NCBI GenBank assembly: GCA_024614665.1
Contig: GCA_024614665.1_4861.1
DNA from: a phage
DNA: 64,000 nucleotides
Strand: one strand, 5' to 3'
In this document: positions 1 to 64,000 of the stretch, piece after piece
How the letters are laid out: each line of letters begins with the position of its first letter
Position numbering within the stretch: the stretch's first letter is position 1
Position numbers and translations under genes: made by a program
The notes under the pieces: model-generated
Told to the model about the DNA's origin: nothing
The model's database searches: none
The model's input: only the letters and a program-made list of their open reading frames with translations

Positions 1-1934
1 TGATCTTCACCTTTGCCGCGCGCGGGGTAGACAACGAGGCGTTCCCGTTAACCGGGGATAATGCACTGTCTCTGCTTGGTCGCAATGTCTTTGACTTGCG
101 AGGCCCCTACGCGACGTTCAACACGCCCTATCAGGCGATGTTCAACGCCAACGCAAACGAGTGTATGTATCAGCGCTTGATCCCTGAAGATGCGAAGACC
201 GCAAGTGTTCGCGTATTCGCCGACGTACTCGAAACGAAAGTTCCGTCCTACGACCGCGACAGCAACGGGATCGTTCAGTACGACAACTCGGGCAAGCCCA
301 AGATCAAAGAACAAGTTGACGGTTTGGTAATCGTCTTCCGTTCTGTCGTAATCGACGAAACTACCCCGGCCATCGGCGCAGGTGTGGTTATCGACGGGAC
401 GATGACTGGCGAAGGCGGCACGAAATCGAAGCTGTATCCGTTGTTCGATATCGCAGGCCCGTATGCGGGTGCTGACGTCAACGGTTTCGGTTTCAAACTG
501 ATCCCACTCAGCGAGAAATCCAGCCCGGCTCTGACCTCCTCCTATCAAAATGAAGTCGGTGGTCGTGTTTACACCCTGCAATGGTTCGAAACCCTGGCAG
601 GTGTGACTTCTCCGGTAGTGTGGAAAACTCTCACTGGCATGAGTAGCATCAATTTTAGCTTTAAGCCCGATGCATACTATCAGCCGATGAGAACGCAACT
701 CGACTTCGAAGTTGTTGTTGCGGATGCATATCGTCAGACGATGCCTGACATTGGCGAGCTGCCAGATTATGGTCCTTTCGAGCAGTTCTATCTGTATCGC
801 GAGAACCTGGAAACTGTACTGGGATTGGCTCAGGCCGCTATCACGACTGAAGCGCCTACTGACCCGTATATGGTTGACATCTTTGGCGGCTACGATTTAC
901 TGGGCCAGCCTTACGATGGTCTTCAGGTAAACCCGGCTACTGAAACCGGTAAAGTTGTGTTCTCCTCATCCAACATCCACTACCTGCAAGGTGGTAGCGA
1001 TGGTACCATGAACAACGACGTTTACGACGAACTCGTTCGCCGTGAAATGTTGCTGTTCCCGGATGGCGGTAAAGTCCGTTACGACAACGAGCTGAAATAC
1101 TCGCTGGGTTGTTTCTGGGACTCCGGCTTTAGCTTCGATACTAAAGCTGCGCTCGTGAACTTCATCGGTCGTTCACGTAACACCTTCTTGACGCTGGCGA
1201 CTCACGTTTACAGCCAAGGCCGTAACGATGAGCAGGCAGAAGAAAGTGCAAAAATCGCCCTGATCGAATTGATCACAGCGGTACCGGAATCTGCCTATTA
1301 CGGCACTCCGGCTGCACGTGGTATGGTCACCGGCCAATCGGCGTTCATCAAGAACTCTTCCTACAAGAAGCCTGTTCCGATGAACTATTCCCTGGCGAAC
1401 TTCTTCTCGAAGTACCTGGGTGCTGCTGAAGGTCGTGCAAAACCGGCTTATCGTTTCAGCCGTGGCGAACTGACGATTATCGAAGATCTGACTGACCTGA
1501 GTATGCCGTGGAAAGGCAACGAAGTGTATGCATCTGACTGGGATGTGTCGCTGATCACTGCCCGTTCCTACGACTACTATCGCTTGTTCATTCCGGCGAT
1601 TCAGTCAATCTACAGCGAAGATCGTTCTGTACTGAACAACGCCCTGTTCAACTTCATGATGACCTACGTCTATCGTGTTTCCGACCGTGTATGGGCGGAC
1701 ATGTCTGGCGAAGCGGCCATGACGGATGATGAACGTGCGAAGATGATTGAGAACAAAATTATCGAACGTCTGGAAGGCCGTCTCGATAACGTTGCTGTCG
1801 TCACTCCGAAGGCGTACTTCACTGCAGACGATAAATCCAATGGTTACTCTGTGACGCTGGACCTGATCGCTGAAGGCGGTGTGCTGCTCACCCAGTTCAA
1901 CACCACTATCAAAGTTTACCGTCGGGAGAGCTAA
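1..1934 (+). CDS. virion structural protein, 5'-truncated at window edge (possible contractile tail sheath)
   Basis: Frame is open from nt 3 to the stop at 1932-1934 with no upstream stop, so the N-terminus lies outside the window (more than 640 aa). Followed 3 nt later by a 291-aa gene and a strong terminator. Sheath assignment is inference from the size pair and context. Confidence 0.45.
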   Translation, partial: IFTFAARGVDNEAFPLTGDNALSLLGRNVFDLRGPYATFNTPYQAMFNANANECMYQRLIPEDAKTASVRVFADVLETKVPSYDRDSNGIVQYDNSGKPKIKEQVDGLVIVFRSVVIDETTPAIGAGVVIDGTMTGEGGTKSKLYPLFDIAGPYAGADVNGFGFKLIPLSEKSSPALTSSYQNEVGGRVYTLQWFETLAGVTSPVVWKTLTGMSSINFSFKPDAYYQPMRTQLDFEVVVADAYRQTMPDIGELPDYGPFEQFYLYRENLETVLGLAQAAITTEAPTDPYMVDIFGGYDLLGQPYDGLQVNPATETGKVVFSSSNIHYLQGGSDGTMNNDVYDELVRREMLLFPDGGKVRYDNELKYSLGCFWDSGFSFDTKAALVNFIGRSRNTFLTLATHVYSQGRNDEQAEESAKIALIELITAVPESAYYGTPAARGMVTGQSAFIKNSSYKKPVPMNYSLANFFSKYLGAAEGRAKPAYRFSRGELTIIEDLTDLSMPWKGNEVYASDWDVSLITARSYDYYRLFIPAIQSIYSEDRSVLNNALFNFMMTYVYRVSDRVWADMSGEAAMTDDERAKMIENKIIERLEGRLDNVAVVTPKAYFTADDKSNGYSVTLDLIAEGGVLLTQFNTTIKVYRRES

Positions 1935-1937
1935 TAG

Positions 1938-2813
1938 ATGGCAATCAAAGATCGTCTCATTTTGCCTGATCAGGGTCTGCACGTCGACGGCGGCCAGTAC
2001 GATATGGTCAACGCGTTCTCCTCGGGCCAAAACGGCCCGGTTGGACAGGTTGGCAAGTTCGTTACTAACGCCTCTCGTCTGCGTCGTAACGTCATTGCGC
2101 GCGTCATGGAATTCCCTCGTTGGGTGGATTACATGCCGAACCCGCAGATGTGGCGTCAGGCTATCAAGTCCTTTATCGAGGTTCACTCCGAGATTACTGG
2201 CTTGGATAAAACCCTGAGCCATGCGGCTGTTGAAACTCAGCAGGGTCGTAACAACCGTACCCAGTATGAAGCTGGTCTGGTAACGGAAGCACTGTCCTCT
2301 GTTACCTTCACCACCCCGGATAAACTCGGGAAGGTGTACCAGAACATGCTGTGGGCGTGGCTGGTTTACGGTGTTTGCGATCCCCAGACTGGTCACCCAG
2401 GTCTGGCCGCAATCAACCCGAACGTTCCTGACCACCTGCCGGATATGTACAGCATGACCGTGCTGTTCATCGAACCGGATGCATATCAGCGTAAACCGCA
2501 GAATGCGTGGTGGTTAACGAACATGATTCCGGAAACCGCTGGCCAGGATATCGGTGAGCGTGAAACCAACACCGGTCCGCAGATTAACGAACTGTCAATC
2601 GCCTTTACCTCCCAGCAATGGACAGGTTGGGGTCCGATGCAGGCCGCTGCGAAAGAGCTGGATCGTATGAAGCTGTACGGTCTGCGTCCTTACGAACGCA
2701 AACTGTGGCTTACTCCGTCTCAGCAGACCGACGGTATCAACCCGGACGTCAACGCAACCCCAGGTGGTTACAACTCTGTCTCCGACGAGCAGATGGCCAA
2801 CCAGATGCGCTAA
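1938..2813 (+). CDS. virion structural protein (possible tail tube)
   Basis: ATG at 1938 preceded by GGGAGAG Shine-Dalgarno; 291 aa; intrinsic terminator immediately downstream. Confidence 0.45.
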   Translation: MAIKDRLILPDQGLHVDGGQYDMVNAFSSGQNGPVGQVGKFVTNASRLRRNVIARVMEFPRWVDYMPNPQMWRQAIKSFIEVHSEITGLDKTLSHAAVETQQGRNNRTQYEAGLVTEALSSVTFTTPDKLGKVYQNMLWAWLVYGVCDPQTGHPGLAAINPNVPDHLPDMYSMTVLFIEPDAYQRKPQNAWWLTNMIPETAGQDIGERETNTGPQINELSIAFTSQQWTGWGPMQAAAKELDRMKLYGLRPYERKLWLTPSQQTDGINPDVNATPGGYNSVSDEQMANQMR

Positions 2814-2832
2814 GACAAAAAAAACAAGCGTT

Positions 2833-2870
2833 ACCTCTCTCCATTTGGAGAGAGGTACGTTTTATTTTTT
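2833..2870. terminator. bidirectional intrinsic terminator
   Basis: Perfect 10-bp stem ACCTCTCTCC/GGAGAGAGGT with ATTT loop, then TTTTATTTTTT; an A-run on the other side serves the convergent minus gene. Confidence 0.7.
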
Positions 2871-3404
2871 CGGTTGGCCAGCATCGATCTCACGCTGCGC
2901 ATTGGCACGAATCAGCAAGTTCTTGATTTGCAGCAATAATAGATAGGTTACGAGCACATCGAATTCAGACGGCGGTTGAACATCGCCCAAGTCGGGGTGG
3001 GCAATCTTCCAGAGAGACATCCCGTCTTTATAACCTTGTCCTGATTCTGCCGCGAGAATGTCGTTGGCGGACATGCTAATGAGTTCGTGTTCCAGTTGAC
3101 GGAGTACATCGTCACCCAGCTCTACTTGCAACAGGCACTTAAAGCGGATGATAAAGCCCGCGATAATACGACCGCTACTACCTTTGGTGATCGTGTCGAG
3201 AAAACGTTGGTAGCCGTTGATGGTGTGCGGAATAATCTCAACCGGATATTCGGCAATGGTTTCGAAAGCATCTTCCAGTATAGCTTTCATGGACAATGTA
3301 AACACGTCACCGATCTGATTGATGTGGCGGATAATGTCTTCACGTTTCATATCAGATGGAATCGGTTTGATATCGTCCTGACCGAGAGTATTAAGTTGCT
3401 TCAT
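2862..3404 (-). CDS. hypothetical protein
   Basis: 180-aa ORF, GGAG upstream of ATG; stop lies within the terminator T-tract. Confidence 0.55.
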   Translation of the reverse strand: MKQLNTLGQDDIKPIPSDMKREDIIRHINQIGDVFTLSMKAILEDAFETIAEYPVEIIPHTINGYQRFLDTITKGSSGRIIAGFIIRFKCLLQVELGDDVLRQLEHELISMSANDILAAESGQGYKDGMSLWKIAHPDLGDVQPPSEFDVLVTYLLLLQIKNLLIRANAQREIDAGQPKK

Positions 3405-3418
3405 TGTAGCTCCAAAAT

Positions 3419-3452
3419 CAAAAAAAATAGGGCAGTCATAAGACCACCCTAT
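3419..3452 (-). terminator. putative intrinsic terminator
   Basis: Imperfect hairpin ATAGGG...CCCTAT followed on the minus strand by a T8 run, between genes 3509-3997 and 2862-3404. Confidence 0.4.
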
Positions 3453-3508
3453 TGTTTACTGCTTCCGACCGAGTAGCTCAGCGAGTTACTTTGGGCTGGA
3501 CGGAATCA

Positions 3509-3997
3509 TTATTCGTCGTCTTCGTCTTCTTCATCAGTTGCCATCATGGACTTGGCAAACTCTTTACGCAGCTTGCCTTCCAACGCTTTAGACTTCGGAG
3601 AACCGAAACCGTAAGAGATGGACGCTGCCCATTCTTTCTGAGTTGGGTTTTCAGTAACCGGGCGAGAGAACACGGTAGAGAATGCTGCGTTACCGATATC
3701 GAGCGTTAAGTCCAGTGCACCGATTTCGCTATCCGCTTTTGCACGGTCGGCAATCAGACCACCGGCAACGCCACCGAACAGTTCAGTGAAGTTTGCGTCG
3801 TGCTGTCGCAGAGCGTCAGCGTCTTCCAGTGTGAAGCGATAGTCCACATCCCCAACTTTCGTTACCGGGAGCGTGGAAGTATATAGCTCGACGAGCGGCT
3901 CAGCGTTCAGCGCCAGGTCTTCGGACAGGGTTGCTGCCGGCGTGTCCAGTTCAGCGATCAGTTTGTGCAGTGCTTTCATTGAAGTTACTTCAGCCAT
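3509..3997 (-). CDS. hypothetical protein with acidic C-terminal tail
   Basis: 162-aa ORF ending EEDEDDE; AAGGAA SD upstream. Confidence 0.55.
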   Translation of the reverse strand: MAEVTSMKALHKLIAELDTPAATLSEDLALNAEPLVELYTSTLPVTKVGDVDYRFTLEDADALRQHDANFTELFGGVAGGLIADRAKADSEIGALDLTLDIGNAAFSTVFSRPVTENPTQKEWAASISYGFGSPKSKALEGKLRKEFAKSMMATDEEDEDDE

Positions 3998-4017
3998 CTT
4001 AATATTCCTTAAGGTCA

Positions 4018-4034
4018 GTGTGATTAATCGTGTG
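4018..4034 (-). promoter_or_regulatory. variant of the TTAATCGACTAT upstream element
   Basis: Minus-strand CACACGATTAATCACAC overlapping the stop of the upstream gene, then TTAAGGAATATTAAG ATG. Confidence 0.3.
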
Positions 4035-4695
4035 AAAGACGAGCTTCGAGGTCGTCGATAATGGTATCTGTGAAATAGCTAATATCTAGCTGCTCCACGA
4101 AATCCCTGCGTTCCAGAATGCGCTCTGCGAAGAGCGTACCGTACCAACTAGGGACATTACTAACGCCGTTGCGTCCGAACTTCTGCTGGACATGACCAAC
4201 GGCATGGAATTTTGCATCACCTTTGCTTTTACCCTGTTCACGGGCAAACAGATAAGAACGGTGCATGTAATTGCTCACGTCATCTACAGACGGTATACCA
4301 CGGTCAGCTGCGGCAACTATCTCAGAGACAATCCCGTTGTAGTTCCCTTTGTGAGAACTGCGGTGTTCTAAGACTGCATGGGCAATCGTCAAACATTCAT
4401 CATCGGTAAGTTTATACTTACGTTTGAGCACTGGCTTGTTATCCAGTATCCAGCTATACCCTTTGATGTGGTGCGACGCACGGTCTTCTTTGGTAGAGAA
4501 GATGTCGTGAGCTGCCACCGCAATCAGTATCAGCTTCAGGTGTTCGGTTTGCCCAAGCATATACGCGATACGAATCGCATTTGATTTAACTGAGTTGATG
4601 TGATCCATGCGATGCGCACTATCGGTATAACGATAGAAGTCGCGGAATTGACGAACCAGTTTTTCCCAAAGTTTGTTGAGTTCAGTGCCCTGCAT
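4024..4695 (-). CDS. HD-domain phosphohydrolase
   Basis: 223 aa; H...HD metal-binding signature (HRMDH ... AVAAHDIF) typical of the HD superfamily. Confidence 0.55.
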   Translation of the reverse strand: MQGTELNKLWEKLVRQFRDFYRYTDSAHRMDHINSVKSNAIRIAYMLGQTEHLKLILIAVAAHDIFSTKEDRASHHIKGYSWILDNKPVLKRKYKLTDDECLTIAHAVLEHRSSHKGNYNGIVSEIVAAADRGIPSVDDVSNYMHRSYLFAREQGKSKGDAKFHAVGHVQQKFGRNGVSNVPSWYGTLFAERILERRDFVEQLDISYFTDTIIDDLEARLSHD

Positions 4696-4710
4696 GTAAA
4701 TATTCCTTAC

Positions 4711-4730
4711 GGTAATGGTCGATTAACTAC
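4711..4730 (-). promoter_or_regulatory. TTAATCGACCATTACC element upstream of SD
   Basis: Minus-strand TAG TAGTTAATCGACCATTACC GTAAGGAATATTTAC ATG; fills the 34-nt gap between two genes. Confidence 0.45.
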
Positions 4731-5119
4731 TACGAGAATGTGTGATAACAACGTGTCAGTGTAACTTTCACGTTATCAGAATGGTCTTCGTTGGTATACA
4801 CCACCGGCCAGATAATGTTATCAGACGAAAGCGTCTTTGATAACCCTTCAATCAATTCCTTCATTGAGGTTCCCTTCAGCCGATGGGTCGTACGCCACCT
4901 GTGTGACGTCATACGGCTATAAACCACCATATCTGGTGTAAGGGTACTACTTTCCTCTTTAATCTCCTCTAAACGCTTCTCCTCGCTTTCTACGAAGCTT
5001 AGTAAAGCATCTGGATTTCGAACAAACTCACCGAAACGATCGTCTCGGCGCAAGCCACAAAGAACCCATAGCGTAAATGGATCTCTGCACGCATCTACCA
5101 ACCCCTCTGCGATTTTCAT
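4730..5119 (-). CDS. hypothetical protein (paralog of 5174-5572?)
   Basis: 129-aa ORF; N-terminal DPF...LC motif shared with the adjacent gene. Confidence 0.5.
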   Translation of the reverse strand: MKIAEGLVDACRDPFTLWVLCGLRRDDRFGEFVRNPDALLSFVESEEKRLEEIKEESSTLTPDMVVYSRMTSHRWRTTHRLKGTSMKELIEGLSKTLSSDNIIWPVVYTNEDHSDNVKVTLTRCYHTFS

Positions 5120-5173
5120 TTTATTCCTTCCTACACAGTCAAAGGATTTGTACGATTCGTTATTTTTGAGAGA

Positions 5174-5572
5174 TCAGATCAGCTGCTCGGCGCGCAAACG
5201 TCTCAAAGTGTTCGTTGCTGTAATAAGAACATCTTGCAGCTCTTGTATTGCTTCGCCATCAAAGTACGCTTTAAGATGCAGGTCGCTGGTGATGAGTCCG
5301 CCGTATTTGTAAGGCAGGTCTGTAATATCACAGACGATGGGATTTTCTGCTCGCCACTTTTCATCAGCAATGAGAATAAGAAACTTCCAGGCGTTTTGAT
5401 TGTCGAGCGCTTCGCCGGTTTCTGGCTTGTAGAGTTCTTTTAAACGTTTATCGCGCTCAGCGATAAGGTATTCGTCATCAGTCAACAGACGAATTAAATC
5501 GGCTTCGTTGCTCTCGGCTTTAGCACAAAGCATCATGGCAACAAAGGGGTCTTGGCGTAGTTGGTTAGTCAT
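5174..5572 (-). CDS. hypothetical protein
   Basis: 132-aa ORF; AAGGAG SD 8 nt upstream of ATG; preceded by promoter-like elements. Confidence 0.55.
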   Translation of the reverse strand: MTNQLRQDPFVAMMLCAKAESNEADLIRLLTDDEYLIAERDKRLKELYKPETGEALDNQNAWKFLILIADEKWRAENPIVCDITDLPYKYGGLITSDLHLKAYFDGEAIQELQDVLITATNTLRRLRAEQLI

Positions 5573-5590
5573 TGTAAATACTCCTTCTGG

Positions 5591-5606
5591 GTAATAGTCG
5601 ATTAAA
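5591..5606 (-). promoter_or_regulatory. TTTAATCGACTATTACC element upstream of SD
   Basis: Minus-strand TTTAATCGACTATTACC CAGAAGGAG TATTTACA ATG. Confidence 0.45.
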
Positions 5607-5631
5607 GCGTTAACGTGTAACGCTCACCTAA

Positions 5632-5647
5632 GTAATATATATCTCAG
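5632..5647 (-). promoter_or_regulatory. AT-rich promoter-like element (TATATTAC type)
   Basis: Minus-strand CTGAGATATATATTACTTAGGTGAG, repeated near-identically at 63690-63706; contains TATATTAC, which I recall as the early-promoter consensus of phiKZ-like phages. Confidence 0.5.
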
Positions 5648-5664
5648 TTCTTTTTGAATGCAAT

Positions 5665-5709
5665 TAATAAAATAAAAAGGCTCACCCGTATCCGAAGATA
5701 GGATGAGCC
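5665..5709 (-). terminator. intrinsic terminator
   Basis: Hairpin GGCTCA.../...TGAGCC followed on the minus strand by TTTTTATTTTATT, just after the stop of gene 5719-6267. Confidence 0.55.
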
Positions 5710-5718
5710 TAGTGGAGC

Positions 5719-6267
5719 TTAGACTTGCAGTAGTGTCCCCGAGTGAGTAATCGGGTCATTGTAGAACGCTTCACACTGGAGGCAAATGCCATCAATGTTC
5801 GGTTCTTCAGTTCGCGACCATATTGCCGCGCCACCTTGCAAAATCCATTCTCGACAGTTACGACCATAATCGTCGACAAGCAAATTACCTCGCGAGGCGT
5901 AAGCTTTCTTCTGCCCTGAACTTTCGGTGACGATGACTTTGTCAGCTGGTACCCCAAAGTGCTTCATGAACCACCGTTGTTTTGAATCCACAACCAATTG
6001 GTGGTCGTAGTGATCTTCTGACCCAGAGGTGAGTATTGCCCAACTGTCGCAAAGTCTATCTACCGTTTCCAGGATTCGCTCTACACCCTCAATTGGTTCG
6101 AGTTTGTAAAACAGGTCAGGATCGTTCTGATACATCGAACGAACCAAACTACGACGGCGGAGTTCAGGTAATGCGTTAAACTCTTTAATCGTCATTCCGG
6201 GAAAATGTGTGGATAAAACGTATTTACGCCAGCGTGCAAAAACGCCATCGCTATCCAGATAAAACAT
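5719..6267 (-). CDS. HAD-superfamily hydrolase, possible 5'(3')-deoxyribonucleotidase
   Basis: Start chosen at the internal ATG (MFYLDSDGVF) with AAGGA SD; the ORF track's longer TTG start at 6306 has no SD. DxDG motif at the N-terminus is the HAD motif I. Confidence 0.4.
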   Translation of the reverse strand: MFYLDSDGVFARWRKYVLSTHFPGMTIKEFNALPELRRRSLVRSMYQNDPDLFYKLEPIEGVERILETVDRLCDSWAILTSGSEDHYDHQLVVDSKQRWFMKHFGVPADKVIVTESSGQKKAYASRGNLLVDDYGRNCREWILQGGAAIWSRTEEPNIDGICLQCEAFYNDPITHSGTLLQV

Positions 6268-6320
6268 TTTCTTGTCCTTATTTTGTTCCCCAACACATGA
6301 AACCAACGTCGTGTAAAAAA

Positions 6321-6620
6321 CTACATTTGCTTTATTGCCATATTCGAACGATACGGCTCAGTGAGTAGAAAGTAAGTACGGCGATAGTCGATTGTCACTC
6401 CAGCCTCTTTAATGTCGCAATAGAGTGCCATGATATCTAGCGACGCGATTCCGGAGATAATGTTATTAACCTTGCGTTTTGTATCAAAACGTTCCGATAA
6501 GATTTCGGCAAGCACTTCCTTACCAGCCTTTCCTTGGATGGCGTAGATCGCTAACGCTTTCAGTTCTTCCGGCGTCAAACAACGAAGGGTCGGAGGTATT
6601 GCGATGTTAACGACCTTCAT
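6321..6620 (-). CDS. hypothetical protein
   Basis: ORF; start placed at ATG 6620 (MKVVNIAI) with GGGGGA SD. Confidence 0.5.
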   Translation of the reverse strand: MKVVNIAIPPTLRCLTPEELKALAIYAIQGKAGKEVLAEILSERFDTKRKVNNIISGIASLDIMALYCDIKEAGVTIDYRRTYFLLTEPYRSNMAIKQM

Positions 6621-6675
6621 GCGTCCCCCTACTGTAGTGGTTTTTAGTTGTGATTTGCAGACCACGAACTAGGCA

Positions 6676-7305
6676 CTACGGTGTAACGACGTATTCGTTC
6701 AGTGCGTTATCAAAAGCAGTACGCGCAGTGGCGACCGCCTCCGAGACCTTAACTTCACCGCGCTCCCAGTTGACGCTGATAATCAGTCGATAAAATTCGC
6801 CGGCTTTCAGCAGTTGACTGGTAGACAGGCGCACATCTTGTCCGAAACTTAAGTGATAGACAAAAACGTGGCCGCCGTTGCGAAGTTCTGACAACCGCAT
6901 CTCGCCCAGGTAAATCGGTTTGATATCCCAGTTCGACATGCGGTGCGGTACAATCCATACTTCACCCGCCCGATTCGGTTCCTGCGTCAGGTTGACCGAA
7001 GGCTGCGCTACATCACGTTCATCAAAACCGTAAAGATACAATCGTGTGGGTATTTCGATTGCAGAGAAGTTGTGACGTGCACCCTTAATCGCTCGCTCTA
7101 AATCTACCGAGCAGCAAATCCTGGGCACGGTCTTGTCTTCATCTGGCGCGCACGAAAGTGGGATACGCGGCGAAAACGTCGGTATCTTACACTTGCTTAA
7201 ATGCAGCGGCTGTTCAGTCAGTTTACGCAACGTCAACTTTTTGGCGACGTGCGGCATCTGGCGTTCACACCACCGCTCTAATGACGGGTCGATATGTTCT
7301 GCCAT
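6676..7305 (-). CDS. hypothetical protein
   Basis: 209-aa ORF with AGGAG SD 10 nt upstream. Confidence 0.55.
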   Translation of the reverse strand: MAEHIDPSLERWCERQMPHVAKKLTLRKLTEQPLHLSKCKIPTFSPRIPLSCAPDEDKTVPRICCSVDLERAIKGARHNFSAIEIPTRLYLYGFDERDVAQPSVNLTQEPNRAGEVWIVPHRMSNWDIKPIYLGEMRLSELRNGGHVFVYHLSFGQDVRLSTSQLLKAGEFYRLIISVNWERGEVKVSEAVATARTAFDNALNEYVVTP

Positions 7306-7308
7306 TTT

Positions 7309-8112
7309 TTACCAGCTCCTTACACCCATGCCCATTACCCGCAGATTGGACACTTTCGGAGCCAGCTGCAGGTATTCCTGCGCGAGTTGCTGGAGAGCAC
7401 CACGACGGGACTCAGTGGCAACAGCGCTGGTCGTTGTCGGATTGTACAGAATGTCTTCCAACACTTGACGACTGATAGGGCGGTCGACGTAAGTGCGAGT
7501 AGATTCCTGTGCCACTTTACTACCGCGTTGAATCGCAGAGTATTTGTTACAGATTTGCAGGCCATCTTCAATAACCCAGTCAAAGGTGACCAGTTTATCG
7601 ATACGGCGTACGATAGTCGTACCCAGACGACCTTCACGAACGATAGCACGCAGTGAGAAACACACGTTCTGATGTGGGTTCTCTAGTGCTTCCGCCAGAA
7701 GCGGACCACGTTCACGGTTAGGTTTAATCCAACCCCAGATTTCCATTACCGGCAGACCGTTACACATCTGGTCGGTCGGCTTCACTTCTACTTCGCGAAT
7801 GTGCATACACACGTTACGCGTTTCGATCCATTCGTTACGTTCGATCCACTGGGCTTCGCTCATGCCTTGTTCGTATTGCGGATGGTCTTCTTCACCGAAG
7901 AGATTCCCCGCCAAAACTTTACGCATGAAAACGTTAGAGCGCTCGAAGACATGTTTTGACTCGTTATAGGCGTAGTAAATATTCTCAGAGTTGAAAATAT
8001 TCAGTGCACCTAACAGGACGTAGTAATACCCGTCCGCATCTTTCTTTAGCGTTGCCCCTTTATTGACCCCAGCGAGTGCCACGCAGTTATAACGTAGTGA
8101 CAAGTTTTCCAT
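7309..8112 (-). CDS. hypothetical protein
   Basis: 267-aa ORF tightly packed in the array downstream of the RNAP genes. Confidence 0.55.
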   Translation of the reverse strand: MENLSLRYNCVALAGVNKGATLKKDADGYYYVLLGALNIFNSENIYYAYNESKHVFERSNVFMRKVLAGNLFGEEDHPQYEQGMSEAQWIERNEWIETRNVCMHIREVEVKPTDQMCNGLPVMEIWGWIKPNRERGPLLAEALENPHQNVCFSLRAIVREGRLGTTIVRRIDKLVTFDWVIEDGLQICNKYSAIQRGSKVAQESTRTYVDRPISRQVLEDILYNPTTTSAVATESRRGALQQLAQEYLQLAPKVSNLRVMGMGVRSW

Positions 8113-8174
8113 TGGTTTCCCCAGTTGTTATTACCGAGGCGGGTTATTGGGGACGTACAATAACCCTACCTCAG

Positions 8175-8903
8175 TTACCTCATATACAAATCCTCGAGTG
8201 GCTCTGCACGTACCGGATCGACCTGGAGTGCAGAACGGATACCCTGTTTCAGCTCCACATCTGCAATCTTGGCCAACCTGGAAGTTTTGTTCAATGAACC
8301 TGAACGCAGCGGAATAAACTGCACCCGATTCATCAAATCGCTGTCTTTTTTCAGGGTGTAGCGGAAATACGTCCGCGGGTCGCCAACCTTACGCTGTGTG
8401 TGGGCAGCATAACAGTCAGCGGTGATCTGGTCGTTAAAGACCGTAAAGCCGTTCCACGTCTTAGTGTCAGACAATAGCTCAGCGTCATCTACTGCGGTAT
8501 ACCAGAAAGGCCGGTTGCCGAAGTCGTAGATGTACGAAGCGATGTTGTAGACTGGCGAGGATAGCACTTGCAGCATTCGGTTGGGGAACACCACCGTGCC
8601 GGGGTCAAAACGGAACTCGTAATACGGCACACCCTGAACATCAATTTCCTCAAACGCCGACGGGGTAATTTCAATGAACGTCGTGACGTTCGATACCCCG
8701 TAGGTTTTGCGGTCAGTGGAGATAGCGAAAATACCGACGATTTCTACTTGCGAAGAAATTACCGCCAGCTCTTTAGCCACGAAGCCAACAGGGATGTAAA
8801 TGTAACATCCCCCTTTGGTGATGGTGGCCGTGCCTTGGTCCACTAAATCTGCATGAATTTTCGTCGCGTCACGACGTGCTGTTTCAATGGCGCTCACGAC
8901 CAC
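8175..8903 (-). CDS. hypothetical protein
   Basis: 242-aa ORF, GTG start with AGAGAGG SD. Confidence 0.5.
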   Translation of the reverse strand: MVVSAIETARRDATKIHADLVDQGTATITKGGCYIYIPVGFVAKELAVISSQVEIVGIFAISTDRKTYGVSNVTTFIEITPSAFEEIDVQGVPYYEFRFDPGTVVFPNRMLQVLSSPVYNIASYIYDFGNRPFWYTAVDDAELLSDTKTWNGFTVFNDQITADCYAAHTQRKVGDPRTYFRYTLKKDSDLMNRVQFIPLRSGSLNKTSRLAKIADVELKQGIRSALQVDPVRAEPLEDLYMR

Positions 8904-8912
8904 CTCTCTTTA

Positions 8913-10388
8913 TTAAACTTTGCTCGGTACAGAAATAACCACACCGCCACAAATCCAATCCAGAACGTAGTTAATCATCCAGTCGGTCGCTACCTCGTCA
9001 GGTTGACGGTTAGCAATCATACCACGATGAATATCCAGCATCAGCTTGGACAGCTCGTACTCACCAAAGACTTCGGTTGCTGAGACTTTGATAACGAACT
9101 CTGTGATGTCGGTGGTGTCGGTGGTGAAGAACTCGTCGATGAAGCTCGCCGTCGAACGCTTAATGAGTTCTGGCGTTGCTACCTGACCGTCTTCTCCACG
9201 CCAGAACAGTTCAGGATCGGTTGCATCGATGGCCACGTTAAACGCTTGTTTCAGTGACTGGCGATTGCGTGTTACCCAATTGCTATCGAGCTTAGCACGC
9301 TGAATCGCGGAACGGTGGCTCCAGGCAGCGATGTAGTCTTTCTGTTTTTCCAACAGTGAAGCTACACGCGTGGAGACATTGGTGTCACCTTCGTCCAGTT
9401 GGTAAATAGCGCCCAGTAACGCTTCAACGCTACCGCCTTTTTCCAGATAGTCATCCATAACTTCCTGGCAGATATACACTTTCTTCTCAACGTTGTCGTA
9501 TCCGAAGACAATGTTACCGGTCTTGATGCGGGTAACGATGTTCTGGGTGTAGGCGTAAACCCAGCCGATATAGCTGTAATGCAATGGCAGCATCTGTGCT
9601 TTCCACTGCCCGCTATTCAGACCAGAGTCTTTCCACGGCATTTCCAGGTAGTAGCCAGAAAGCAGCATAAACAGAATGTTGCGTTTCAGGTTGTGTGGTG
9701 CCTGGTCGCTTACCGGAGAGAGCATGTTCCCTTCGAGCATGGTGCGAACGGCTTCGTTGATGCTCCAACCCAGAGCATTCAGCAGTTCTTTAACCAGATC
9801 GTCGTAAGCTTTGCTGCCGGTTTCTGGCAGTTCGATATCAGCAGGGACGTTAGCTTTAACCGCGGGATGTGTGGTACCGTTACCCAGCGGGTTCTCTACC
9901 GAATCAATTAATGCTTGTACCACCGGGGAGTTCAACGCCGGGTCCATACCTGCCGGTACGAGTGCCCACTCTTCGCTAACTGCCTGGTTTTCAATACCCT
10001 GGTTGTTTTGGATGACCAGCTGAACAAACGGCTGAATAACGTTACGGGCAAAGTCAAGCATACCCTGACAACGCTGGATGGCCATGCGCTTCAGTTCAAA
10101 CAGCGTTGGTTCGTGGTCTTCGACGTTCAGCGTTTCTGGACCCGCTGCCGTATCCGCGATTACAGACGCTTCGCCCGTGCCAGCTTGCGGCGTTTTCAGT
10201 GCAGTGATATCCGGCAGAGACTGGAAGAACTCTTCGTCAGTTATCTGCGTATCGAAAACGCTCTGCTGCGTAGTCGCTTTTGTCAGTAGACCAACAGGAC
10301 TGTCAACGTCAGCTTCCAAACGAATCTGGTGTTGTTTCGCCAGTTTCATTGCGTTGGTGACAGCATTAAGTGAATATAAGTTGATCAT
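8913..10388 (-). CDS. hypothetical protein (possibly virion-associated)
   Basis: 491-aa ORF; overlaps the upstream gene stop by 4 nt (coupled). Confidence 0.55.
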   Translation of the reverse strand: MINLYSLNAVTNAMKLAKQHQIRLEADVDSPVGLLTKATTQQSVFDTQITDEEFFQSLPDITALKTPQAGTGEASVIADTAAGPETLNVEDHEPTLFELKRMAIQRCQGMLDFARNVIQPFVQLVIQNNQGIENQAVSEEWALVPAGMDPALNSPVVQALIDSVENPLGNGTTHPAVKANVPADIELPETGSKAYDDLVKELLNALGWSINEAVRTMLEGNMLSPVSDQAPHNLKRNILFMLLSGYYLEMPWKDSGLNSGQWKAQMLPLHYSYIGWVYAYTQNIVTRIKTGNIVFGYDNVEKKVYICQEVMDDYLEKGGSVEALLGAIYQLDEGDTNVSTRVASLLEKQKDYIAAWSHRSAIQRAKLDSNWVTRNRQSLKQAFNVAIDATDPELFWRGEDGQVATPELIKRSTASFIDEFFTTDTTDITEFVIKVSATEVFGEYELSKLMLDIHRGMIANRQPDEVATDWMINYVLDWICGGVVISVPSKV

Positions 10389-10678
10389 GCCTGACCCCCG
10401 TTTTTGGTGCTGATGGAATCCTGGATGCGACCAGTAATGCGCGCACCCACCATATCAGCGATGTCTCGTTTCAGCAAACGCTGATCGCCCATGCGGTCAG
10501 ACAGGCCATTGCTGCCCTTCAGCAGTCCGTGAATAATTTCGGTGGCCAATTCAACCGCATTGCCCAGAACAACAAAGTTCATGCGTTGCTGTGGGGAATA
10601 ACCTTCCGTTTCCGGATTCGTGCTATTACGACCCACCGGAATCCCATGCTGCTGCTTGAGCGTATCTAAAATTCCCAT
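10385..10678 (-). CDS. hypothetical protein
   Basis: 97-aa ORF with GGAG SD; preceded by a GC-rich hairpin. Confidence 0.5.
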   Translation of the reverse strand: MGILDTLKQQHGIPVGRNSTNPETEGYSPQQRMNFVVLGNAVELATEIIHGLLKGSNGLSDRMGDQRLLKRDIADMVGARITGRIQDSISTKNGGQA

Positions 10679-10725
10679 TATTAACTCCGGAGTTTATTTA
10701 CCGGGCGGGAGCGACCCGCCCTACA

Positions 10726-13700
10726 TTAGTTGATTTTAGCCGGCAAGGCTGGGACGTCTTCACCATCTAAGATGCGTCCGATGTTCTCCCCACCACGATA
10801 CCCGACAGCGTTGGTGGTTCCGATGCGCATGATAGAACCTACGATACGTGCGTCGACGGAATCACGACCAAAGATAATGTCGAGTTCCTGCCCGTCTTCC
10901 GTTTTGTTGGTTCCATACATCACTTCCTGAACCGTCGTTTTCAGCTGGTTAGCAATAACCATCTTATCCGCTGCTGCCATCTCTACCCGGTGTGTGATGT
11001 AGAATCGGACACACAGGCTATTGTACGCTAACGGCACCCCCTCAACACGAAAATCACCGTTGACTCGACCGTCCTTCGGCTCGTCACGTTTGAGAGCCAG
11101 CGCAGTCTTCCGACGTATACGGTCGTATTTACGAACCATCTCCGCCAAAGACGGGGTCATATCTTCCAACTCGCCGTGGTAAACCACTTCGATTTTGTCG
11201 ATAAACCCACGAACACCAGAGCGTGGTGCAAAGGAGCTTAACTCACGCAGCGTCTCCGCTGCTTCTTTACTGAACCCGCTCATATCGCCAGTCAGGTTGT
11301 CGGTGAAGGTGCATAGAATTGAATCCACGTCTACGTGGTCCCCTTCTTTTACCATCTCCAACAGGTTCTGGGTGAATGTCATTGTGACTTCTTTGAGTTT
11401 GGTAACATCGGCTTCGGCCTTAGCAGCGAACCGCTCACTAATGGCGTTGGAGTCCTCAATTACTTCTTCCCCTTCAATCAAAGCGACAGTTGCCAGTATC
11501 CCGTTTTTAAAACTGACCTGCGTTGGATCATAGATGTCTGGTTCAAAGTGTTGTTCGTTGTACGTGATAACGGCACCGGCAGGGAGTTTATCTCCGCGCT
11601 TCCATTTCGTTACCAGGGTGTGTGGGTAGTAAGTCCCTTCGTGCGGACCGAACCAACGACCCAGTGGGAAAGCTTCTTCCTCCCCGTCGTCGTATTTGAT
11701 TTTAACGTGGTCGTTAAGAACCTCCACAATCTTGCCAGGTTTATCGATTACGCGTGCGTGCTTCACAGAAGTACGGTGTGCCACGAACTTTTCTTGCTCG
11801 GTACGATACGGTGTGGTGGTTGCGCCAACACAACTGGTCGCAGAACCGAATTGAATCCCAACGAAGTTCTGACGCTTAGCATCGTCCATCAGGGTATCCG
11901 GCACCAAGCCATCAATAAACGACAGCGCCTCACCCGGCTTCAGTTTATCGAGGTCCTTTTTAAAGGTCGTGCCGTCCACGGTATCGTAGCGCGGGTTGTT
12001 TGTTGCAAAGGCGGTGATACCTACGTCGCCGTTATCGACCGTGTTACCGGAGACAATCCCCAGGTCGCTCGGTTGGAATTCACGGGTACTGTAGACCATG
12101 GTTTTGCGGTTACGACCGCCTGTACCGCCCATGGTAACGACATCCTTTTCTTTGATGTTCTGTACCGGGTTTGCGCCAGGTGCCAGCAAAACAGACGGGT
12201 CGGAGTTAATTGCACCCCACACCATGTCCTGTGTCAGCTCAAACTTACGATTCGAGTTAGGCGCGTTGTTGTAGTTACGCATCGCCCGCACCATCGCGGT
12301 GTAGATGTGATACGAAATACGTTGGTTCCCGATGAACATCATTTCGTCACCGTTAATTTCCGGTAACGTGTGGTCCGTCTGCAGCAGTTCGTTAGAACGC
12401 TCCAGTAAGCCGATAAAGGTTTCCGGCTCGCCCATTTTCCTGAGGATACGCGCGTGCATGTCGTCAACAAATGCGGTCCGCATCAGCTTCAGCTCTTTGA
12501 TGTAGCGTGGTGTTAGCCCATCTGCATCGCGTAACAGGTTCAGGTAAATGTCTTCCCGGTCAACTTCCGACTCGGTATACGTGGTAAAGTGTTTAATGTA
12601 ACGGTCTAAGCCGTTGACAATCATCCTCTGTTGATCGTTCTCGCAGACAATTGCAATTTTCGCATCCTGGAGACGAATAATGGAGTCGAACTGACCTTTA
12701 TCGATACGTTGTCCGACAGAGAGAACCTCGTAACTGATACCGAAGTGTTTCAACATCCCGGTTAATCCGAGATAGTACGCAAACACAAAGCCCAGCGAGA
12801 TTGATTTACCCATCAGTGACAATTCAGTCATTTCACGTGGAGCCTTAGCGGTGTCCACGCCAAAGACTTCGGCGAGTGTACCCAGTGGTTCGGTCTTATC
12901 CTTATCCACTCGATAGAGCTGGGAGTTTTTATCCATACCGACGATGACATGACTCCGCGGTTTCTTCGCCACAGGTACCAGCTCGACACGGTCCGCATCT
13001 GCCAGTTGCCCTTCGTTAAAGAATACCGCTTTCTGTTTAATGTCAAAGTTCCATTGGTACCCAATTGCGTTGAACGTTGCTACACGACGCGCTACTTCGG
13101 TATATTGGCGCGGCAGTTTAGACAGCGGATCGAACACATTCGCCAGTTTTGCATCAGTGATTTCGGTGTTCTTTGGATCGACTGCACGAGTAATAATCGC
13201 GTTAGTGAGCCAACGTCCGTAATCATTGACGACTTTATCGCTGCGACGGACAAAGTTCTTCCCGTAGGCAGTGGTTAACGCTACAGTATCGTGGGACACT
13301 TTACGGATAGGAACATCGACGCGCTGACGACGCATTGTATATTCCACACCATTTGCAACCCAAGTACCGTCTTCGGTTAATGCAGGAATTGAGAAACGTA
13401 CCGTGGTTGGTTCTCCGCCAATCGGCTGAATACGCAACGTGTGGTGTTCGATATTCCCGGTAACGGAAATCTCTTTCTCAACAGTGTGATTGTGAATCGC
13501 CAAACCGAGACGCTGAGATGACGCCACTGCACCCAGAACATCTTTCGGGAAGATTTCCTGGTTGTACTGACGAATGATTTGGTCGGTGGTATTTTCCGCC
13601 CAGGCTTCATCCGTAACTAAGCGTTCAATCTTCTTAGGCTCGGCTTTAACTTCGAGTTTCTTCGGATCAATGGTCAGACCTTCGCCGTACGTCTCTTTAG

Positions 13701-14931
13701 GATTGTACGGGTTGGGTAAGTTTACGAAACGTTTAGAAGATTCGTTCAGGAACTGATACGCTTTGGCGGTGACGCGGCCCGCTTCTGCCAGACGCTCAAC
13801 TTCCTGTTTAATCACAGCATCGTGTGGGATGGTGCGTTCTACGACGATGGTGGTTGGTTTGACATCTTCTTTCGGCGCTTCGATGACCAGATCTTCTTTC
13901 TCATCGAACTCATGATCGTTCAATGTGTCGTCGGCGTTGTCGCTTTGTGTTGCTTCATCGTCGACGATATCGAGGGTTTCTTCCGGTTTACTGGCAACGG
14001 TATCAACAGCATCGTCGTCCTCACCCAGATGTACGCGTTCGTCCCCTTCCGGTGTAACGAACTCGTCATCTTCGTAGTCGGTAGACGGCGGTGTGGTCAT
14101 CACAGTAGTCAGTGTACGGTAGAACATTCTGCCCATCTGCACGTCAGTCAAACGACCACCGGCAGACTTACGCATTCTTTCAATTACACCCATGTTCATG
14201 GATGTAAAACCACCGTTGTGCGTGAAGATAAAGTTCACACGTGACAGCTGGTTCATGTCCATACCGTCAAACAGGGTTGCTTGCTGATCGCCGTAAGCCC
14301 AACCGAACAGTTCCAGTAACCACAGGAGATTAAAGTCCTTAAAGCGCTCCAGTTTGGTTTTAACACGATCGTTATACGTCGTTTTAAAACGATCGAAAGA
14401 AGGCAGTACGTTACCCAGTTCGATGATGTAGTAGTTCTGACGCATGTACTCACGTGAGTCAGTTTTCATCTGGTTAGTTATCAGCAGCTGAATGTTGTGC
14501 AGACGTTCGTACCAGGACATCAGAGTATCAGGGTAGAAATAATGCGGCAGCATCGGGGTGTAGTTTTCGATGAGCAGCACTTTTGGATCGGAACGTACCA
14601 CGCCGTCTTCAATCATGCGACGAATACGACGGTTGTTACGATGGTACTGGAAGATTTGACGTTCTTGGCCAACAACCGGTTTCTTACGCGGATGGCCGAT
14701 AATGCCGTCTTCAGGCAGCTGGAAGTGGTGGCGAATCATCGCCGGTTTTTCCAGCTGGCCAAAACACGGTGTAGTTAACGGCGGCGCTAAAACCACCTGG
14801 TCTAAATCGATGGTGTGGTAGATAGAACCACGTGGGAGCTGGAGCTTCTCCAGCGGGATAATACGCGGGCGACCGAACTCATCGGTCTTGCGCACGGTAA
14901 AGCGCTGGTTAAACTGTTTCAGAAAAATCAT
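10726..14931 (-). CDS. large subunit of a phage multisubunit RNA polymerase (beta or beta'-like, divergent)
   Basis: 1401 aa directly downstream of, and co-oriented with, the beta'-like N-terminal subunit gene. Contains VDDMHAR and a later GDEMMF segment loosely resembling bacterial beta C-terminal motifs, plus a long acidic insertion. Assignment is mainly contextual. Confidence 0.45.
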   Translation of the reverse strand: MIFLKQFNQRFTVRKTDEFGRPRIIPLEKLQLPRGSIYHTIDLDQVVLAPPLTTPCFGQLEKPAMIRHHFQLPEDGIIGHPRKKPVVGQERQIFQYHRNNRRIRRMIEDGVVRSDPKVLLIENYTPMLPHYFYPDTLMSWYERLHNIQLLITNQMKTDSREYMRQNYYIIELGNVLPSFDRFKTTYNDRVKTKLERFKDFNLLWLLELFGWAYGDQQATLFDGMDMNQLSRVNFIFTHNGGFTSMNMGVIERMRKSAGGRLTDVQMGRMFYRTLTTVMTTPPSTDYEDDEFVTPEGDERVHLGEDDDAVDTVASKPEETLDIVDDEATQSDNADDTLNDHEFDEKEDLVIEAPKEDVKPTTIVVERTIPHDAVIKQEVERLAEAGRVTAKAYQFLNESSKRFVNLPNPYNPKETYGEGLTIDPKKLEVKAEPKKIERLVTDEAWAENTTDQIIRQYNQEIFPKDVLGAVASSQRLGLAIHNHTVEKEISVTGNIEHHTLRIQPIGGEPTTVRFSIPALTEDGTWVANGVEYTMRRQRVDVPIRKVSHDTVALTTAYGKNFVRRSDKVVNDYGRWLTNAIITRAVDPKNTEITDAKLANVFDPLSKLPRQYTEVARRVATFNAIGYQWNFDIKQKAVFFNEGQLADADRVELVPVAKKPRSHVIVGMDKNSQLYRVDKDKTEPLGTLAEVFGVDTAKAPREMTELSLMGKSISLGFVFAYYLGLTGMLKHFGISYEVLSVGQRIDKGQFDSIIRLQDAKIAIVCENDQQRMIVNGLDRYIKHFTTYTESEVDREDIYLNLLRDADGLTPRYIKELKLMRTAFVDDMHARILRKMGEPETFIGLLERSNELLQTDHTLPEINGDEMMFIGNQRISYHIYTAMVRAMRNYNNAPNSNRKFELTQDMVWGAINSDPSVLLAPGANPVQNIKEKDVVTMGGTGGRNRKTMVYSTREFQPSDLGIVSGNTVDNGDVGITAFATNNPRYDTVDGTTFKKDLDKLKPGEALSFIDGLVPDTLMDDAKRQNFVGIQFGSATSCVGATTTPYRTEQEKFVAHRTSVKHARVIDKPGKIVEVLNDHVKIKYDDGEEEAFPLGRWFGPHEGTYYPHTLVTKWKRGDKLPAGAVITYNEQHFEPDIYDPTQVSFKNGILATVALIEGEEVIEDSNAISERFAAKAEADVTKLKEVTMTFTQNLLEMVKEGDHVDVDSILCTFTDNLTGDMSGFSKEAAETLRELSSFAPRSGVRGFIDKIEVVYHGELEDMTPSLAEMVRKYDRIRRKTALALKRDEPKDGRVNGDFRVEGVPLAYNSLCVRFYITHRVEMAAADKMVIANQLKTTVQEVMYGTNKTEDGQELDIIFGRDSVDARIVGSIMRIGTTNAVGYRGGENIGRILDGEDVPALPAKIN

Positions 14932-14949
14932 ACATGTGCCTTATGGGTA

Positions 14950-16563
14950 TCATTTCAACAGCGCAGCAGTCGTTCTTTTAATCACGTTGTTAACCGGATT
15001 GATTTTGAAACTGCCGTCTGTTGCAAACCAGTAGTTTTTCGAACTGACCCACTTCCGATTTTCCTCGAGCGCTTCGGTTGACATCGGGCAGTTTGCTGAG
15101 CCGGTGTCACCATCGTAGTCACCACCCAATCCACCTAATCGGGATGGATGTGGTGCCATGGATTCCACAAAGGTTTTCACGGTACGGTCAGGGAAGCTAA
15201 TTGCACCCTTCTCTTTTAACGTGACCCAATCGTCTTCCAGTTCATGCAAATAGAGGGAAGAGGTGGTGGTCTCCAATCTTATGGTCGAGGAGTAAGTCGA
15301 ACCGCGTCCCGTAACCGGATAACGCGTGATGAACGAGAAGTAGTCATTCCAAATATCGTAACCTGACAAATAGAGGAGTTCTGCTAAGCTCAGTCCGCGG
15401 ACAAGCTTACGGTCACGTCCTTCCGGCAGGTCTTCAATATCGTAAAAGATTTTGAAGCTGCGTTTGTCCTGGTAGATTAATGCCACGTAATGGTCCGGAT
15501 CAATCATCAGCGGTTTATGTCGAAGCTCGCGCGCTTCCATTCTGTTGATGAGTGTTTCGATGCCATCGTCGGTAGTGAAAAGGTCATACACCCGCCCGGA
15601 GACTTCCAGGAACTCACGCTTGAGTGTTTTGGTGTTAACGCCGTATAAGTTGCCGTCCCCTGCCCGGATGTTACTGAGGTAACGTTCACGGATGTGGTAT
15701 TGAGCCACAGGCAGTAATGCCTTCAGGGTTTGGTACAAACCGATACGGGTATCCGTTGGACGAATCGCATCTTCGCGACCCATGACCTTGGAACCGGTTG
15801 AGAATGAAGACAGTACGTTACGCGTACCGTTCATTAACTTACGTGACGTCACTTTACGACGTGCAAAACCACCTTTACCGTCTTGGATGTTGAAAAAGTA
15901 CATCCAGATGTCATTAAAGGTTTGTTGGAGCTTCCAGCGAACCGGGTCAGTCAGTTCCGTTCGCGTACTGCGGTCGGGGATTGCACGTGCCAGAGAAATC
16001 AGACGGCGGTAGAGTCCGCCAATCTCTTCTTCTTGGTCGCGGCCATCCTGACGAATGACCAAATCACGTAATCCCGCAGGCAGAACCAGCACATAGCGGC
16101 TGAGACTGACCGGACGGAACTTATTGAAGAAATCGACTGTCTCGTCGCGACGCATTGATTCGTTGCGTCCTGGCGTCAGTTGTTCGTAGTAGCGTAGGAA
16201 GAAGTTGAAGCCGGTGTCTGCACCTTTATCACTGGGCAGAGCCGGCTCGAAATCTTTTTCTTTCTCATTCCAGATAGCGAATCGCTTCCCGGAACAGATT
16301 TCTTCGTACAGCTGTTTCAGCTGGAACAGTGCCAAACAAACGGTCGGCGAAATGATATCCAGTTTGATATCAATGTACGAGAACGTTGAGTCTCGTGCCT
16401 CGCTCCCTGTGAGGCCAAATATTTCAGTTGAATACAGTCCTTCAGGGTGAAAGTTTTTCGTCAGTCCCTGAAAGGTGTCTGTTGTTGTAACTGGTTTTAA
16501 ATGCGACACCAGGGACTTGTTGACGTTTAACAGGTAAAAGTCAACCCAGTTTAGCTTTCTCAC
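14950..16563 (-). CDS. multisubunit RNA polymerase beta'-like subunit, N-terminal fragment type
   Basis: 537 aa. YVLVLPAGLRDLVIRQDG...LYRRLI parallels the bacterial beta' segment LPVLPPDLRPLVPLDGGRF...LYRRVI; MAPHPSRLGG followed by DYDGD parallels NRAPTLHRLG ... NADFDGD (catalytic Mg-binding aspartates). GTG start with AGGAG SD. Confidence 0.6.
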   Translation of the reverse strand: MRKLNWVDFYLLNVNKSLVSHLKPVTTTDTFQGLTKNFHPEGLYSTEIFGLTGSEARDSTFSYIDIKLDIISPTVCLALFQLKQLYEEICSGKRFAIWNEKEKDFEPALPSDKGADTGFNFFLRYYEQLTPGRNESMRRDETVDFFNKFRPVSLSRYVLVLPAGLRDLVIRQDGRDQEEEIGGLYRRLISLARAIPDRSTRTELTDPVRWKLQQTFNDIWMYFFNIQDGKGGFARRKVTSRKLMNGTRNVLSSFSTGSKVMGREDAIRPTDTRIGLYQTLKALLPVAQYHIRERYLSNIRAGDGNLYGVNTKTLKREFLEVSGRVYDLFTTDDGIETLINRMEARELRHKPLMIDPDHYVALIYQDKRSFKIFYDIEDLPEGRDRKLVRGLSLAELLYLSGYDIWNDYFSFITRYPVTGRGSTYSSTIRLETTTSSLYLHELEDDWVTLKEKGAISFPDRTVKTFVESMAPHPSRLGGLGGDYDGDTGSANCPMSTEALEENRKWVSSKNYWFATDGSFKINPVNNVIKRTTAALLK

Positions 16564-16592
16564 TTTTAAGCTCCTGAATTGGAAGAAACATT

Positions 16593-19500
16593 ATGGCAAA
16601 AAGAGGCAAAGACGGTTTCGATGATATCGACTTAGATAGACTCGATGACTGGGATGATTTCGGTGAACCACCCCGTCCCAAAGACGAGAAAAAACGAAGC
16701 CCGATACTTAGTACCCTGAATGTTGCCAGGAAGTCGGCGTTGTCAACTATCTGGCCAGAAGGGAAACGCGACCAAGTTATCCTCAAGGGGATGCCTAAGC
16801 CGGCAGCTGATGCATACGAGGGCTATCAGTCAGCGGCAGCTGCAGCAAAGGATATTTACGCCCATACGAAAGGGGAGCTTGAGAAGACCGAGCGCACGCT
16901 GAAGATGCAAGCGCGCCAACTCGGTCCGACGATGAAGAAATACTTGCCTGATGCGGTTACTAAGCGCATCGACAAGTGGTCAAAATCTGACCAGTTGGAT
17001 TACCAAAATTACGATCCTAATCAGGCGTTGATGGATCGTGAACTGGGCGACGTTTTCTCAGGTGTGCCAAAGGACGCCGAAGAACAACGTCAGCTGCAGG
17101 ACAGCATGGTAGAGGATAAGCTCCGCGACAGCATCAAAGAGATGCGTGCGGATGCAATGCACCAAACCATGATTGGGATGGCGAAAGACATTAACCTGCT
17201 AACCGGGTTAAGCCGCGGGGTATTCTTAAACATCGAGCGTAAGAAACTCGAACTGCAATACCGTACCCTGTTTGCCATCCAAGACATCGTGAAGATGAAG
17301 CAGTCGGAGTTCGATCGTAATACGCCTGCTTTAGAAGCCATCGTGAAGAACACGGCATTGCCGGATTACGCGAAGGAAGATTTCTCAGAAGTCCGTTGGG
17401 CGAACGTTAAACGCCAGGCTGCGGAATGGATGAACCCGTTGCGGTATGCTGACGGGTTTATGGACATGATTCGCGAAAATACCAAGAAGAAAATTTCTGG
17501 TATATTTGGCGAAGGTCGCGGTTTGTTAGAATCTGTTCTCGGCATGGGCGTTGAAGATGATTTCGGCATGAGCGACAGCTCTTCGTTGACTGCTGAACGT
17601 CGCAAAACAAATGCTCGCGATAAAGCAACTGCATGGGGTAGCGGATTCCTTGCGAAGAAACTACTCGGTCCACAAATCGAGAAACTCCAGAAATGGACTC
17701 GCGAGGAGATGGAGAAAAATCCAGAGGTCATGAAACGCCTGCAGAAGGGCGCGTTCACCTTTGGTAATCTTTCCTCCATCTCGAACTCAGCCATCGCAGG
17801 CGAAACGCAAGGACCGTTGGCGGATTTGTTCCGGGTGCTGAATGAACTCGGTATTGTCCAACCGTTAAACCGTGAGAAAGCCTTCCTTGACGAACGTAAT
17901 GGCGAAACGTTAAGCCGTTCGGCGAAATTTGACCGTAAAGCATATCTTAGCCTGGTTGAAGTTATTCCTGCCTGGCTGGCAGAGATTAACAAATCTGTTC
18001 GTCGGGGTTATGGCGAACATGCCGACCTGGAATACGACATCACTAGTCGTGGGTTCGTAGACCGTAAAGTGGTCGGTAACCGCGTACGCAAGGCGGTTGC
18101 AAACGATGAACAACGCCTGCGTCTCCAAAATTCCATTAACAGCACTGTGGATTTTGTTGACCGCGGCAAAACGCTCTCGCAGAAGGATCGACAGCATCTC
18201 GCCGACTATATCGAGTCGCGAGCCTCGCAGGGCCGCGCATTCGACGTAGAAGCGATTCTGAAAGACCCGATGCATCTTCATCGGTATATGCCAGGAAACT
18301 CCGCAGAACGCATTAAGGAAGCCTTACAGGGGCATTCTGATAGCCTAACCGGTGGTAGTAACGAATTAAGTAACGAACTGGCTCGTAAAATCTCCACAGT
18401 ACAATCGTCTATCACCCAGCGTCAGGCAGTTATTGACGAAGCGGTGAACATTTACGGCGAACGTGCGCTGCGTGATGCAGGTATATTCAACTACGACGCA
18501 AAGAGTGACACCTTCGGCGTAGATAAAGACCTCTCCGATCCCTACACCTTGTTTAATGACTTGGCGATGGGTAAGACACGCAGTGGTCGTGCACTGACTC
18601 GTGACCAGGAGATTCAACGTAAACTGCAAAACGGTTCAGCGTTAGGCGACTACTTGCGCCGGATGAACCAAGGGGCAAATGGTGGTGTCGATGACACGTC
18701 GTTGCCGCCGGCTTTACGTGGCGGTGGTAAAGGCCGCGGAATGTCGCCTCGGCAGTTAGCCGCAGTTCTCTACGGTGAAACCTCGACTAACTTTGTTGAA
18801 TTGTTGAGTCAACGTAACCGCGGCGAAGAAGCACCACGGAATAACTTTGACGGCATCATCGAAGCGATTCGGGGTAATAACAACAGTGACACCCTCCAGA
18901 AAATTCTGGAACACGTCAGAAGTATGGACGAAGAAGGGGTTCTCCTGGCTTCGTTAGCAGGGGGTGCTGGTTCTGGTGACGAAGAGATGGGACCACCTCG
19001 TCCTGGTGGTGGTAGCGGTGGCGGTAAACGCCGCCGTATTATCATCGGTGAGGATGGGCTTATTCGTCGTTGGGGCGGTGTGTTGTTCGACACTGCAGCA
19101 GGAATCGGTGGCTTTGCAAAACGTGGTGTTAAAGGTGCCTGGAATAAACTGAATCAGTTCGGTGGCTGGGCACGCGGTAAAATCGCAGGGATGGGCGGCG
19201 GAGAAGGTCCTGGTTTCTTAACCCGGATGCGTGGCCTTATCAGCGGTAGTGTCCGTGGGGGCTTTGAAGCGGTAAGTTCCTTCGGTAAAGGACTACTGGG
19301 TATCCGCGACATTTACGATGACCACGGTAATGTTGTTCTGCAAGGTGCACGTCTGGAAGCTGGAGAATACTACCAGGTCATTGATGGTAAAATGGTTCAG
19401 CTGAAAACGCTGGACGACATCAAACTGGGGAGTGATATTGTTGACTCCGCAGGTAATCTGGTATTAGCAGCCGCTGACTTAGCCGCTGCGGGTAAACTCC

Positions 19501-22500
19501 GCTACTATAAAGGCGGGAAAATCCAAGCACTGACCCAAGGTCTGGCCAGTAAGATTGGCTTAGGCTTTAATAAAGTGGCTAAGCTACCGAAACGGTTCCT
19601 GGATTTCCTGTCGCCAAAAGCGGGCAGCATCGTTGGTAAGATTAAGGACTGGCTGAACGAGATTCCGGAAGGCGAAGAAAAGACACGTCTCCAGAAAGCG
19701 TTCAACCGCGTAACGAGCTTACCGGGTAAAGTGCTCGGTTTTGCGAAACGTGGTGTCGACCGTCTGAAAGACATGATTACCGACAACCCACTGACGCGTT
19801 GGTGGAAAGGCCGTAAAGATGGTGGGGGAGGTGGTTTCAGTCTCTTCTCATCGACCGGCAAGAAAACCAACCACATTCTTATCCGTATCTACAAACTGTT
19901 GAACCAACGTTTACCGGGTGATCCGGAAGACGAAAGTTGGACAGAAGAAATGGAGAAGGGTGTCGGTGGCGGTGGTAGTACGATCGGCCGTGCAGTTCGC
20001 GGGGCGTATAATCGTGCGAAAGCGTCATTGTCTGAACGTTTTGGTGGACGTTGGTCAAGAACAAAAGCGTTCTTTGGTCGTGGACGTGACCGCCTGCGTG
20101 GTTGGTTCAGTGGTTTCCGAGGCCGGGCTGGGGATATGCTCGATGGATATCGTGGAGCACGACACGACATTGCTACACGTTACGAAGTTGAACGTCGGTT
20201 GGCTGGACGTGATGATGATGTTGCTGAGTTTTATCGCAGTCATTTGAACGCGAAAGGTGGCCTTTCTGGCCGTAAAGTCTACGGTGATGCGAAGGAAGAC
20301 CTTGAGACCGCCCGTGATGCAGCAGGGAGAGTTATTAACAAAGGGAAGAATGCTGCCAAGTCTGCAGGTGCAAGATTGTTTGAACGCTTGGACCGAATGA
20401 TTGGCTTGCAAGAGATGTCGTGGTTTAACACCATGCGCGAATCAGTATCCCGTGCAGGTGGTGACGATGGCATTATTCGTACCATGTTTGCGAAGTTCGG
20501 TAAACGTAACAAGCCGCCTGAAGGTGATGAAAAACGCGACTACTTTAACTTCTTCAAACGTTGGCGTGAGAAACGTAAGGAGAAGAAAGAGAAAGCGCAG
20601 GGCTCCAAAGGGAAATCTGGCGGTCTGTGGGATATGGTGAAAGGCTTACCTATCATCGGTCCCATCGTCAGTATCTTGGGAACTGTGGGTAATATACTCG
20701 GTTCTATCACGAAATGGGGTGTGTTAAAACCCGTAGGCCTTTTAGGGAAGGCTGCGTGGAATGTTGGTAAGTTCGCAGTAACCCGCTTGGCGGCACCCGC
20801 GGTGTCCGCTGTGGCAACTGCGGCATCTGCCGTCGTGACCGCGGTGGGTTGGCCGGCAATTCTCATCGGTGGTGCGATCGCCGCGGCAGGTTACGCCGCG
20901 TACAAAATCGCAACGACTACCTATACCCAGTACCTGGATAAGATGCGTTTAGCTCAGTACGGTTTCCGTGATTACGATAAGTGGTCGTCGGACGACGGGG
21001 CGAAAGCGCGTTACTTAGAAGACGCATTGCGTGAGTATGTGTCTTACGCGGAAGATGGCCAAGCCAGTCTCCGTGGGCTAAGTGGAAAAGACGTTCAGAA
21101 GTTAGCTGAAGGATTCGGTATCAACGTTGAGGAAAAAGGCGAGATGTTGGCCTTCCAAGCGTTTATGCTTCAGCGCTTCATTCCGATTTATCTCCGTTGG
21201 ATTACGGCACTGAAATCAATGCCGAACAGTATCCAGTTGGCTGACGTCGGCGATGCGAAGAAAGTATCGAAAGAGGACATGCAGACACTCTTCAACAAAA
21301 TGAAGATGACTAAGGATGCAAAAGCGTTCTCTTCGTTAACTGACCCACGCAAAGTCAACCAAGGTTTCTTCTCGAAAGCTTGGGACGTTGTAACCTTTAC
21401 ACCGAAGGAGTTTTTGAGCGGTGAAGAGGTTATGGAAGTGCAGAATGAAGTCGAGCGTGCGATCAAGTTCAGAATGGACGATAAGAAAGCACGTAAGTAC
21501 GGAATGGCACCGGCCGTGGAGGGGATTAAATCCGCTGGCGTTGATGAAGCTATCAACAAACTCGGACAGCTGGATAACGAACGTAACAAAAATCTGGCGA
21601 AGGTAGAAGGTTGGGAAGACGGAACAGAGCAGGTTCAGATTCAGGTAGACTGGAATGCGGTGCTCGACCAGAAAGACATGAATGCGATGGAGTCGGTACG
21701 TTGGAAGACTTATGGTTTTACCACCATCGATAACGCCACTCGCACCATGATCACGGTATTCGAGAAGAACGTCATTAAGGACATTGACGTGAAAACCGCA
21801 AGCTACAAAGGAGATTGGAAGAAAGCAATCGCCTCGATGGTTCCAGACGCTATCGGTACACCGAAAGAAGATCGTTTGAAACGGTGGTTCTTTGACCGTT
21901 TCTTACCGGTATTCATGACGTATTTGGTTGGGGTGAAGCGTTACCTGCCAACAGCCGATCCGCTGAACTTGAAACTGACCGGCGGCTACCTGTACGAAAT
22001 CAGTCTGATGATGTCAACAGCCTACAGCTTGAAAGGCGGTATAAGACAGTCGGTGTGGGAAGTGAATATCAACCCATTAGGGGGTGAGGCTAACACGAAC
22101 CCATCGTCCATCAAAGCCGAACTGGAAACGCTGAAGCTGCTGTCAAAAGAAGCTGACCTTGCCGTGCGTAACATGATCAAAGCCATTAAAAATAATGGCA
22201 AGCGTGCACGCTGGAAGGATCGTAACAAGAACCGCAGTTCTCTGGAAGTCACCGGTGAAGATGATGAAGACTCGAACATCAGTTCGGGAGATTCTTTGTC
22301 ATCCGACGGTGCTCGCGCCTCAGGTTATATCCCAACGGGTACAAGCGGTGGCGTACCGGGTAACTTAGGCCAAGTCGTCGATGCGGTTGGTGGTGTGCGG
22401 AACTACGCTGCAATGACCACGGGTTCGTCTTCGATTAACCTGAGTGATGTGAAAGACGGTGATTATAAGTCACTGGCTGAAAAATACCCGATAGAAATGT

Positions 22501-23714
22501 TGGGTAGAAAGGGTGCGTTGAACGTTCCAAATATCAAAGCACTGATTACCGATGCAGCGAACATGATGGGCGTGCCACCTGCAGTGGCGTTAGCAATGGC
22601 TAAGGCGGAGTCTGGATTTAACTACACCGCTAAAAACCCGTATGCTTCGGCGTCTGGGTTGTTCCAGTTTGTTAACGGTACGTGGGACGGGATGATGAAG
22701 GGGTATTCGCGGAAGTTCGGTATTCCGCGTGTTAACCAGATGGACCCGTGGGCGAATGCTATATTGGGTGTACAGTTCATTCGTGACAACATCCAACAAG
22801 CACAACGTGACCTGGGTGGTAAAGCACCACCTCCAGCCGTGGCTTATTTGTATCACTTCCTGGGTGCAGGCGGCGGTAAGAAATTCCTGGAAGCATGGAA
22901 GCGTAATCCGAATATGGCGGCATCAAGTGCTCCTGGGATTACATCTGCAATACTGAGAGGGAATGCCAACGTCTTCTACAGCAACGGTCGTATACGTAGC
23001 GTAGACGGGGTTATTCAGGAACTGAACCGCCGCATGGGCGCAATTTCCGCCAACGAAGTCGCTGCCGATCCGAGTAAGACGAAGGATATGGTTGCAGGCT
23101 TGTCGCCTAATTCACCAACCAACCCGGCAGCAGCAATGGGTGCACCGGCCGCTAATGATCCGAGTCTGTCGCCAGCAGATAACCTGCCGGCAGATAATGC
23201 TAATCGTCGTGATGACGCATTGACGCAGAAAGGGGCCATGGCGGCACAAGATGCAATGGCTACCGCCGCAGGTAATGTAGGACCAGCAGCACCTACACCA
23301 ACTACAGGTGGTTCCGGAACATCCGATGCCTCAACAACAGCCGAAACCGTAGCGTCGCAAGCTGCAGCAGAAGGATTGTCTGCAACGGATGTTGCTAAAG
23401 TGAAAGCAGGCGCGGAAGCGCAGGTTAACGCAGCAGCTCGTCCAGTTGCCGCTCCAACTTCTGATGCTACAGCATCGACGCCAACGCTGAATGGTGACCC
23501 GATAGATGTTCAGCAGCTCAAGGTACTGATTCAGTCTCGCGATTACTTGAAAGAGATTCGTGATATTTTGAAATCAAATCCGAGAGCAGCAAACGACACG
23601 CGTGGTGGTAGTATCCAGCAAGCGGCAAATGTGGCTCCTCCGGGCTCAGCTGCACGCAGGCAGGAAATAACCCAACCGACACCGTCGTTAAACGTAAGTC
23701 GGAAAGCAAGCTAA
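16593..23714 (+). CDS. giant virion protein with C-terminal lytic transglycosylase (SLT) domain, tape-measure or cell-puncturing type
   Basis: 2373-aa ORF. SLT signature AKAESGFNY...SASGLFQF...GTWDG near aa 2000; hydrophobic transmembrane-like segment near aa 1350-1440; Gly/Arg-rich repeats (GFAKRGV twice); Ala/Pro/Thr-rich C-terminal region. Confidence 0.75.
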   Translation: MAKRGKDGFDDIDLDRLDDWDDFGEPPRPKDEKKRSPILSTLNVARKSALSTIWPEGKRDQVILKGMPKPAADAYEGYQSAAAAAKDIYAHTKGELEKTERTLKMQARQLGPTMKKYLPDAVTKRIDKWSKSDQLDYQNYDPNQALMDRELGDVFSGVPKDAEEQRQLQDSMVEDKLRDSIKEMRADAMHQTMIGMAKDINLLTGLSRGVFLNIERKKLELQYRTLFAIQDIVKMKQSEFDRNTPALEAIVKNTALPDYAKEDFSEVRWANVKRQAAEWMNPLRYADGFMDMIRENTKKKISGIFGEGRGLLESVLGMGVEDDFGMSDSSSLTAERRKTNARDKATAWGSGFLAKKLLGPQIEKLQKWTREEMEKNPEVMKRLQKGAFTFGNLSSISNSAIAGETQGPLADLFRVLNELGIVQPLNREKAFLDERNGETLSRSAKFDRKAYLSLVEVIPAWLAEINKSVRRGYGEHADLEYDITSRGFVDRKVVGNRVRKAVANDEQRLRLQNSINSTVDFVDRGKTLSQKDRQHLADYIESRASQGRAFDVEAILKDPMHLHRYMPGNSAERIKEALQGHSDSLTGGSNELSNELARKISTVQSSITQRQAVIDEAVNIYGERALRDAGIFNYDAKSDTFGVDKDLSDPYTLFNDLAMGKTRSGRALTRDQEIQRKLQNGSALGDYLRRMNQGANGGVDDTSLPPALRGGGKGRGMSPRQLAAVLYGETSTNFVELLSQRNRGEEAPRNNFDGIIEAIRGNNNSDTLQKILEHVRSMDEEGVLLASLAGGAGSGDEEMGPPRPGGGSGGGKRRRIIIGEDGLIRRWGGVLFDTAAGIGGFAKRGVKGAWNKLNQFGGWARGKIAGMGGGEGPGFLTRMRGLISGSVRGGFEAVSSFGKGLLGIRDIYDDHGNVVLQGARLEAGEYYQVIDGKMVQLKTLDDIKLGSDIVDSAGNLVLAAADLAAAGKLRYYKGGKIQALTQGLASKIGLGFNKVAKLPKRFLDFLSPKAGSIVGKIKDWLNEIPEGEEKTRLQKAFNRVTSLPGKVLGFAKRGVDRLKDMITDNPLTRWWKGRKDGGGGGFSLFSSTGKKTNHILIRIYKLLNQRLPGDPEDESWTEEMEKGVGGGGSTIGRAVRGAYNRAKASLSERFGGRWSRTKAFFGRGRDRLRGWFSGFRGRAGDMLDGYRGARHDIATRYEVERRLAGRDDDVAEFYRSHLNAKGGLSGRKVYGDAKEDLETARDAAGRVINKGKNAAKSAGARLFERLDRMIGLQEMSWFNTMRESVSRAGGDDGIIRTMFAKFGKRNKPPEGDEKRDYFNFFKRWREKRKEKKEKAQGSKGKSGGLWDMVKGLPIIGPIVSILGTVGNILGSITKWGVLKPVGLLGKAAWNVGKFAVTRLAAPAVSAVATAASAVVTAVGWPAILIGGAIAAAGYAAYKIATTTYTQYLDKMRLAQYGFRDYDKWSSDDGAKARYLEDALREYVSYAEDGQASLRGLSGKDVQKLAEGFGINVEEKGEMLAFQAFMLQRFIPIYLRWITALKSMPNSIQLADVGDAKKVSKEDMQTLFNKMKMTKDAKAFSSLTDPRKVNQGFFSKAWDVVTFTPKEFLSGEEVMEVQNEVERAIKFRMDDKKARKYGMAPAVEGIKSAGVDEAINKLGQLDNERNKNLAKVEGWEDGTEQVQIQVDWNAVLDQKDMNAMESVRWKTYGFTTIDNATRTMITVFEKNVIKDIDVKTASYKGDWKKAIASMVPDAIGTPKEDRLKRWFFDRFLPVFMTYLVGVKRYLPTADPLNLKLTGGYLYEISLMMSTAYSLKGGIRQSVWEVNINPLGGEANTNPSSIKAELETLKLLSKEADLAVRNMIKAIKNNGKRARWKDRNKNRSSLEVTGEDDEDSNISSGDSLSSDGARASGYIPTGTSGGVPGNLGQVVDAVGGVRNYAAMTTGSSSINLSDVKDGDYKSLAEKYPIEMLGRKGALNVPNIKALITDAANMMGVPPAVALAMAKAESGFNYTAKNPYASASGLFQFVNGTWDGMMKGYSRKFGIPRVNQMDPWANAILGVQFIRDNIQQAQRDLGGKAPPPAVAYLYHFLGAGGGKKFLEAWKRNPNMAASSAPGITSAILRGNANVFYSNGRIRSVDGVIQELNRRMGAISANEVAADPSKTKDMVAGLSPNSPTNPAAAMGAPAANDPSLSPADNLPADNANRRDDALTQKGAMAAQDAMATAAGNVGPAAPTPTTGGSGTSDASTTAETVASQAAAEGLSATDVAKVKAGAEAQVNAAARPVAAPTSDATASTPTLNGDPIDVQQLKVLIQSRDYLKEIRDILKSNPRAANDTRGGSIQQAANVAPPGSAARRQEITQPTPSLNVSRKAS

Positions 23715-23723
23715 TCGTAGGGG

Positions 23724-25985
23724 GTGGCAACACCCCCTAATCATCTTACAGAGAGGTTTTACGTGGAAGCAAGACAACTAAAAGATTCAGGATGGGTAAC
23801 CGGCCTGTTTGGCGGTACAACCGCACAACGCGATGAGCGTTTCCTGGGTTTGCGTCGTTACTCTAACGCGATGCTCTCGTTTGAAGATACCACGATGGGT
23901 GGTTCGCAAGCGTTAAATGCGCCGCCGCAGTTTACGATGTTTGCTGATCCGAGTTCAACAGGTGCCTTTGCACAACCTGATGCAGGTCGTGGTTCGTACT
24001 CAAAGTACGTTAAAGGTCAAGACCAACGTGGTTCCTATCGTCTAGGGACTTTCTATTACGAAGCTATTAACCAAAACAGTTTTTATCTTCATTGTCGTTT
24101 CGGTAAACCTCGATATATCGGGGTCGCTGCATTCTTCGCGAATATGTACGATTCCAACCTAGCGTATCTGGCACGCACAGGTGATTACCCAGGTATGTTA
24201 CGTGCGATGGGGACGTATGTTGCCGCCGCAGCAATATGGGCCGCAGTAGGTACGGTTGCCTTTGCGGTTATTCTGATTACGCCACGTATGTTGAAGATGG
24301 TGCTGAACAAGCAGACTTCTCGCTACTACTACGTGAAACCGACAATGCACTTGTATCTGCGCGCTGTGCAGAATATGGTCAACACCCAGTTAGTTTATCG
24401 TCGATTAGTACCAACGGGTGTGTTAGGGACTTTCCAGCTTGCTAATGCTGTAGATGGGTCTGAGAAAGGCGGTACTGCTAATAAGTACAACGGCGACCGT
24501 AAAGAGTGGTACTCCATGCTGCCAGAAATCTGGACAGCTGATGGTGAGTTCGATATCTATCGAATGATTAACCGCTACCAAACTTTGGCCAACTACCAGG
24601 CGAAAACCATCGATAAGATTCGTAAAGAGTCGAGTAACGAAGAGGACATGGCTCGCCGTTTGCGAAACTTCTATCTGGAAGCGACGTACTCAACAACCCA
24701 TTTGGAAAAAGCTGCGCAGTACGAGGTTTCTTTACGTAACCTTGAATACGTAGCCAAAGCTGGTAAAGGGTACGATGCTGGTTTTGAAAACGTCGACAAC
24801 AAAGAAGACGAACTGGTAGCAGGGATGAATGGAAGCATTCAGGATGCTCAGTCACAAGGAGGTAAAGCTGAAAACTTCGAAAACGAAGGTGACGTGCAAC
24901 GTAAAGAGCTTGCCGATCGCATGGCGCAGGTTGAAAAGAACCAGGCTCAGGTTGCTAAAAGTCAGACTGAAGCAAACTCGATGGATGAGAACAATCTCGA
25001 CATTGGGAAAATTGAAAACTGGATGGACCAAGGTCAGAAAGAATCTGTCGGTAGCGTCTTTAAAGACTATATCGATATTTTAGATGGCGCTATGGATGGC
25101 CTAACTTCGAACATCGCTTCGGAGATACGTAACGGTTCGCAATGGATTACTTGGCGTGTTGATGGGCGCGATACCGTAGGGCGTTCGTTCTCCAACACCA
25201 CCAAAGAACCTGAAATCTCTGGCACGGTTAACTCCGCCACGCAGAAAGCACGTTCTTTGGAAGTAAACCTCTCCGGTGGTAAGACTGGTTTCGACGCAGT
25301 CGATGGTCTCATTACTGGGCTGAAGTCCGCCTTTACAGGCGCACTCGATTTCTTACATTTATCAGGGATTATGTCACTGTACAACTCGTCGGTGATTGAC
25401 TTCCCGGAAGTGTGGGACTCCTCAGACACCTCAGGTGACGATATCTCGCTAAGTATTCCCCTTCGCTGTTGGTCGGGTAATGACTTAGATGTGTTTCAGG
25501 ATCTGATTGTCCCGTTGTCGTTCTGGTTAGCGGCAGTTTGTCCGTTAGCAACCGGTAAACAATCGTTTACACACCCGTTCTATCTGGAGTGCTATTCTCG
25601 CGGTCGTTATTCCATGCGTAATGCCATGGTAACTAACCTGAGTCTCCAGTTCGGTACAGGTGGTTTAGGTTGGCGTGCTGACGGTCTGCCGTTGTCGTGT
25701 GATATACAGGTAACTATTCGTGACCTGTCGCGTGTTATGTACATGCCGATTGTAACTGATATTGGTGTGTTTGATGATGATAACAAGTTCAGTGAATTTA
25801 TGTCTGTGTTGGGCGCTGCCACACTTTACGAGCGTACCAACGGCATCGCGCAGGCTAAAATCAATGCGTCTATCTGGGCGCAGAACTGGGCAAGTGCTTG
25901 GTCGCAGGGTAGCATCGTCAACGCCGCCTTAGATATCATACCAGCCCGACAAATCGCGAACATTTTCCTACCACAAGCGCGTTAA
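23724..25985 (+). CDS. virion structural protein (hypothetical)
   Basis: Long ORF directly after the giant gene; more likely start is GTG 23763 with GAGAGG SD. Contains one hydrophobic helix. Confidence 0.5.
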   Translation: MATPPNHLTERFYVEARQLKDSGWVTGLFGGTTAQRDERFLGLRRYSNAMLSFEDTTMGGSQALNAPPQFTMFADPSSTGAFAQPDAGRGSYSKYVKGQDQRGSYRLGTFYYEAINQNSFYLHCRFGKPRYIGVAAFFANMYDSNLAYLARTGDYPGMLRAMGTYVAAAAIWAAVGTVAFAVILITPRMLKMVLNKQTSRYYYVKPTMHLYLRAVQNMVNTQLVYRRLVPTGVLGTFQLANAVDGSEKGGTANKYNGDRKEWYSMLPEIWTADGEFDIYRMINRYQTLANYQAKTIDKIRKESSNEEDMARRLRNFYLEATYSTTHLEKAAQYEVSLRNLEYVAKAGKGYDAGFENVDNKEDELVAGMNGSIQDAQSQGGKAENFENEGDVQRKELADRMAQVEKNQAQVAKSQTEANSMDENNLDIGKIENWMDQGQKESVGSVFKDYIDILDGAMDGLTSNIASEIRNGSQWITWRVDGRDTVGRSFSNTTKEPEISGTVNSATQKARSLEVNLSGGKTGFDAVDGLITGLKSAFTGALDFLHLSGIMSLYNSSVIDFPEVWDSSDTSGDDISLSIPLRCWSGNDLDVFQDLIVPLSFWLAAVCPLATGKQSFTHPFYLECYSRGRYSMRNAMVTNLSLQFGTGGLGWRADGLPLSCDIQVTIRDLSRVMYMPIVTDIGVFDDDNKFSEFMSVLGAATLYERTNGIAQAKINASIWAQNWASAWSQGSIVNAALDIIPARQIANIFLPQAR

Positions 25986-26007
25986 TATACCATAGAGGTA
26001 GTGCGTT

Positions 26008-26559
26008 ATGAGTTTATTTGGAAAGACCGCAAAAGAGCTGGTTTACGATCTCATCGTGTCTCAGAATCCTGGACTGACTGGTAAGGGCGTGACCATCGAT
26101 AAATTGTCGTTCGGTAACCCGGCACACATCACCGCAGCCGATCCTGACCCAGAGCAATACACCAGACTGAACACCAACCTTGATGTTTCTGGTATCATTG
26201 AGAAGGGTACGTTCGGTAAGATGGGTCTTACTTATCGACGATTGGACGTAGCACATTTGTTTGAGAACGTCGTGTTGTCTGTCGATGGCACCGGCGTGTC
26301 GACCGCTGCCGATCTTGTTCCCTTGCTGCGAACCAAATACAATTGGTTAATCGACGCAACCGAGATTTACGCGACAGAATCAATGACTTCCCCCACGAAA
26401 CACAATCTGCGTTTCAATGGAAAGTCGCTGGCGTGGACAGGTACGGTTGAGGTTTATTTGACCGAAGTTCCGAGCGATGGTGTCGATATCAGTAAACTGA
26501 TTACCGTTACTGAGTTGAACGGTTTGGTTTATGACGTTTCCGACATGGCTCAAGCGTAA
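26008..26559 (+). CDS. hypothetical protein (possible small structural protein)
   Basis: 183-aa ORF; last gene of the plus-strand operon before a strong terminator. Confidence 0.5.
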   Translation: MSLFGKTAKELVYDLIVSQNPGLTGKGVTIDKLSFGNPAHITAADPDPEQYTRLNTNLDVSGIIEKGTFGKMGLTYRRLDVAHLFENVVLSVDGTGVSTAADLVPLLRTKYNWLIDATEIYATESMTSPTKHNLRFNGKSLAWTGTVEVYLTEVPSDGVDISKLITVTELNGLVYDVSDMAQA

Positions 26560-26577
26560 CAAAAAAATAAGTAATGC

Positions 26578-26615
26578 GAGTACCCCTAACGGGGTACTCG
26601 TTTGCTTTTATTTTT
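26578..26615. terminator. bidirectional intrinsic terminator
   Basis: Hairpin GAGTACCCC TAAC GGGGTACTC then GTTTGCTTTTATTTTT; A7 run on the other side serves the convergent minus gene. Confidence 0.7.
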
Positions 26616-27036
26616 AGCGTTCGATAATCACTTTTACGATATCTTCTACCGGAGGGTAATACCACAACACCACACTGTTTCGTCCCAAGTCTTTTGGAAA
26701 CGTTTGGCAATATGCAATGTCGGTGCCGAAGCGCTCAGAGAGCTTTAAAACGTTCTCTGGGAACTGACAACCACCACGCCAGTCGTGCGTATAGAGTACC
26801 TGCTGTAATAATTTCACATTAGCATCGAAGAAGTACAGATTTTCTACCGGCGCAATGTGAGGTACCGGAATTGGTGTGTCGGTGAGTACGAACTCCAAAC
26901 CACCGCATTGTTCTGAACGCTCCGCTAGGAATTTCAGATGCCATGGCATTAGACCGTGGTCTTCCCAGACGATATTGTTGACCAGTAAACGATCAACGTA
27001 TTCGTCGTAATCAACCGTGAACAGTTTCTTCGCCAT
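26614..27036 (-). CDS. hypothetical protein
   Basis: ORF; start placed at ATG 27036 (MAKKLF) with GAGG SD. Confidence 0.5.
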   Translation of the reverse strand: MAKKLFTVDYDEYVDRLLVNNIVWEDHGLMPWHLKFLAERSEQCGGLEFVLTDTPIPVPHIAPVENLYFFDANVKLLQQVLYTHDWRGGCQFPENVLKLSERFGTDIAYCQTFPKDLGRNSVVLWYYPPVEDIVKVIIER

Positions 27037-27952
27037 CGGTAAACGCCTCATCTTTTACAGTAAGGGAACCGTTTACTTCGATTTCAGCAGCAGTCATGTC
27101 TGCTTCTTTAACGAAGATACCGTCCGCGTTCAGGAAACCCTTACGGTCTTTGATTTCATCCCACGCCAAGGAGAAGCACTGTTCCAGAGTCATATCGTAC
27201 GCAATAGCCAGCGCATTGGCGTATTCGACCATCTGAGCGAAGTGACATTCGATCATTACCGCGTCGCTGTTCTCGAAGTGTTTATATTCGAGTTGCTTAG
27301 CTGAGTCGATGCCTGCCTGATCCCAGATATAATCAACCGCACAAGTAAGATGGAAACGCATTTTGTGGAACAGGTAATGACTGTTCCCGGCGTGTGGTTT
27401 CTTTGAACGTGCGTCGTTGACGTATGTGCTGATATCGGTTGAGTCAAACTTAATGAGTTCCATCAAGTTAACCAACACGACCAGAGCATCACCGATACCG
27501 TCCATGATGTAACGACGTTTGTTTTTACTGATACCGGTTGCCGCTTCACCGTCTTCTTCGTAGAGTTTGGTGGCTTGGCTATACCAGACGCCGTTATCCA
27601 GAATACCACGCGCTTTAGACCAACCCATAACGTTAGTAATACATTGTGGGATGGTGTACAAAGGTACGTAACGCGGACGATCAACCGTACCACGATACTC
27701 GACACCTTCCAACGTCCACGGCATTTCGAAATCATTTATTTCCAAACTCTGGTCGCCTGTGAATACTTTACCTTCGACGTAAGTGTGACCGGTTTCACTG
27801 TTCACGCACAGGGTGTACAGTTTCTCAAAGGACCACGGTTCAACAAACTGACGTTGGCAGAATCCAGCCAGAAGCTCATTAATCTGTGCCAGGTACTGGT
27901 TAGGTTCAACAATAACGTTATACGGAATCTGGATAATGAAACGGTCGCCCAT
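27011..27952 (-). CDS. hypothetical protein (weak resemblance to all-alpha MazG-like NTP pyrophosphohydrolases)
   Basis: 313-aa ORF with AAGGAG SD; spaced acidic residues in an apparently helical region; function not established. Confidence 0.5.
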   Translation of the reverse strand: MGDRFIIQIPYNVIVEPNQYLAQINELLAGFCQRQFVEPWSFEKLYTLCVNSETGHTYVEGKVFTGDQSLEINDFEMPWTLEGVEYRGTVDRPRYVPLYTIPQCITNVMGWSKARGILDNGVWYSQATKLYEEDGEAATGISKNKRRYIMDGIGDALVVLVNLMELIKFDSTDISTYVNDARSKKPHAGNSHYLFHKMRFHLTCAVDYIWDQAGIDSAKQLEYKHFENSDAVMIECHFAQMVEYANALAIAYDMTLEQCFSLAWDEIKDRKGFLNADGIFVKEADMTAAEIEVNGSLTVKDEAFTDGEETVHG

Positions 27953-27968
27953 TTTGATAGCTCCTTAA

Positions 27969-28004
27969 ACAAAAAAATAAGTAGGGTGTCCATATGGACA
28001 CCCT
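27969..28004 (-). terminator. intrinsic terminator
   Basis: Perfect hairpin AGGGTGTCC ATAT GGACACCCT followed on the minus strand by ACTTATTTTTTTGTT; the same flanking sequence as at 26560-26580. Confidence 0.65.
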
Positions 28005-28014
28005 AATACGTATT

Positions 28015-28203
28015 TTAAATCTTGCACGCACCACCGGTGCAGTTGTCGTCGTCTTTCGACGGGTCAACGCCACCTTCCACACCTGCGTCAGGGTCAAGTC
28101 CAGGGATAACCATCTCGTCATCCGGAGACATGTTTACATCCGCACCTAACCCATCACGATACATGAACGTTGTGGCTTGCCCACGACCGAGTTCTCCAGC
28201 CAT
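28015..28203 (-). CDS. small acidic Cys-containing protein
   Basis: 62 aa, own GAGGAA SD, immediately followed by a terminator. Confidence 0.4.
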   Translation of the reverse strand: MAGELGRGQATTFMYRDGLGADVNMSPDDEMVIPGLDPDAGVEGGVDPSKDDDNCTGGACKI

Positions 28204-28215
28204 ATTTTCCTCTAC

Positions 28216-28695
28216 TTAATTAATCAGGTGTATCACAACGTCTGGCGTTACTACGTCGACCAGACTGCGATAGATTTTATCGTAACTGAACTTGTTGAAG
28301 AAGAAACCCGCTTCATCGACAATAACCAAGCCGAATTTCTCGTAGCCGGATATACCAGCACCCGTCGCGCGTTTCCAACCCTCAGGCAAGTAGTTACAGT
28401 GCACGGTCAGCCAACCGTTCCCAGCGGCTTTTTCATGGAATTTCTCCACCACTTCGCTCCGTAACGCTTCATTGTGAACCAGATACAGAACGCTGCCGTG
28501 GAACTTTGCTGACATATCAACAGCGTGTGTTGTAACGCCTTTCTGACGACCAGCGCCATAGCGGATAGTGCGGAACTCGCTCAGTGCAATATGCGGTAAA
28601 AAGCCACAGCTACGGGCTTCATCGGAGTCCAGTTCGATAAGACCTTTGGACAGTTCTTTTACTACGGCGCGATAATCGATCCGAGTTATAGACAT
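28216..28695 (-). CDS. hypothetical protein
   Basis: 159-aa ORF; LVIVDEAGFF resembles a Walker B box but no Walker A was seen. Confidence 0.5.
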   Translation of the reverse strand: MSITRIDYRAVVKELSKGLIELDSDEARSCGFLPHIALSEFRTIRYGAGRQKGVTTHAVDMSAKFHGSVLYLVHNEALRSEVVEKFHEKAAGNGWLTVHCNYLPEGWKRATGAGISGYEKFGLVIVDEAGFFFNKFSYDKIYRSLVDVVTPDVVIHLIN

Positions 28696-28706
28696 CTGTT
28701 TTCACC

Positions 28707-29504
28707 TTATTTGTAGTTAACCATATACGGCGCGCCCTGCTTAGTAAAGCCAACCGTCAGCTTGCTCGCCTCTTCTTTTACCCATGCGGGTAATTCTTCA
28801 CGGAATGCCGGGTTCAGGAACCAAATCTGCTCATAGCGCCCGTCAATCTTTTCAACAACACGTTCCCAACCTTCGACGTACGTCAACGAGAACCATTTAA
28901 AACGCGCATGGCGTGCCCAGTAGTGGTATTCGATGGTTCGACCGACGTGAGTCAATACATCAATCAGAACTTGGTAGAAGCTCGGCTTTCCGATGACATG
29001 GGTATACTCGAAGATAACAGACTCTTCGCCAGGGACGAAGTTATCTTCAAAATTCTTCTCCCCTGTTAAAGGTACCATTATCGTGTCGTTGTTGATACAC
29101 AGCAACCAGTGCTTATTCGAAAATATCGGCGTGTCGCCTGAGAAACGAGCCCAGCGATAATTTTCAATCGCGACGCCAATCTGTGGCCGTAATGTATCGA
29201 CCACCTTCGCTATCGCTGCAGGGTCTATCGGCTCATAGACCAGACAAATCGCTTGCACTTGCTCTCTTTCCTGCTCAGGTTCCGCAGGTCGTGGTCGCCG
29301 CCCCAGCATCAAAATCCCACTAAGATTAGTTTCCCCAATCTCAATGATTTCTATTTCGCTAGTAGGAAGCTGCCGTTTAGCGTCCTCCATGTCGACGGCT
29401 CCTAATAACCCGTATTCGTAGTCGTCGAATTCCACCGTGTAGAATTCATCGGAGAACGCAAAGAGTTTCATCATCTTATTTCTCCATTGTTTTAAAGAGA
29501 ACAT
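28707..29504 (-). CDS. hypothetical protein
   Basis: 265-aa ORF in the array. Confidence 0.5.
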   Translation of the reverse strand: MFSLKQWRNKMMKLFAFSDEFYTVEFDDYEYGLLGAVDMEDAKRQLPTSEIEIIEIGETNLSGILMLGRRPRPAEPEQEREQVQAICLVYEPIDPAAIAKVVDTLRPQIGVAIENYRWARFSGDTPIFSNKHWLLCINNDTIMVPLTGEKNFEDNFVPGEESVIFEYTHVIGKPSFYQVLIDVLTHVGRTIEYHYWARHARFKWFSLTYVEGWERVVEKIDGRYEQIWFLNPAFREELPAWVKEEASKLTVGFTKQGAPYMVNYK

Positions 29505-29739
29505 CTACGCTATTACGGAGCATATTCAGTTCTTCTTCTTTCTTACGCAGCAGCATTTCAGGAGCGTTCTTTGCAAACTCTTTCAGTGCCATTTGGACGA
29601 CATGCGAATCGGTTTCGTCCGGGAACAGAGCTTTTAATGCGACCCATTCTTCCGCGGTGAATACGTCGCCCTTGCGGACATTACGCTGTTGTGGCAGTCG
29701 AATTGTTTTACTGAGACGGTCTGTCATAACTCCACCCAA
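29476..29739 (-). CDS. hypothetical protein
   Basis: 87-aa ORF overlapping both neighbours slightly. Confidence 0.4.
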   Translation of the reverse strand: MGGVMTDRLSKTIRLPQQRNVRKGDVFTAEEWVALKALFPDETDSHVVQMALKEFAKNAPEMLLRKKEEELNMLRNSVDVLFKTMEK

Positions 29740-30260
29740 ATCAGTTTAAAGGTATTACCTTCTAAGCCAGTAGGATGGATAATCATCGCTTCGGTATAGA
29801 TAGGCTCTTCTTCCGCAATACGGTGCTCAGCTGCTAAGCCTGAAAGGTGCATGTAGAGGTCTTCATCCATATCCCCGTTAAAAGACGAAGTCAGGATAAA
29901 GGGTGTGGACTCAGCGATTTGCAAAAGCGTTTCTTTGCTAATCTGTATTTCCATTGTCCGACGCCGTTCCATCCAGCTACCTTGCTCGTGGATATATGGG
30001 TCGGTATTAATGCGAACGACAGGTTCCGTAGACACACCCAGACCACGCGACATCATCTGGATAGCCAGAAGCGTCCACCATTCTTGTTCGGATATCGGGA
30101 AACCGATAGCCTTCATTGTACCGTCCGGTTGTGGAACGTGTAATTGTCCACGATGTTCGTCTGGAAGCTCGATGATCTTCTGTCCGTTGATAGGAATAAA
30201 CGGCGATTCGTCCGTAGCAACCGCCGCTTTAGGCTTGAAGGGAACGATGTTGTCAACCAT
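29724..30260 (-). CDS. hypothetical protein
   Basis: 178-aa ORF directly downstream of thyA; no DHFR motifs. Confidence 0.5.
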   Translation of the reverse strand: MVDNIVPFKPKAAVATDESPFIPINGQKIIELPDEHRGQLHVPQPDGTMKAIGFPISEQEWWTLLAIQMMSRGLGVSTEPVVRINTDPYIHEQGSWMERRRTMEIQISKETLLQIAESTPFILTSSFNGDMDEDLYMHLSGLAAEHRIAEEEPIYTEAMIIHPTGLEGNTFKLIWVEL

Positions 30261-30272
30261 AAACGCTCCTAA

Positions 30273-31310
30273 TTAGATAGCGACTGGTGCTTTAATTGGG
30301 TCGTGTGATACATAATCCCGGATCTCAAAATCTTCGAACTTATAATCGAAGATAGATTCCGGTTTACGCTTGATGACCAGTTTCGGTAAAGGTAAATGTT
30401 CGCGCGTCAGCTGCAGCTTGGCCTGCTCCAGATGGTTGGAGTACAGATGCACATCGCCGCCACTCCAAACGAAATCGCCCGGCACCATGTTAACTTGCTG
30501 TGCTACCATGTGTACGAGTAATGCGTAAGACGCGATGTTGAACGGTGTTCCCAGGAAGAAGTCTTGGGAACGTGCGTACAGTTGACATGAAAGAACGCGG
30601 CGAGGTATTTCAAGTGCGTCCATCTCAACGTGGAACACTGTGTCATCTGCTACAGCTTCATTACTAAAGCGGGAATCGTTAAATTGATCTGGAAGGTTCT
30701 TTTCAAACCAATCAAGACGCTCGTCGATAGACAGCTCACGAGTGTAGAACTGAAAGAACGCATGACACGGAGCTAACGCCATTTGATCCAACTCACCCAC
30801 GTTCCATGCGCTGACAATAATACGGCGACTGTCAGGATCGTTACGCAGCTGGTCAATCACCTTAGAGATCTGGTCGTGCTCTTTCAGAAGTACACGCGCA
30901 TCGAACATTTGTGAACCGTCGTCCGCGTCGCCATAATCCGCGTATCCAGCAGCTTGCAGTTTCTCGAGTAAAGCTGCATTTTTCTTAGGCACCAGTTTCA
31001 CATCTTTCCAACGTCTCCATTGTGCACCATACAGGGGTCCAAGGTTCCCATTCTCATCTTGCCACTCCCGCCAAATGGTAACGCCGTTATCTTCCAGATA
31101 TTTGGTGTTGGTATCACCACTAAGGAACCACAGCAATTCATGGATAATAGAACGCAGGTGGAGTTTCTTAGTCGTGACTAACGGGAAACCTTTACGCAAA
31201 TCAAAACGCATCTGGCGACCAAAGACAGAAAGCGTCCCCGTTCCAGTACGATCGCCTTTAACATGACCCTCGTCCAGAATGTTCTGCATCATCTCAAGAT
31301 ATTGTTTCAC
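30273..31310 (-). CDS. thyA: thymidylate synthase (ThyA family) with two insertions
   Basis: Near-collinear match to E. coli ThyA as I remember it ([63 protein letters not shown]-terminal KAPVAI). Start placed at GTG 31310 with AAGGAAA SD. Confidence 0.85.
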
Positions 31311-31312
31311 AA

Positions 31313-32251
31313 TTATTTTCCTTTCAATAAATTCAAAATGTCTCTTAAATCGTCGTTCGCACAAATGTTTACAGCGTTACCATCGAACTTAACATCAACA
31401 CGAGGGTTACGATTGAACAACATTTGTTTTCTTACTATCCACGGTTCAAAGTGCGCCTTGAGAAGCTCTTGCAGCTTTTCGTTCATAATGTCCTCCATCC
31501 GCAGCAATAGCTGCGGCATGGCGACTTCACCGTTATGTTTGGTTTGTAAATCATTCGATGTGGCCAAAAGGCAATTTACAATAATGTCGTGAACTGACTC
31601 GTTGGTTTTGTACACCGCCTGATAGGTTTGTTTCGCCAAATCGTTGTCGGGTAACGGCAACGTTGCTTTAAGCAGTTCGCCGAGCGTGCTTAATGTTTCG
31701 GGAGTCTTAACGAGCTTACGATGACCGTTAAAAACAACGCGGTCAAACTCCAGCCCGCAGCGACACGCTAACAATTGATACTGCCTCATCAACTTACGAA
31801 GCAGCGCGCTGTAACTCTTAGGGTCGTGTTCTGGTTCTCGCAAAACAACACTAACGGCCTCGACCGCAATTAACATGAGTTGCTGCAGCTGCCCTTCTTT
31901 CGTTCCAGTTGTAGTACGAACGGATAGCGCGTCACTCAGCGGAACGATAATATCGCCGAAGTTAGAATGTGGACCGAGGTGTAGCAGCGCGGCAAATGTC
32001 CAAATCGATTCGCCGATACCGGCAGCCACCTTTAGGTTATCCAGTTCATCGACACCTGCTGAGATCCTGCCGAGTGTGACGTAATACTTTACCAACTGAC
32101 GCTCAGTCGCTTTCTGTTGGTAGATATCCGTCTTGCGAAACCACTCTTCGACTGCCTGAACTTGCTGAATGATGCTAGGCACAGACTTCTTCCTCCCGAT
32201 ACGCGTAGCAGATTGCAAAGTTAAGCTGGCCGGTTGCGCGAGAAACCACAA
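31313..32251 (-). CDS. hypothetical protein
   Basis: 312-aa ORF; start uncertain because it overlaps the next ORF. Confidence 0.5.
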
Positions 32252-32597
32252 CGGCGATAGTCTGGTCTTCTACACCCGACATCGGTGTGCCCTGGTTAAC
32301 CATCTGGCCAGCGGCTTTACTTACCGGACCCAACAAACGCCAGCTGTACAGACGACTACGTAACGCCGCGTTTTGTAAGAAAGCGGAACCGCAATCATAG
32401 TCGACGTTAAACGCTGCAAACATTGGACCACAGTCCGCCATCGTGCCGTTAAACGGCAGCTCGCTCGTTACCACAATCTTCACAGGCTTGTCTTTGAGAC
32501 GTTGCGCTAACGCTTCCCAGTTAGCGTTATTAGTGCCAGCGACGATGGTGTTGTTCAGAAGTAACCCAACGCCTTTTTCAAACGCGATATTGTTCAT
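32175..32597 (-). CDS. hypothetical protein
   Basis: 140-aa ORF. Confidence 0.45.
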   Translation of the reverse strand: MNNIAFEKGVGLLLNNTIVAGTNNANWEALAQRLKDKPVKIVVTSELPFNGTMADCGPMFAAFNVDYDCGSAFLQNAALRSRLYSWRLLGPVSKAAGQMVNQGTPMSGVEDQTIAVVVSRATGQLNFAICYAYREEEVCA

Positions 32598-32645
32598 TAT
32601 AGTTCTCCTTGAGGTCTTTTACATACGTACAGCCGTGGCCGTAAA

Positions 32646-33008
32646 TTATCGAAGAATAAGAATTTGGCTACTGTCGTGCACATTGTACGTATTCATCCTG
32701 GGCTTGCTAGGCGGATTGAATCCCATCAATAATTCGCTCAATACACGACCAGGCTGCCCACTGAAGATAACCAGGTGTGTGGTGTCTTCGCCGTCTCCAA
32801 GTCGGGAGAAAGCCACGCGTGGCGACGCAGCTTGCGTGTAGAGTTGCAATAGTTGAAACTTACCTTCTGCGAAGGGAGCAAGTTTCTCTTTCCACTCGAC
32901 CATAGATGATTCGTCGAGTTCTAACGTGCGTACACGTCTCCCGTCGCTATCCGCAACCCCACAAACAAACACGATTCCGTGACGATTAAAGAAAAAACCG
33001 ATTTGCAT
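32646..33008 (-). CDS. hypothetical protein
   Basis: 120-aa ORF with AAGGAG SD; preceded by a terminator. Confidence 0.5.
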   Translation of the reverse strand: MQIGFFFNRHGIVFVCGVADSDGRRVRTLELDESSMVEWKEKLAPFAEGKFQLLQLYTQAASPRVAFSRLGDGEDTTHLVIFSGQPGRVLSELLMGFNPPSKPRMNTYNVHDSSQILILR

Positions 33009-33023
33009 TTACATACTCCTTAA

Positions 33024-33062
33024 GATAAAAAATGAAGATACCCTCCCCCGAAGGAGAGGGTA
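33024..33062 (-). terminator. intrinsic terminator
   Basis: Hairpin TACCCTC...GAGGGTA followed on the minus strand by TCTTCATTTTTTATC. Confidence 0.6.
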
Positions 33063-33066
33063 CGAC

Positions 33067-33729
33067 TTAGATGCGGGTTTCATTATCCCAGTAGTCCCGA
33101 ATGACTTCTTGGTCATCGGGGTTAGAAGGATTGCCTGGAATAGCGTCTTCTACTGCAAACGGCAATACGTCCTTGATAGACGTCAGCTCAAATCGCTCAA
33201 CTTCCAGTTCGACTTTTACCCACTCGCCGAATGTAGTGGAGTCGCGCAGTTCGTTGACAAGGTCTTCAAACCCCGCTTGCGATTCGATAACCGGATGACC
33301 TGCCAGTTTAAAGAACAGGTCGATATCCCAATGTTTCGCACCTTGCTCTGCCAGCTCGCCTGGCTCGAGTTTGATACGACGCACGAGATGCGCAAGATTG
33401 CCATCTTCGTAGAAGGTCAGACCGGAAGCAAACCCGATATCCGAGTTCTCTTCGATACGACCATCAGATGCTTGCCTTTTTAACGTCAGTACCGCGGTTT
33501 TATCGGTGGACAACCGCACCCGGCGTTTGCCGTTAACGACCGGCATAATCACATCCAGGAAGGTTTCGCCTGTCTGACCAAACAGCCATTGCCAACCTTC
33601 TTCAGTGGGCTTAACCCACATGCAATACTCACGTTCCTTCTCCGTAGAGATAGACTCACGCGCAACAGTAATGACTTCTTTTTCCTGCTGCTCGTCTAAG
33701 TTTTTGAGAATATCAAATAGTCCCATCAT
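33067..33729 (-). CDS. hypothetical protein
   Basis: 220-aa ORF. Confidence 0.5.
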   Translation of the reverse strand: MMGLFDILKNLDEQQEKEVITVARESISTEKEREYCMWVKPTEEGWQWLFGQTGETFLDVIMPVVNGKRRVRLSTDKTAVLTLKRQASDGRIEENSDIGFASGLTFYEDGNLAHLVRRIKLEPGELAEQGAKHWDIDLFFKLAGHPVIESQAGFEDLVNELRDSTTFGEWVKVELEVERFELTSIKDVLPFAVEDAIPGNPSNPDDQEVIRDYWDNETRI

Positions 33730-34564
33730 CGATTCCTAGTTTCTTCAAAAGTTCGGTTCGATCAAACGTACTGTCCTCAGGATCGATATGTTCAGCTATC
33801 ATCTCAATCAGATTTGGTAGCCAGTCCCAGTGTGCTGGGAATATCTTACGCCCTTGCATCATGTAATAATGCTTAAGCGGGATACGTGCTCGCAGAATCT
33901 CTGCAAATACATTACCTAACGATGTCCCGTCGACCGACAGTATAAAGAGTTTATTTACCAGCGCATGGATAAAACGGCTTTCTGTAACCGGGGTAAATGA
34001 ACCGGGCTTATAACTGGTTCCTCCGTAGATTTCCGCTTTCAGATTACGACCTAGCCGGATACAGTCGGTGCCATCTAGTGCACGCAACTTCTCAATATCA
34101 GGCCAGGTGTTCACTGCCTGTCGCATGATATCAAATTCCATCACCAGAGTGCGGTCATCAATCTCACGCATCAGGTAATCCAGAATACGCAGATAGTGGT
34201 AATAACCCTCGAGCGTTCGGAAAGGCCCGTGGGGGGTAACAAAATACTCACCAGGGCGAGCATAGAAGTTACTCGCCATCCGACCTATCTCAGTTCGACC
34301 CTGCGAATAGATGTTGAAGTGATTCAGACCGTCTGTAGACGGCGTGATATCCACCAAGGTACTCTGGTAACCCATACGCAGTAAATAGCGTACAAAGGCT
34401 TCCTTTTCTTCTGGTGGGAGGATGGGACGTAAAACAGGATATGTGGCTTCTACCGAGGCGGGCAACGTAAACCCAAAAGCAGCCGCCAAAGCATCCACCG
34501 ATGCACCATCGACACGTAGACGTTCCAACGCACTACGCAAAAACTTACCTTCATCTTTCGACAT
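33713..34564 (-). CDS. hypothetical protein
   Basis: 283-aa ORF. Confidence 0.5.
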   Translation of the reverse strand: MSKDEGKFLRSALERLRVDGASVDALAAAFGFTLPASVEATYPVLRPILPPEEKEAFVRYLLRMGYQSTLVDITPSTDGLNHFNIYSQGRTEIGRMASNFYARPGEYFVTPHGPFRTLEGYYHYLRILDYLMREIDDRTLVMEFDIMRQAVNTWPDIEKLRALDGTDCIRLGRNLKAEIYGGTSYKPGSFTPVTESRFIHALVNKLFILSVDGTSLGNVFAEILRARIPLKHYYMMQGRKIFPAHWDWLPNLIEMIAEHIDPEDSTFDRTELLKKLGIDDGTI

Positions 34565-34573
34565 AGAGGTACC

Positions 34574-35848
34574 TTACAAGGCGAAATAGCTCTGCACCAG
34601 CGTACTGGCAGACTGATATTGGACACTACCACCGGCGATAACGTACGGACGTTTCTCGGTGGTCAGGAGTGCTTGAATCGCATTACTGTTGGCGTACGTG
34701 TAAAGCTTAAGCTCAACCATTCCAGGATTCGTTTTAGAGATATCCCAGTTCGGATTAAGCGCTTTAAACAACGTCAACAGTCGTTGGCCGTAGGTGCTGT
34801 AACCCACACCCGGCTCAACGTTAAGGTTCATCAGAAGATTCTGAATAACAGTATCTGCAATCTCAGCACCTTGACCTGGCTGTAGTTTAGGCAAGTAATA
34901 CTCAACAGAATTGAGATTGCCCGAAGCCGCAGCCTGTATCATCAGTTCGCCGTACAACGCTTGTTGTGCAACAGGATCGGTGATAGCCTGAATCATCGGA
35001 TCGATGCGATTCGGCAGACCGTATTGATTGAGCTTCGTGGACATACCGTATATCAACGCAGACGAGGTGTTGATATCCAGCGAGGAGAAATTCCCACTCC
35101 CGCCCGTAAAGCTATCAATGATCCCGTCGATAGACAAGAAGTCGTCCAGGTCCTTAAAGCTATCGAACGTGTGTGTAACATCGTCAATCAGTGCAGTGAC
35201 TTGCCATTTGGCGCTATTGGCCATGTCGACGTAGTTACCGATTTCACGTTGCACCTCACCAGGCAGTTTGGCAAGCTGTCCCGCGATGTTCATCGTGGAC
35301 TCCAGGCGAGCTTTCACCGACGCATAATCTGTCCCGACCGCGCTTAAAGCGCTATCGCGAAGATCAGTCAGCGTATCCCATCCCTTACTTAACAGGCTAC
35401 CTGCGCCACCCGGTGAGAGATAGCTCAGTGCAGTTTTCCCTTCCTGGTTTACCTTCTGAAAGGGTTCGGACACATCGCGCTTCTGCGGATCGATAACCGG
35501 CAGCGCTTCTTTCGTGTTGGAAGCAAAAGTAGGCACACGTTGTGGCGGCGATACTCCGGAAGCCGCTGAACCTGCTGCCTTTTTACCGCCTACCGTGACT
35601 TGGTCACCACCACCGAACACGTTACCAAATTTCTCACTTATCGTGTTGCCAATGTTGGAGATCTTGTCGAACGTCTCTCCGGCTTTAGCAGTTGCGTTAT
35701 TGTACAAATTTTGAGCACTTTCAATACCGCGCTCGGCATTACCAATCGTTGACTGGACACGGTTTTGAACATCGTTAACTTTGTTCTCTATTGCGCCCGT
35801 TGTGCTGCTTATCTGGTTGGTAATCCCATCAAGGTTGTTCAGTTTCAT
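34574..35848 (-). CDS. hypothetical protein (Gly/Ser/Asn-rich, possibly structural)
   Basis: 424-aa ORF. Confidence 0.5.
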   Translation of the reverse strand: MKLNNLDGITNQISSTTGAIENKVNDVQNRVQSTIGNAERGIESAQNLYNNATAKAGETFDKISNIGNTISEKFGNVFGGGDQVTVGGKKAAGSAASGVSPPQRVPTFASNTKEALPVIDPQKRDVSEPFQKVNQEGKTALSYLSPGGAGSLLSKGWDTLTDLRDSALSAVGTDYASVKARLESTMNIAGQLAKLPGEVQREIGNYVDMANSAKWQVTALIDDVTHTFDSFKDLDDFLSIDGIIDSFTGGSGNFSSLDINTSSALIYGMSTKLNQYGLPNRIDPMIQAITDPVAQQALYGELMIQAAASGNLNSVEYYLPKLQPGQGAEIADTVIQNLLMNLNVEPGVGYSTYGQRLLTLFKALNPNWDISKTNPGMVELKLYTYANSNAIQALLTTEKRPYVIAGGSVQYQSASTLVQSYFAL

Positions 35849-36707
35849 TGGAACTCCAGAATCTATACGTCGCTAACGGAACGTTGTCGCTGACCTCATA
35901 TTCTCTACCACTGCGATGGCGAACTTTGAAAGTGATTTCGAACTCACGTACGTCCAGCGCTTGTAAGATTATTAGAAACCAACGCCAGGTGATTGCCTCG
36001 GTGTGACGCATCGCCTGTTTCATGTTGTTTCGTCTGTCCCCACGTTTGGATGATGTGCCTGGGCACAACTTAGGGTTGTTGACGTAGTTCGTCGTCCACC
36101 GTTCCAGTTTATCGCCATCGATTTTATACCCACGAATAACTTTGTAGATTAGACGCAGGAGAATATGCTTCATCACATGTTCGATGGTGTGGTCGATGTT
36201 CGCAACATACTCGTTAACGTCGTGAGATGCAGGATGCTCGAAACGCTCTTTACGTTTCTTCCTGTTCTCATTACGTAAGTTCTTAATGAAGTCCTCACGC
36301 ACAAACGTACTGTCGAATACAAAACACTTCGTGTCAAAGCTTCCCCGCTTAGTCAGCAGGGTGACTGTTAGCGTTTGCATCTCCAGGATAACTAATCCCT
36401 CGATGAAACGTTTCCACGTAAAATCGACTGTCAGGTTACGTACTGAACCACCCGTAAGTGAGGTGTTCAGCCGGTTAACGCGGTCGGTCATCGTGGTCAG
36501 TTTGCTGTCGCGAAACTGTTTCAGATACTCCGGGTCGTTGACATGTTGACGGATAAGGTTTTTCCATATCCCGTCGCTAATACCCATCAACTTAACCAGA
36601 TTCCAATAAGCTTTCCTTAACGGGTAGCTGGAATCTGACGCCGGTGGCGTACCGTGCCAAATTTGCTCGCGTGTGCTATTCAGCGGCGGCTTTTTCTCAT
36701 CATCCAT
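35829..36707 (-). CDS. hypothetical protein
   Basis: 292-aa ORF; AAGGTG SD and a variant upstream element. Confidence 0.5.
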   Translation of the reverse strand: MDDEKKPPLNSTREQIWHGTPPASDSSYPLRKAYWNLVKLMGISDGIWKNLIRQHVNDPEYLKQFRDSKLTTMTDRVNRLNTSLTGGSVRNLTVDFTWKRFIEGLVILEMQTLTVTLLTKRGSFDTKCFVFDSTFVREDFIKNLRNENRKKRKERFEHPASHDVNEYVANIDHTIEHVMKHILLRLIYKVIRGYKIDGDKLERWTTNYVNNPKLCPGTSSKRGDRRNNMKQAMRHTEAITWRWFLIILQALDVREFEITFKVRHRSGREYEVSDNVPLATYRFWSSNETEQP

Positions 36708-36724
36708 ACATCACCTTGTTACAA

Positions 36725-36740
36725 GGGAATAGATTAAAAG
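36725..36740 (-). promoter_or_regulatory. variant of the TTAATCGACTAT upstream element
   Basis: Minus-strand CTTTTAATCTATTCCC then AAGGTG SD and ATG; preceded by hairpin GATAGTG/CACTATC. Confidence 0.3.
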
Positions 36741-37271
36741 TTAGAGATAGTGTTCCACTATCACTTCTAACTCGCGGAAGATATGTGCGGTTTGATTAAA
36801 CAGCGTATCCTGTTCGGGTGTTTGTTTATCAAATGCACGCTGATACTGTTCTAACATAGCGAAGACCGTGCGCAGTTTTTCGCGCGCGACTTCAGGATCG
36901 GATGCACCGAAATAGTGATCAAGCCATCGTGGTTCTGAACTCTCTCCTTTTCTATCGATTGCCTCAGGCAACTCTAACCAACGTTGATTGGGAATGTTGC
37001 TACTGGATACACGGTTATACTCAGAAATGAAGAATTCCAATCGCTCCACCAACGTGTCAAAATCTCGAATACGTAATTCGAGTTGTCCACGCAATGAAAA
37101 AGGAAGGTATTCTTTCCCATTATATTCCAGAGGCTCTGTAATGAGTTCTAAGCCCACCATCACTCTGTGCAGGGTGTTATGGGTATTCTTATGAAACTCA
37201 GCCTCCAAAGAGCGTCTGCGAGCTTCTACAGCCTTACGACGCAGGAGTGTTGAAAGCCATTTAAAAAGCAT
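36741..37271 (-). CDS. hypothetical protein
   Basis: 176-aa ORF. Confidence 0.5.
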   Translation of the reverse strand: MLFKWLSTLLRRKAVEARRRSLEAEFHKNTHNTLHRVMVGLELITEPLEYNGKEYLPFSLRGQLELRIRDFDTLVERLEFFISEYNRVSSSNIPNQRWLELPEAIDRKGESSEPRWLDHYFGASDPEVAREKLRTVFAMLEQYQRAFDKQTPEQDTLFNQTAHIFRELEVIVEHYL

Positions 37272-37302
37272 AGGTGTTATCCTATTATGAGATGTTGTCT
37301 CG

Positions 37303-37323
37303 GATAGATAATATCTGTCTGAG
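37303..37323 (-). promoter_or_regulatory. AT-rich promoter-like element in divergent intergenic region
   Basis: Minus-strand CTCAGACAGATATTATCTATCCGAG between divergent genes 36741-37271 and 37348-37818. Confidence 0.4.
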
Positions 37324-37347
37324 TTCTTTTTGAGATGAGGTTATCCC

Positions 37348-37818
37348 ATGAGCGAAGAAGTGAAATACCAAGCGTTCGACGGAGATGTGGACAACGAAGA
37401 TTCGCTTCTCCGCCAAACACAACAGCTACGCGTTAAGCTCGTCACAGATATGGTTAACGACGGTGAAGTACACAAAGACTTAAAAGCCGTCGACCGAATC
37501 GAGCGCCTAATCAACGGCATCGACAAACAGGTCATGACGAAGCGGAAAATTAAAGCTGCTGAGAAAGGCGCTGAGGCGACTCAAGATTTGGCCAACAGTT
37601 TAAACGGCTTCTTAATGACCCGTGCAGGCGTTGGTATCAAACGTCACGACGATGAAGAAGATTTAAATAACGGATACCAACCCACCGTCCCACAGATTGC
37701 CGCAGTACGGCCTCCGAAAGAAGGTGAGTTGGCACCAGTAGGCGAAAAGATTGACGTTGACCAGATCATGGCATCTGCGTTTGCGAGTCGTCGTCCTGCT
37801 GATGACGACGAAGACTAA
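37348..37818 (+). CDS. hypothetical acidic protein
   Basis: 156-aa ORF with GAGG SD; C-terminus ADDDED. Confidence 0.5.
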   Translation: MSEEVKYQAFDGDVDNEDSLLRQTQQLRVKLVTDMVNDGEVHKDLKAVDRIERLINGIDKQVMTKRKIKAAEKGAEATQDLANSLNGFLMTRAGVGIKRHDDEEDLNNGYQPTVPQIAAVRPPKEGELAPVGEKIDVDQIMASAFASRRPADDDED

Positions 37819-38494
37819 ACAGCGCAGTGTCCTTTACGTCAGTACCGACGTATTGGGCAAGAAAACGGGTGGACTCCTTAAAGGGGTTCACCTTATCTCT
37901 TTTTATTTGCGCGATTGCTTCTTCCGTTAATTCGCTGGTCAGCATACTCGGTCGGGTAATCGTAAAATCCGGAATCGGTTTCTGGAAATGGCTCGCGTGT
38001 TGTTCTATCCACGGATACCAATCGTACATTATCCAACCATCCCATGCAGAAGCAAGTCGTCCTGGTGTAAGATCGCTGTGAGGAATAACAACGACGTCTA
38101 CTTGCACTTCGTTGTAGTAGTAGCGCAGTTCTTCCAAAAACGCATGACGTTCTTCATCATCGAGATCGGCGTATGGCCACAGGTTAAACGTTAAGACAGG
38201 TCGCTCGATAGGAGCGTGCATCTGTATCGTCATTAACATTGCCTGTACTTCGTTCTTTAGCGTAAGCAACATTTCTGTTGGCTGCGCGTTCTGCAACGCG
38301 CGTTTATCACGCTCCGCGAACTTTTTATTCCAGTCCTGAATTCCTACCACTTCGGCCCACGCATCCGTGAACCGCATCCGATACACTTCTAAATCAAGCT
38401 TCTCTAATACATCAGGCTGCAACACTTTCGCCCAACCAATTCGTGTATCGAAGATTGTGTCGATATCGACTAAGAAACGGCGTCCTAATCTCAT
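37766..38494 (-). CDS. hypothetical protein
   Basis: 242-aa ORF; 3' end overlaps the convergent plus gene by about 50 nt. Confidence 0.45.
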   Translation of the reverse strand: MRLGRRFLVDIDTIFDTRIGWAKVLQPDVLEKLDLEVYRMRFTDAWAEVVGIQDWNKKFAERDKRALQNAQPTEMLLTLKNEVQAMLMTIQMHAPIERPVLTFNLWPYADLDDEERHAFLEELRYYYNEVQVDVVVIPHSDLTPGRLASAWDGWIMYDWYPWIEQHASHFQKPIPDFTITRPSMLTSELTEEAIAQIKRDKVNPFKESTRFLAQYVGTDVKDTALFSLRRHQQDDDSQTQMP

Positions 38495-39159
38495 TCCGGG
38501 CGTCCTAAGTTGTTACCGATGTGCATTGCTTTAAAGTACGAAGACCATGTACGCGGTGCTTTTGAACTGGTCCGCTCAGCCCCTTCCAGGTTGATGCGAC
38601 CTTTACCGGTTTGCCGTAGCGATTGATAGAACGCACGTTGTAACGTATCGTTACCACCACGCGCCCACAGGAACTCCTGGAGCGTTGAGTCGTGTCCATC
38701 CGAGTACATGATGTACGCTTCTGGAAACGAAACACCTGAAGCTTTGGAAGGCCCTACTACCTGACCTGAGAGTTTATCGCGGACTTTATCGTTCTTCGCC
38801 ACCGCCATTTTCTTCTCTTGCATCTGCGTCTGGCGACGTGCAGGTAAACGGAAGACTAAATGGGGGTAACGGGTACGCTGCAGGATACCGGTTTTCGGTT
38901 CCGTGAGCCACAGGCGCTGACACAAGTTCAGTCCCATCGCTTCGCAAATTTTAATATTGCGCATATGGTCAATTTTGACCTTGCCACCAGTTGGGTTGTA
39001 AACAGGCAACCCTTCGCGCAGACGATTGAACTCTTCGTCAGACATTCGCGAGAAAGCGCGCTTGGCAGCTTCCGCGTTAATCCCGGTCGGGTCAACTAAG
39101 TTCAGTAACTGTAAAGCATAAGCTTCTGCTTTTTTTCGCCGTGCCGGGTCTAATCTCAT
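38491..39159 (-). CDS. hypothetical protein
   Basis: 222-aa ORF. Confidence 0.5.
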   Translation of the reverse strand: MRLDPARRKKAEAYALQLLNLVDPTGINAEAAKRAFSRMSDEEFNRLREGLPVYNPTGGKVKIDHMRNIKICEAMGLNLCQRLWLTEPKTGILQRTRYPHLVFRLPARRQTQMQEKKMAVAKNDKVRDKLSGQVVGPSKASGVSFPEAYIMYSDGHDSTLQEFLWARGGNDTLQRAFYQSLRQTGKGRINLEGAERTSSKAPRTWSSYFKAMHIGNNLGRPE

Positions 39160-39431
39160 TTTTTCATCCTCTCACGGAGCACTGGAAGAACCACACGTTC
39201 CAGGTCTTCAATCCAGTACGGGATATCTTCATTGTGTTCAGGCACACCGACCGCATCAACCTTCGGTTTATCATTAATCAGGTTGCCGTAGTGGGCATTT
39301 ACCTGATGACTAAATTCAGACAGTGCATGTCGCGGTGCTGAGAACTCGTTATGGAACGCAGTGCTAAGCTCCTGGCTAATGCCAGCGAGGCCCAGACAGA
39401 GACGCTCTACAATATCTTTCTGATAACGCAT
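39156..39431 (-). CDS. hypothetical protein
   Basis: 91-aa ORF overlapping the downstream start by 4 nt. Confidence 0.45.
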   Translation of the reverse strand: MRYQKDIVERLCLGLAGISQELSTAFHNEFSAPRHALSEFSHQVNAHYGNLINDKPKVDAVGVPEHNEDIPYWIEDLERVVLPVLRERMKK

Positions 39432-39474
39432 CGCTAATCCTCAGGGGAAAACAGGCGGGTTGCCCCGCCCATGC

Positions 39475-40968
39475 TTATTTCTTCTTAGTCAAGAACTTCG
39501 GTTCCAGACCATCCACGGCCATCGCTAGTAATGACATTGCTGTTAAACAACGCTTACCACCTTTGACTTCCTGATCCTTGAACATCCAGTATTCCACCGT
39601 ATTGTCCAGAATTTCATTCCAGTCCCACTTTTCGTCGATAACCTTATAAAGCTCCGCCGGTGAGAGATGATATTTCATTTCCAGTCGGTGGTAGTTGTTC
39701 TGCATATACGCTAACGCAGCAGTGATTTCCAATGCCCTACGTAAACGCGGATTGCTGTCACACATGTCGCGAATCGTGGTACGCATGAAAGATGTACCAG
39801 GTAACAAATCGAGGGTATAATTAGCACCACTACGTTTGTAGCCCCATTCATCTTTCAGTGTGTCGCTCAGGTAATGCCACAGAGAGAGGTGATAAAGCAG
39901 ACCCATCTCCTGTGAGAAGACCATTTTGAACTTAACGCCTGTGTGACCACCTTTCGCACGGTACTGCGTGAAGACGATTTCTTTCAGGTCGTTTACCGAA
40001 GCATTCATCGCTTTTGAACGCGCAGTCGGGTATTTCTCTTCGTTTACACCGGTCTTCGCGTTGTAAGTCTGATCCTGCTTCAACTCACCAGACTTGGTTG
40101 CAACCAGCAGGGAGTTAGTTAAGAACGACAACTGACGACGCGGAATACCCGCAAACTTCAAATCATCGCCAGCATCGTCTAGCAGTTTACCGTTCGCTTT
40201 CGGTCCACCGCGACCGCCGGCAGCCATCGCCTTACCAGCATCGTCGGCCAGTTGAGCAACAAAGCCCATGTAGAAACCGCCACGCGCGAATGCAGATGGC
40301 CAACGACTCATCATGTTAGACTTTTGCAGCGCGTCGTGGGCGTTCAGGATGTTCTGTTCGGAGTCACCGACTTCTGATTTGGCATGTTTCTCTTCCAGAG
40401 AAGAGGTGTGCCATTCAGACAGGGAGTCAATCGAGTACAACCACGGGTCGAGAATCTTTTTCGCAGAGCGGCGAATTGGGTCCGGGAACGGCGTTTCGCG
40501 CGCTTTACCAGCCATATACTCTTTGAAACGTTTTTCGACTTCATCACGAATATAGGCAGAGTAATATTCTTCACCTGCCATGATATCCGAGCCAACCATG
40601 TTGTAACGACCTTCGTGGATCAGGTCCAGCACGCCGCCTGTTGGTGATACTTCTAATCCGTTTGCTTTCGCAGCGGAGATGTACCCCGTTTCCAGACGAC
40701 TTAATGCTGCCGTAACTTCGGTATCGTATTTCGATCCCCAGGCTGCATTATAACGTTGCAGAATCATGAAAATGCAGAAGTCTAATAAGGTAGACTTAAA
40801 AGTGTTCCCACGACCTGCGAAGCCCATGATGTGGGCAAAACCACCGTTGAGGTAGTACAAACCATCTTCCCCGCGCTCGTAGTTACCGAGAGCGTGGTCC
40901 ATGATGGTATATACGTTAAAACGAGGGCGAATTACTTCACCCATGACTTGTTTAGCTGGACCTGCCAT
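39475..40968 (-). CDS. RecA-fold ATPase, UvsX/RecA-like recombinase candidate
   Basis: 497 aa; atypical Walker A GRGNTFKST (compare T4 UvsX GPSKSFKS as I recall it) and Walker B-like LYSIDSLSE (compare UvsX VVFIDSLGN); spacing between the motifs is longer than in RecA. Confidence 0.35.
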   Translation of the reverse strand: MAGPAKQVMGEVIRPRFNVYTIMDHALGNYERGEDGLYYLNGGFAHIMGFAGRGNTFKSTLLDFCIFMILQRYNAAWGSKYDTEVTAALSRLETGYISAAKANGLEVSPTGGVLDLIHEGRYNMVGSDIMAGEEYYSAYIRDEVEKRFKEYMAGKARETPFPDPIRRSAKKILDPWLYSIDSLSEWHTSSLEEKHAKSEVGDSEQNILNAHDALQKSNMMSRWPSAFARGGFYMGFVAQLADDAGKAMAAGGRGGPKANGKLLDDAGDDLKFAGIPRRQLSFLTNSLLVATKSGELKQDQTYNAKTGVNEEKYPTARSKAMNASVNDLKEIVFTQYRAKGGHTGVKFKMVFSQEMGLLYHLSLWHYLSDTLKDEWGYKRSGANYTLDLLPGTSFMRTTIRDMCDSNPRLRRALEITAALAYMQNNYHRLEMKYHLSPAELYKVIDEKWDWNEILDNTVEYWMFKDQEVKGGKRCLTAMSLLAMAVDGLEPKFLTKKK

Positions 40969-40983
40969 TTAGCGCTCCGTCAA

Positions 40984-41283
40984 TTAGCGTTTTTTCAGTG
41001 GGAGTAACAGACGACGTTTATGCCAAACTTCGAAATGCATTTCTGCCCACTCGGTGACTTGATTGTCATCCTTAGGATTGATGTTAGAAATGCTTTTGAA
41101 GCGGTTACGGTTACGTTCGTCGATTTCGATTTCTAGAACGCGCTTACCATCAGCACGAGTGGTCACGTTCAGGATTTTACCAACCACGATAGGACTACCA
41201 TCGGCATTCTTCTTCGTCGGGGTGGTGTAAATCTCAGGTTCGATACGAGAGGTTAAAGCACGAGTCAGTAATTTGATTCTCAT
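40984..41283 (-). CDS. hypothetical basic protein
   Basis: 99-aa ORF. Confidence 0.45.
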   Translation of the reverse strand: MRIKLLTRALTSRIEPEIYTTPTKKNADGSPIVVGKILNVTTRADGKRVLEIEIDERNRNRFKSISNINPKDDNQVTEWAEMHFEVWHKRRLLLPLKKR

Positions 41284-41358
41284 CAGGTGTTACCTTTTTG
41301 CAGTTCTCGTACATAAGGTTTGGGTGATACGTAAAAGACTTACTATGTAGCCCAATCC

Positions 41359-41373
41359 CTTATATATTCGAGG
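41359..41373 (+). promoter_or_regulatory. AT-rich promoter-like element (plus strand)
   Basis: CTTATATATTCGAGG 9 nt upstream of ATG 41382, in a divergent intergenic region. Confidence 0.35.
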
Positions 41374-41381
41374 TTGATAGA

Positions 41382-42137
41382 ATGAATGTTAATCCACTTG
41401 CAGCGTTGTCGGGCTTTGTTGCCAAAGCATCCACGATTCTGCCTAAAGCCTTTAGCGGCTCTCAACAGGAACTCGCGCTGACCACCTATGACGACATGTC
41501 TGATGTGTCCAAGTGGATGCAGCAAGAGAAGTTTTTAAACTTTACCGGAATGCTTGTACCCGTACCTCCGGGCTTCAACACGTATGTGATGGACCACATA
41601 GAACGGTTGGAATCTGTATGGGCTGTGCTCCAGAAGATTCAGGAAGGGGTTTTAACACCCATCGATAAACGTTTCGGTGCGATGACCCATGACCTGGGCA
41701 TGTTAACTCTGCCGATTGGGTTTAAGTTCAAAGACCTGAACTACCCGCTGAAAAATATCAATCCAAAAGATCTGGTTGAGAAACTGGCGAAGTCGTATAC
41801 CAACAACGTCATTGACCAGCGTCCGATTGAAAAGACCTACCACAGCGCAGGCGAGATCGATGTTGCATTTAATCGTGCCAAAGCGCTGAACCTGGAAGTG
41901 ACTAAGAAACTTCAGAAAAGTATTGACCGTACAGTTGAAAGCATCAATGTCTCTGTGGATATTATCTCTAATTCACAAGTCCATCCTAATGTGGCGGCAG
42001 AGTTAGTGAAAATGGCTGACATGGGTGCTGACTGGGTTGAGCTGTTCGGACTTTTTATGAAACAGATTAACGAACTGACAGAATGTCTGAACGTAACTGG
42101 TGATCGCCTCAAGACCCTGAAAGCAAACAAAAAATAA
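41382..42137 (+). CDS. hypothetical protein
   Basis: 251-aa ORF followed by a strong terminator. Confidence 0.55.
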   Translation: MNVNPLAALSGFVAKASTILPKAFSGSQQELALTTYDDMSDVSKWMQQEKFLNFTGMLVPVPPGFNTYVMDHIERLESVWAVLQKIQEGVLTPIDKRFGAMTHDLGMLTLPIGFKFKDLNYPLKNINPKDLVEKLAKSYTNNVIDQRPIEKTYHSAGEIDVAFNRAKALNLEVTKKLQKSIDRTVESINVSVDIISNSQVHPNVAAELVKMADMGADWVELFGLFMKQINELTECLNVTGDRLKTLKANKK

Positions 42138-42146
42138 AACGTGATA

Positions 42147-42188
42147 CCTCCCACCTACCGTAACTGGTAGGTGGGAGGGTTTTATTTT
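42147..42188. terminator. bidirectional intrinsic terminator
   Basis: Long stem CCTCCCACCTACC / GGTAGGTGGGAGG then GTTTTATTTT; A-rich run on the other side. Confidence 0.7.
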
Positions 42189-43110
42189 AAACGGTAAGGA
42201 AACCACGAACGAGCGTTGGTGGAATCCATCTTACGACTTTCTGGCGTACGCCATCGCGCGGACCTTTCCAGAAAGTGTGCCAATGTGCACGCCGCATATG
42301 TGCTTTACGACCACCTTCTCTTAATCCGCTCGTGGTTGTTCCGTACTGATTGAGATAGCGTTCCTGTTCGTTTATGGTTGAAATAACAATTGGCTTAGAT
42401 CGTGGCTGGACATGATAATCCGGCATCGTTTTTCTTTTCTTCCTTTTTGGGTATACCGTAGGTTCGGGATAACGCGGGATGAGAGAACAGGTAAAGAGCA
42501 TTGCAGTGACTAGCCGATGGGGTGCCTCTGTCCATTCATCGAACACCCCACTAAGTTTAACAAAGCCGTTCCCCACATCTACGATTTCTGCGGCATCAAC
42601 CTGTACACAATCGACCGCGTTACGAAAAATACTTAGAATCAAACAGTCTTTTCCTTGAATCCACCGCCTGGAGATATAATAAACCAATTCCAGTTTTTCA
42701 CCAGTCTGCTGTATGATCTCTAGGGGGAATTCTACGGTCCATCCTGGGATTTTATCAAACCAGTCACGCGGCAATTCATCGAGAAGATCGGAGCCTATCA
42801 TCTGTTCAAACACAAAAGAGTCACCGATAAGTAACACACCACCATAACGGTAACCGTGTGCGATAGTGGCGTAAAGATTTTGAACTTCAAGGTTTTTCGG
42901 AGTAGACGATAAGAAATATTCCGGTGGAATGAACCGCTGACCTATGCACCCCTCGTGCTCAGACGCATATTTCTCAACCAAGTTGATGCCCCTGGAACGT
43001 TCATTTGCTTTACTCAACATGACAAGGAAATCACCATCGGTTTTCACTCTATCAGCATCAATACCCAGCAATTTTAATGCTACTTTATCACTTTCACTAA
43101 TGTTAAACAT
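42187..43110 (-). CDS. hypothetical protein with basic C-terminal region
   Basis: 307-aa ORF. Confidence 0.5.
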   Translation of the reverse strand: MFNISESDKVALKLLGIDADRVKTDGDFLVMLSKANERSRGINLVEKYASEHEGCIGQRFIPPEYFLSSTPKNLEVQNLYATIAHGYRYGGVLLIGDSFVFEQMIGSDLLDELPRDWFDKIPGWTVEFPLEIIQQTGEKLELVYYISRRWIQGKDCLILSIFRNAVDCVQVDAAEIVDVGNGFVKLSGVFDEWTEAPHRLVTAMLFTCSLIPRYPEPTVYPKRKKRKTMPDYHVQPRSKPIVISTINEQERYLNQYGTTTSGLREGGRKAHMRRAHWHTFWKGPRDGVRQKVVRWIPPTLVRGFLTV

Positions 43111-43126
43111 TTTAATACACCTTACG

Positions 43127-43144
43127 TAAATAGTCGATTAAAAA
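43127..43144 (-). promoter_or_regulatory. TTTTTAATCGACTATTTAC element upstream of SD
   Basis: Minus-strand order: terminator, TTTTTAATCGACTATTTAC, GTAAGGTG SD, ATG. Confidence 0.45.
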
Positions 43145-43175
43145 ATAAAACTGCGGACACCCCGAAGAGTGTCCG
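43141..43175 (-). terminator. intrinsic terminator
   Basis: Hairpin CGGACAC TCTTCGGG GTGTCCG followed on the minus strand by CAGTTTTATTTTT. Confidence 0.6.
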
Positions 43176-43180
43176 TTTAA

Positions 43181-43723
43181 TTAGAAGTTGCCAATAGCGA
43201 TAGGCTGCATTGGCTCGACCACAATCAGTATTTCTTTCAGACGCGAAACGATATGCTCCCAGACTTGTGCTTCGAGGTGACGTAACATGGTGGTGAACTC
43301 GCCCATGTACATCTCTTTAAACTCGTCGCGATTGAGATGTTCCCACGCTTCTTTCAATGGGCCTGCTTCTGGACCAGACATCTTGATCATCATTTCGATG
43401 TCTTTCATCTCATCAAACGCCTTGCCGACTTTATCAATAACCTCGTCGGTCTTGAGTTCGAGTGAGAAACGACCCATCTTAGACTGCAGGAAGCCATCTT
43501 CAATATCTTCGTCGTTGTATTCGAAACACGCAATACGTTGCGCGAGTTGATGAACTTCATTTACCGCGATGTTGACGTACGCCGCAGAAATAAGTCCAGC
43601 GAGGTGCTGACGATCGATATTCTTTGGTATCAGATAGTCTTCACACTTACGCTTAAACTCGAACAACGCCGCTGGAAATATTTCACGAAATTCGTCATCG
43701 AGTAAATCAATGAATATTTTCAT
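43181..43723 (-). CDS. hypothetical protein (paralog pair with 43720-44259?)
   Basis: 180-aa ORF; similar N-terminus and shared DKVG segment with the neighbouring gene. Confidence 0.5.
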   Translation of the reverse strand: MKIFIDLLDDEFREIFPAALFEFKRKCEDYLIPKNIDRQHLAGLISAAYVNIAVNEVHQLAQRIACFEYNDEDIEDGFLQSKMGRFSLELKTDEVIDKVGKAFDEMKDIEMMIKMSGPEAGPLKEAWEHLNRDEFKEMYMGEFTTMLRHLEAQVWEHIVSRLKEILIVVEPMQPIAIGNF

Positions 43724-44259
43724 TCAACAGGTTTCCCATATTTCTCGCCGAGATACAGCAGTTCACGACGACAGATAGCCAGCACTTTCATTTCCGCTTC
43801 ACGATACAGCTTGGTGATTTTGTCAATGATTGGCTGGTCAACGATATCAGACCAAGTTACCGTATCCGTAACGTTCGATGATTGCCCGTTAATGACCACA
43901 GCAACGTATGTCTCGCCCAGGTTCTCTTGATGTAACCCCGCCAGAGATTCACCAACCTTATCAAAGGCTTCACTCAATAAGTCGGTGATTTGGTCCGTCC
44001 CTTCTACCAGTTCAAAACGATGGGGATAGTTCAGAATGTTACGCAGCCGCGTGAACATGCGTTCAATAAGCTGATTTACCATATCCTCAGTGTCACAGAT
44101 AGCCACATCTACGCCCGAACCTATTTCGTCAGACAAACGATTTTCGTGGACGACCAACGCGTCGTGAAGTTCAAATTCCACGTCTCGTTTTAATCCTAAC
44201 AGAATTTCATCTAGCTGACGTCTCGACTCCGACAGAGCGAAGTCTATTACGATTTGCAT
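43720..44259 (-). CDS. hypothetical protein
   Basis: 179-aa ORF. Confidence 0.5.
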   Translation of the reverse strand: MQIVIDFALSESRRQLDEILLGLKRDVEFELHDALVVHENRLSDEIGSGVDVAICDTEDMVNQLIERMFTRLRNILNYPHRFELVEGTDQITDLLSEAFDKVGESLAGLHQENLGETYVAVVINGQSSNVTDTVTWSDIVDQPIIDKITKLYREAEMKVLAICRRELLYLGEKYGKPVE

Positions 44260-44269
44260 CTAATACTCC

Positions 44270-44677
44270 TTAGAAGTTACTTACCTCGGGCTGCGTATAC
44301 CAGTATCTACACGCTACGAGATCCACAACGTTATATTTCAGTTGTCCGCCGTGCTGTGACGTATCTGCTAGTTCATGTGCAAGCTTGTACGCCAAATCTT
44401 CACGGTTGTCGAGGATAAGCAACACAACACGCTGCACCTCATTGAAGATATCTGGTTCACGTAAACAACTGTAGCGGTCGCCAAGATGCTTAATAACGCC
44501 TTTATAAACATCTCCTGGTACAGCAGTGCCATTTTCTGCCGCGTGGAATGAAACAAGCACGATTTTAATTAAAATCTCGACAACCATGGAGTATATCATT
44601 CCACGGTTGCCGTTAATTTCCACGTGCTTTAGATACTCTTGCAAATCCATCAGTGACTCGCTATACACCTTTAACAT
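44270..44677 (-). CDS. hypothetical protein
   Basis: 135-aa ORF. Confidence 0.5.
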   Translation of the reverse strand: MLKVYSESLMDLQEYLKHVEINGNRGMIYSMVVEILIKIVLVSFHAAENGTAVPGDVYKGVIKHLGDRYSCLREPDIFNEVQRVVLLILDNREDLAYKLAHELADTSQHGGQLKYNVVDLVACRYWYTQPEVSNF

Positions 44678-44687
44678 AGCGACCTCG

Positions 44688-45059
44688 CTATTTGTTCGCT
44701 GGCCATACCCCCGGTGAAGGTATTGCCGTTAATCCTCGCCACTTCTTGACGGTTATTTGATCCTGTCCAGCCACGCCGAATATGTCGAACCCCACAGTTG
44801 CCACCACATCGACTTCACGGTCAAGTGACGATTCGCTAAAGGGAGAGATATGCACAAACGACACCAGTTTGCCGCCGTTGATGGCCGTGTCGCGAACAAG
44901 ACGTGCCATCTTACGCAACTCTACGGTCACATCGCCGCGGATAGCCGTGCTTGCGGTAGTGGGATTTAACCATTGTTCATGGCCAGGTGCCACAATATAC
45001 AGAATAGCACCTTCTTTGTAATACTGTTTTACCATTGTTTCAAATTCATCTTGCGTCAT
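44688..45059 (-). CDS. hypothetical protein
   Basis: 123-aa ORF. Confidence 0.5.
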   Translation of the reverse strand: MTQDEFETMVKQYYKEGAILYIVAPGHEQWLNPTTASTAIRGDVTVELRKMARLVRDTAINGGKLVSFVHISPFSESSLDREVDVVATVGFDIFGVAGQDQITVKKWRGLTAIPSPGVWPANK

Positions 45060-45072
45060 GTTAAATACTCCT

Positions 45073-45807
45073 TCAGTAGTTTAGCTTCTCAGAGACTTCT
45101 TTACGGATGCGACACATCACCACCATCGCACCATTCGGAATTTGGCTCACGCAGTTATCCGTGTAAAACTTACCTTCACACAGATAAAAGTCCAGACACA
45201 TGGCATCGGTCAGCTCGTGCCACAGGGTGCCGAAACCATACTGCCAAGGGCCGGAATGAACGACATCGTAATCGCCATCAGTTATGCCAAATGCGGCAGT
45301 AGCGGAAGACCACAGTGTTGAGGAGGTGGTATAAGTGTCATACCAGTAACCGAGCAGTCGATGGTTACGACGTATCTCAGCTAACCGCTCGTACATTGGG
45401 ATGAATACGTCCTCCACTTGCGTGACAAAATCAGCCAGCATCAACTTTTCCGTGAACCACTCGATCCACGCAAAGATTTGTTCTTCAACGTCTTGCTGGC
45501 TTAACCCCGTGGCAGTAATGCCTTCTTCGTAGGAGTAACCTTCGTAGACGTCAACAACATTAATCTCTACATGTTCTAGCGTGAACAACCGTTCGGTGTT
45601 GATGCAGTCGTACATCTCTTGTAACCACGCAGTGAAGACTTCTATACAGACGTTGATGGCTGTATACTTGAACTCGTCACGCAGAGGATACCACTGTGGG
45701 TTATCCTTTAGTTCGTTCTTCGCGAACGCGGGCCAATGCTTTTCGAACAACGCTTCAAAGAACTGGGGCGTGAGGTTTAAAAGCACTGGCACTTCGACTT
45801 TAAGCAT
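45073..45807 (-). CDS. hypothetical protein
   Basis: 244-aa ORF with AAGGAG SD. Confidence 0.5.
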   Translation of the reverse strand: MLKVEVPVLLNLTPQFFEALFEKHWPAFAKNELKDNPQWYPLRDEFKYTAINVCIEVFTAWLQEMYDCINTERLFTLEHVEINVVDVYEGYSYEEGITATGLSQQDVEEQIFAWIEWFTEKLMLADFVTQVEDVFIPMYERLAEIRRNHRLLGYWYDTYTTSSTLWSSATAAFGITDGDYDVVHSGPWQYGFGTLWHELTDAMCLDFYLCEGKFYTDNCVSQIPNGAMVVMCRIRKEVSEKLNY

Positions 45808-45840
45808 CGTGAATAAATTCTCCTTAAGGTTACGTCCCTG

Positions 45841-45859
45841 TAGATAATATCTATCTCAG
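45841..45859 (-). promoter_or_regulatory. AT-rich promoter-like element
   Basis: Minus-strand CTGAGATAGATATTATCTACAGG overlapping the stop of the upstream gene, about 35 nt before ATG 45807. Confidence 0.4.
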
Positions 45860-45860
45860 A

Positions 45861-46601
45861 TTACTTTAAGAGATGCAAGAAGCGTGCTGCCTGTTCTGTA
45901 AAGTGAAAATACTCGATGGTATCAGGTTCGTCCGAGTGAATGTCATCCGGGTCCAGCAGGTAGCCCGAGATATCATCCGTTAAAACCCAAGCGTCCCCTT
46001 GCAGGAAAATACCCATCGGTTTTTCTACCACGGGCATCACTAAGTCCGAATAAGAGTTACCTTCTGCTACCCTTACAATGTCTACACACGGGTCAACAAT
46101 ATACAGGTTGCAGAGACTGCGATCTTTAAGACTGCGATGAAACATCGCTCGATCGTACCAAATAACCTGAGAACAATTATCTTCGTCACCCGCCACATCG
46201 ACCAACTCTGTCCAGAAACGATGTAAGAACCAGTTCAACGCACCGGTTATTAGCTCGTTCGGTTTCAGCATTCTAACGTGTTCGTCGTACAACTCTTCCA
46301 TTGTCCAGATTCGACACTGCTCACGATCGATTGTCGGTAGGGGAGGTATTTGCGGCGGGACTTGTTTAGGCATCGGTTCATCACATCTTGCATTGTAACG
46401 CGCAATTGTTTCGGTAACCAGCTCTGCCACAACATCACAAGCCGCTTCAAATCCCCACTTGTACAACACGTCGTAATCTTCCATGGGCGCAGCACCGAAC
46501 TCACGGTTCGTTGCCATCCACGACATCCATCCGTATTGCTCCACACAGTTAATCAGACTTTGTGTGTGGAGCGTGAGCGATTCACTCACGACTCGCAACA
46601 T
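45861..46601 (-). CDS. hypothetical protein
   Basis: ORF; start placed at the ATG (MLRVVSESL) to avoid overlap with the RNase H gene. Confidence 0.5.
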   Translation of the reverse strand: MLRVVSESLTLHTQSLINCVEQYGWMSWMATNREFGAAPMEDYDVLYKWGFEAACDVVAELVTETIARYNARCDEPMPKQVPPQIPPLPTIDREQCRIWTMEELYDEHVRMLKPNELITGALNWFLHRFWTELVDVAGDEDNCSQVIWYDRAMFHRSLKDRSLCNLYIVDPCVDIVRVAEGNSYSDLVMPVVEKPMGIFLQGDAWVLTDDISGYLLDPDDIHSDEPDTIEYFHFTEQAARFLHLLK

Positions 46602-46602
46602 G

Positions 46603-48117
46603 TTACACCTCTTCTTCTCGCAGTATGCGACGGTTTGCGTAATACGCACACCACAACCCATGATACTCTTTACCGATATAGATTAAGAAGTAACGGATGT
46701 AGTATTTTTCAGGACGACACACCGCGATGTAATAACGGCCTTCCGGTTCTTTAATACGGTTGATTTCCGTACGCGATGGAATATCGATGCCGCGAGTCAA
46801 AATAACCGAGACAGGTCGTTTACCCATCGGAAAGTCAATCTTTAACGTTATTGACTTATCGACGCTACGGTAGTATTCCTTGACAGGTTTACCTTTGTCG
46901 TCGAATAGCAAGTCGGTAATGTCGTTTAAGACATAACCCTTTTCCTGATGCAGAACATCTCGCAACGTTGTAGCGAGTTCGTCACGAATATCCAGCGCAC
47001 GGTACGACAATAAGGGCGGGCGAAGCATTCTGGAGATGGCCAGGTCTTCAAAGAACCAGACATTGGAATCTTCTCCACTGAAATGCATCTTGTCTGCCGG
47101 TAATCCATCACCTGCCACATCAACGAACTTCTTACGTTTAACGAACTCATTGTTAACAACACCGATTGGATCATACTGCCGCATCTTCGGTGTATCTTTC
47201 CATGCCAGGGCGGCGTGGGTGTTTACAATCGTGTAGATGTTATCCCACGGTTGTTTAGTGAACATTACGGAAAAGTGTGCATCAGGAATCATTTTCCCAA
47301 TAAACACCAAGTCGTCCTTGTTCTTTGCATGGTTACCACCAAACATGTAATAGAAAGTTTCATCTTTCACTTTTACAGTAGGATGGTCCTCGTTCACCAA
47401 CGGATAGCAATATTTAACCGTACAAATCGGCGGATATGCCGCAAGGTTCATCCCAGCGGCGATGGGCTCGGGTTCCGCGGATGCAGGCAACTCATCTTTC
47501 GACCAGTACGGCTGATATGGAACGCCGTCGTTGGTCGCAGTGATAGCTGAACCTTTTCTAGCCAATTCGTCCGCCCGGTCGTTACCGTAGTGGCCGGAGT
47601 GTCCTTTGATTTTGATAACCTTAACACCCCGTCCTTCTTTTTTCATCTGCTGTTTGATTTCCCAGATACGAACAATAAGTTCTTTGTTCGCCAGCGGAGT
47701 ACCGTCAGCACGAACCCAACCACGTTTATGCCAGCCGTCTATCCACTCGTTAAAAGTGTTTACAACGTAACTGGCATCCACGTAGATGATATAGTTCTTC
47801 GCGCGGAAGGGTGCGTTCTCAAACAACGTGATGAAGGCGATTAACTCGCCCACATCTGAGTAGAACTCTTTCGGAACGGGAATAACGGCGTCGACAAATT
47901 GAACGGTGTCCGGCAACTCCGGACACTTCACATCCTGCGGCACTTTTTTGTATCCAACAGTGGTAATCCGTTCTGAAACACCCGGATGGCTATAAGCCTG
48001 ACTGTCTTCCAAATCTCCGTTGTTGAATAAATAACCATGAATACCAGCCCCCGAACCTTTCGGGGACTCAGTATGACTACCATCGGTATAAATAACCGCT
48101 ACGTCGACGTCTTTCAT
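46603..48117 (-). CDS. RNase HI-domain protein fused to a C-terminal domain of unknown function
   Basis: N-terminal 200 aa align to E. coli RNase HI as I remember it (VAVIYTDGS, YVDASYVVNTFNEWIDGWHKRGW, KGHSGHYGNDRADELA); about 300 additional C-terminal residues have no recognisable motif. Confidence 0.65.
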   Translation of the reverse strand: MKDVDVAVIYTDGSHTESPKGSGAGIHGYLFNNGDLEDSQAYSHPGVSERITTVGYKKVPQDVKCPELPDTVQFVDAVIPVPKEFYSDVGELIAFITLFENAPFRAKNYIIYVDASYVVNTFNEWIDGWHKRGWVRADGTPLANKELIVRIWEIKQQMKKEGRGVKVIKIKGHSGHYGNDRADELARKGSAITATNDGVPYQPYWSKDELPASAEPEPIAAGMNLAAYPPICTVKYCYPLVNEDHPTVKVKDETFYYMFGGNHAKNKDDLVFIGKMIPDAHFSVMFTKQPWDNIYTIVNTHAALAWKDTPKMRQYDPIGVVNNEFVKRKKFVDVAGDGLPADKMHFSGEDSNVWFFEDLAISRMLRPPLLSYRALDIRDELATTLRDVLHQEKGYVLNDITDLLFDDKGKPVKEYYRSVDKSITLKIDFPMGKRPVSVILTRGIDIPSRTEINRIKEPEGRYYIAVCRPEKYYIRYFLIYIGKEYHGLWCAYYANRRILREEEV

Positions 48118-48836
48118 TATTCTCCTCGCAACTGCGGTGGAATGTATTCACCTGTGCACATTTCGCGGTGGGCTTCTAACATGCGCTCGAAGCCGTACGT
48201 ACGCGCGACCAGGGCCAAATGATAGATGCGTGCCGTAGAATACGCTTCCTTCGCAGCATCAAAGCTAGCGTTATGCTCGTACGCTTCTTTGCCACGGGTC
48301 CAATGGTGCGCTTCTGCGTGCCAGTTAGGTTCCAGGCCAAACGCATATGCAATACGCTCTGCAGTCCGGTCAGAGTCCAATATAGAAAACTTGCGGTACT
48401 TGCCCGGCGGGATATCGCACTGCGCGAACGCGTTCATCAGAATTGGAGCATCGAAATCGGGACCGCGCATGGTGATAACCATTTTCACGTTGCCCAGATC
48501 ATCCAACCATTTTTTGGCCGCCCACAGTGCTTCTGGCAGTGGCGTGGTCCCAGAAAACGCTTCAACACGTGCTTTCTCGCTCGGTGCGTATTCGGGGTCG
48601 CCTTTACCTTCCCAATAGCCGACCGTTTGTGGATCGATGTAGAAGATTTCTTTTGCTTTTGCATCGTTAGGGTCGATTTTGTGGTAACACGAACCGATCA
48701 TTTTCATTGTCGGAACATCGAATGCCACGTTTGCCAACGTTAAGATGTAGGCATCTGGACGTAAAGCCAGGGTCTCTAAGTCTGTACCAACAACCACGGT
48801 TGGTGTTAAAACAGGCAGAATTTTAGGATAGGTCAT
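48117..48836 (-). CDS. DnaQ-like (DEDDh) 3'-5' exonuclease
   Basis: 239 aa; GTDLET (Exo I D-x-E), PDFDAPIL (Exo II) and HNASFD (Exo III H-x4-D) in the expected order. Confidence 0.6.
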   Translation of the reverse strand: MTYPKILPVLTPTVVVGTDLETLALRPDAYILTLANVAFDVPTMKMIGSCYHKIDPNDAKAKEIFYIDPQTVGYWEGKGDPEYAPSEKARVEAFSGTTPLPEALWAAKKWLDDLGNVKMVITMRGPDFDAPILMNAFAQCDIPPGKYRKFSILDSDRTAERIAYAFGLEPNWHAEAHHWTRGKEAYEHNASFDAAKEAYSTARIYHLALVARTYGFERMLEAHREMCTGEYIPPQLRGE

Positions 48837-48851
48837 TTCAACTCTCCACGA

Positions 48852-48864
48852 GATTATATATCAC
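48852..48864 (-). promoter_or_regulatory. AT-rich promoter-like element
   Basis: Minus-strand TTAATAGTTAATAGTGTGATATATAATCTCGTGGAGAG directly upstream of ATG 48836; contains a tandem TTAATAG repeat. Confidence 0.4.
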
Positions 48865-48881
48865 ACTATTAACTATTAACG

Positions 48882-48918
48882 TAAAAAAGGAAATCCCTCT
48901 TACCCGAAGGTAAGAGGG
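48882..48918 (-). terminator. intrinsic terminator
   Basis: Hairpin CCCTCTTAC CTTCGG GTAAGAGGG followed on the minus strand by ATTTCCTTTTTTAC. Confidence 0.6.
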
Positions 48919-48924
48919 GAATTT

Positions 48925-49404
48925 TCATTGCACAAGGCAACTACTTCTGTGCCGTTCGTAGGCACGATTAAAAGACACTCTGTCTTCGCGATAGCCGCGA
49001 ATGAGAGACTTAATCTGTCGTGACAAATCACGACTAATGTCTTGAGGGCTACGAGAACCAGGGTCGAGATATATCCCAGTGGGTATATCATGAAGAGTGG
49101 GGCGAATAAACTCTTCACAAAGCGGTGCGGCCATCGGGGTGCGCCACCCCTTAGCTTCTGCGTAATTGTTCAACGACTTAGCGTACAGATAAACGTAATA
49201 AGCATAAGCGTTCACATCCGCAACAAACATTTTCCCTGCCAGCTTTTTCGCCTCAGGACTGTTCCCACCGACATAAACTGGTGGGTGTTCTAAAGGACGA
49301 AAAGGCCAATCTCCGGTTGAGGAGTAATCTGGGTCTACGTGACGGATGACCCCAGGGCATCCTGTCAACAATAGCACCAATATCGCCGCCAAAAATAACT
49401 TCAT
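48925..49404 (-). CDS. lipoprotein (o-spanin-like candidate)
   Basis: 159 aa; N-terminal signal with lipobox LLTGC. Confidence 0.5.
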   Translation of the reverse strand: MKLFLAAILVLLLTGCPGVIRHVDPDYSSTGDWPFRPLEHPPVYVGGNSPEAKKLAGKMFVADVNAYAYYVYLYAKSLNNYAEAKGWRTPMAAPLCEEFIRPTLHDIPTGIYLDPGSRSPQDISRDLSRQIKSLIRGYREDRVSFNRAYERHRSSCLVQ

Positions 49405-49413
49405 GTATGCTCC

Positions 49414-49923
49414 TCATGGATTATTAAGCGTACTGATAATCTCCTGTCGGAAATCATTTGCCTCCTGCGACCCTACCGGGCGAGAAGCGGCCTGGTGTTT
49501 CTTGGCAGGTGGGCTAGACGGATTTAACGGTGCCGGCGGTGTTACCGGCTTGGGTTCTACAGGCGGAACCGCGGCCCCAGTGCCTGTTCCTGTTGGAGAT
49601 TTGGTACCATCATATGGCGGTCGAGAACCCAGGCACGTGAAGAGACGATCGTACAACTTATTGTTCTCCACTTCGCCGTGATCGGACTTCTCTTTTAGCT
49701 CCTTATAGGATATCTCCAGATACTGAGTACGCGATTGAACGCTAACCAGTGTGTGGTATTGAACAATATAGGCATATGAGACAAATGCAGAGAACGCGAT
49801 CAGTGCCACTATCACTAGTGTCACTATTTTCCCGGCTCGTGTTACTTTCTCCCCCTCGCCCGGTTTAAATGCTTCCCACAGTATCTGTAAGAATGGAAGC
49901 AGTTTGAAAACTGATGCTATCAT
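49414..49923 (-). CDS. membrane protein with N-terminal TM helix and Pro-rich C-terminus (i-spanin-like candidate)
   Basis: About 169 aa from ATG 49923; TM segment IVTLVIVALIAFSAFVSYAYIV, then a charged, apparently helical stretch and a Pro/Thr-rich tail; immediately upstream of the lipoprotein gene. Confidence 0.45.
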   Translation of the reverse strand: MIASVFKLLPFLQILWEAFKPGEGEKVTRAGKIVTLVIVALIAFSAFVSYAYIVQYHTLVSVQSRTQYLEISYKELKEKSDHGEVENNKLYDRLFTCLGSRPPYDGTKSPTGTGTGAAVPPVEPKPVTPPAPLNPSSPPAKKHQAASRPVGSQEANDFRQEIISTLNNP

Positions 49924-49947
49924 GCTCACCTCGGAGAGTTTTTAATT

Positions 49948-51327
49948 ATGTATGATTTACAAGGCTTTATTCAAATAGCGGCTCTGATTGATAATGGCCC
50001 TGGCAACACCGCTCCGGTAGGTGAGTTGTCTGAGCTGTCATATTCGTTCGCTAAAAGCAAGCAGTATTTTACTAAAGAAAATCTGCAGGTGGAACTGGTT
50101 GCTTTTACTTCTAAACGTGACGAGTTGCCTATTAAGACCCCGGCCGTCTTTAGCGACCACGTTCTTACTGTTTCCCAATGGATCTACCAACAGTCTATCC
50201 TTGGCAACTTAAGAAACGACGAAGTTGAATTCCAGCGTTTGCTGTTGGGGCAATTTAATAGTGTCATCAGCGGTGTTCAGTCTGGCGCGATGATTCAGAC
50301 TAACAGTAACTGGTTCCCACGTTGGGTCAGTTGGAAACTTGAAACCACAGCAGATAAAGTCGAAGACCCATCTGATGTGAATAACCAGATTATTCTCTGG
50401 TTTGCTGATGAAGATTTCAATCAGGACTATACCGGATTTGAAATTGAAGTCCAAATGCCGATATTACCGGTTGATACTTTCTTGGCTGTGAAATCTGTAG
50501 TCGAAAAGGCAATGGAAGGGTTCAACCTTCCGGATCACCATAATAAGATTAACGAATTAGCTGACGGTTATCCGTACACTAGCCTGATTACTAACATCTA
50601 TACTTGGCACGACCAGGAAGACTTTGATTCCACCCTACCGATACCGATGTCGGCTATCATCTACGGACGCGCGGGTCGTAACCCGAGCAGAATTAAACAA
50701 GCGTTACGTGATTACATTTTGGCAAACTCCAGTTTTACTGTGGCGTTGGGTGTCAAGGTGTTCCCAGAAATCTTTACGACCACCAAGTTCACAATTGTTC
50801 CCGGTTGGTCAATTCGTGGGATTCCAAATGAGGAAGATGTTGCGGCATTATACTCGCCGATTCTCCCATATGATTTCTGGGTCAAAGCAATCTCCCGATT
50901 TGGGGAGTGGACTGTTCAAACCATTACGGAAAAAAATAGTGGAGCAATCTCAACTCCAACTACCGATGTAACGGATTTACCGTCCATCTATAAATCACTA
51001 AACGCTGTAGTTATCGCAGGCCCTGAAAACGATTCACGCAAAACGACCCTGCACGATACGATTCCCGACTACGCATTAATCGGCACTAACAATGCAGATA
51101 TTGCGAGAATGTCGAAGAAAACCACCGAGTGGCTGGACCTGTTCTTCCAGGCGTTAATCGCAGCGGAAGAGTATCACCCACATTCCACCCCGCTGGATAT
51201 CGTGAAGCTCGTAGACGACGTTGATCCTAATGTTTACTTCTACGTCTTCGAATTCGATAACGTGGAGTATCGTGTCTTGGCCCGCAAAGCTGTTTGGGAT
51301 GTCCCTGCGGTAGAGCCAGAAGCCTAA
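49948..51327 (+). CDS. hypothetical protein
   Basis: 459-aa ORF with GGAGAG SD; divergent from the minus gene only 24 nt away. Confidence 0.55.
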   Translation: MYDLQGFIQIAALIDNGPGNTAPVGELSELSYSFAKSKQYFTKENLQVELVAFTSKRDELPIKTPAVFSDHVLTVSQWIYQQSILGNLRNDEVEFQRLLLGQFNSVISGVQSGAMIQTNSNWFPRWVSWKLETTADKVEDPSDVNNQIILWFADEDFNQDYTGFEIEVQMPILPVDTFLAVKSVVEKAMEGFNLPDHHNKINELADGYPYTSLITNIYTWHDQEDFDSTLPIPMSAIIYGRAGRNPSRIKQALRDYILANSSFTVALGVKVFPEIFTTTKFTIVPGWSIRGIPNEEDVAALYSPILPYDFWVKAISRFGEWTVQTITEKNSGAISTPTTDVTDLPSIYKSLNAVVIAGPENDSRKTTLHDTIPDYALIGTNNADIARMSKKTTEWLDLFFQALIAAEEYHPHSTPLDIVKLVDDVDPNVYFYVFEFDNVEYRVLARKAVWDVPAVEPEA

Positions 51328-51337
51328 GGAGGGTTAA

Positions 51338-51961
51338 ATGGCACAACTGTTGCCTAATACGCCTCAGGTTAACCTTGAGGGGTTGTTCAAGGTTAAGGCA
51401 CCTTATACGTTGCCAGATAAAGTGATTTACCGTGTTGACGCGGTACAGAACTTTCCGAAGCTCCAACGTAATAATATTGACGTTTATAGCAAGTATTATA
51501 AACCCGTCGGCCTAACTCGTGACGACTATATCAGCGACGCTAATGTCGAAGCTTCGATTGTAACATTAAAGTCGAGGGACGGTCAAGTCTACGAGTTGCC
51601 TGATACGTACATTGAGACGTATCCCGGACTGAACGGGTTAAATTATAGACGCAATGTTGTGGTTATTGACCTGGCATTAATACCCGAATACGTCGACGTC
51701 ACACTGCTAACGAACGACCTGAAAAGCATTTTAGAACGCGGTTTAGGAATCGATGCACGTGTGGACATCACATCGATGGATTACGAAGGGACGGTGACGG
51801 AAGAAGAACACTTGCAAATGGAAGCGGTGCGTAAAGCCAAAATCCGTGAGCAGGTTCCTCTGACAGAACAAGTTGCAACACTCACTAAGCAGAATCAAGA
51901 ACTGCAGGCGTTGAATGATGCGATGTTGAAAATCCTGAAAGATAACGGGTTAACAAATTAA
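51338..51961 (+). CDS. hypothetical protein
   Basis: 207-aa ORF with AGGAGGG SD; followed by a terminator. Confidence 0.55.
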   Translation: MAQLLPNTPQVNLEGLFKVKAPYTLPDKVIYRVDAVQNFPKLQRNNIDVYSKYYKPVGLTRDDYISDANVEASIVTLKSRDGQVYELPDTYIETYPGLNGLNYRRNVVVIDLALIPEYVDVTLLTNDLKSILERGLGIDARVDITSMDYEGTVTEEEHLQMEAVRKAKIREQVPLTEQVATLTKQNQELQALNDAMLKILKDNGLTN

Positions 51962-51973
51962 AGAAAAAAAGAA

Positions 51974-52013
51974 CTACCTACTCCCTTGGGAGTAGGTAGG
52001 CTTTTATTTTTTA
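51974..52013. terminator. bidirectional intrinsic terminator
   Basis: Hairpin CTACCTACTCCC TT GGGAGTAGGTAG then GCTTTTATTTTTT; A-run upstream for the opposite strand. Confidence 0.7.
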
Positions 52014-52018
52014 TCGCA

Positions 52019-53152
52019 TTATTTACCGACGATGTCGCGGACCATTGCTTTGATTGTGGCAGCAGTACGTTTCTTTTTCGGCAGCTTGCGGATTTCCGCG
52101 TACAGTTTATCCAGGTTCAGAGTTTTCTGTACCTGAGCAACAATCTGCATTTGCTCTTCGTCGATTTTCACTTCGACGGTCTGCTCCTGCATTTTGCCCA
52201 GTTCCTGAATCACACTGGCAACCGACACCGGATAAGCTGTTGATTTTGGACGTTCGATACCGAGGGTAACAAAGATTTCGTCGTCAATAAACACATTTTC
52301 GATATCAGCCAAGTTTTCCAGAATGATTTCATCGTGGTCTTCATCTTCTGACGCATTCGGATATGGACGTTTGTAGGTGTAATCCCACACGTCATAGCCG
52401 AGTTTATCTGCGAGTTGTACGAAACCTTCCCAGGTTACTTCGCCGGGGTTGATAGTCTGACCACGGAAACCAGGGTTGGCCGTAAAGACTTTCACCCAGT
52501 CGATGTTTGCGATGCTGCGACACTCTTCCAGCGGCGCGTAACGATCTCCCACTTCGTCATTGTCAGACTCTTCAACATGCTCTGCTTCACAACGCTCGAA
52601 AGTAACTGAGTGTGGTTTACCGTCACCGAAGATAACGGAGGCAGAACGCCAGTCTTCGATAGTCCACTGGACATGAGTCAAATCAATGTAACAATGCCCA
52701 ACTTTAACACGACCTCGTGGGGCACTTACTGGTTTAATCAGTTCACCTGGTTCGAAGAAGAATTCGTCAGAATGTGCAATGGCATACCAGACACCATCAA
52801 CACCTTCAACGAGAATAGACCAGTTATACGGCGCATGGCAACTTTGGAAAGCTACGCCCAGCATACTTCCCCAACGGTCATCTGGCGAATATTTCAGCGG
52901 CGGTAGGTTATCAAACTGAAGAGTTTGAGAAGAAAGGCACAACTTATTACGCAGGTGCGGCAGCGGCAGATAAGCCTCCACATTGTTATCGAACAGCGCA
53001 TTGTAAAGATCCGGGTTGATAACACCGGTGCCAGTGACGTGTTGTGCAATCAGAGCTTCGGAATATGCACGAAAACCTTCGTAGCTAAGCACATACGCAC
53101 GGTTACGTACTACACGAGCCATATCTTCGATTACGGAAATTGGAAATTGCAT
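52019..53152 (-). CDS. hypothetical protein
   Basis: ORF; start placed at ATG 53152 (MQFPIS) with AAGGA SD. Confidence 0.5.
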   Translation of the reverse strand: MQFPISVIEDMARVVRNRAYVLSYEGFRAYSEALIAQHVTGTGVINPDLYNALFDNNVEAYLPLPHLRNKLCLSSQTLQFDNLPPLKYSPDDRWGSMLGVAFQSCHAPYNWSILVEGVDGVWYAIAHSDEFFFEPGELIKPVSAPRGRVKVGHCYIDLTHVQWTIEDWRSASVIFGDGKPHSVTFERCEAEHVEESDNDEVGDRYAPLEECRSIANIDWVKVFTANPGFRGQTINPGEVTWEGFVQLADKLGYDVWDYTYKRPYPNASEDEDHDEIILENLADIENVFIDDEIFVTLGIERPKSTAYPVSVASVIQELGKMQEQTVEVKIDEEQMQIVAQVQKTLNLDKLYAEIRKLPKKKRTAATIKAMVRDIVGK

Positions 53153-53211
53153 GTTAATAGTCCTTATAAAAGTCAATGGTATTTTCAGATGATTAGTTAC
53201 TGCTGTAAAAA

Positions 53212-53478
53212 CTAGTTACGGTCGGAATTAAAGACGTGCCAGGTACTACGCCAGCGAAAGAATCGGGTCATGAAACCACGCACGTGGTAGCCTGAGAACA
53301 ACATCCAGATCGTGAGAAAAAGCTGCGCCCATGGAGTGGTGAGTTCCATCAAATGTGCGACTATCGCACCAACTATCAACATTACCGTGGAGAATAACAA
53401 ACCATACATCATCGGAATGTTGTGGCTATAGTGTTTCTCCATCCAGTAGAGAAAATTTATTAAACGTTTCACGAACAC
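53212..53478 (-). CDS. small membrane protein (holin-like candidate)
   Basis: About 75-88 aa; two hydrophobic helices and a basic C-terminus; two genes downstream of the endolysin. Start codon uncertain. Confidence 0.4.
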   Translation of the reverse strand: MFVKRLINFLYWMEKHYSHNIPMMYGLLFSTVMLIVGAIVAHLMELTTPWAQLFLTIWMLFSGYHVRGFMTRFFRWRSTWHVFNSDRN

Positions 53479-53490
53479 ACATCCAAGAAT

Positions 53491-53524
53491 TAAATAAAAG
53501 GTGGTCAGACCCGAAGGTCTGACC
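53491..53524 (-). terminator. putative intrinsic terminator
   Basis: Hairpin GGTCAGACC TTCGG GTCTGACC with a weak T-tract (ACCTTTTATTT) on the minus strand. Confidence 0.4.
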
Positions 53525-53529
53525 GTTAA

Positions 53530-54123
53530 TTACGCATCGGCCTCAAAGAACGGCTGGTTTGGTACCACTGCGTATTCGAGCACGAACAGATGTTCTGGGG
53601 CATCTTCTGCTCGCCACAGTTTGTGACACGTTGCCAGTTTTTCCAGGATGGTCAGCCAGCTGAGTTGGCAAAACGCACGATCGCCGAAGAACAGTTTCTG
53701 CAGTGCAATTGACACATCCATATACGCCTGTTTGAAGTCGAGCCCTTTATCGTAACCTGCCGACTGTCGCCAGGTCAGCACGAAACCTGCTTCGGTTTCG
53801 TTAATTGCTGGACGTAAACCACAAATCCACATCAGTGCCAGATTAACGTTCCAGTCGAATTCGATACCTTCGTCTTCGTCATCACCAAACGCCGCGTTTA
53901 ACGCGTCGTAGAAACCGTGGTTCTCTGCGAACCATTCGCCGTACTCAACGTAGACCGGTGCTTCGACAGCCTCCCCATCGACTTCACCGATAGGGCGCTC
54001 TACATAGTTCGGGTTGGTTTGAACGTGTTCCGCACCCGCGCGAATCAGTTCGTAGACATCTTTGGCGGTGATTTGTGCGGCTGTTTTAAGACCTGGATAC
54101 CAGGGGCGTGTTACGAGTGTCAA
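53530..54123 (-). CDS. hypothetical protein
   Basis: 197-aa ORF overlapping the endolysin stop by 4 nt. Confidence 0.5.
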   Translation of the reverse strand: MTLVTRPWYPGLKTAAQITAKDVYELIRAGAEHVQTNPNYVERPIGEVDGEAVEAPVYVEYGEWFAENHGFYDALNAAFGDDEDEGIEFDWNVNLALMWICGLRPAINETEAGFVLTWRQSAGYDKGLDFKQAYMDVSIALQKLFFGDRAFCQLSWLTILEKLATCHKLWRAEDAPEHLFVLEYAVVPNQPFFEADA

Positions 54124-54842
54124 AGCAGTGCTCCTTTCATGATGGTGTTATTTGCCAGTAATGTACCGGCCGCAGGTGATATTTTGGTGTACAGCGTATC
54201 CCAGATTTTCTGAAGTTCAGCGACGCGTTGGTCGTGGTCTTCCTTCGCAAAAGCAAGCTGACGTGTTTCAGCTTTCGGTGGCGTCATTTTCGCACCGTAG
54301 AATGCTGCGTCTTTTCGGTAACTGGCCATCCAGCGTTTCCCGACCGGTGATTTCTTTTTAATCATCGCAACAGCAGCACTCTCACCGAAGCGGTAGCCTA
54401 ATGCGATTTCGGCTGTGCTCGGCTTGCGTTTGAGTTGTTTCGTCAGATGATCCTCGATGTGTTTCATGTAAACAGCAGCAAGCTGTACAGCATATTTCGG
54501 TTTATTAAGGTCTGCGTTCTTTGGGATGTTAAGTTGTTTCCCATACAGACGTATCATGGAGCGTTTAGTGCCTGTCGTCATTTGGACAACACTACTAGCA
54601 CTGCTCGATTTATTCTTACCCACGTTTTTATTAAAACGGGATTCACGGTAAATAGTGGTCGCAAGCATCCCGGCGTGTACACCTTGCTTTTGAGATGCGG
54701 AGACGATGAGAGGTTTAATCTCATTGAACTGGTCCTGGATAAGGACAAATTCTTTTTGATGTTTGTTACTGGTGGACTGGTAAGAAGCGTTGCTGTTGAA
54801 TGTGGTCACTGCTACCAGAAGAAATAAAATGGTGCGAAACAT
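54120..54842 (-). CDS. lytic transglycosylase-type endolysin with N-terminal signal peptide or SAR domain
   Basis: Start placed at ATG 54842 (MFRTILFLLVAVTTFNSNA, signal-like) with GGAG SD; SLT-type catalytic region YRESRFN ... SSASSVVQM. Confidence 0.55.
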   Translation of the reverse strand: MFRTILFLLVAVTTFNSNASYQSTSNKHQKEFVLIQDQFNEIKPLIVSASQKQGVHAGMLATTIYRESRFNKNVGKNKSSSASSVVQMTTGTKRSMIRLYGKQLNIPKNADLNKPKYAVQLAAVYMKHIEDHLTKQLKRKPSTAEIALGYRFGESAAVAMIKKKSPVGKRWMASYRKDAAFYGAKMTPPKAETRQLAFAKEDHDQRVAELQKIWDTLYTKISPAAGTLLANNTIMKGALL

Positions 54843-54861
54843 GGATGTTCTCCAAATGGAT

Positions 54862-54906
54862 TTATACTTTTCCGTTCCCAATCCGGGAAGACGGCGCGGA
54901 CGGCAT
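54862..54906 (-). CDS. possible 14-codon upstream ORF (leader peptide) before the endolysin gene
   Basis: AAGGAG then ATG CCG TCC GCG CCG TCT TCC CGG ATT GGG AAC GGA AAA GTA TAA, ending 19 nt before the endolysin ATG. Confidence 0.2.
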   Translation of the reverse strand: MPSAPSSRIGNGKV

Positions 54907-54929
54907 TGTGCTCCTTTGTAATGTGCCCT

Positions 54930-54947
54930 GATAATAATATCTATTTG
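54930..54947 (-). promoter_or_regulatory. AT-rich promoter-like element
   Basis: Minus-strand CAAATAGATATTATTATCAGGG overlapping the 3' end of the macrodomain gene, upstream of the endolysin region. Confidence 0.35.
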
Positions 54948-55441
54948 AAACTTTTTGGGATGATTTTCTCTGCTTCCCTCAGCAGGGTGTCTGGTAAATA
55001 GAATCGATAAGTCTGCTCCGTGTGCTGTAGTCGTTTCTGTAAGTGTATAAAGATTTCCAATCGCTCATGGTAACGTAACCAACCGTTAGCCATCCCTAGG
55101 GGCGGTATCGCAATCCCTCCTTCTAAGTCTTCCCCTAGTCGCGCCAGCGCATCAATGCCGGACGTGACATAGTAAATCTGCGATTTATAGCGAAAATGGG
55201 TTTTAGTAGGAAGGAGTATTACCCCTTCCTCAGGATAACAATAGACCTCACCGATAACGATTTGCTCTTTACGACATTTCTGGCGATAGTCGTTATAAAG
55301 CGATGGGAAGCGTTCTCGGCACGCCAAGGCAATGCCCCTTCCCATCGCACCAACACAGTTAACTGTAACGACCTTGAAGCGCTCAGGCGCGTTAAACAGG
55401 TCGTGGGAGATAATAGCCTCGTCGATCAGTTCGAGTGACAT
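54941..55441 (-). CDS. macrodomain protein, TARG1/DarG-like ADP-ribosyl hydrolase candidate
   Basis: 166 aa; DLFNAPERFKVVTVNCVGAMGRGIALACRERFP and IAIPPLGMANGWLRYHERL parallel human TARG1 segments [34 protein letters not shown] and LSMPRIGCGLDRLQWENV (from memory). Confidence 0.55.
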   Translation of the reverse strand: MSLELIDEAIISHDLFNAPERFKVVTVNCVGAMGRGIALACRERFPSLYNDYRQKCRKEQIVIGEVYCYPEEGVILLPTKTHFRYKSQIYYVTSGIDALARLGEDLEGGIAIPPLGMANGWLRYHERLEIFIHLQKRLQHTEQTYRFYLPDTLLREAEKIIPKSFK

Positions 55442-55640
55442 CTATTGCCATACCCCATTGTGAAATAACCGGAGACTGAAGCAGCGATTCCAGCTCAGTA
55501 AGAACTCTGGCTTTTGCTTCTTCGCGCAACTTACGGACTTCCGGATCAGGTTTGCCTGCGCCCAAATATTGGGGTTCTGTCTGCGGGGTAGGGAAACCAC
55601 AGAAAGAACTAACCATTATTCCGATGATTGTTTTTTGCAT
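55392..55640 (-). CDS. hypothetical small protein with hydrophobic N-terminus
   Basis: 82-aa ORF; overlaps the macrodomain gene start by 50 nt, so one of the two start calls may be wrong. Confidence 0.3.
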   Translation of the reverse strand: MQKTIIGIMVSSFCGFPTPQTEPQYLGAGKPDPEVRKLREEAKARVLTELESLLQSPVISQWGMAIDVTRTDRRGYYLPRPV

Positions 55641-56063
55641 TTAGCTATTCCTTTTCGCCCAGGCATGTACCGCTGACTCGAAACCTTCGTGTTCGATACC
55701 GAGCCGTTTCATTGCCAACATAGTGTTGAGGCTATTCGTAATTTCTTCACGGTAGCGATGGTCATCCATCTTACGCCAACACTTCTCCGGGTCAACGCCT
55801 AAACGCTGGAGTAGATACGCCTCACGCACCATACCAGGCCGCCAGAATTTAGGGCGGGTAATCGCGATTTCAATCATGGGCGTCATGTCCAACGTGTGGG
55901 CGAGAATACTAACCGGCGTTTCCCCAACTTTATCACGTAGCGCTAAACGTAACCACCACTGAACATTTGCTTTGGTTTCAGGTAACAGGTCGTAGAATAA
56001 GGCTGTTTCTTCTTCTGATAAATGATCGTATAGTGATTTTGTTTCGCGAATAGCGGTAACCAT
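55641..56063 (-). CDS. hypothetical protein
   Basis: 140-aa ORF. Confidence 0.5.
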   Translation of the reverse strand: MVTAIRETKSLYDHLSEEETALFYDLLPETKANVQWWLRLALRDKVGETPVSILAHTLDMTPMIEIAITRPKFWRPGMVREAYLLQRLGVDPEKCWRKMDDHRYREEITNSLNTMLAMKRLGIEHEGFESAVHAWAKRNS

Positions 56064-56074
56064 TTTAATGCTCC

Positions 56075-56338
56075 TTAGGGTAAAGTTGCCTCCCAGTCGT
56101 AACGGTGAGGCTCAGGCAGCGTACCAAGCGCTGCTTTAATACACGTACTCAGCGGAGTATCATCGAACGCAACACGCCCGATAGTACCCACGTTGATGTG
56201 TTTTGGATTTACGGGTAAGAACTCCTTCACCCGCTCGTACTCAGCCCAACAGATATCGGTGTTTAAAGCTGAAAACCCAGGACGGTGAAACATAAATAGC
56301 ACTCCTCGCGTAAAAATACCCCACTCATAGTGAGGCAT
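56075..56338 (-). CDS. hypothetical protein
   Basis: 87-aa ORF. Confidence 0.45.
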   Translation of the reverse strand: MPHYEWGIFTRGVLFMFHRPGFSALNTDICWAEYERVKEFLPVNPKHINVGTIGRVAFDDTPLSTCIKAALGTLPEPHRYDWEATLP

Positions 56339-56363
56339 AATCGTAAGGAGTGCTAAAACAGGA

Positions 56364-56852
56364 CTATGCTACCGCAGTCCTTAAAGGTTCATCTGCTTCC
56401 GCAGGAACCTGCTTCGTAAATTCAAGCCATTGTCCGTCTGTAGAGACGGTCTTGCCAAAGCCGCGAGCGGTAAAGAACGCAATACCAGCTTCCTGGCAAG
56501 CGTATATTCCCCCATGCGCACTGGTGAACCGTTCATTCACATCAAGCGCATCAAAAATCTGCGTCATCGTTTTGCGACGGCGTGCCATTTCGGACACGAA
56601 CATCGTACGAATCTTCAGAACCCCGGCGATTACGCGATAGAGACAGTAACCAATAGGGGTGCCCCCTTCCAGAGCAACGCAAGCACGGTTCCCCGCCAAC
56701 AGTTTCTCCAGAGTGAGGTTCGGAATCTCACCTTTTTCGATATGGAGTATGGTACGTTGGTGGTTCAGAAATTTATAATGCAGCCCCAACAGCTGTTTAT
56801 TTTGTGCTTCCGTTAAATCTGAGGATGAGGTAAGAATGACAATTTCGGCCAT
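56364..56852 (-). CDS. hypothetical protein (possible acyltransferase-like fold, unverified)
   Basis: ORF; start placed at ATG 56852 (MAEIVIL) with AGGA SD. Confidence 0.45.
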   Translation of the reverse strand: MAEIVILTSSSDLTEAQNKQLLGLHYKFLNHQRTILHIEKGEIPNLTLEKLLAGNRACVALEGGTPIGYCLYRVIAGVLKIRTMFVSEMARRRKTMTQIFDALDVNERFTSAHGGIYACQEAGIAFFTARGFGKTVSTDGQWLEFTKQVPAEADEPLRTAVA

Positions 56853-57013
56853 GAGCTGAATTCCTAAGTGAGCTTTCACCTGCAATGAAAGCGTGTGACG
56901 AAGAATTGCGTTTGTGTTTTCTTAAGTTTACCGGTAAAGCTTAGCGGTGTATACCGCCACAGATGAAGACCAGTTCTCTATCGGAACTATGTCTTTAATC
57001 AGCAACGACGTTT

Positions 57014-57277
57014 TCAACGTCGTGATGCTGAGGTAACCTTCCGTCGCCACATTCGCTCATGGCGCTTCTGATTACCACGCCAGTCTTCCCCGACTGTACG
57101 TGAAACTGCAAAATCATCCGGCCCGCAGACTTCCGCGATGTCTGCTAAAAGGTTCTTTGAAGACCCTATAGCCATCCCCACGCTAGAAAGAACGATACGC
57201 CGGGTTGGCTCGGCCGCCCCTAAACCCACGACCACGGGATCAGAGACTGTTTCACTGCTACATGTTGTTTCTCCCAC
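57014..57277 (-). CDS. hypothetical protein
   Basis: 87-aa ORF, GTG start with strong AGGAGGG SD; its stop lies inside a long hairpin. Confidence 0.5.
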   Translation of the reverse strand: MGETTCSSETVSDPVVVGLGAAEPTRRIVLSSVGMAIGSSKNLLADIAEVCGPDDFAVSRTVGEDWRGNQKRHERMWRRKVTSASRR

Positions 57278-57295
57278 TTCGTAATTACCCTCCTG

Positions 57296-57391
57296 TTAAA
57301 ACCAACCTTGCGTCAATGCAAGGATTGCGCCTAGGGCGTATGCGCCTGCTCCTAGTATCAGGCTACAGACGATACACCCAATCCATTTCAC
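57296..57391 (-). CDS. mini membrane peptide (31 aa), cassette member e
   Basis: GTG start overlapping the stop of the upstream peptide (TAGTG); sequence KWIGCIVCSLILGAGAYALGAILALTQGWF is one hydrophobic helix. Below the ORF-track size cutoff; found by manual translation. Confidence 0.3.
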   Translation of the reverse strand: MKWIGCIVCSLILGAGAYALGAILALTQGWF

Positions 57392-57522
57392 TAAAATAGC
57401 CACGTTACTACAAACGCTCCGATTGCGCAAACGATAAACGTGATACCAACATCTGTCCAGGTGGCACCGTCATACGCACCCGTTGCAATCATCGCCGCGT
57501 TGACACTATTCACGACTGTCAT
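57391..57522 (-). CDS. mini membrane peptide (43 aa), cassette member d
   Basis: ATG with AAGGGA SD; MTVVNSVNAAMIATGAYDGATWTDVGITFIVCAIGAFVVTWLF; start overlaps the upstream gene end. Confidence 0.35.
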   Translation of the reverse strand: MTVVNSVNAAMIATGAYDGATWTDVGITFIVCAIGAFVVTWLF

Positions 57523-57709
57523 AAGCCGGGTCCCTTAAACGTGGGGGCTTGCTCCACAGATTACCGAAGTAAACCCCTTCTAAGAACACCAAAACAACTA
57601 ATCCCCAAAAGGCAGGCGTGGCACGAGACAAGAAAATACCCAGCAGCACCGCAGTGTGCATTACCACAACTGCCCAAAACTTTAAACGTCGCGGTTTACG
57701 TGTTGCCAT
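57506..57709 (-). CDS. small membrane protein (67 aa, two TM helices), cassette member c
   Basis: Start placed at ATG 57709 (MATRKPRRLKFWAVVVMHTAVLLGIF...) with AAAGGA SD; overlaps neighbours on both sides. Confidence 0.4.
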   Translation of the reverse strand: MATRKPRRLKFWAVVVMHTAVLLGIFLSRATPAFWGLVVLVFLEGVYFGNLWSKPPRLRDPAYDSRE

Positions 57710-57800
57710 GGAATGCCCATCCTTTCGTGCGGATAATCCAATCCCAGGCACCACGAATTAACCACAGCGCAATACCGGTTAGTACAATACCTTCGATCAT
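57696..57800 (-). CDS. mini membrane peptide (34 aa), cassette member b
   Basis: ATG overlaps the TGA of the upstream gene (ATGA); MIEGIVLTGIALWLIRGAWDWIIRTKGWAFHGNT. Confidence 0.3.
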   Translation of the reverse strand: MIEGIVLTGIALWLIRGAWDWIIRTKGWAFHGNT

Positions 57801-57988
57801 GACCGTTCCCCTACATCTCGCCACTCACAACGTGTGTCGAACAGACGTTCTTTAAGAGCAGCAGCTAAATAAACAACCGCAGCGATAACCACTACGGTTG
57901 CACAAAAGGAGAGGTACAGTACCATCACAACAAACTGAAGGAACTGAAAACCCCACCAAGCCCATAAGCGCCAACCTTTATGATGCAT
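57797..57988 (-). CDS. small membrane protein (63 aa, two TM helices), cassette member a
   Basis: ATG lies within the last codons of the SbcC-like gene (11-nt overlap); hydrophobic WWGFQFLQFVVMVLYLSFCATVVVIAAVVYLAAAL. Confidence 0.4.
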   Translation of the reverse strand: MHHKGWRLWAWWGFQFLQFVVMVLYLSFCATVVVIAAVVYLAAALKERLFDTRCEWRDVGERS

Positions 57989-60488
57989 ATTTGATTATTA
58001 CCCCTTCGTTATAAACCGGTGGAAGCGTTACACCTTCTGGCTCGACGACACAGTAGGTGGCTTCGTTAAGTTTAGAATGAACTTCCGCTTCATGCGAAAC
58101 GACCAGTAATTGAGAAAACTCTCCCGACAACGCCAACGATTTAATGAAGTTAACTAATCGGTTTTTGTGTTCTTCATCCATGCCTTCAGATGGTTCATCC
58201 AATAACAAAGGATAGTTTTGTAAACCAAGCGCTTTATACGCCGTTAAACGAAACATCATGTTAAAGATAATACGCTGTGCTTTTGAACCTTTCTTCACAT
58301 CCGGTACCAGTTCTACATGGTCTTTTAATCGCACAGGGAACGTGTAGTCCAGATCCCCGTCGGTTAGATCGCACGGAATAACCTGCATCGGATATGCCCA
58401 CACCATTTCGATATACCGATTCATTAAATCCATGATGCGGGTAATCGCAGCGTAGAAGTAACGTCTCAGTAAACCTTTTTCAGGAGAAACCGCATTAATA
58501 ATCAGTCTGGCATGGTGGTGTTCTTTGAGCAACTCAGCTTGCTCTTTTTCCAGTTCCGCTAAACGTGCAATAGCCCCTTCCATTTGACGAAACCGTTCAC
58601 GAGCTGAAGTATACGCATCGAGCTTCGCTTCGCGGCGGTTTAACAACTCACGAACTACGACGTTGTTAACGGAGATGTTCATTTCCGATACCAGATGTTC
58701 GTAGCCCTTTTGGAAACGTTCGATTGCTTCTTTGGTTTGTTGCAGTTGGGTGGTTTCGCGTTCCAGCTCATTGGCTTGTCTGCGGTATTCTATCAGTCGA
58801 CGGTTAGCCCCGTCTAGTTGTGAACGGATATGTTCAATTTTCTGGCTCAGAGCACCATCAACATTACCTACTGCGGCAACAGCCTCTTGCCATTCCCGTT
58901 CCGCTGTTGCAAGCTTCGCTGATTGACGCAGATACATCATGGCCGAATCTAACTCTTCGGTAAAGGCACGTGCAATGGCACCATATCGATCCCGCGCCGT
59001 GGTGAAGATATCCAGCTCCTGTAGTTTACGGAAAAACAAACCGACAACGGGATGATTGGAATACGACATGACAATTTCGCGAATCGTACGTAGGCTACGG
59101 ACGTCCTCTTCAATCTCTTTGCGGTCACGCAAAAGACTATCCATTTCGTCTTTCAGCTGTTTTTTCCAACCTTCATTATCGTTGATGGCCTTTTCAATTT
59201 CAGGTAACGACTTACGAATCCCAGGACGGAAACGGTGGTTACACTGTGGACAATCAACTTCTGCAGTTTCTAAGAAGTGTTGACGGTCGTGGTATAAACC
59301 GTGTAGCACATTCTCACAACGTTGCAACTTTTCAGATAGACCCGCAGAGGTTAAATCCATACCCTGTAAACGCTTCTCTAACGCTCCTAGGCGCTCTGTT
59401 GTCTTTAACTGGTCCAGATGCATGGACAACGGTAAATTCCAGTTACAGGCGTCGTTTAACGCGTTCTGAATGCTATCCACGTCGATGCGGGTACCTTCAA
59501 ACAGAGCCGGGAACATCCAGTTCTGTTGGAACGTTGCCAGTTCCTGTTTTAAGCTGTCGATTGTTTGTTTTAGACCGGTATGGTTACGCATCAGATACGC
59601 TTGACGCGACTCCTCATCCAGTAGCTGTGACAACTCTTTATTGTACATGTTGCATTCAGTTTCAGCGGAGGCAGCTTGCTCACGCCAGGCAACCACACGA
59701 CTTTGAAACTCGTTAATCAGTTCGTCAGAAGGCAGAACGCCATAACGTTCCATAATGAGTTTTACAGCCGGTTGCAACGAAGCAATGCGTTTCCGGATAC
59801 TGTCAACCGAAACAGCGTTATCTAAACCGGGCCTTGCTTCAATTGTGCGGTTTAATTCTTGAAGCTCAGCATCGAGTTCTTTCAAACGAACTTCTAAACG
59901 TGCACGATCTTCTTCATCGTCAACGACGCGCATTTTTGCTTCGCCGATTTTTCGTCCGGTGTGTTCGATGGCCCCGCTTAAACTGGAAGCGAGTTTACGC
60001 AAACGTCGATAGCAGCCAACAACGTACGTCAGATCAGATTCTGACATTAACGTAAACCATTTACGACGAACTTCGGTAGTGGCGTCAGTTAATAAGGTCT
60101 CACCATTAATTAACTCTTTGATTTCTTTGGTGATTCCGGTTAATTGCTCCACCATGGAGTTGTAAACTTTGGCGTTTACCGAGTCCACAATGGGGACGCC
60201 TTTGGTGATATTGAAAATACTACAAGACAAAGAAGACCCACGTCGCAGGACTTCAAACTTAAGACGGTCGTCCCCGACTAACGCGTAGTTAGTGTAAGAA
60301 CCACCTTCACGGAATTCAGATTTTGCTGGAGCTAAGGGGAGAAAAACAGATAGGAGGCTTGTTTTACCGCAACCATTCCCACCAAGGATAATGGTAACGG
60401 TTGATTTAAGGGTGAAATCAAACGTTTCGATTTCATGTAACCCCATGCCGGTAAATCCTTTCAAAATGATACGTTCGACCTTGAGCAT
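57978..60488 (-). CDS. Rad50/SbcC-like SMC-family ATPase
   Basis: 836 aa; N-terminal Walker A GGNGCGKTSLL, long central coiled-coil-like region with CPQC zinc-hook-like motif, C-terminal Walker B LLLDEPSEGMD and H-loop-like VVSHE. Confidence 0.6.
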   Translation of the reverse strand: MLKVERIILKGFTGMGLHEIETFDFTLKSTVTIILGGNGCGKTSLLSVFLPLAPAKSEFREGGSYTNYALVGDDRLKFEVLRRGSSLSCSIFNITKGVPIVDSVNAKVYNSMVEQLTGITKEIKELINGETLLTDATTEVRRKWFTLMSESDLTYVVGCYRRLRKLASSLSGAIEHTGRKIGEAKMRVVDDEEDRARLEVRLKELDAELQELNRTIEARPGLDNAVSVDSIRKRIASLQPAVKLIMERYGVLPSDELINEFQSRVVAWREQAASAETECNMYNKELSQLLDEESRQAYLMRNHTGLKQTIDSLKQELATFQQNWMFPALFEGTRIDVDSIQNALNDACNWNLPLSMHLDQLKTTERLGALEKRLQGMDLTSAGLSEKLQRCENVLHGLYHDRQHFLETAEVDCPQCNHRFRPGIRKSLPEIEKAINDNEGWKKQLKDEMDSLLRDRKEIEEDVRSLRTIREIVMSYSNHPVVGLFFRKLQELDIFTTARDRYGAIARAFTEELDSAMMYLRQSAKLATAEREWQEAVAAVGNVDGALSQKIEHIRSQLDGANRRLIEYRRQANELERETTQLQQTKEAIERFQKGYEHLVSEMNISVNNVVVRELLNRREAKLDAYTSARERFRQMEGAIARLAELEKEQAELLKEHHHARLIINAVSPEKGLLRRYFYAAITRIMDLMNRYIEMVWAYPMQVIPCDLTDGDLDYTFPVRLKDHVELVPDVKKGSKAQRIIFNMMFRLTAYKALGLQNYPLLLDEPSEGMDEEHKNRLVNFIKSLALSGEFSQLLVVSHEAEVHSKLNEATYCVVEPEGVTLPPVYNEGVIIKYAS

Positions 60489-60508
60489 GTTTGCCTTCTA
60501 ATGAGAAA

Positions 60509-60521
60509 GTATTAGTCGTTC
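60509..60521 (-). promoter_or_regulatory. variant of the TTAATCGACTAT upstream element
   Basis: Minus-strand order: terminator, GAACGACTAATAC, GAAGG SD, ATG of the SbcC-like gene. Confidence 0.35.
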
Positions 60522-60540
60522 ATATCCAAAAGGTCATGCG

Positions 60541-60573
60541 TAAAAAAGAAGAAATGGAACCCCGAAGGGTTCC
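60541..60573 (-). terminator. intrinsic terminator
   Basis: Hairpin GGAACCC TTCG GGGTTCC followed on the minus strand by ATTTCTTCTTTTTTAC. Confidence 0.6.
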
Positions 60574-60584
60574 AGAGAGGAGAG

Positions 60585-61211
60585 TTATTGCGGAATAAAC
60601 TTACGGTGTCCGAGTGATTCCCAAAAACTATCGGTGCGCTCTTTGGTTAATTCATACCACGCACGCCCGGCATCAGAATCGACAACCTTTAACGTTTCAG
60701 TAAGCAGGAATTTGAACAGTTCAGCGCTACGACCGGGTGCTACACCGTCGAGATATATCGGAATTAAATAACCGGTTTTGATTTCTTCGTACGGTTGCGA
60801 TTGGTGCTGACCAACAACCCAGGCGTCAGCCGCGCTACCGACCAAAGTGGTGTTTACAGTTAACTCATCAGAAATCCAGTTAACGGTATCAGCCATTATT
60901 GAATCGCCATTGACGTAGAAGAAAACTAAACGTTTAGGTTGCTCCACCGAACCGGCCAAATCTAATGCAGTAGTTCCGGTGAAGATCGTATTATTGGGAT
61001 TACGTTCTGCAATAGGTAGAGCAAACCACGCTTCGAGCTGTTCCCAGCTACGCGGCAGTGCTTCTTTAAACCACTTCACCAATCGCGGGTATTCCAGAAA
61101 CCCTTCTACCTCTTCTTCCATCAGATTGATACGCAGTTTGGTATCCTGACGATTCGCTTTCTGACATGTCACCATGTCATCGATGAAACGAATCAGGGTA
61201 ATTTCGTTCAT
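60585..61211 (-). CDS. hypothetical protein
   Basis: 208-aa ORF; no Mre11/SbcD phosphoesterase motifs. Confidence 0.5.
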   Translation of the reverse strand: MNEITLIRFIDDMVTCQKANRQDTKLRINLMEEEVEGFLEYPRLVKWFKEALPRSWEQLEAWFALPIAERNPNNTIFTGTTALDLAGSVEQPKRLVFFYVNGDSIMADTVNWISDELTVNTTLVGSAADAWVVGQHQSQPYEEIKTGYLIPIYLDGVAPGRSAELFKFLLTETLKVVDSDAGRAWYELTKERTDSFWESLGHRKFIPQ

Positions 61212-61265
61212 GTTTAATCCTTCTTCAACAAAAAAAGAAGGTAGCCCGTAGGCTACCTCTCGTAT

Positions 61266-61766
61266 TTACAGCCCCATATGCATAAGGGAAATGATAGGGA
61301 CTTTTCGGCCACGTATCATTGCATACGGTTCGTACATTTGTGCGTTAGTTTCGAATAACTCACAGGCCGGAATACGATCGCCGGTAGAGAGTTGTAAGAC
61401 TTCGATTTGGTCGCCCCAGAAGTTATTCACTAATACGTGGTCGACAGTGTTGTCTTCACGACCTTCAGGGGTTTTGCAATAAGTGGCGGCATCGTACCAA
61501 CCTTTGCGGTATACTTCATAACCCGCGTGAAGCATCCGGTAGTACGGACGCAGTTGTGGGGCATTCAACGCAGCATCTAGCCACTCGCTGTGAATGCTGT
61601 TAATCAACACGGTCGCTTCTTCTGGCCACTCGCTGCGGTTTAGGGTTAACTCGCCTAACAGCTTTAACTTCCAGCCAGTGGAAAGAATAGCGCGGGTACG
61701 TTCTGGATTGACGTTCATCTGAGTAAAGAAAGTAGAACGAGTATCGTCAAGAATGTTCATGTTCAT
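61266..61766 (-). CDS. hypothetical protein
   Basis: Start placed at ATG 61766 (MNMNILDD) with TAAGGA SD; the longer ORF-track start would run through the regulatory element and terminator. Confidence 0.5.
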   Translation of the reverse strand: MNMNILDDTRSTFFTQMNVNPERTRAILSTGWKLKLLGELTLNRSEWPEEATVLINSIHSEWLDAALNAPQLRPYYRMLHAGYEVYRKGWYDAATYCKTPEGREDNTVDHVLVNNFWGDQIEVLQLSTGDRIPACELFETNAQMYEPYAMIRGRKVPIISLMHMGL

Positions 61767-61782
61767 TTGCTTAGTCCTTACG

Positions 61783-61802
61783 AGTAATAGTCGATTAAAA
61801 AG
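61783..61802 (-). promoter_or_regulatory. TTTTTAATCGACTATTACTC element upstream of SD
   Basis: Minus-strand order: terminator T-run, TTTTTAATCGACTATTACTC, GTAAGGA SD, ATG. Confidence 0.45.
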
Positions 61803-61804
61803 GA

Positions 61805-61866
61805 CCCTGCGGCTATGTGTTGGGGATATCACCGCAGGGCCAAAGTGAGATGGGTCGTCATCTCAC
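61805..61866 (-). terminator. tandem hairpins, putative terminator
   Basis: Hairpin GTGAGATG/CATCTCAC (61845-61866) and hairpin CCCTGCGG/CCGCAGGG with a large loop (61805-61839) followed on the minus strand by TCCTTTTTAAT. Confidence 0.4.
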
Positions 61867-61883
61867 GTTATAACATCTGTCTG
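61867..61883 (-). promoter_or_regulatory. AT-rich promoter-like element (weaker variant)
   Basis: Minus-strand CAGACAGATGTTATAAC just after the stop of gene 61896-62279; resembles the element at 37303-37323. Confidence 0.3.
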
Positions 61884-61895
61884 AAAACTTTTCGG

Positions 61896-62279
61896 TTACT
61901 GGTCGAGCGCTACTGAACCACGCACCACTCCTTGCTGTTCAATAACCAGGAGGCGTTGTTTGGTTTTCGTATTGTAAGCGAGCGACGCGCGAAGCGTCGG
62001 GTCGCACGTTATTGTCTCTACTGGCACAATCTCTTGTGCCTTTGAGTTCAACAAAAAGTAGTAACCTGCCGGACAAGTTTCCTCGCCCTTTGCGTGGACC
62101 AGGATGTACTCGTCGTGCCGGCTGACTTCTTCACATCTACCATCATCCCCAGTACAGACTTCGAACGAAGGCGGGTTGTACTGATACGGTGTGCCTGGTA
62201 GTAAATCTTCTACGCTAGTTGTAGCTGAAGCAGAAGCGGTAAAGAACACCGCCACGATAATACCCATAAATCCACGCAT
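61896..62279 (-). CDS. secreted protein (signal peptide)
   Basis: 127 aa; N-terminal MRGFMGIIVAVFFTASASA signal-like segment; AAGGAA SD. Confidence 0.5.
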   Translation of the reverse strand: MRGFMGIIVAVFFTASASATTSVEDLLPGTPYQYNPPSFEVCTGDDGRCEEVSRHDEYILVHAKGEETCPAGYYFLLNSKAQEIVPVETITCDPTLRASLAYNTKTKQRLLVIEQQGVVRGSVALDQ

Positions 62280-62292
62280 GTTGTTTCCTTAC

Positions 62293-62703
62293 TTAAAAGT
62301 CGAGTTTATTGATGCCTACGTTTTTCTTAATCGTAGGGTCATACATGATAACCGTCAGGGCATTATCACCTGGGTCGCGAGTAAACTCAGCAACGGCTTC
62401 ACCACTGCAGGCCTGGTTATCATTATAGTTCATGGTTTCGGCTTGCCCGGTTGCCATGTTAATAACCCCGTATTCCGGGTCGCCACATGCGACGCCGCCC
62501 ATCGTTTTCACTAACAGGTAACGGTTGTTATCGGACATCGCAACGATCTGGCAGCTACCGCCTTGTACGTCAGAGTTCTGGCACCAGAACTGGCCGCCGT
62601 ATTCGTGATCGTTAACAACTTTTGGTAACTCGATACTTCCAGCACGAGCGAAGAAGCTAATGGCCAGAGTAGCAAGTAAAACTGGTAATAAAAAATGTTT
62701 CAT
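62293..62703 (-). CDS. secreted protein (signal peptide)
   Basis: 136 aa; N-terminal MKHFLLPVLLATLAISFFARA signal; GAGGTG SD. Confidence 0.5.
   Translation of the reverse strand: MKHFLLPVLLATLAISFFARAGSIELPKVVNDHEYGGQFWCQNSDVQGGSCQIVAMSDNNRYLLVKTMGGVACGDPEYGVINMATGQAETMNYNDNQACSGEAVAEFTRDPGDNALTVIMYDPTIKKNVGINKLDF
62296..62308 (-). promoter_or_regulatory. variant of the TTAATCGACTAT upstream element
   Basis: Minus-strand AAACTCGACTTTT AAGTAAGGAAACAAC ATG. Confidence 0.3.
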
Positions 62704-62725
62704 AATAGCACCTCAATTTTTTGAG

Positions 62726-63217
62726 TTATTCTGAATAGTCGATTGTTTTGATAGTTTCCATACCGTAGTACATAGCGATGGAGGCCAGAGTTTTGGTATC
62801 CGGTCGCTGTACAAAACCGGCCCTGAAATCTTTGCTGCAAATTTTCTCCACTGATAGTTCATCACGATTAGGGATAAGCCATAACGCGTCACCGTTGTGA
62901 CGGTCGACTGCACCCCACCAACCACCTGGGCAATCTTTATCGCCCGGACGGTGTACGATAGCGACACGTCCGTTGAAGGATATGTCAACTACACGACACT
63001 GTTTCTTAAGCAGCTTACGCGCATTGCACCAGAACGGCTTATCATTAAGATTGATGGTGCGGGTATATGCTGGAATGCTGCCGTTAATACTGCCCTGGAA
63101 CCCGCTGAATTCGTCAGCGCGTGCCTTAGAAATCCGTAGCCCAACAACAAGTGCCATCAACAGCACAGTAAAAAGCACCACTTTGGCCAAGTGGCGATTA
63201 ACGTTATTGCATTTCAT
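62726..63217 (-). CDS. secreted protein (signal peptide)
   Basis: Start placed at ATG 63217 (MKCNNVNRHLAKVVLFTVLLMALVVGLRISKARA) with GGAG SD. Confidence 0.5.
   Translation of the reverse strand: MKCNNVNRHLAKVVLFTVLLMALVVGLRISKARADEFSGFQGSINGSIPAYTRTINLNDKPFWCNARKLLKKQCRVVDISFNGRVAIVHRPGDKDCPGGWWGAVDRHNGDALWLIPNRDELSVEKICSKDFRAGFVQRPDTKTLASIAMYYGMETIKTIDYSE
62733..62745 (-). promoter_or_regulatory. AATCGACTATTC element
   Basis: Minus-strand CAATCGACTATTCAGAATAA overlapping the last codons of the upstream gene, about 35 nt before ATG 62703. Confidence 0.4.
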
Positions 63218-63605
63218 TTTTAATATCTCCACGATTAAGGGTGATGCGACCGACGAGCACATCGTTGTGATAAAAACTCACAGCAACCAGATCTGGCAAT
63301 TCCAACGGCGATACACTGACCGAGGTGACTTTTGGTTGATTGCACGATATGTCGATTAATCGCTGATACATTTTCAATTTCTTATCAGCGATAACCAGCC
63401 CTGTGCAGTTCTTACCGTCCGTCAGTCTGTAGATTTGTAACTGTTCGACCTCACGCATCAGTTCCGGTTTTTCATTCGGTGCAATGGCATAATCCGAATC
63501 AGCTGATGTGTATTCAGTCACGTCTGGCTTATCGAAAGCATAAGTTGCTGCAATACCACATGCGGCCAGAACTACTACTGCTTGTAAGAACTTCTTGATA
63601 GTCAT
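63204..63605 (-). CDS. lipoprotein
   Basis: 133 aa; signal peptide with lipobox VLAACG. Confidence 0.5.
   Translation of the reverse strand: MTIKKFLQAVVVLAACGIAATYAFDKPDVTEYTSADSDYAIAPNEKPELMREVEQLQIYRLTDGKNCTGLVIADKKLKMYQRLIDISCNQPKVTSVSVSPLELPDLVAVSFYHNDVLVGRITLNRGDIKNEMQ
63227..63240 (-). promoter_or_regulatory. variant of the TTAATCGACTAT upstream element
   Basis: Minus-strand CCTTAATCGTGGAGATATTAAAA ATG. Confidence 0.3.
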
Positions 63606-63614
63606 GTTTTGCTC

Positions 63615-63627
63615 TATAGTCGATTGG
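63615..63627 (-). promoter_or_regulatory. AATCGACTATAG element
   Basis: Minus-strand order: terminator, AACCAATCGACTATAGAGCAAAAC, ATG. Confidence 0.4.
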
Positions 63628-63630
63628 TTT

Positions 63631-63659
63631 AAAAAAGAATAGGCTACCCGAGGGTAGCC
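63631..63659 (-). terminator. intrinsic terminator
   Basis: Hairpin GGCTACCC TC GGGTAGCC followed on the minus strand by TATTCTTTTTT. Confidence 0.6.
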
Positions 63660-63689
63660 AGTTGAGTTAATCTCTTAACTCTCACCTAG

Positions 63690-63706
63690 GTAATATATAT
63701 CTGAGA
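63690..63706 (-). promoter_or_regulatory. AT-rich promoter-like element (TATATTAC type)
   Basis: Minus-strand CTCAGATATATATTACCTAGGTGAG, near-identical to the element at 5632-5647. Confidence 0.5.
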
Positions 63707-63710
63707 TATT

Positions 63711-63971
63711 TTACAATGTGAAGGTTGTGTTAAGAATACGAAAACCCAATGCTCGCTTAGCGATTTGCATATTTGCAGGCGTGAAGTCCACCAGTTTGAT
63801 TTGAACGATCGATAAATCGTAAAGCTTGTGAAGCACTTCGATTTTGTGCCGCCAATCTGTTTTTTGGTGCAGCTCTATCGTCGTTGGTATCTCGCCTAGT
63901 CTCGGCAACTGTGCCCCAAGTAAACGATGATGGACTTTACCGTTTATAGTTGGGGTACCTTCCGTAACCAT
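63711..63971 (-). CDS. hypothetical protein
   Basis: 86-aa ORF close to the window edge; upstream region not fully visible. Confidence 0.4.
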   Translation of the reverse strand: MVTEGTPTINGKVHHRLLGAQLPRLGEIPTTIELHQKTDWRHKIEVLHKLYDLSIVQIKLVDFTPANMQIAKRALGFRILNTTFTL

Positions 63972-64000
63972 CAGTCGTGCATCGATGTAGTTATTTCGCT

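Follow-up and report, generated by a model that had tools for sequence, protein, structure and literature searches.

In E. coli and T4, the genes for the ATPase and the nuclease of an SbcCD-type pair are adjacent or nearly so. The 64,000-nucleotide stretch of phage DNA analysed here (the window) contains an ORF that a preliminary description took to be a Rad50/SbcC-like ATPase with no Mre11/SbcD nuclease beside it, leaving the partner to be elsewhere in the genome, highly divergent, or absent. We asked what this ATPase is and where, if anywhere, its nuclease lies. The ORF is very probably the gene for the Rad50/SbcC-type ATPase subunit of an Mre11-Rad50 (SbcCD-like) complex that an SPN3US-like jumbo phage of Salmonella, one of the nucleus-forming kind, encodes for itself. 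The lack of linkage mirrors the gene order of this phage family, in which genes are generally scattered, and does not mean that a partner is missing.

The ATPase gene of an SPN3US-like jumbo phage

The window shares 96-98% nucleotide identity with SPN3US-like jumbo phages (Seoulvirus, Chimalliviridae), the divergence from SPN3US being 2-4% of nucleotides plus an indel of ~512 bp a few genes away from the ATPase gene. The predicted protein is 99.8% identical in amino acid sequence to its SPN3US counterpart and matches the SbcC-like family phrog_77 at 4e-96. From these sequence matches, we identify the ORF as SPN3US gp186 (ACQ60_gp080), a homologue, or orthologue, of phiKZ ORF165. The identification is not a chance result, given the phrog_77 match together with motifs that are invariant or nearly so in 152 homologues of 21% median identity.

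Table 1. Window features, with residue numbers of the ATPase and conservation counts in its family.
Feature	Position (nt)	Strand	Residues (aa)	Remarks
Rad50/SbcC-type ATPase ORF	57978-60488	minus		ATG start; 836 aa; 95.65 kDa
Walker A / P-loop, GGNGCGKT	60360-60383	minus	36-43	G36, N38, K42 152/152; G39 150/152; G41 151/152
CPQC, putative zinc hook	59241-59252	minus	413-416	C413 151/152; P414 138/152; C416 152/152
ABC signature-like, GSKAQ	58275-58289	minus	734-738	S735 152/152; Q738 138/152
Walker B, LLLDE, and D-loop Asp771	58176-58208	minus	761-765, 771	D764, E765 152/152; D771 148/152
H-loop, VSHE	58089-58100	minus	797-800	H799 151/152
63-aa ORF, SPN3US gp187	57797-57988	minus		Overlaps the ATPase stop codon by 11 nt; phrog_16515 at 6e-29
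Neighbouring ORF	57506-57754
Neighbouring ORF	60585-61211
Neighbouring ORF	61266-61832
Terminator-like hairpin	60555-60574	minus		8-bp stem, CTTCGG loop, T-run; consensus match only; between the upstream gene and the ATPase start
UvsX-like recombinase gene	39475-40968	minus		phrog_97 at 3e-55
RNase H-domain protein	46603-48117
Rv2179c-like 3'-5' exonuclease	48117-48836

The same gene is found in two described pairs, gp186 with gp27 in SPN3US and ORF165 with gp065 in phiKZ; in SPN3US it is also flanked as in the window, the 63-aa gp187 included. Thomas et al. (2016, J Virol; PMC5105663) described gp186 as an essential SbcC subunit and gp27 as SbcD, with the two genes "drastically separated". 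They gave gp186 a mass of 95.7 kDa, the same as that of the window ATPase, found no detectable BLASTP similarity of gp186 and gp27 to T4 gp46/47, and noted ~300 more residues between the head halves of gp186 than in T4 gp46; gp187 is also treated there. In phiKZ, no transposon insertions were tolerated in orf165 (PMC12676376, PMC12571901), and knock-down of the gene gave a mild phenotype only (PMC12571901). Thus, the ATPase gene, its partner, their separation, and essentiality are already known from a 2016 publication on SPN3US and renewed work on phiKZ in 2025. The window ATPase shows no difference of substance from the SPN3US gene, for which separation from the SbcD gene, essentiality, and motif content are all on record.

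Motifs and fold place the ATPase closest to Rad50

Conservation was counted in 152 homologues of the ATPase family, with smaller sets of 14 and 60; the family members listed are mostly 810-850 aa long, and a second word-index search with the 14-sequence alignment as query returned the same 46 proteins and none new. The motifs confirm a bipartite ABC head, with Walker A in the N-terminal part and the signature, Walker B, D-loop, and H-loop in the C-terminal part, all invariant or nearly so in each of the three sets. The Walker B/D-loop/H-loop block also aligns with the corresponding block of P. furiosus Rad50. These motifs and the CPxC are kept across the 152 homologues (Table 1), the Q-loop excepted: at the position assigned to it by eye, residue 128 (N128-G129), the family has T, I, L, or N, followed by a conserved G129. 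HMMER alignments to Rad50 stop short of this region, which leaves the assignment insecure.

An AF2 model of the ATPase (mean pLDDT 80.7) runs in order from head through coiled coil, apex, and coiled coil back to head, with an outgoing helix at residues 139-407 and an antiparallel returning helix at 428-696. The 20 residues between them (408-427) are the sole non-helical stretch between the coiled-coil helices and hold the CPQC; at this apex we found no SMC-type globular hinge, the model having only ~20 residues with the CPxC and no added domain. The CPQC is thus placed as a putative zinc hook by sequence and model. With the 80-residue hook segment alone as a profile, no solved Rad50 hook was matched significantly (1L8D, E = 0.05; 6ZFF, 0.13), so the case for hook homology is made by where the motif sits and by its invariance, and sequence similarity does not contribute. 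The top match of that profile, NOX5, was discarded as a chance CPxC match.

Rad50 heads were the best PDB matches whether we searched with the single ATPase sequence (1e-4), a 14-sequence profile (1e-6), or a 60-sequence profile, for which P. furiosus Rad50 came top at 7e-12 with both lobes aligned. With the last, the five best matches were all Rad50 heads (7e-12 to 7e-11), and SMC matches aligned via the coiled coil only; E. coli SbcC was not among the PDB matches of the 14- and 60-sequence profiles. Curated Rad50, SbcC, and SMC models all matched far below their family cut-offs, including the NCBIfam Rad50 models at 1e-11 to 1e-15, and Pfam gave SMC_N and AAA matches that were sub-threshold only. 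A Foldseek search with the model placed Rad50 (7ZR1) first at 4e-21, with the best SMC match (Smc5/6) at 3e-16. Among PADLOC models, those of LmuB had numerically the best profile E-value (2.7e-20), DndD, JetC, and PtuA being weaker.

By profiles and the AlphaFold model, we place the ATPase closest to Rad50, over other SMC-class families. The preliminary reading of the ORF as a Rad50/SbcC-like ATPase with Walker A, CxxC, and Walker B is therefore borne out by the motifs, the phrog_77 match, and the Rad50 matches, and its placement also holds when Rad50 is compared with other SMC-family proteins, since the heads match Rad50 best, even with LmuB numerically ahead among profiles. The ATPase shares with archaeal and eukaryotic Rad50 (P. 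furiosus; Mre11-Rad50-Nbs1 of C. thermophilum and human) a split ABC head, a long antiparallel coiled coil, and a CPxC apex, and it is of the same order of length as archaeal Rad50 (NCBIfam models of 878-888 positions). These proteins are its best sequence and fold matches, yet identity in the fold alignments is only 8-14%. Its gene, unlike theirs, is not adjacent to mre11, and the Q-loop glutamine, at the by-eye position, is apparently not conserved. To our knowledge, the phage system has no Nbs1/Xrs2-type third subunit.

The probable nuclease partner is encoded elsewhere

Searches near the ATPase gene yielded no nuclease of the expected class. The four neighbouring ORFs (Table 1) have no phosphoesterase domain, an HMM of the phage SbcD-like nuclease family matched nothing (best E = 2.6) when run against the window's 530 stop-to-stop segments, and the motif set D-x-H, GDxxD, and GNH[DE] occurs in no ORF of the 64 kb. 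The absence of a phosphoesterase from the neighbouring genes, as first described, thus extends to the whole window: the ATPase gene is neither adjacent to nor in an operon with a nuclease gene there. Such adjacency is typical of the family, not defining. Two candidates for a neighbouring partner were rejected. A Proteus phage 7 gene labelled 'nuclease SbcCD subunit D' seemed to be an adjacent nuclease and proved to be the ATPase gene, mislabelled; the upstream 208-aa neighbour has no similarity to the phiKZ gene at the equivalent position. The immediate neighbours of the ATPase gene differ between SPN3US-like phages and phiKZ.

A homologue of gp27 is present in 34/34 SPN3US-like records at 98.7% nucleotide identity or more, and it is through these close relatives that the partner of the window ATPase is known. 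On the circular map its gene lies ~92 kb from the ATPase gene, outside the window, and the separation of the SbcD-like and ATPase genes is 92-147 kb in SPN3US, SPLA3, and SaP7 and 114 kb in phiKZ; the two are far apart in every record with comparable positions. By tblastn, phiKZ-like phage records contained the SbcD-like gene in 290 cases and the ATPase gene in 298, with matching genus counts.

The SbcD-like protein matches phrog_100 at 1e-52, and its profile aligns with T. maritima Mre11 over the full length (residues 2-363) at 2e-9, the best 15 matches all being Mre11/SbcD. The catalytic and metal-binding His and Asp residues of calcineurin-like phosphoesterase motifs I-V are kept: D22 and H24 of motif I, H101 and D102 of motif III, H180 of motif IV, and H212 and H214 of motif V are invariant in the family, as is D58 of motif II in 23 sequences (nearly so in 33). 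Motif III reads GTPSHD instead of the canonical GNHD and so lacks the Asn ligand. The Pfam Metallophos model did not match the protein, and none of 49 relatives carries a precomputed Pfam domain. An AF2 model (pLDDT 91.5) comprises a phosphoesterase core, a second alpha/beta domain at residues 264-341, taken as the capping domain of an Mre11-type fold, a linker, and two helices (356-363 and 371-381); the 15 best Foldseek matches were all Mre11, with 3THO first at 5e-12. In the model, the C-terminal helix-loop-helix corresponds to the Rad50-binding element typical of Mre11, and we infer a binding function from this likeness. We conclude from sequence and model that gp27/gp065 is a divergent but genuine Mre11/SbcD homologue. 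Next to the nuclease gene, a gp066-like protein follows as a conserved companion.

Because an SbcD/Mre11 homologue is encoded elsewhere in every sequenced close relative, the split arrangement is the normal, published state of this phage family, and the anomaly implied by an unpartnered ATPase falls away. Of the three options for the partner, location elsewhere is correct, high divergence is right in part (the protein escapes Pfam Metallophos), and absence is contradicted by the 34 records. As a discovery the arrangement carries little weight, being correctly described but ordinary; its use is in calibration. A nuclease gene that is not seen beside the ATPase gene, in a window covering 64 kb of a 240-kb jumbo-phage genome, need not be lacking from the phage, since functionally linked genes are scattered in this family. 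The partner would also be hard to pick up by motif or Pfam scans, having no Metallophos match and a variant motif III.

A proposed phage Mre11-Rad50 complex and its alternatives

By analogy with Rad50-Mre11, SbcCD, and T4 gp46/47, the ATPase and nuclease are predicted to form a complex with ATP-dependent nuclease activity. Upon ATP binding, two ATPase heads would clamp DNA ends, while the CPxC hooks would dimerise via zinc and the C-terminal helix-loop-helix of the nuclease would dock at the base of the coiled coil. Known systems suggest that the complex would then resect or open DNA ends and pass them to the phage UvsX-like recombinase encoded in the window (Table 1), the likely downstream user of resected ends, whose homologue in phiKZ, Nlp1, is a recombinase that localises to the nucleus (PMC12676376). 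Both recombination-dependent replication and the repair of breaks would be served in this way, probably within the phage nucleus.

E. coli SbcCD, T4 gp46/gp47, and T5 D13/D12 are likewise two-subunit systems of an ATPase and an Mre11-class nuclease that process ends and hairpins. Recombination-dependent replication of T4 requires gene 46, and SPN3US gp186 is essential as well. The phage pair differs from those of E. coli and T4 in the distance between its genes and in the GTPSHD form of nuclease motif III.

The lack of linkage and the terminator-like hairpin before the ATPase gene could mean that the SbcD-like protein acts alone or with a partner other than this ATPase. The apparently unconserved Q-loop glutamine (by-eye position) points the same way, and Smc5/6, condensin, and MukB are strong full-length fold matches for the ATPase (1e-16 to 1e-12). 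We consider this very unlikely. SMC and MukB carry a globular hinge, whereas the phage ATPase ends in a 20-residue loop with an invariant CPxC, a Rad50-type tip; its head-domain sequence matches are to Rad50, those to SMC proteins running through the coiled coil only; no kleisin or MukEF-like partner is evident near its gene; and its co-occurrence with the Mre11-like gene is near-perfect across the family. It is more improbable still that the ATPase pairs instead with another nuclease or with an adjacent small protein. The window does encode an Rv2179c-like exonuclease and an RNase H-domain protein, 10 kb away, and the 63-aa membrane-like ORF overlaps the ATPase stop codon, yet none of these candidates is Mre11-class, the neighbours are not those of phiKZ, where the upstream gene has no similar counterpart, and every genome encodes a bona fide Mre11 homologue with the C-terminal helix-loop-helix.

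Lamassu LmuB, Wadjet JetC, SMC, and MukB share the superfamily architecture of an ABC head with a coiled coil and gave significant profile and fold matches, LmuB structures appearing in the fold search at about 1e-10. Together with the PADLOC result, this might suggest that the phage carries the protein as an ABC/SMC ATPase for defence or counter-defence, LmuB-like or otherwise. Such matches are to be expected, since LmuB is itself Rad50-like, and the fold search ranks Rad50 above LmuB. The matching solved SMC, MukB, and JetC chains have 1000-1470 residues, compared with 836 aa here. LmuB, JetC, SMC, and MukB work with kleisin-type or effector partners; the apex of the phage ATPase is instead minimal, with a CPxC, its partner throughout the family is Mre11-class, and neither an LmuA-type effector nor another defence partner is encoded next to its gene. 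Unlike an accessory defence gene, it is a vertically inherited core gene, essential in SPN3US and insertion-free in phiKZ. On gene context and core-gene status, we rejected a defence-system identity (LmuB and others), which is scarcely credible.

With the Mre11-Rad50 pair as the preferred reading, we regard it as doubtful, though conceivable, that the phiKZ-like pair is a mechanistically divergent variant of the machine, not merely a diverged copy. Arguing for such a variant are an ATPase that apparently lacks the canonical Q-loop glutamine (by-eye position) and a nuclease with GTPSHD, and hence no asparagine, at motif III; the placement of the two genes in separate conserved blocks throughout the history of the family, which might permit separate timing or stoichiometry; and conserved companions, namely the gp066-like protein and, at least in SPN3US-like phages, the small membrane-like protein at the ATPase stop codon. 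The variant pair might have adapted to working within the phage nucleus or to being imported into it.

Minor features of the locus

An Rfam scan of the window gave no match, and sigma-70 promoter-like sites were not enriched in it (6 found, 6.0 expected), as anticipated of a phage that supplies its own RNA polymerases. The consensus match of the terminator-like hairpin suggests that a new transcription unit begins with the ATPase gene. The genes flanking the ATPase encode phage proteins of unknown function, an acetyltransferase, and a macro-domain protein. The 63-aa ORF has a single hydrophobic, transmembrane-like segment (top 19-aa Kyte-Doolittle window, 2.7), and its product, gp187, may be functionally linked to the ATPase.

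The ATPase is a member of the Rad50/SbcC class

The ATPase open reading frame (ORF) agrees exactly with the one in the preliminary description, including its Walker A, CxxC and Walker B motifs. The PHROG profile for SbcC-like subunits, phrog_77, covers the entire ORF at 4e-96, and when 1.84 billion representative proteins were searched exhaustively with a profile, 1,526 relatives were found at E <= 1e-30, those listed being mostly 810–850 aa long. On these two grounds, we conclude that the ORF is a real gene. Residue conservation was counted in an alignment of 152 family members (median 21% identity to the query), in which the presumed Q-loop residue (aa 128, nt 60105–60107; position assigned by eye) is T, I, L or N, not Gln.

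Features of the ATPase gene, its surroundings and the nuclease locus. Conservation is given as the number of 152 aligned family members.
Feature	Position	Strand	Details
ATPase ORF	57978–60488	−	ATG start; 836 aa; calculated mass 95.65 kDa
Walker A, GGNGCGKT	aa 36–43 of ATPase		G36, N38, K42 152/152 each; G39 150; G41 151
Central CPQC (hook)	aa 413–416 of ATPase		C413 151/152; P414 138/152; C416 152/152
Signature-like GSKAQ	aa 734–738 of ATPase		S735 152/152; Q738 138/152
Walker B, LLLDE	aa 761–765 of ATPase		D764, E765 152/152
D-loop	Asp771 of ATPase		148/152
H-loop, VSHE	aa 797–800 of ATPase		H799 151/152
63-aa ORF (SPN3US gp187; phrog_16515)	57797–57988	−	11-nt overlap with the ATPase stop codon; a single strongly hydrophobic segment
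Terminator-like hairpin	60555–60574	−	just upstream of ATPase gene
UvsX-like recombinase gene	39475–40968		phrog_97, 3e-55
gp066-like gene, 278 aa	SPLA3 33918–34754; phiKZ locus 4243–5073		

Curated models matched the ATPase weakly, every one under its cut-off: Pfam SMC_N at 6e-7, NCBIfam Rad50 models at 1e-11 to 1e-15, an archaeal SMC-related NCBIfam model at 1e-19 and PADLOC LmuB at 2.7e-20. Among solved structures, the Pyrococcus furiosus Rad50 head was the top match in all three sequence and profile searches. Its E-value was 1e-4 for the ATPase sequence alone, 1e-6 for a profile of 14 sequences and 7e-12 for a family-wide profile of 60, which aligned both ATPase lobes; SMC2 and SMC6 matches to the last profile were confined to the coiled coil. 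The ATPase as modelled by AlphaFold2 (mean pLDDT 80.7) has an N-terminal beta-rich lobe, a helix out (aa 139–407), an apex of 20 non-helical residues containing CPQC (aa 408–427), a helix back (aa 428–696) and a C-terminal lobe. When this model was compared with the PDB by Foldseek, Chaetomium Rad50 from the Mre11-Rad50-Nbs1 complex ranked first (4e-21), ahead of Smc5/6, condensin, MukB, LmuB and JetC (3e-16 and weaker). As caveats, the hook segment alone had no significant match among solved Rad50 hooks (1L8D, E = 0.05), and the presumed Q-loop residue is not Gln. A minimal CPxC apex without a hinge domain sets Rad50/SbcC, and the ATPase with it, apart from SMC, MukB and JetC. The Rad50/SbcC-like identity first proposed from motifs is correct.

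No phosphoesterase gene adjoins the ATPase gene

The ORFs flanking the ATPase gene carry no phosphoesterase domain. Across the whole 64-kb window, an HMM built for phage SbcD-like proteins gave no hit among all 530 stop-to-stop segments (best E = 2.6), nor did any ORF contain D-x-H, GDxxD and GNH[DE] together. The earlier observation that no phosphoesterase gene adjoins the ATPase therefore extends from the immediate neighbours to the entire window.

Over the 8 kb around the ATPase gene, identity is 96–98% to jumbo phages of the SPN3US type (genus Seoulvirus, genome about 240 kb) from Salmonella, E. coli and Proteus, with SaP7 the closest relative over this stretch (98.3%). The ATPase itself is 99.8% identical to SPN3US ACQ60_gp080, annotated as a 'putative SMC domain-containing protein', and 21.5% identical to phiKZ ORF165 across its full length (tblastn). 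In SPLA3 (OR413581.1), the counterpart of the window lies at roughly 176–240 kb of the record, in reverse orientation. A 'nuclease SbcCD subunit D' label in Proteus phage 7 (MT679221.1, 4492–6960) was considered as a neighbouring nuclease and rejected, as it marks a mislabelled ATPase gene. The SbcC-like ATPase gene of MET_P1_082_240 (OQ383623.1) is labelled likewise, and this mislabel could mislead annotation transfer.

A divergent SbcD-like nuclease is encoded elsewhere in related genomes

PHROG annotation places an 'SbcD-like subunit' gene at 32.9–33.9 kb of SPLA3. As the record is numbered, the ATPase gene lies 147 kb off, or about 93 kb going the other way round the circular map; in SaP7, about 92 kb separates the two. 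Nucleotide search found the SbcD-like gene in 34 of 34 SPN3US-like records at 98.7% identity or more, and it is intact in SPN3US (21,017–22,165; 383 aa) and whole in other relatives too. The 5' end of the SPLA3 copy is split by a short tandem duplication (OR413581.1, 32679–33921) that repeats the coding sequence for 'IVDVIREVLISCENTLDAFYIAGDLFDDSRH', leaving ORFs of 71 and 353 aa. Faulty assembly could explain this, as could genuine disruption of a gene inferred to be essential.

Pfam Metallophos does not match the SbcD-like protein, precomputed Pfam domains are present in none of 49 relatives, and motif III reads GTPSHD family-wide versus the canonical GNHD/E; for these reasons we regard the protein as divergent in sequence. 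phrog_100 matches the protein at 1e-52. Searching the PDB with a 23-sequence profile gave a full-length match to Thermotoga maritima Mre11 (2e-9); the top 15 entries were all Mre11 or SbcD, with LpxH the next family (0.05). Catalytic and metal-binding residues D22 and H24 (motif I), H101 and D102 (III), H180 (IV) and H212 and H214 (V) are invariant down to 25% identity, as is D58 (II), which is nearly so in a wider 33-sequence set. In an AlphaFold2 model (pLDDT 91.5, pTM 0.82), the phosphoesterase core is accompanied by another alpha/beta domain and a flexible linker, and the two terminal helices of this prediction resemble the element through which Mre11 binds Rad50. In a fold search with the model, Mre11 structures took all of the first 15 places, with the T. 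maritima Mre11:Rad50 complex at the top (5e-12). Together, these matches, conserved residues and the model show that the SbcD-like label is not merely an annotation artefact.

The preliminary description had left the partner as elsewhere, highly divergent or absent. 'Elsewhere' holds in all the SPN3US-like records and 'highly divergent' holds in part, given the missing Metallophos match, but 'absent' falls. An SbcD/Mre11 homologue elsewhere in the genome is the outcome that the preliminary description itself named as refuting, and the ATPase is no partnerless anomaly.

Both genes co-occur, unlinked, across phiKZ-like phages

By tblastn, 298 phage records contain the ATPase and 290 contain the nuclease, with almost identical genus counts: 81 of each in Pseudomonas, 62 in Erwinia, 21 in Serratia, 19 in Aeromonas, 16 in Klebsiella and 13 in Ralstonia. 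Salmonella has fewer nuclease than ATPase records because the SPFM records are indel-ridden; the nuclease gene is there at the DNA level. About 12 of them (LR535901–LR535917, e.g. H160, H170–H179) break into 15–17 BLAST pieces over 972 bp, reflecting dense small indels, probably sequencing errors, and yield frameshifted SbcC-like and SbcD-like proteins (P0038–P0045, P0078, P0081, P0083).

A distance of at least about 80 kb separates the two genes in every record listing both positions, including SPN3US, Asesino, phiKZ, Phabio, RisingSun, pAEv1810, pEt-SU, PA02, SPLA10 and BUCT660. SPLA3 and phiKZ do not share the genes on either side of the ATPase. The SbcD-like gene sits inside its own conserved block, and the next gene overlaps it by 4 nt; the SPLA3 version is orthologous to phiKZ gp066 (30% identity, 3e-33), a core gene, itself uncharacterised, whose knock-down has a phenotype. 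Their adjacency raises the question of whether the two proteins work jointly.

Prior work and a proposed mechanism

SPN3US gp186 (95.7 kDa, the phiKZ ORF165 homologue) was found essential via an amber mutant by Thomas et al. (2016, J Virol, PMC5105663), who listed the same ATPase motifs, called gp186 the SbcC subunit and gp27 the SbcD subunit, and compared gp187, the 63-aa transmembrane protein immediately downstream, with T4 gp47.1. An antisense screen lists phiKZ 165 in the core genome as an 'SbcC-like nuclease' whose knock-down had a mild effect (PMC12571901). Comparative papers place SbcCD among the most conserved jumbo-phage functions (PMC11448039, PMC13282480), and phiKZ Nlp1, a homologue of the UvsX-like recombinase, is nucleus-localised and repairs nuclease damage (PMC12676376). 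Thomas et al. also described the SbcC and SbcD genes as far apart, and this unlinked arrangement is the published norm for the phiKZ-like family. Minor sequence details not found in the cited literature are the non-Gln presumed Q-loop, the GTPSHD motif III and the gp066-like neighbour of the nuclease gene.

The architecture, conserved catalytic residues and co-occurrence of both subunits, and the essentiality of the ATPase, are established here or by others. Our model of mechanism draws on Rad50-Mre11, SbcCD and T4 gp46/47. By analogy, ATP would drive engagement of two ATPase heads on DNA, the hooks would dimerise via zinc and the nuclease would dock at the coiled-coil base. The complex could then resect or open DNA ends, which the UvsX-like recombinase of the phage would use in repair and in recombination-dependent replication, probably inside the phage nucleus.

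Other features around the ATPase gene

The terminator-like hairpin upstream suggests that the ATPase gene heads its own transcription unit; 11 such sites were found versus 5.1 expected, about twice the number in shuffled sequence. GC-rich hairpins with T-runs occupy consecutive intergenic gaps at 60555–60574 and 61238–61259 (−), with loops TTCG and TACG. In phiKZ, the ORF that corresponds to gp187 by position lies on the other strand. A stretch of about 620 bp (56886–57505) downstream of the ATPase/gp187 unit matches no Rfam family, and the SPN3US annotation there has only very small ORFs (40–67 aa). At ~56064–56363, the window, SaP7 and SPLA3 have one 87-aa ORF and SPN3US has two (172 and 69 aa), accounting for a ~512-bp difference between genomes otherwise 96–98% identical. 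Finally, four consecutive small ORFs (127, 136, 178 and 133 aa) at 61896–63605 (−) begin with hydrophobic stretches resembling signal peptides, and their products may form a small secreted or membrane protein family. Compared with phiKZ, they may be an insertion that separates the baseplate block from the ATPase gene.

Follow-up and report, generated by a model that had tools for sequence, protein, structure and literature searches.

The window, a 64,000-nucleotide stretch of phage DNA analyzed over its whole length, carries copies of a 12–13 base sequence, AATCGACYATTA, here called the box, which in this SPN3US-like phage lies just 5' of the ribosome-binding sites of about 14 early genes. Positions 58000–64000 of the window match the Salmonella phages SEGD1 and SPN3US (Seoulvirus) at 97% identity over their full length, and the SPN3US-like phage of the window is a phiKZ-related jumbo phage. 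The minus strand of SPN3US corresponds to the plus strand of the window. For the genome-wide tests the complete genomes of SPN3US and of Erwinia phage Machina, which belongs to a different genus, were used. The box copies, the genes behind them and the neighboring signals in the window are listed below, with PWM scores where the sites were scored.

5590..5606, minus strand: leader box TTTAATCGACTATTACC (core ATCGACTAT at 5594-5602); PWM 24.0, independent PWM 19.8
5572 to 5587, minus strand: start of the gene behind the 5590 box, with SD GAAGGAG at 5581-5587 and ATG at 5572; 132-aa hypothetical protein
5623..5645, minus strand: class-A early (vRNAP-type) promoter GAGATATATATTACTTAGGTGAG, fitting the consensus TTTCARRYAKATATTATYWAAGTG (PMC7058600); predicted start at the G of the terminal GAG
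5606..5625, minus strand: 5'-terminal leader hairpin GAGCGTTA-CACGT-TAACGCT, predicted by MFE folding, between promoter and box
4711..4727, minus strand: stand-alone box GTTAATCGACCATTACC, abutting the upstream stop codon; PWM 20.5, independent PWM 16.6
4695 to 4710, minus strand: start of the gene behind the 4711 box, with SD at 4703-4710 and ATG at 4695; 223 aa, HD-domain protein in the SPN3US annotation, third gene in the operon from 5645
43126..43142, minus strand: box TTTAATCGACTATTTAC, which forms the 5' border of a gene cassette that SPN3US lacks; PWM 23.0, independent PWM 19.5
43110 to 43125, minus strand: start of the gene behind the 43126 box, with SD at 43118-43125 and ATG at 43110; 307 aa
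43140..43174, minus strand: terminator-type hairpin GGACACTC-TTCG-GGGTGTCC followed by GCAGTTTTATTTTTT, directly upstream of the 43126 box; fold -15.6 kcal/mol
61783..61799, minus strand: box TTTAATCGACTATTACT, the copy named in the original prediction; PWM 23.6, independent PWM 20.3
61766 to 61781, minus strand: start of the gene behind the 61783 box, with SD GTAAGGAC at 61774-61781 and ATG at 61766; 166 aa
61797..61841, minus strand: hairpin GGCCCTGCGG...CCGCAGGGTCC followed by TTTTT, directly upstream of the 61783 box; fold -21.0 kcal/mol
62731..62747, minus strand: box AACAATCGACTATTCAG, within the final codons of the preceding ORF (stop 62726-62728), with ATG 62703 lying 31 nt on; PWM 18.4, independent PWM 15.6
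63612..63628, minus strand: box ACCAATCGACTATAGAG, with ATG 63605 lying 10 nt on and an SD that is weak (GACTGT in SPN3US); PWM 16.1, independent PWM 12.9
63631..63703, minus strand: region upstream of the 63612 box, with a class-A promoter (63681-63703), a 5' hairpin (63664-63683) and a full intrinsic terminator (63631-63659)
62286..62307, minus strand: plausible degenerate copy AAACTCGACTTTTAAGTAAGGA (site 62296) with a CGACYWWT core, below the strict PWM threshold; ATG 62279
60509..60521, minus strand: plausible degenerate copy GAACGACTAATAC, which begins 1 nt past the TATG of a TTTTACG-N14-TATG motif (60521-60545); ATG 60488

The box is a real and reproducible feature, and the minus-strand positions originally given for it were borne out by matches to a 15-mer, to its core and to a PWM. 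The exact 15-mer TTAATCGACTATTAC occurs on the minus strand of the window at 5591-5605 and 61784-61798, with one mismatch at 4712-4726 and with two at 43127-43141. Taken alone this 15-mer is marginal, giving 5 matches with up to 3 mismatches against 1.88 expected, a count that 5 of 100 shuffles also attained. The 9-mer core ATCGACTAT has minus:plus counts of 6:0 in the window and 8:1 in SPN3US, where the strand counts of ATCGACYAT are 12:1. An independent PWM was built solely from SPN3US copies outside the region of the window, with 200 dinucleotide shuffles as background. At a score of at least 14 it found six minus-strand and no plus-strand matches in the window, against 0.97 expected on both strands together (shuffle maximum 4), and at a score of at least 16 it found four, against 0.19 expected. 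A seventh PWM match, at 24393, lies antisense within a plus-strand gene and is probably due to chance.

Six copies on the minus strand are solid (4711-4727, 5590-5606, 43126-43142, 61783-61799, 62731-62747 and 63612-63628), with core-to-ATG distances, in coordinate order, of 19, 21, 19, 20, 31 and 10 nt. Two further copies are plausible, so that the window holds six to eight and the earlier count of at least ten was too high. All five of the variants described as weaker score below 10 with the strict PWM. Those at 62296 and 60509 are nevertheless plausible degenerate members because they fall within the set of genes that carry the cross-genus core CGACYWWT, which is found in 50 copies in the whole genome and at -45 to -7 of 10 SPN3US genes, against 1.1 expected; those at 4018, 36725 and 63227 are unsupported. 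A check by genome-wide motif enrichment, put forward together with the motif, has been run: it places the box at about 14 SPN3US genes, and both the PWM and the CGACYWWT counts exceed expectation. An unbiased 8-mer enrichment over 264 upstream regions of SPN3US recovered ATCGACTA/CGACTATT independently, and also gave the SD block CTTAAGGAGTATT, terminator T-runs and two promoter-like families. Conservation does extend through the SD, as was first noted, but this is not specific to the motif, CTTAAGGAGTATT being the general strong-RBS consensus of the SPN3US-like phage (17 genes).

Individual copies of the box read CTATT, CCATT or CTATC, and while the best copies end in TATTAC, others end in TATTAA, CATTAT, TATTCA or TATCAC. 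The core lies 18–21 nt 5' of the ATG in 10 of 12 copies, and each of the approximately 14 SPN3US copies that precede gene starts is co-oriented with its own gene. The observation that the element often follows a terminator or overlaps an upstream stop codon also held: the boxes at 43126, 61783 and 63612 come after a hairpin and T-run, the one at 4711 abuts a stop codon, and the one at 62731 lies within the last codons of the preceding ORF.

Many SPN3US copies are located about 30 nt downstream of a longer conserved block, TCAGATATATATTACYTAGGTGAG. Phages related to phiKZ encode two multisubunit RNA polymerases, one in the virion (vRNAP) and one non-virion (nvRNAP); vRNAP uses AT-rich early promoters centered near -10, while nvRNAP uses middle and late promoters that are reportedly beyond bioinformatic prediction (PMC7598289). 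The early-promoter consensus of phiKZ, 201phi2-1, OBP and N1M2 has been given as TATATTAC, with TTTCARRYAKATATTATYWAAGTG for OBP/N1M2, and by its letters TCAGATATATATTACYTAGGTGAG is a clear member of this published family (PMC7058600). The early motif is centered about 10 bp upstream of mapped TSSs in phiKZ and 201phi2-1, and in the latter it ends in GTG at the TSS region (PMC11512511, PMC8244752). By the same geometry, the predicted +1 of the SPN3US promoters is the G of the terminal GAG in TAGGTGAG. Early promoters of SPN3US fall into two subclasses, class A with the sequence TCAGATATATATTACYTAGGTGAG (7, including a variant at 4439) and class B with the sequence GATAGATATTATCTnnGnGA (about 11). 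The window contains two class-A promoters, at 5623-5645 and 63681-63703.

Behind every class-A promoter of SPN3US come, in this order, a short hairpin, the box, an SD and the ATG. The canonical unit consists of the TCAGATATATATTACYTAGGTGAG promoter, a hairpin that begins at the predicted +1, an unpaired AATCGACYATTA, 2–5 nt, the SD TAAGGAG, 7–9 nt and the ATG. The box is found at 6 of 6 strict class-A genes (7 of 7 with the 4439 variant) and at 8 of 258 others (Fisher p=6.8e-9). Among class-B promoters one has a box, at 23822, 5' of the gene for a PHIKZ068-like nvRNAP subunit. This pairing of the box with an early promoter and a 5' hairpin, which is its main context, was missed in the original prediction. 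The box and SD are also found without a promoter, ahead of internal genes and mostly in the same operons; the stand-alone copies at 57143, 166641, 167589 and 224194 of SPN3US (62731, 61783 and 4711 in the window) belong to genes of class-A operons. Apart from an HTH regulator (SPN3US 94310), an HD-domain protein (by SPN3US annotation) and the PHIKZ068-like nvRNAP subunit, the products of box-bearing genes are all hypothetical, and no function unites these genes beyond being early.

Wherever an upstream promoter could be predicted (7 of class A, 1 of class B and 2 TTTACG-N14-TATG motifs), the box is 3' of the predicted start and within the leader. It lies 1–10 nt past the predicted +1 at the class-B site 23822 and at the two TTTACG-N14-TATG motifs (SPN3US 57144 and window 60521). 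At these last two sites (60521-60545 in the window) the TATG is within 1 nt of the box, which again places the box inside the leader. The distance from promoter to box ranges from 9 to 65 nt, whereas that from box to ATG is nearly constant, which argues that the box is positioned relative to the SD and start codon and not to the promoter. Of 41 distinct class-A leaders, taken from SPN3US, Machina and IMG/VR, 31 have a hairpin that begins exactly at the predicted +1. Predicted folding energies of class-A leader hairpins average -6.7 kcal/mol compared with -1.7 kcal/mol in shuffles, and 86% of leaders compared with 5% of shuffles reach -5 kcal/mol or lower. These hairpins have 16 different stem sequences, both arms changing to match. 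The box core is predicted to be single-stranded in all leaders folded, with P(unpaired) of 0.60–0.93.

BLAST searches with the promoter-hairpin-box cassette matched 66 phage records, all of them from jumbo phages of Salmonella, Escherichia, Proteus or Erwinia. The orthologous leaders of SPN3US and SPFM4 differ by 8 substitutions, each located in TAGG or in the loop of the hairpin; the 36 nt that run from the box to the ATG are unchanged. When leaders of Seoulvirus and Erskinevirus are compared, the columns without variation are those of the promoter core, CGAC.A.T, AAGGA and the ATG. Since the substitutions between SPN3US and SPFM4 spare the segment from box to ATG, and the cross-genus columns are invariant, the box appears to be under purifying selection. 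Machina has an identical class-A promoter; behind 5 of its 7 copies come a hairpin and a related box, which directly adjoins the SD (T/A-N-GACTWT-CGAGGA). A related box is also present at an internal Machina gene, 67302, and GACYWTCRAGGA shows a coding-strand bias of 7:0 in this genome.

When IMG/VR was scanned for the core of the class-A promoter, 58 distinct downstream sequences were obtained. Among the leaders that are genuinely from jumbo phages, 18 have GACYWT beside the SD, while about 20 do not, some of these sharing other conserved linkers; in other lineages different conserved linkers, such as ACTTAACNAAACCATTTTAGGAG, occupy the position of the box. The GACYWT leaders form two spacing classes, with 12–14 nt to the ATG in GACYATCRAGGA, a related module of Erwinia jumbo phages, and 19–22 nt in GACYATTAMnnTAAGGA. 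The spacing from box to SD thus differs by about 5–7 nt between the SPN3US and Erwinia types, so that exact geometry relative to the SD is not universally needed. In uncultivated relatives, around half of the class-A leaders are without the box or have other linkers, so that the box is evidently optional. The early leaders of phiKZ lack the hairpin and box module, and a transfer of the phiKZ TSS map to the SPN3US box was rejected on these grounds. A separate IMG/VR scan with a box and SD pattern gave, beyond SPN3US-like contigs, 47 scattered matches, close to the number estimated for chance, and these were not used. With Rfam 15, nothing in the whole window reached the gathering threshold, a chance snoRNA match in 60400-63800 having E=0.32. 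In literature searches for the motif every match was an unrelated PCR primer.

The surroundings of the box bear directly on whether it could be a promoter. A separate motif, AAAATTTAC(G/A)-N14-TATG (in short AAAATTTACG-N14-TATG), is located 14–80 nt upstream of about a dozen SPN3US genes, in two cases (92577 and 109929) in a tandem position behind early-type promoters. In phiKZ, late promoters consist of T-3 A T G+1 overlapping the TSS, all four bases being strictly needed by nvRNAP (PMC7598289), and middle promoters have an AT-rich box that contains TAC(T) and is centered about 22–24 nt upstream of the TSS (PMC7598289, PMC8244752). The sequence of AAAATTTACG-N14-TATG fits this published logic of a -22 TAC box and T-3ATG+1, and we regard it as a candidate for the middle/late-promoter role. 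At the junctions between terminators and genes in SPN3US, 38 of 49 have no early, TTTAC-type or box motif between the T-run and the ATG, often with room of 17–30 nt. Read-through is evidently the rule, and as such a terminator upstream of a gene does not imply a promoter. The gene and terminator cassette at 42129–43142, which SPN3US lacks, lies downstream of a class-B promoter according to coordinate mapping of the SPN3US 184056 site. The junction of this indel is TTTTATTTTTT, the duplicated terminator tails, and not the box or the module. The Asesino orthologue of the cassette gene has kept a degenerate box, TTCGTCGACAATTG, between duplicated terminators.

Taken as a DNA element, the box might be a promoter of a further class for a phage multisubunit RNAP, giving very short leaders with a start at or just before the SD; behind early promoters it would create tandem early and later promoters. 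We consider this unlikely, although several copies would fit it. Those at 43126, 61783 and 63612 directly follow hairpin and T-run terminators, and at 63612 a full terminator separates the early promoter (63681-63703) from the gene, with the box alone in between. At 43126 the box forms the 5' edge of an inserted, moron-like cassette of gene and terminator. Three copies behind credible terminators and one as the sole upstream sequence of a cassette would fit a promoter and count against an RNA-level role. The TATTAC end of the best copies resembles the early -10 box ATATTAC, and tandem early and middle start sites are documented at PHIKZ054 (PMC8244752). However, TATTAC is found in some copies only, and the other parts of an early promoter are missing: in place of the AT-rich extended -10 (TATATTAC / ATATTAT) TCGAC replaces the ATATA half, and where a T-rich or TTTCAR tract would be expected upstream of about -19 there is a variable hairpin or coding sequence. 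Nor is there a TATG within or just after the box, as in late promoters of the phiKZ type and as strictly required by phiKZ nvRNAP (PMC7598289). Early geometry, with +1 about 7 nt past the box, would make SPN3US-type transcripts start within the SD and Erwinia-type ones (GACTATCGAGGA) beyond it, yet both types keep a canonical SD, and phiKZ, with 5'UTRs mostly of 31–40 nt, has no leaderless mRNAs (PMC11512511, PMC8244752). Middle-promoter geometry, with the box at -22, would place the TSS on the ATG in the SPN3US type or inside the ORF in the Erwinia type. Moreover, the middle/late role and the tandem position (92577, 109929) are already filled by AAAATTTACG-N14-TATG, and the 38 of 49 junctions without a promoter motif weaken the argument from terminators. 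A host sigma70 promoter with TCGACT/TTGACT as -35 and the AT-rich spacers as -10 was rejected by inspection, the spacings of 15–19 nt being inconsistent between copies and the TSS falling inside the ORF. The location of the box downstream of predicted starts and its lack of the defining phiKZ promoter features disfavor the promoter option, and the box is probably not itself a promoter.

Two other explanations do without an RNA signal. The similarity among copies may be a functionless relic of duplication or gene conversion among promoter-leader-SD cassettes, resembling the PeSL of T4-type phages, in which case it would reflect descent and recombination homology. PeSL are repeated cassettes of early promoter and stem-loop that flank small variable early ORFs and are tied to gene gain and loss. 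The SPN3US modules are likewise repeated beside small variable early ORFs, one copy bounds an indel relative to SPN3US, different conserved linkers such as ACTTAACNAAACCATTTTAGGAG take the place of the box elsewhere, and apparent remnants of decayed promoters precede the stand-alone copies 57143 and 224194. The order here, though, is promoter-hairpin-box-SD with the hairpin at the 5' end of the mRNA, and the one indel mapped (42129-43142) is joined at the terminator T-run, TTTTATTTTTT, and not at the box. Within one genome the hairpins have diverged widely while the adjoining box is near-invariant, which neither conversion nor recent duplication predicts, and the core is kept across genera at orthologous genes despite adjacent indels. 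As such, a relic is quite unlikely. Still more doubtful, and in our view improbable, is a DNA operator at which a phage regulator, for example the HTH protein (SPN3US 94310), acts as a roadblock that shuts early transcription. By inspection, AATCGACYATT has imperfect dyad symmetry (AAT.G.C.ATT), and T(T/C)GACTATC(A/G)A, the Erwinia form, is dyad-like; the HTH regulator gene is among the box-bearing early genes, and a position at +20 to +40 of early promoters would suit a roadblock. However, every gene-start copy points the same way as the gene it precedes, whereas a symmetric site would not be expected to keep to one orientation, and the center of symmetry shifts by 2 nt between the SPN3US and Erwinia forms; with the AT-rich arms of the dyad, this shift makes chance symmetry likely. 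The distance to the promoter is variable and that to the SD and ATG nearly fixed, and there are copies far from promoters and in coding sequence (62731).

On the evidence of position, folding and conservation, we give about an even chance to the box being a cis-acting RNA-level element of the leader or translation initiation region of early mRNAs in SPN3US-like and related Erwinia jumbo phages. Situated in a leader or between cistrons, it would act on the translation initiation region and control translation or the fate of the mRNA. Of the three roles originally offered without a choice between them, the promoter is disfavored by the position of the box inside leaders, while an RNA processing site and a translational operator are both RNA-level functions and are both retained as candidates. 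Conservation of about 20 bits that is locked in orientation, unpaired and beside the SD, together with the conserved CGAC core, leads us to infer an mRNA site for a trans-acting factor. The reader would most likely be a phage-encoded RNA-binding protein or endoribonuclease that turns the early regulon, with its 14 or so genes, on or off. As with RegA and RegB of T4, it would most likely be a translational repressor or activator, or an endoribonuclease. If the RNA were cleaved at the box, the protective 5' hairpin would be detached, or an upstream cistron would be left with a 3' hairpin, and cleavage could serve as a simple timer for the decay of immediate-early messages. Within the RNA-level reading, we lean somewhat toward a dedicated factor, for which the box would be an operator or a cleavage site, over a passive enhancer, and a factor-independent ribosome standby site or enhancer of the type found in the T7 gene 10 leader is less likely.

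Several specific candidates for an RNA-level partner were rejected. An enhancer that pairs with 16S rRNA found no support, as RNAduplex pairing of the boxes with E. coli rrsH was no better than that of shuffled boxes (fraction at or below observed 0.27–0.82). Intramolecular pairing between the box and either the SD or the start region was dismissed, the box being predicted unpaired in all leaders. For a phage-encoded antisense partner, no strong reverse-strand PWM match was present in SPN3US (the best scored 13.8 and is a palindromic overlap). As for a phage RNase as the reader, the annotated 'ribonuclease' of the window is an RNase H-domain protein and its neighbor a DEDD-type 3'-5' exonuclease.

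Cis-acting signals in the leaders and translation initiation regions of phage early mRNAs are a known kind of element, to which the box would most likely belong. The T7 gene 10 leader (g10-L) combines a phage-RNAP promoter, a 5' mRNA hairpin, a short single-stranded box, a strong SD and the ATG, and the 'epsilon' enhancer model for it is based on 16S rRNA complementarity. The box-bearing leaders share with it a box, predicted to be unpaired, a few nt 5' of a strong SD, and a 5'-terminal hairpin, which 86% of class-A leaders have. However, the sequence is unrelated, the box is without 16S complementarity, and a regulon of about 14 genes is involved rather than one gene. Compared with AU-rich enhancers of the S1 type, the box has a much higher information content and a conserved CGAC. 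In T4, a short sequence in the translation initiation region marks early mRNAs for post-transcriptional shut-off or tuning by RegA and RegB; RegB cuts in the SD itself, within GGAG, and RegA has sites that overlap the AUG. The box is similarly a short conserved sequence of the translation initiation region common to about 14 genes, mostly in early-promoter operons, but it is located upstream of the SD. With the early promoters of the phiKZ family the box is linked as the constant downstream partner of the SPN3US version TCAGATATATATTACYTAGGTGAG, and the best copies share TATTAC with it. Unlike such a promoter, it lies past the predicted +1, also occurs promoter-free and has no AT-rich or T-rich upstream parts. 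The middle and late promoters of phiKZ are likewise short motifs near gene starts, from which the box differs in having no TATG and an incompatible geometry.

A more specific and more tentative form of the RNA-level reading, which we hold to be possible but would not favor, is that the box serves as an RNA address label of the immediate-early regulon in nucleus-forming (chimalliviral) jumbo phages. The injected virion RNAP would produce mRNAs on which a dedicated factor reads AAUCGACYAUUA beside the SD. These mRNAs may then be translated selectively, be shut off at a set time by cleavage, or be handled in a particular way once they leave the early-infection vesicle.

Regulation in phiKZ-like jumbo phages has been described nearly wholly through the promoters of the two phage RNAPs, and to our knowledge nothing is known of post-transcriptional control of the first transcripts made after injection. 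The box defines a small early regulon that is directly testable in the genetically tractable Salmonella system. By-products of the analysis are promoter models for SPN3US-like phages, comprising two early subclasses and a candidate nvRNAP motif, and the compact promoter-hairpin-box-SD expression modules may be useful in engineering. Should the box be a mere passive context for a strong RBS, the finding would be an ordinary one; should a dedicated reader exist, it would be considerably more interesting. If the box does act as an address label, it would represent a layer of post-transcriptional temporal control that is new for this phage family, in which each lineage has boxes of its own that co-evolve with their readers.

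Early promoters in the SPN3US genome belong to two subclasses, A and B, of the phiKZ-family early promoter. The class-A consensus, TCAGATATATATTACYTAGGTGAG (n=7 in SPN3US), is followed by long, structured leaders. The class-B consensus, GATAGATATTATCTnnGnGA (about 11 in SPN3US), has the SD almost immediately after the promoter; among the genes it drives are RNAP-subunit genes and the PHIKZ068-like gene. Within the window, class A was represented as follows:

5623-5645, class-A early promoter
63681-63703, class-A early promoter
63631-63703, minus strand, the promoter at 63681-63703 together with its 5' hairpin and a full intrinsic terminator, with no gene in between

The terminator of the last locus comprises GGCTACCCTCGGGTAGCC and TATTCTTTTTT. 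It lies ahead of any gene. From this order of elements, a transcript of approximately 50-60 nt is predicted, or alternatively an attenuator. A short transcript of this kind would recall the sRNAs derived from 5'UTRs that have been reported in phage 201phi2-1 (PMC11512511). On the opposite strand, a few bases from the promoter at 63681-63703, lies an early-box-like octamer, TATTTTAC (63707-63714, plus strand), which is directed antisense towards the adjacent gene and into its 3' end. This octamer may mark an early promoter, either divergent or antisense, or may be a chance occurrence.

Some uncultivated relatives (IMG/VR loci L011-L090) share the class-A promoter together with its 5' hairpin, with the box, the conserved leader sequence just upstream of the SD, replaced by other conserved linkers, such as CACTTAACNAAACCATTTTAGGAG and TTTATCGAATACCTAATTAGGAG in four leaders each. 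The alternative linkers suggest that leader boxes are lineage-specific.

One gene in the window forms a cassette with signals of its own:

42129-43142, minus strand, gene for a 307-aa protein, equipped with a box, an SD and a terminator

The cassette, bordered by TTTTATTTTTT repeats at the terminator tails, is shared with Salmonella phage SaP7 (99.4% identity) and missing from SPN3US. The orthologue in Erwinia phage Asesino, gp235 (66% nucleotide identity), is flanked by duplicated terminators. The product corresponds to phrog_6160, and no Pfam domain was found in it.

A further box-like sequence, ACTAATCGACGATAAAC (24393-24409, minus strand), scores 15-16 with the position weight matrix of the box and lies antisense within the plus-strand gene at 23724-25985. 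Neither an SD nor an ATG follows it. It is probably a chance match.

Start codons are probably misannotated at SPN3US 23859-23886 and at 160614 and 239235 in Erwinia phage Machina. The true start of the SPN3US PHIKZ068-like gene is probably nine codons upstream, at an ATG with a GGAG SD. Both annotated Machina starts are the TTG within the TTGACT box, and an ATG with an SD is found 27 nt downstream.

About 12 gene starts are preceded, at a distance of 14-80 nt, by a third motif, the (A/T)-rich TTTAC(G/A)-N14-TATG:

window 60521-60545, minus strand
window 41312-41336, minus strand
window 32622-32646, minus strand
SPN3US 1143, 23014, 64394, 92577, 109929, 196282 and 238181
SPN3US 160356, minus strand

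A relaxed pattern gave 18 matches in the genome versus 7.6 in shuffles. At SPN3US 92577 and 109929 the motif lies downstream of an early-type promoter, a tandem arrangement like that of PHIKZ054 in phiKZ. It also agrees with the published phiKZ logic of middle (-22 TAC box) and late (T-3ATG+1) promoters. Bioinformatic prediction of promoters for the non-virion RNA polymerase (nvRNAP) has been said to be impossible (PMC7598289); TTTAC(G/A)-N14-TATG is a candidate for the promoter that this enzyme uses in SPN3US-like phages.

What the first reader, a model, noticed from the sequence alone, without database searches (positions are those of the whole stretch)
61896..63605. Array of four genes for secreted or lipid-anchored small proteins, each with its own upstream element
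Four consecutive minus-strand genes (127, 136, 163 and 133 aa) all start with signal peptides, one with a lipobox (VLAACG), and all are Cys-containing. Each is preceded by a copy or variant of the TCGACTAT element, suggesting individual regulation. Periplasmic phage proteins of this kind commonly block receptors, injection by other phages, or envelope-located defence sensors.
Basis: partly seen in the sequence, partly recalled or inferred. Interest (0 to 1): 0.55.

Follow-up and report, generated by a model that had tools for sequence, protein, structure and literature searches.

The report
Operon of four exported phage paralogs
A giant Salmonella phage of the SPN3US type carries one operon of four duplicated genes for small proteins that are sent to the space between the bacterial membranes; the genes and export signals are real, but the function is unknown and the claim that each gene has its own control element does not hold.

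Summary
The window is an SPN3US-like jumbo phage (Seoulvirus, 96-97% nt identity). The four minus-strand genes are SPN3US gp180-gp183, all annotated hypothetical. Their lengths, N-terminal signal peptides, Cys content and the VLAAC|G lipobox are all present.

New here:
- The family is tiny: 34 representatives among 1.84 billion proteins. Every sequence I read has an N-terminal signal peptide, and most of the contexts I looked at are mobile elements.
- Copy number at this locus varies from 1 to 4.

The lipobox is absent from orthologs 72-74% identical, which keep an ordinary cleavage site. TCGACTAT is a real, strand-specific element with about 13 sites per genome. It is conserved only before gene A and before the next gene (gp184). 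Gene B has none, and the copies before C and D lie in coding sequence and are lineage-specific. The array is one tightly packed operon behind an early-promoter-like element.

No function was shown. Envelope binding or superinfection exclusion is the best guess.

The parts
63204..63605 (-). Gene A (133 aa; SPN3US gp180). It has a signal peptide, with a lipobox LAAC|G at residues 13-16 and an alternative SPase I site ATYA|F at residues 23/24. The mature domain has 2 Cys. It is a distant paralog of B, C and D.
62726..63217 (-). Gene B (163 aa; gp181). It has a long signal peptide cut at KARA|DEF and a mature domain with 4 Cys. Its start overlaps the end of A by 14 nt, and a GGAG lies 9 nt upstream, which suggests translational coupling.
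   Evidence: phrog_17072, cross-hit to phrog_8968; BLASTP against C, E 4e-8; P0080 has a different signal peptide and the same mature N-terminus.
62293..62703 (-). Gene C (136 aa; gp182). It has a signal peptide cut at ARA|G and a mature domain of 115 aa with 4 Cys.
61896..62279 (-). Gene D (127 aa; gp183). It has a signal peptide cut at ASA|T and a mature domain of 108 aa with 4 Cys, including the family's CPAGYYF motif.
   Evidence: phrog_5248, cross-hit to phrog_8968 at E 1e-3; alignment.
63616..63623 (-). TCGACTAT element at the head of the operon, 10 nt before the ATG of A. This position is conserved across genera: TCGACTGT in SPN3US, TCGACCAT in SPAsTU, TTCGACTAT in phiEaH2.
62735..62742 (-). 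Exact TCGACTAT inside the last codons of B, 31 nt before the ATG of C. It is seen only in the window and SPN3US. It is absent from SPAsTU, phiEaH2, ChrisDB, Kwan and Machina.
62296..62303 (-). Variant TCGACTTT inside the last codons of C, 16 nt before the ATG of D. It is seen only in the window and SPN3US.
63681..63704 (-). AT-rich 24-nt element TCAGATATATATTACCTAGGTGAG, resembling an early promoter. It is followed by a hairpin at 63681-63664.
   Evidence: about 8 copies per SPN3US genome, each upstream of a TCGACTAT-type site; fold. The analogy to early promoters of phiKZ and 201phi2-1 comes from PMC7598289 and PMC11512511.
63642..63659 (-). Terminator-like hairpin GGCTACCCTCGGGTAGCC followed by a T-run. 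It lies between the early-like element and TCGACTAT and marks the upstream border of the operon.
61797..61840 (-). Hairpin GCCCTGCGG...CCGCAGGGT followed by a T-run, after the stop of D. It marks the downstream border of the operon.
   Evidence: Read from the sequence. The same structure is conserved in SPN3US, phiEaH2, Kwan and SPAsTU.
61787..61794 (-). TCGACTAT directly after that terminator, 20 nt before the annotated ATG of the next gene (gp184 homolog, not exported) at 61766. This position is conserved across genera.

Best explanation
The locus is one operon of four tandemly duplicated genes (SPN3US gp180-gp183).

Shown or strongly supported:
- Each gene encodes a protein of about 12-15 kDa that the Sec system most likely exports to the periplasm.
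- There it most likely folds into a compact all-beta domain that looks like two blades of a beta-propeller.
- The domain carries conserved Cys pairs: C3-C4 in all members, and C1-C2 additionally in B, C and D.

Inferred:
- In the window's lineage protein A may also be lipid-anchored, with Gly at +2, which would send it to the outer membrane.
- The operon sits behind an AT-rich element like the early (virion RNA polymerase) promoters of phiKZ-type phages. It also carries at its head a second phage-specific element, TCGACTAT. It is therefore probably expressed early.
- The proteins act as non-enzymatic binders of envelope components. Their most likely use is to change the infected cell's surface or periplasm so that further phages cannot adsorb or inject. 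The several diverged copies would cover several targets.
For: - Identity of the phage and genes.
- Export: canonical signal peptides in the sequences read from the roughly 70 family members recovered from phages and metagenomes. The signal sequences diverge while the mature N-termini are kept.
- Disulfides: C1 and C2 appear and disappear together, and C3 and C4 are near-universal.
- No catalytic family matched in Pfam, NCBIfam or PADLOC, and PHROGs gave only families of unknown function.
- Restriction to mobile elements: only 34 representatives among 1.84e9 proteins. They are found in SPN3US-like, Erwinia and CR5-like jumbo phages, in a prophage between the RusA region and the terminase genes on the opposite strand, and on a contig with Rep3 and KfrA.
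- Copy number at the syntenic locus is 1 (L023, with a second copy about 1 kb upstream), 3 and 4. Such variation is typical of accessory genes under an arms race.
- Operon structure and upstream elements.
- The gene names gp180-gp183 do not occur in the main text of the SPN3US essential-gene and virion papers.
Against: - No experiment and no homology link these proteins to exclusion or to any target.
- SignalP and LipoP could not be run.
- The expression time is inferred only by analogy with promoters of other jumbo phages. A terminator-like hairpin also lies between the early-like element and gene A.
- One remote member (P0090) lies in an ordinary-looking bacterial chromosomal neighbourhood.
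- The proteins are well conserved within Seoulvirus (94-100%), not hypervariable.
- The SPN3US infection proteome paper (PMC6384053) could not be read.
Confidence: 0.4

Rival explanations
1. The proteins are periplasmic regulators or inhibitors of cell-wall hydrolases or of lysis timing. They would bind the phage's own exported lytic transglycosylase, host autolysins or a holin ectodomain. Known examples of this kind are T4 Spackle (inhibits the gp5 lysozyme), T4 RI (antiholin) and Ivy/MliC/PliC (lysozyme inhibitors).
For: - They are small, periplasmic and Cys-paired, with no enzymatic signature.
- The same window encodes an SLT-type transglycosylase with a signal peptide (54842..54120) and two small membrane proteins (annotation).
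- One remote member gave a chance-level hit to the Tsi3 immunity family (E 0.2). This is a lead only.
Against: - No sequence or fold similarity to Spackle, RI, Ivy, MliC/PliC or PliG.
- The genes are not next to the endolysin or the transglycosylase.
- Four diverged copies are not needed for one enzyme.
Confidence: 0.15
2. The proteins are lectin-like modules. Two-blade units would assemble, as homo- or hetero-oligomers, into a closed propeller that binds an envelope glycan such as LPS core, peptidoglycan, enterobacterial common antigen or periplasmic glucans.
For: - The family profile weakly matches the repeat of the ThreeFoil lectin (GYYKLV...; i-E-value 0.5-1.8 per repeat).
- Natural two-blade lectins that trimerise are known, for example RSL of Ralstonia (from my own knowledge).
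Against: - No sugar-binding motif was identified.
- Oligomer prediction could not be run.
- Copy number varies (1, 3 and 4 at the locus), which argues against a fixed hetero-oligomer.
Confidence: 0.15
3. The proteins are counter-defence factors. They would mask or jam envelope-located host sensors or abortive-infection effectors, or they would dampen envelope stress responses during the long infection of a jumbo phage.
For: - They are located in the periplasm, probably expressed early and restricted to mobile elements.
- Several paralogs could match several host systems.
Against: - No PADLOC hit or known anti-defence hit.
- No host partner is known.
- Members carried by a prophage and on a plasmid-like contig are more easily read as exclusion factors protecting the host of the element.
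Confidence: 0.1
4. Each gene is separately regulated through its own TCGACTAT element. This is the regulatory part of the first reader's reading.
For: - There are exact copies before A and C and a one-mismatch copy before D, each 10-31 nt from the ATG.
- A one-mismatch copy within 40 nt of a given start on the right strand is expected only about 1-2% of the time (my estimate from the counts).
Against: - B has no copy.
- The C and D copies lie in coding sequence and are absent in SPAsTU, phiEaH2, ChrisDB, Kwan and Machina.
- The genes are packed at -14, 22 and 13 nt. The single terminator-like match inside B's signal-peptide codons looks like chance.
Confidence: 0.15

Closest known systems
Phage-encoded periplasmic or outer-membrane exclusion proteins (T4 Imm and Spackle, T5 Llp, phi80/N15 Cor, P22 SieA)
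   Same: They are small accessory proteins of phages. They carry a signal peptide or lipobox, act in the envelope and are not part of the virion. Like the remote member P0100, the prophage-borne ones are accessory, moron-type genes.
   Different: There is no sequence or fold similarity. The known ones are single genes, not arrays of 3-4 paralogs. No exclusion phenotype has been shown here.
Beta-propeller proteins (WD40, TolB, S9 peptidase propellers) and two-blade self-assembling units (designed Pizza2/3; RSL-type lectins)
   Different: There are only two blades in about 110 residues. Z stays below 8 and identity is 3-14%. No WD or Kelch sequence motif is present. Cys pairs stabilise the unit. 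Ring closure by oligomerisation was not tested.
PHROG families 9424, 17072, 8968 and 5248
   Same: The four proteins are full-length members (E 1e-44 to 1e-85).
   Different: PHROGs lists them as four separate families of unknown function. Here they are shown to be one superfamily with a common fold.
Early (virion RNA polymerase) promoters of phiKZ-type jumbo phages
   Same: The element is AT-rich, highly conserved and about 25 nt long. It occurs only a handful of times per genome, upstream of hypothetical genes (PMC7598289, PMC11512511).
   Different: No transcription start site has been mapped in SPN3US. Here the element is followed by a hairpin and then by a second conserved element (TCGACTAT), which has not been described for phiKZ, 201phi2-1 or AR9 in the papers I read.

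Membership tests
Sec-type signal peptide (SPase I substrate) | A basic n-region, a hydrophobic h-region of 7-15 residues and a small-x-small motif at -3/-1 | tested here: met
   By inspection and a hydropathy scan for B, C and D (10-residue Kyte-Doolittle means 2.4-2.9). Sites are KARA|D, FARA|G and ASA|T. The feature is conserved in the orthologs read. A was judged by inspection only; the scan did not list it. SignalP was not available.
Sec-type signal peptide (SPase I substrate) | Demonstrated cleavage and export | not testable with these tools
   This needs PhoA or Bla fusions, or N-terminal sequencing or mass spectrometry of periplasmic extracts.
Bacterial lipoprotein (SPase II substrate), gene A | A lipobox [LVI][ASTVI][GAS]C at the end of the h-region, within about 15-35 residues of the start | tested here: met
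   L-A-A-C at residues 13-16 after MTIKK-FLQAVVV. Gly at +2 would allow sorting to the outer membrane (rule from my own knowledge).
Bacterial lipoprotein (SPase II substrate), gene A | Lipobox Cys conserved among orthologs | tested here: not met
   The Cys is present only in SPN3US-type sequences (P0053) and in P0057 (LATC). Orthologs 72-74% identical (P0062-P0064) have no Cys there. Erwinia-phage orthologs have non-canonical AVC or VVC, or no Cys at all. The SPN3US-near orthologs (P0053, P0057, P0062-64) keep the ATYA|F site, and the Erwinia-phage orthologs have their own small-x-small sites at the aligned position.
Bacterial lipoprotein (SPase II substrate), gene A | Acylation and globomycin-sensitive processing | not testable with these tools
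   This needs an experiment.
Known superinfection-exclusion or receptor-blocking families (Imm, Sp, Cor, Llp, SieA) | Sequence or profile similarity to a characterised member | tested here: not met
   No Pfam, NCBIfam or PADLOC hit. The PHROG hits are only to families of unknown function.
Known superinfection-exclusion or receptor-blocking families (Imm, Sp, Cor, Llp, SieA) | Exclusion phenotype on expression | not testable with these tools
   This needs plating and adsorption assays.
Beta-propeller superfolds | A closed ring of at least 4 four-stranded blades in one chain or assembly | tested here: inconclusive
Ricin-type beta-trefoil lectins | Three QxW-type repeats forming a trefoil | tested here: not met
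Periplasmic lysozyme inhibitors (Ivy, MliC/PliC, PliG, PliI) | Family profile match or fold match | tested here: not met
phiKZ-type early promoter (for the upstream AT-rich element) | A conserved AT-rich motif about 10 bp upstream of a mapped early transcription start site | tested here: inconclusive
   The motif is present and repeated about 8 times per genome. No data on start sites or timing were available for this phage.

The most novel reading that the evidence does not exclude
The two-blade modules are the building blocks of a periplasmic ring. Paralogs A-D (or homo-oligomers of each) would close into a six- or eight-bladed pseudo-propeller that clamps an envelope structure used for phage entry. 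SPN3US is, as I recall, flagellum-dependent, so the flagellar basal body is one candidate. This would be a new, mobile-element-borne class of entry-exclusion device shared by jumbo phages, prophages and plasmids.
Probability: 0.08. Interest if true: 0.7.

Novelty: new variant of a known kind. Interest (0 to 1): 0.4.

Why it matters
Work on nucleus-forming jumbo phages has concentrated on the cytoplasm: the phage nucleus, tubulin and RNA polymerases. What these phages do in the periplasm is almost unexplored.

This locus gives a defined, non-virion, probably early operon of exported proteins with a confident structural model, in SPN3US, which has an established amber-mutant genetic system. If the proteins block superinfection or tune the envelope, they would be a new protein family for that task, one that also occurs in a prophage and on a plasmid-like contig.

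The TCGACTAT element is a separate point of interest. It is a second conserved regulatory motif that can be recognised by sequence alone. A review states that middle and late promoters of jumbo phages cannot be predicted bioinformatically (PMC7598289).

Tried and rejected
- Pfam, NCBIfam and PADLOC gave nothing for the four proteins, and Pfam and NCBIfam gave nothing for the remote relatives.
- Rfam on 60000-64000 gave only a chance snoRNA hit.
- Sigma-70 promoter scan: fewer hits than in shuffled sequence, so there is no evidence for host promoters.
- The AlphaFold-database library (afdb50) was unavailable. BFVD returned only orthologs.
- The PDB profile search gave only the repeat-inflated ThreeFoil match, which I rejected as evidence of membership.
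- The GTDB genome scan with the remote subfamily found no relatives. A first attempt failed because no block was conserved enough.
- Literature: the names gp180-gp183 do not occur in the main text of the SPN3US papers I could read. The SPN3US infection proteome paper (PMC6384053) and the phiKZ transcription paper (PMC4178840) are not held. Motif strings gave no relevant paper. A jumbo-phage comparative genomics paper does not discuss secreted proteins.
- I considered o-spanin or i-spanin identity for the lipobox protein and rejected it. It is too large, it has a folded beta domain, no partner gene is embedded in it or overlaps it in the spanin manner, and it is not near the endolysin.
- I considered that AATCGTGGAG before B is an element variant and rejected it. 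It differs at 4 of 10 positions and is fixed by the coding sequence of A.
Full report
**What the window is.** The 2.5 kb around the finding is 96-97% identical to SPN3US and its relatives, which are about 240 kb jumbo phages of the genus Seoulvirus. SPN3US is listed among the nucleus-forming Chimalliviridae in PMC13282480. The four genes correspond to SPN3US_0180 to 0183, all annotated as hypothetical proteins. They lie upstream of gp184, gp185 and gp186. The last is the SbcC/SMC-like protein, which is an essential gene according to PMC5105663.

**Checking the observation.**
- The four minus-strand ORFs are present: A 63605..63204 (133 aa), B 63217..62726 (163 aa), C 62703..62293 (136 aa) and D 62279..61896 (127 aa).
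- The longest ORF for B is 178 aa. The 163-aa start is preceded by GGAG and matches the orthologs, so I use it.
- All four start with a basic n-region, a hydrophobic core and a small-x-small site.
- I had no SignalP. The comparative evidence is nevertheless strong. All family members whose sequences I read, out of about 70 recovered, keep such an N-terminus while its sequence changes freely. One B ortholog (P0080) has an unrelated signal peptide cleaved in front of the same mature sequence DEFSGFQ.
- A crude hydropathy census finds only about 10 such N-termini among 270 SPN3US ORFs. In the window the only others are a lipoprotein, an SLT transglycosylase and two small membrane proteins.

**The four are paralogs.**
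- PHROGs files them in four different families of unknown function, but the profiles cross-hit.
- B and C align at E 4e-8.
- The A-type and B/C/D-type alignments match by hhalign at 87% probability and E 4e-6, with the last two Cys in register.
- B, C and D share four Cys. A and the remote relatives have only the last two. C1 and C2 are thus gained or lost together, which suggests disulfides C1-C2 and C3-C4.

**Fold.**
- AlphaFold2 with family alignments gave confident models: mature C at pLDDT 92.3 and pTM 0.86, and mature A at pLDDT 85.8.
- Both are all-beta with seven to eight strands.
- BFVD returned only orthologs from Erwinia jumbo phages.
- A profile search of PDB sequences hit only the designed lectin ThreeFoil. 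That E-value comes from one marginal 40-residue match counted three times, so I treat it as a lead and not as evidence.
- Pfam, NCBIfam and PADLOC gave nothing for the window proteins, and Pfam and NCBIfam gave nothing for remote relatives.

**Distribution.**
- By tblastn, A and C are each found in 64 phage records. These are Seoulvirus on Salmonella, E. coli and Proteus, plus Erwinia jumbo phages such as Erskinevirus, Machinavirus and Wellingtonvirus.
- A full HMMER profile search of 1.84 billion representative proteins found only 34 hits at E of 1e-3 or better. Of these, 33 are 81-182 aa; the one long protein (P0103, 1117 aa) I did not examine. The full-length small ones I read have signal peptides, and most carry the GGxxCP[AG]G...C signature.
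- Contexts I could look up:
  - a Cronobacter CR5-like jumbo phage, with a single copy;
  - a 40% GC contig with the same synteny to the SMC-like gene, with one copy at the locus and another about 1 kb upstream;
  - a prophage, where the gene sits alone on the opposite strand between the RusA region and the terminase genes, a typical position for an accessory (moron) gene;
  - a contig with Rep3 and KfrA, which looks like a plasmid;
  - one ordinary chromosomal neighbourhood;
  - three short contigs that say little: L009, L016 and L024.
- At the SPN3US-type locus the copy number is 3 in ChrisDB, Machina and pSal-SNUABM-04, and 4 in SPN3US, phiEaH2 and Kwan.
- This is the pattern of an accessory, mobile-element-borne family that expands by tandem duplication.

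**The lipobox.** VLAAC|G in A is a textbook lipobox, and Gly at +2 would permit sorting to the outer membrane. The Cys, however, is present only in the SPN3US-near lineage. Orthologs 72-74% identical (P0062-P0064) have no Cys there and keep the ATYA|F site. Erwinia-phage orthologs have ordinary SPase I sites. Lipidation may be real in this lineage, but it is not a property of the family.

**The TCGACTAT element.**
- It is real. In the window the 8-mer occurs 7 times against 1.9 expected, and the 10-mer AATCGACTAT occurs 6 times. All of these copies are on the gene strand.
- I assembled the whole SPN3US genome from five fetched pieces. There, 6 of 15 exact copies are intergenic and 14-21 nt upstream of a start codon, although only 7.5% of the genome is intergenic.
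- One-mismatch sites (TCGACCAT, CCGACTAT, TCGACTGT) with the same geometry bring the total to about 13.
- Six of these 13 sites follow an exact copy of a 24-nt AT-rich element, TCAGATATATATTACYTAGGTGAG. In five of the six the spacing is about 30 nt; before gene A it is about 66 nt. Two more follow a variant of the element. Each copy of the element is followed by a hairpin, and there are about 8 copies per genome.
- In number, composition and conservation, this AT-rich element resembles the early promoters read by the virion RNA polymerase in phiKZ, 201phi2-1 and AR9 (PMC7598289; PMC11512511).
- I could not decide whether TCGACTAT is a second promoter or a leader RNA element.

**The element and the array.**
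- Upstream of A the order is: early-like element (63704-63681), hairpin, terminator-like hairpin with T-run (63659-63642), TCGACTAT (63623-63616), then the ATG 10 nt later.
- B has no copy, and its start overlaps the end of A.
- The copy before C lies in the last codons of B. The TCGACTTT before D lies in the last codons of C.
- In SPAsTU (about 70% protein identity), phiEaH2, ChrisDB, Kwan and Machina there is no copy before the homologs of B, C or D. The element is kept before the first gene of the array in SPAsTU and phiEaH2, and before the gp184 homolog in SPAsTU, phiEaH2, Kwan and Machina/pSal-SNUABM-04 (as variants in the last two groups). ChrisDB has no recognisable copy at either place.
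- With gaps of -14, 22 and 13 nt, no convincing internal terminator and terminator hairpins on both sides, the array is one operon with one conserved element at its head.
- The idea of individual regulation is therefore not supported, although the SPN3US-specific copies before C and D might add internal starts.

**Mechanism.**
- Shown or strongly supported: the genes are real, paralogous and conserved. Their products carry export signals and conserved Cys pairs. They fold into a small beta domain with no close solved relative. The family is largely confined to mobile elements.
- Inferred: they are located in the periplasm with disulfides formed there, they are expressed early, and they act by binding rather than by catalysis.
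- My preferred function is modification or masking of envelope components so that further phages cannot adsorb or inject. It fits the prophage and plasmid-like relatives and the variable copy number.
- No test supports that function, and I give the whole chain about 0.4.
- Rivals are regulation of wall hydrolases or lysis timing, lectin-like glycan binding possibly through oligomeric propellers, and counter-defence at the envelope.

**Comparison with known systems.** The array works like the class of small exported phage accessory proteins such as Imm, Spackle, Llp, Cor and RI. It fails every membership test for those families. It belongs only to PHROG families of unknown function. Structurally, its nearest known relatives are propeller blade pairs.

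**Novelty and score.**
- The genes are already in GenBank as hypothetical proteins.
- New here are the unification of four PHROGs into one exported two-blade family, its restriction to mobile elements, the correction on the lipobox and on the per-gene elements, and the description of the composite upstream elements.
- This is a modestly interesting, experimentally tractable locus rather than a surprise, so I score interest at 0.4.

Noticed in passing
window 63704-63664 and about 5646-5605 (minus strand); SPN3US genome positions 56299, 65418, 94244, 113991, 165692, 223282, with variants near 4440 and 23800: A 24-nt AT-rich element TCAGATATATATTACYTAGGTGAG is followed by a short hairpin. It occurs about 8 times per genome, always upstream of a TCGACTAT-type site and a hypothetical gene. 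The spacing is about 30 nt in most copies and about 66 nt before gene A. It looks like the early (virion RNA polymerase) promoter class of phiKZ-type phages. I found no description of it for SPN3US.
   Followed up: partly
window 63704-63616 (minus strand), compared with L026 (SPAsTU) 558-902, L002 (phiEaH2) 2242-2481, L004 (Kwan) 2212-2457 and L003 (ChrisDB) 2217-2468: In the window and in SPN3US the early-like element before gene A runs straight into a terminator hairpin. Relatives have a 79-83 aa gene between this region and gene A. In SPAsTU the order is element, hairpin, terminator-like hairpin, small gene, then A. The window seems to have lost that gene, leaving a promoter-hairpin-terminator stub that could give a transcript of about 55 nt or act as an attenuator.
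   Followed up: partly
SPN3US genome (L017-L021), about 13 sites; window 43130-43137 and 5594-5601: TCGACTAT/TCGACCAT sites are confined to the leaders of non-structural hypothetical genes, 10-21 nt before the ATG and just 5' of the Shine-Dalgarno sequence. Several are at second cistrons of the same units. This could be a second promoter class recognisable from sequence, or a leader RNA element.
   Followed up: partly
window 54120-54842 (-), 48925-49404 (-), 57506-57709 (-), 57797-57988 (-): These are the other envelope-directed products in the window. They are an SLT-type transglycosylase with a signal peptide, a 159-aa lipoprotein (LLTGC), and two small membrane proteins directly after the SbcC-like gene. 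They could be partners or lysis components.
   Followed up: no
GenBank records LR535901-LR535913 (Salmonella phages SPFM1, 5-10, 12, 14, 15, 20): In these records the region matches in many short BLAST pieces (up to 32), and the proteins are truncated or frameshifted. These look like assembly or sequencing errors rather than biology. Such records should be kept out of alignments.
   Followed up: no
L008 5001-5348; L022 5001-5549; L023 2146-2532 and 3545-3901; L014 5001-5384: Remote two-Cys members of the family occur in several contexts. One is a lone opposite-strand gene in a prophage next to the terminase genes. One is on a plasmid-like contig with Rep3 and KfrA. Two copies lie in an unknown 40% GC phage-like contig that keeps the synteny to the SMC-like gene. 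One is a single copy in CR5-like jumbo phages, two genes upstream of a 2474-aa SLT protein.
   Followed up: partly
window 60585-61832 (-): The gp184 and gp185 homologs (166 and 208 aa; phrog_8115 and phrog_9964, both of unknown function) always follow the array and precede the essential SbcC-like gene in all genera examined. They have no export signal.
   Followed up: no
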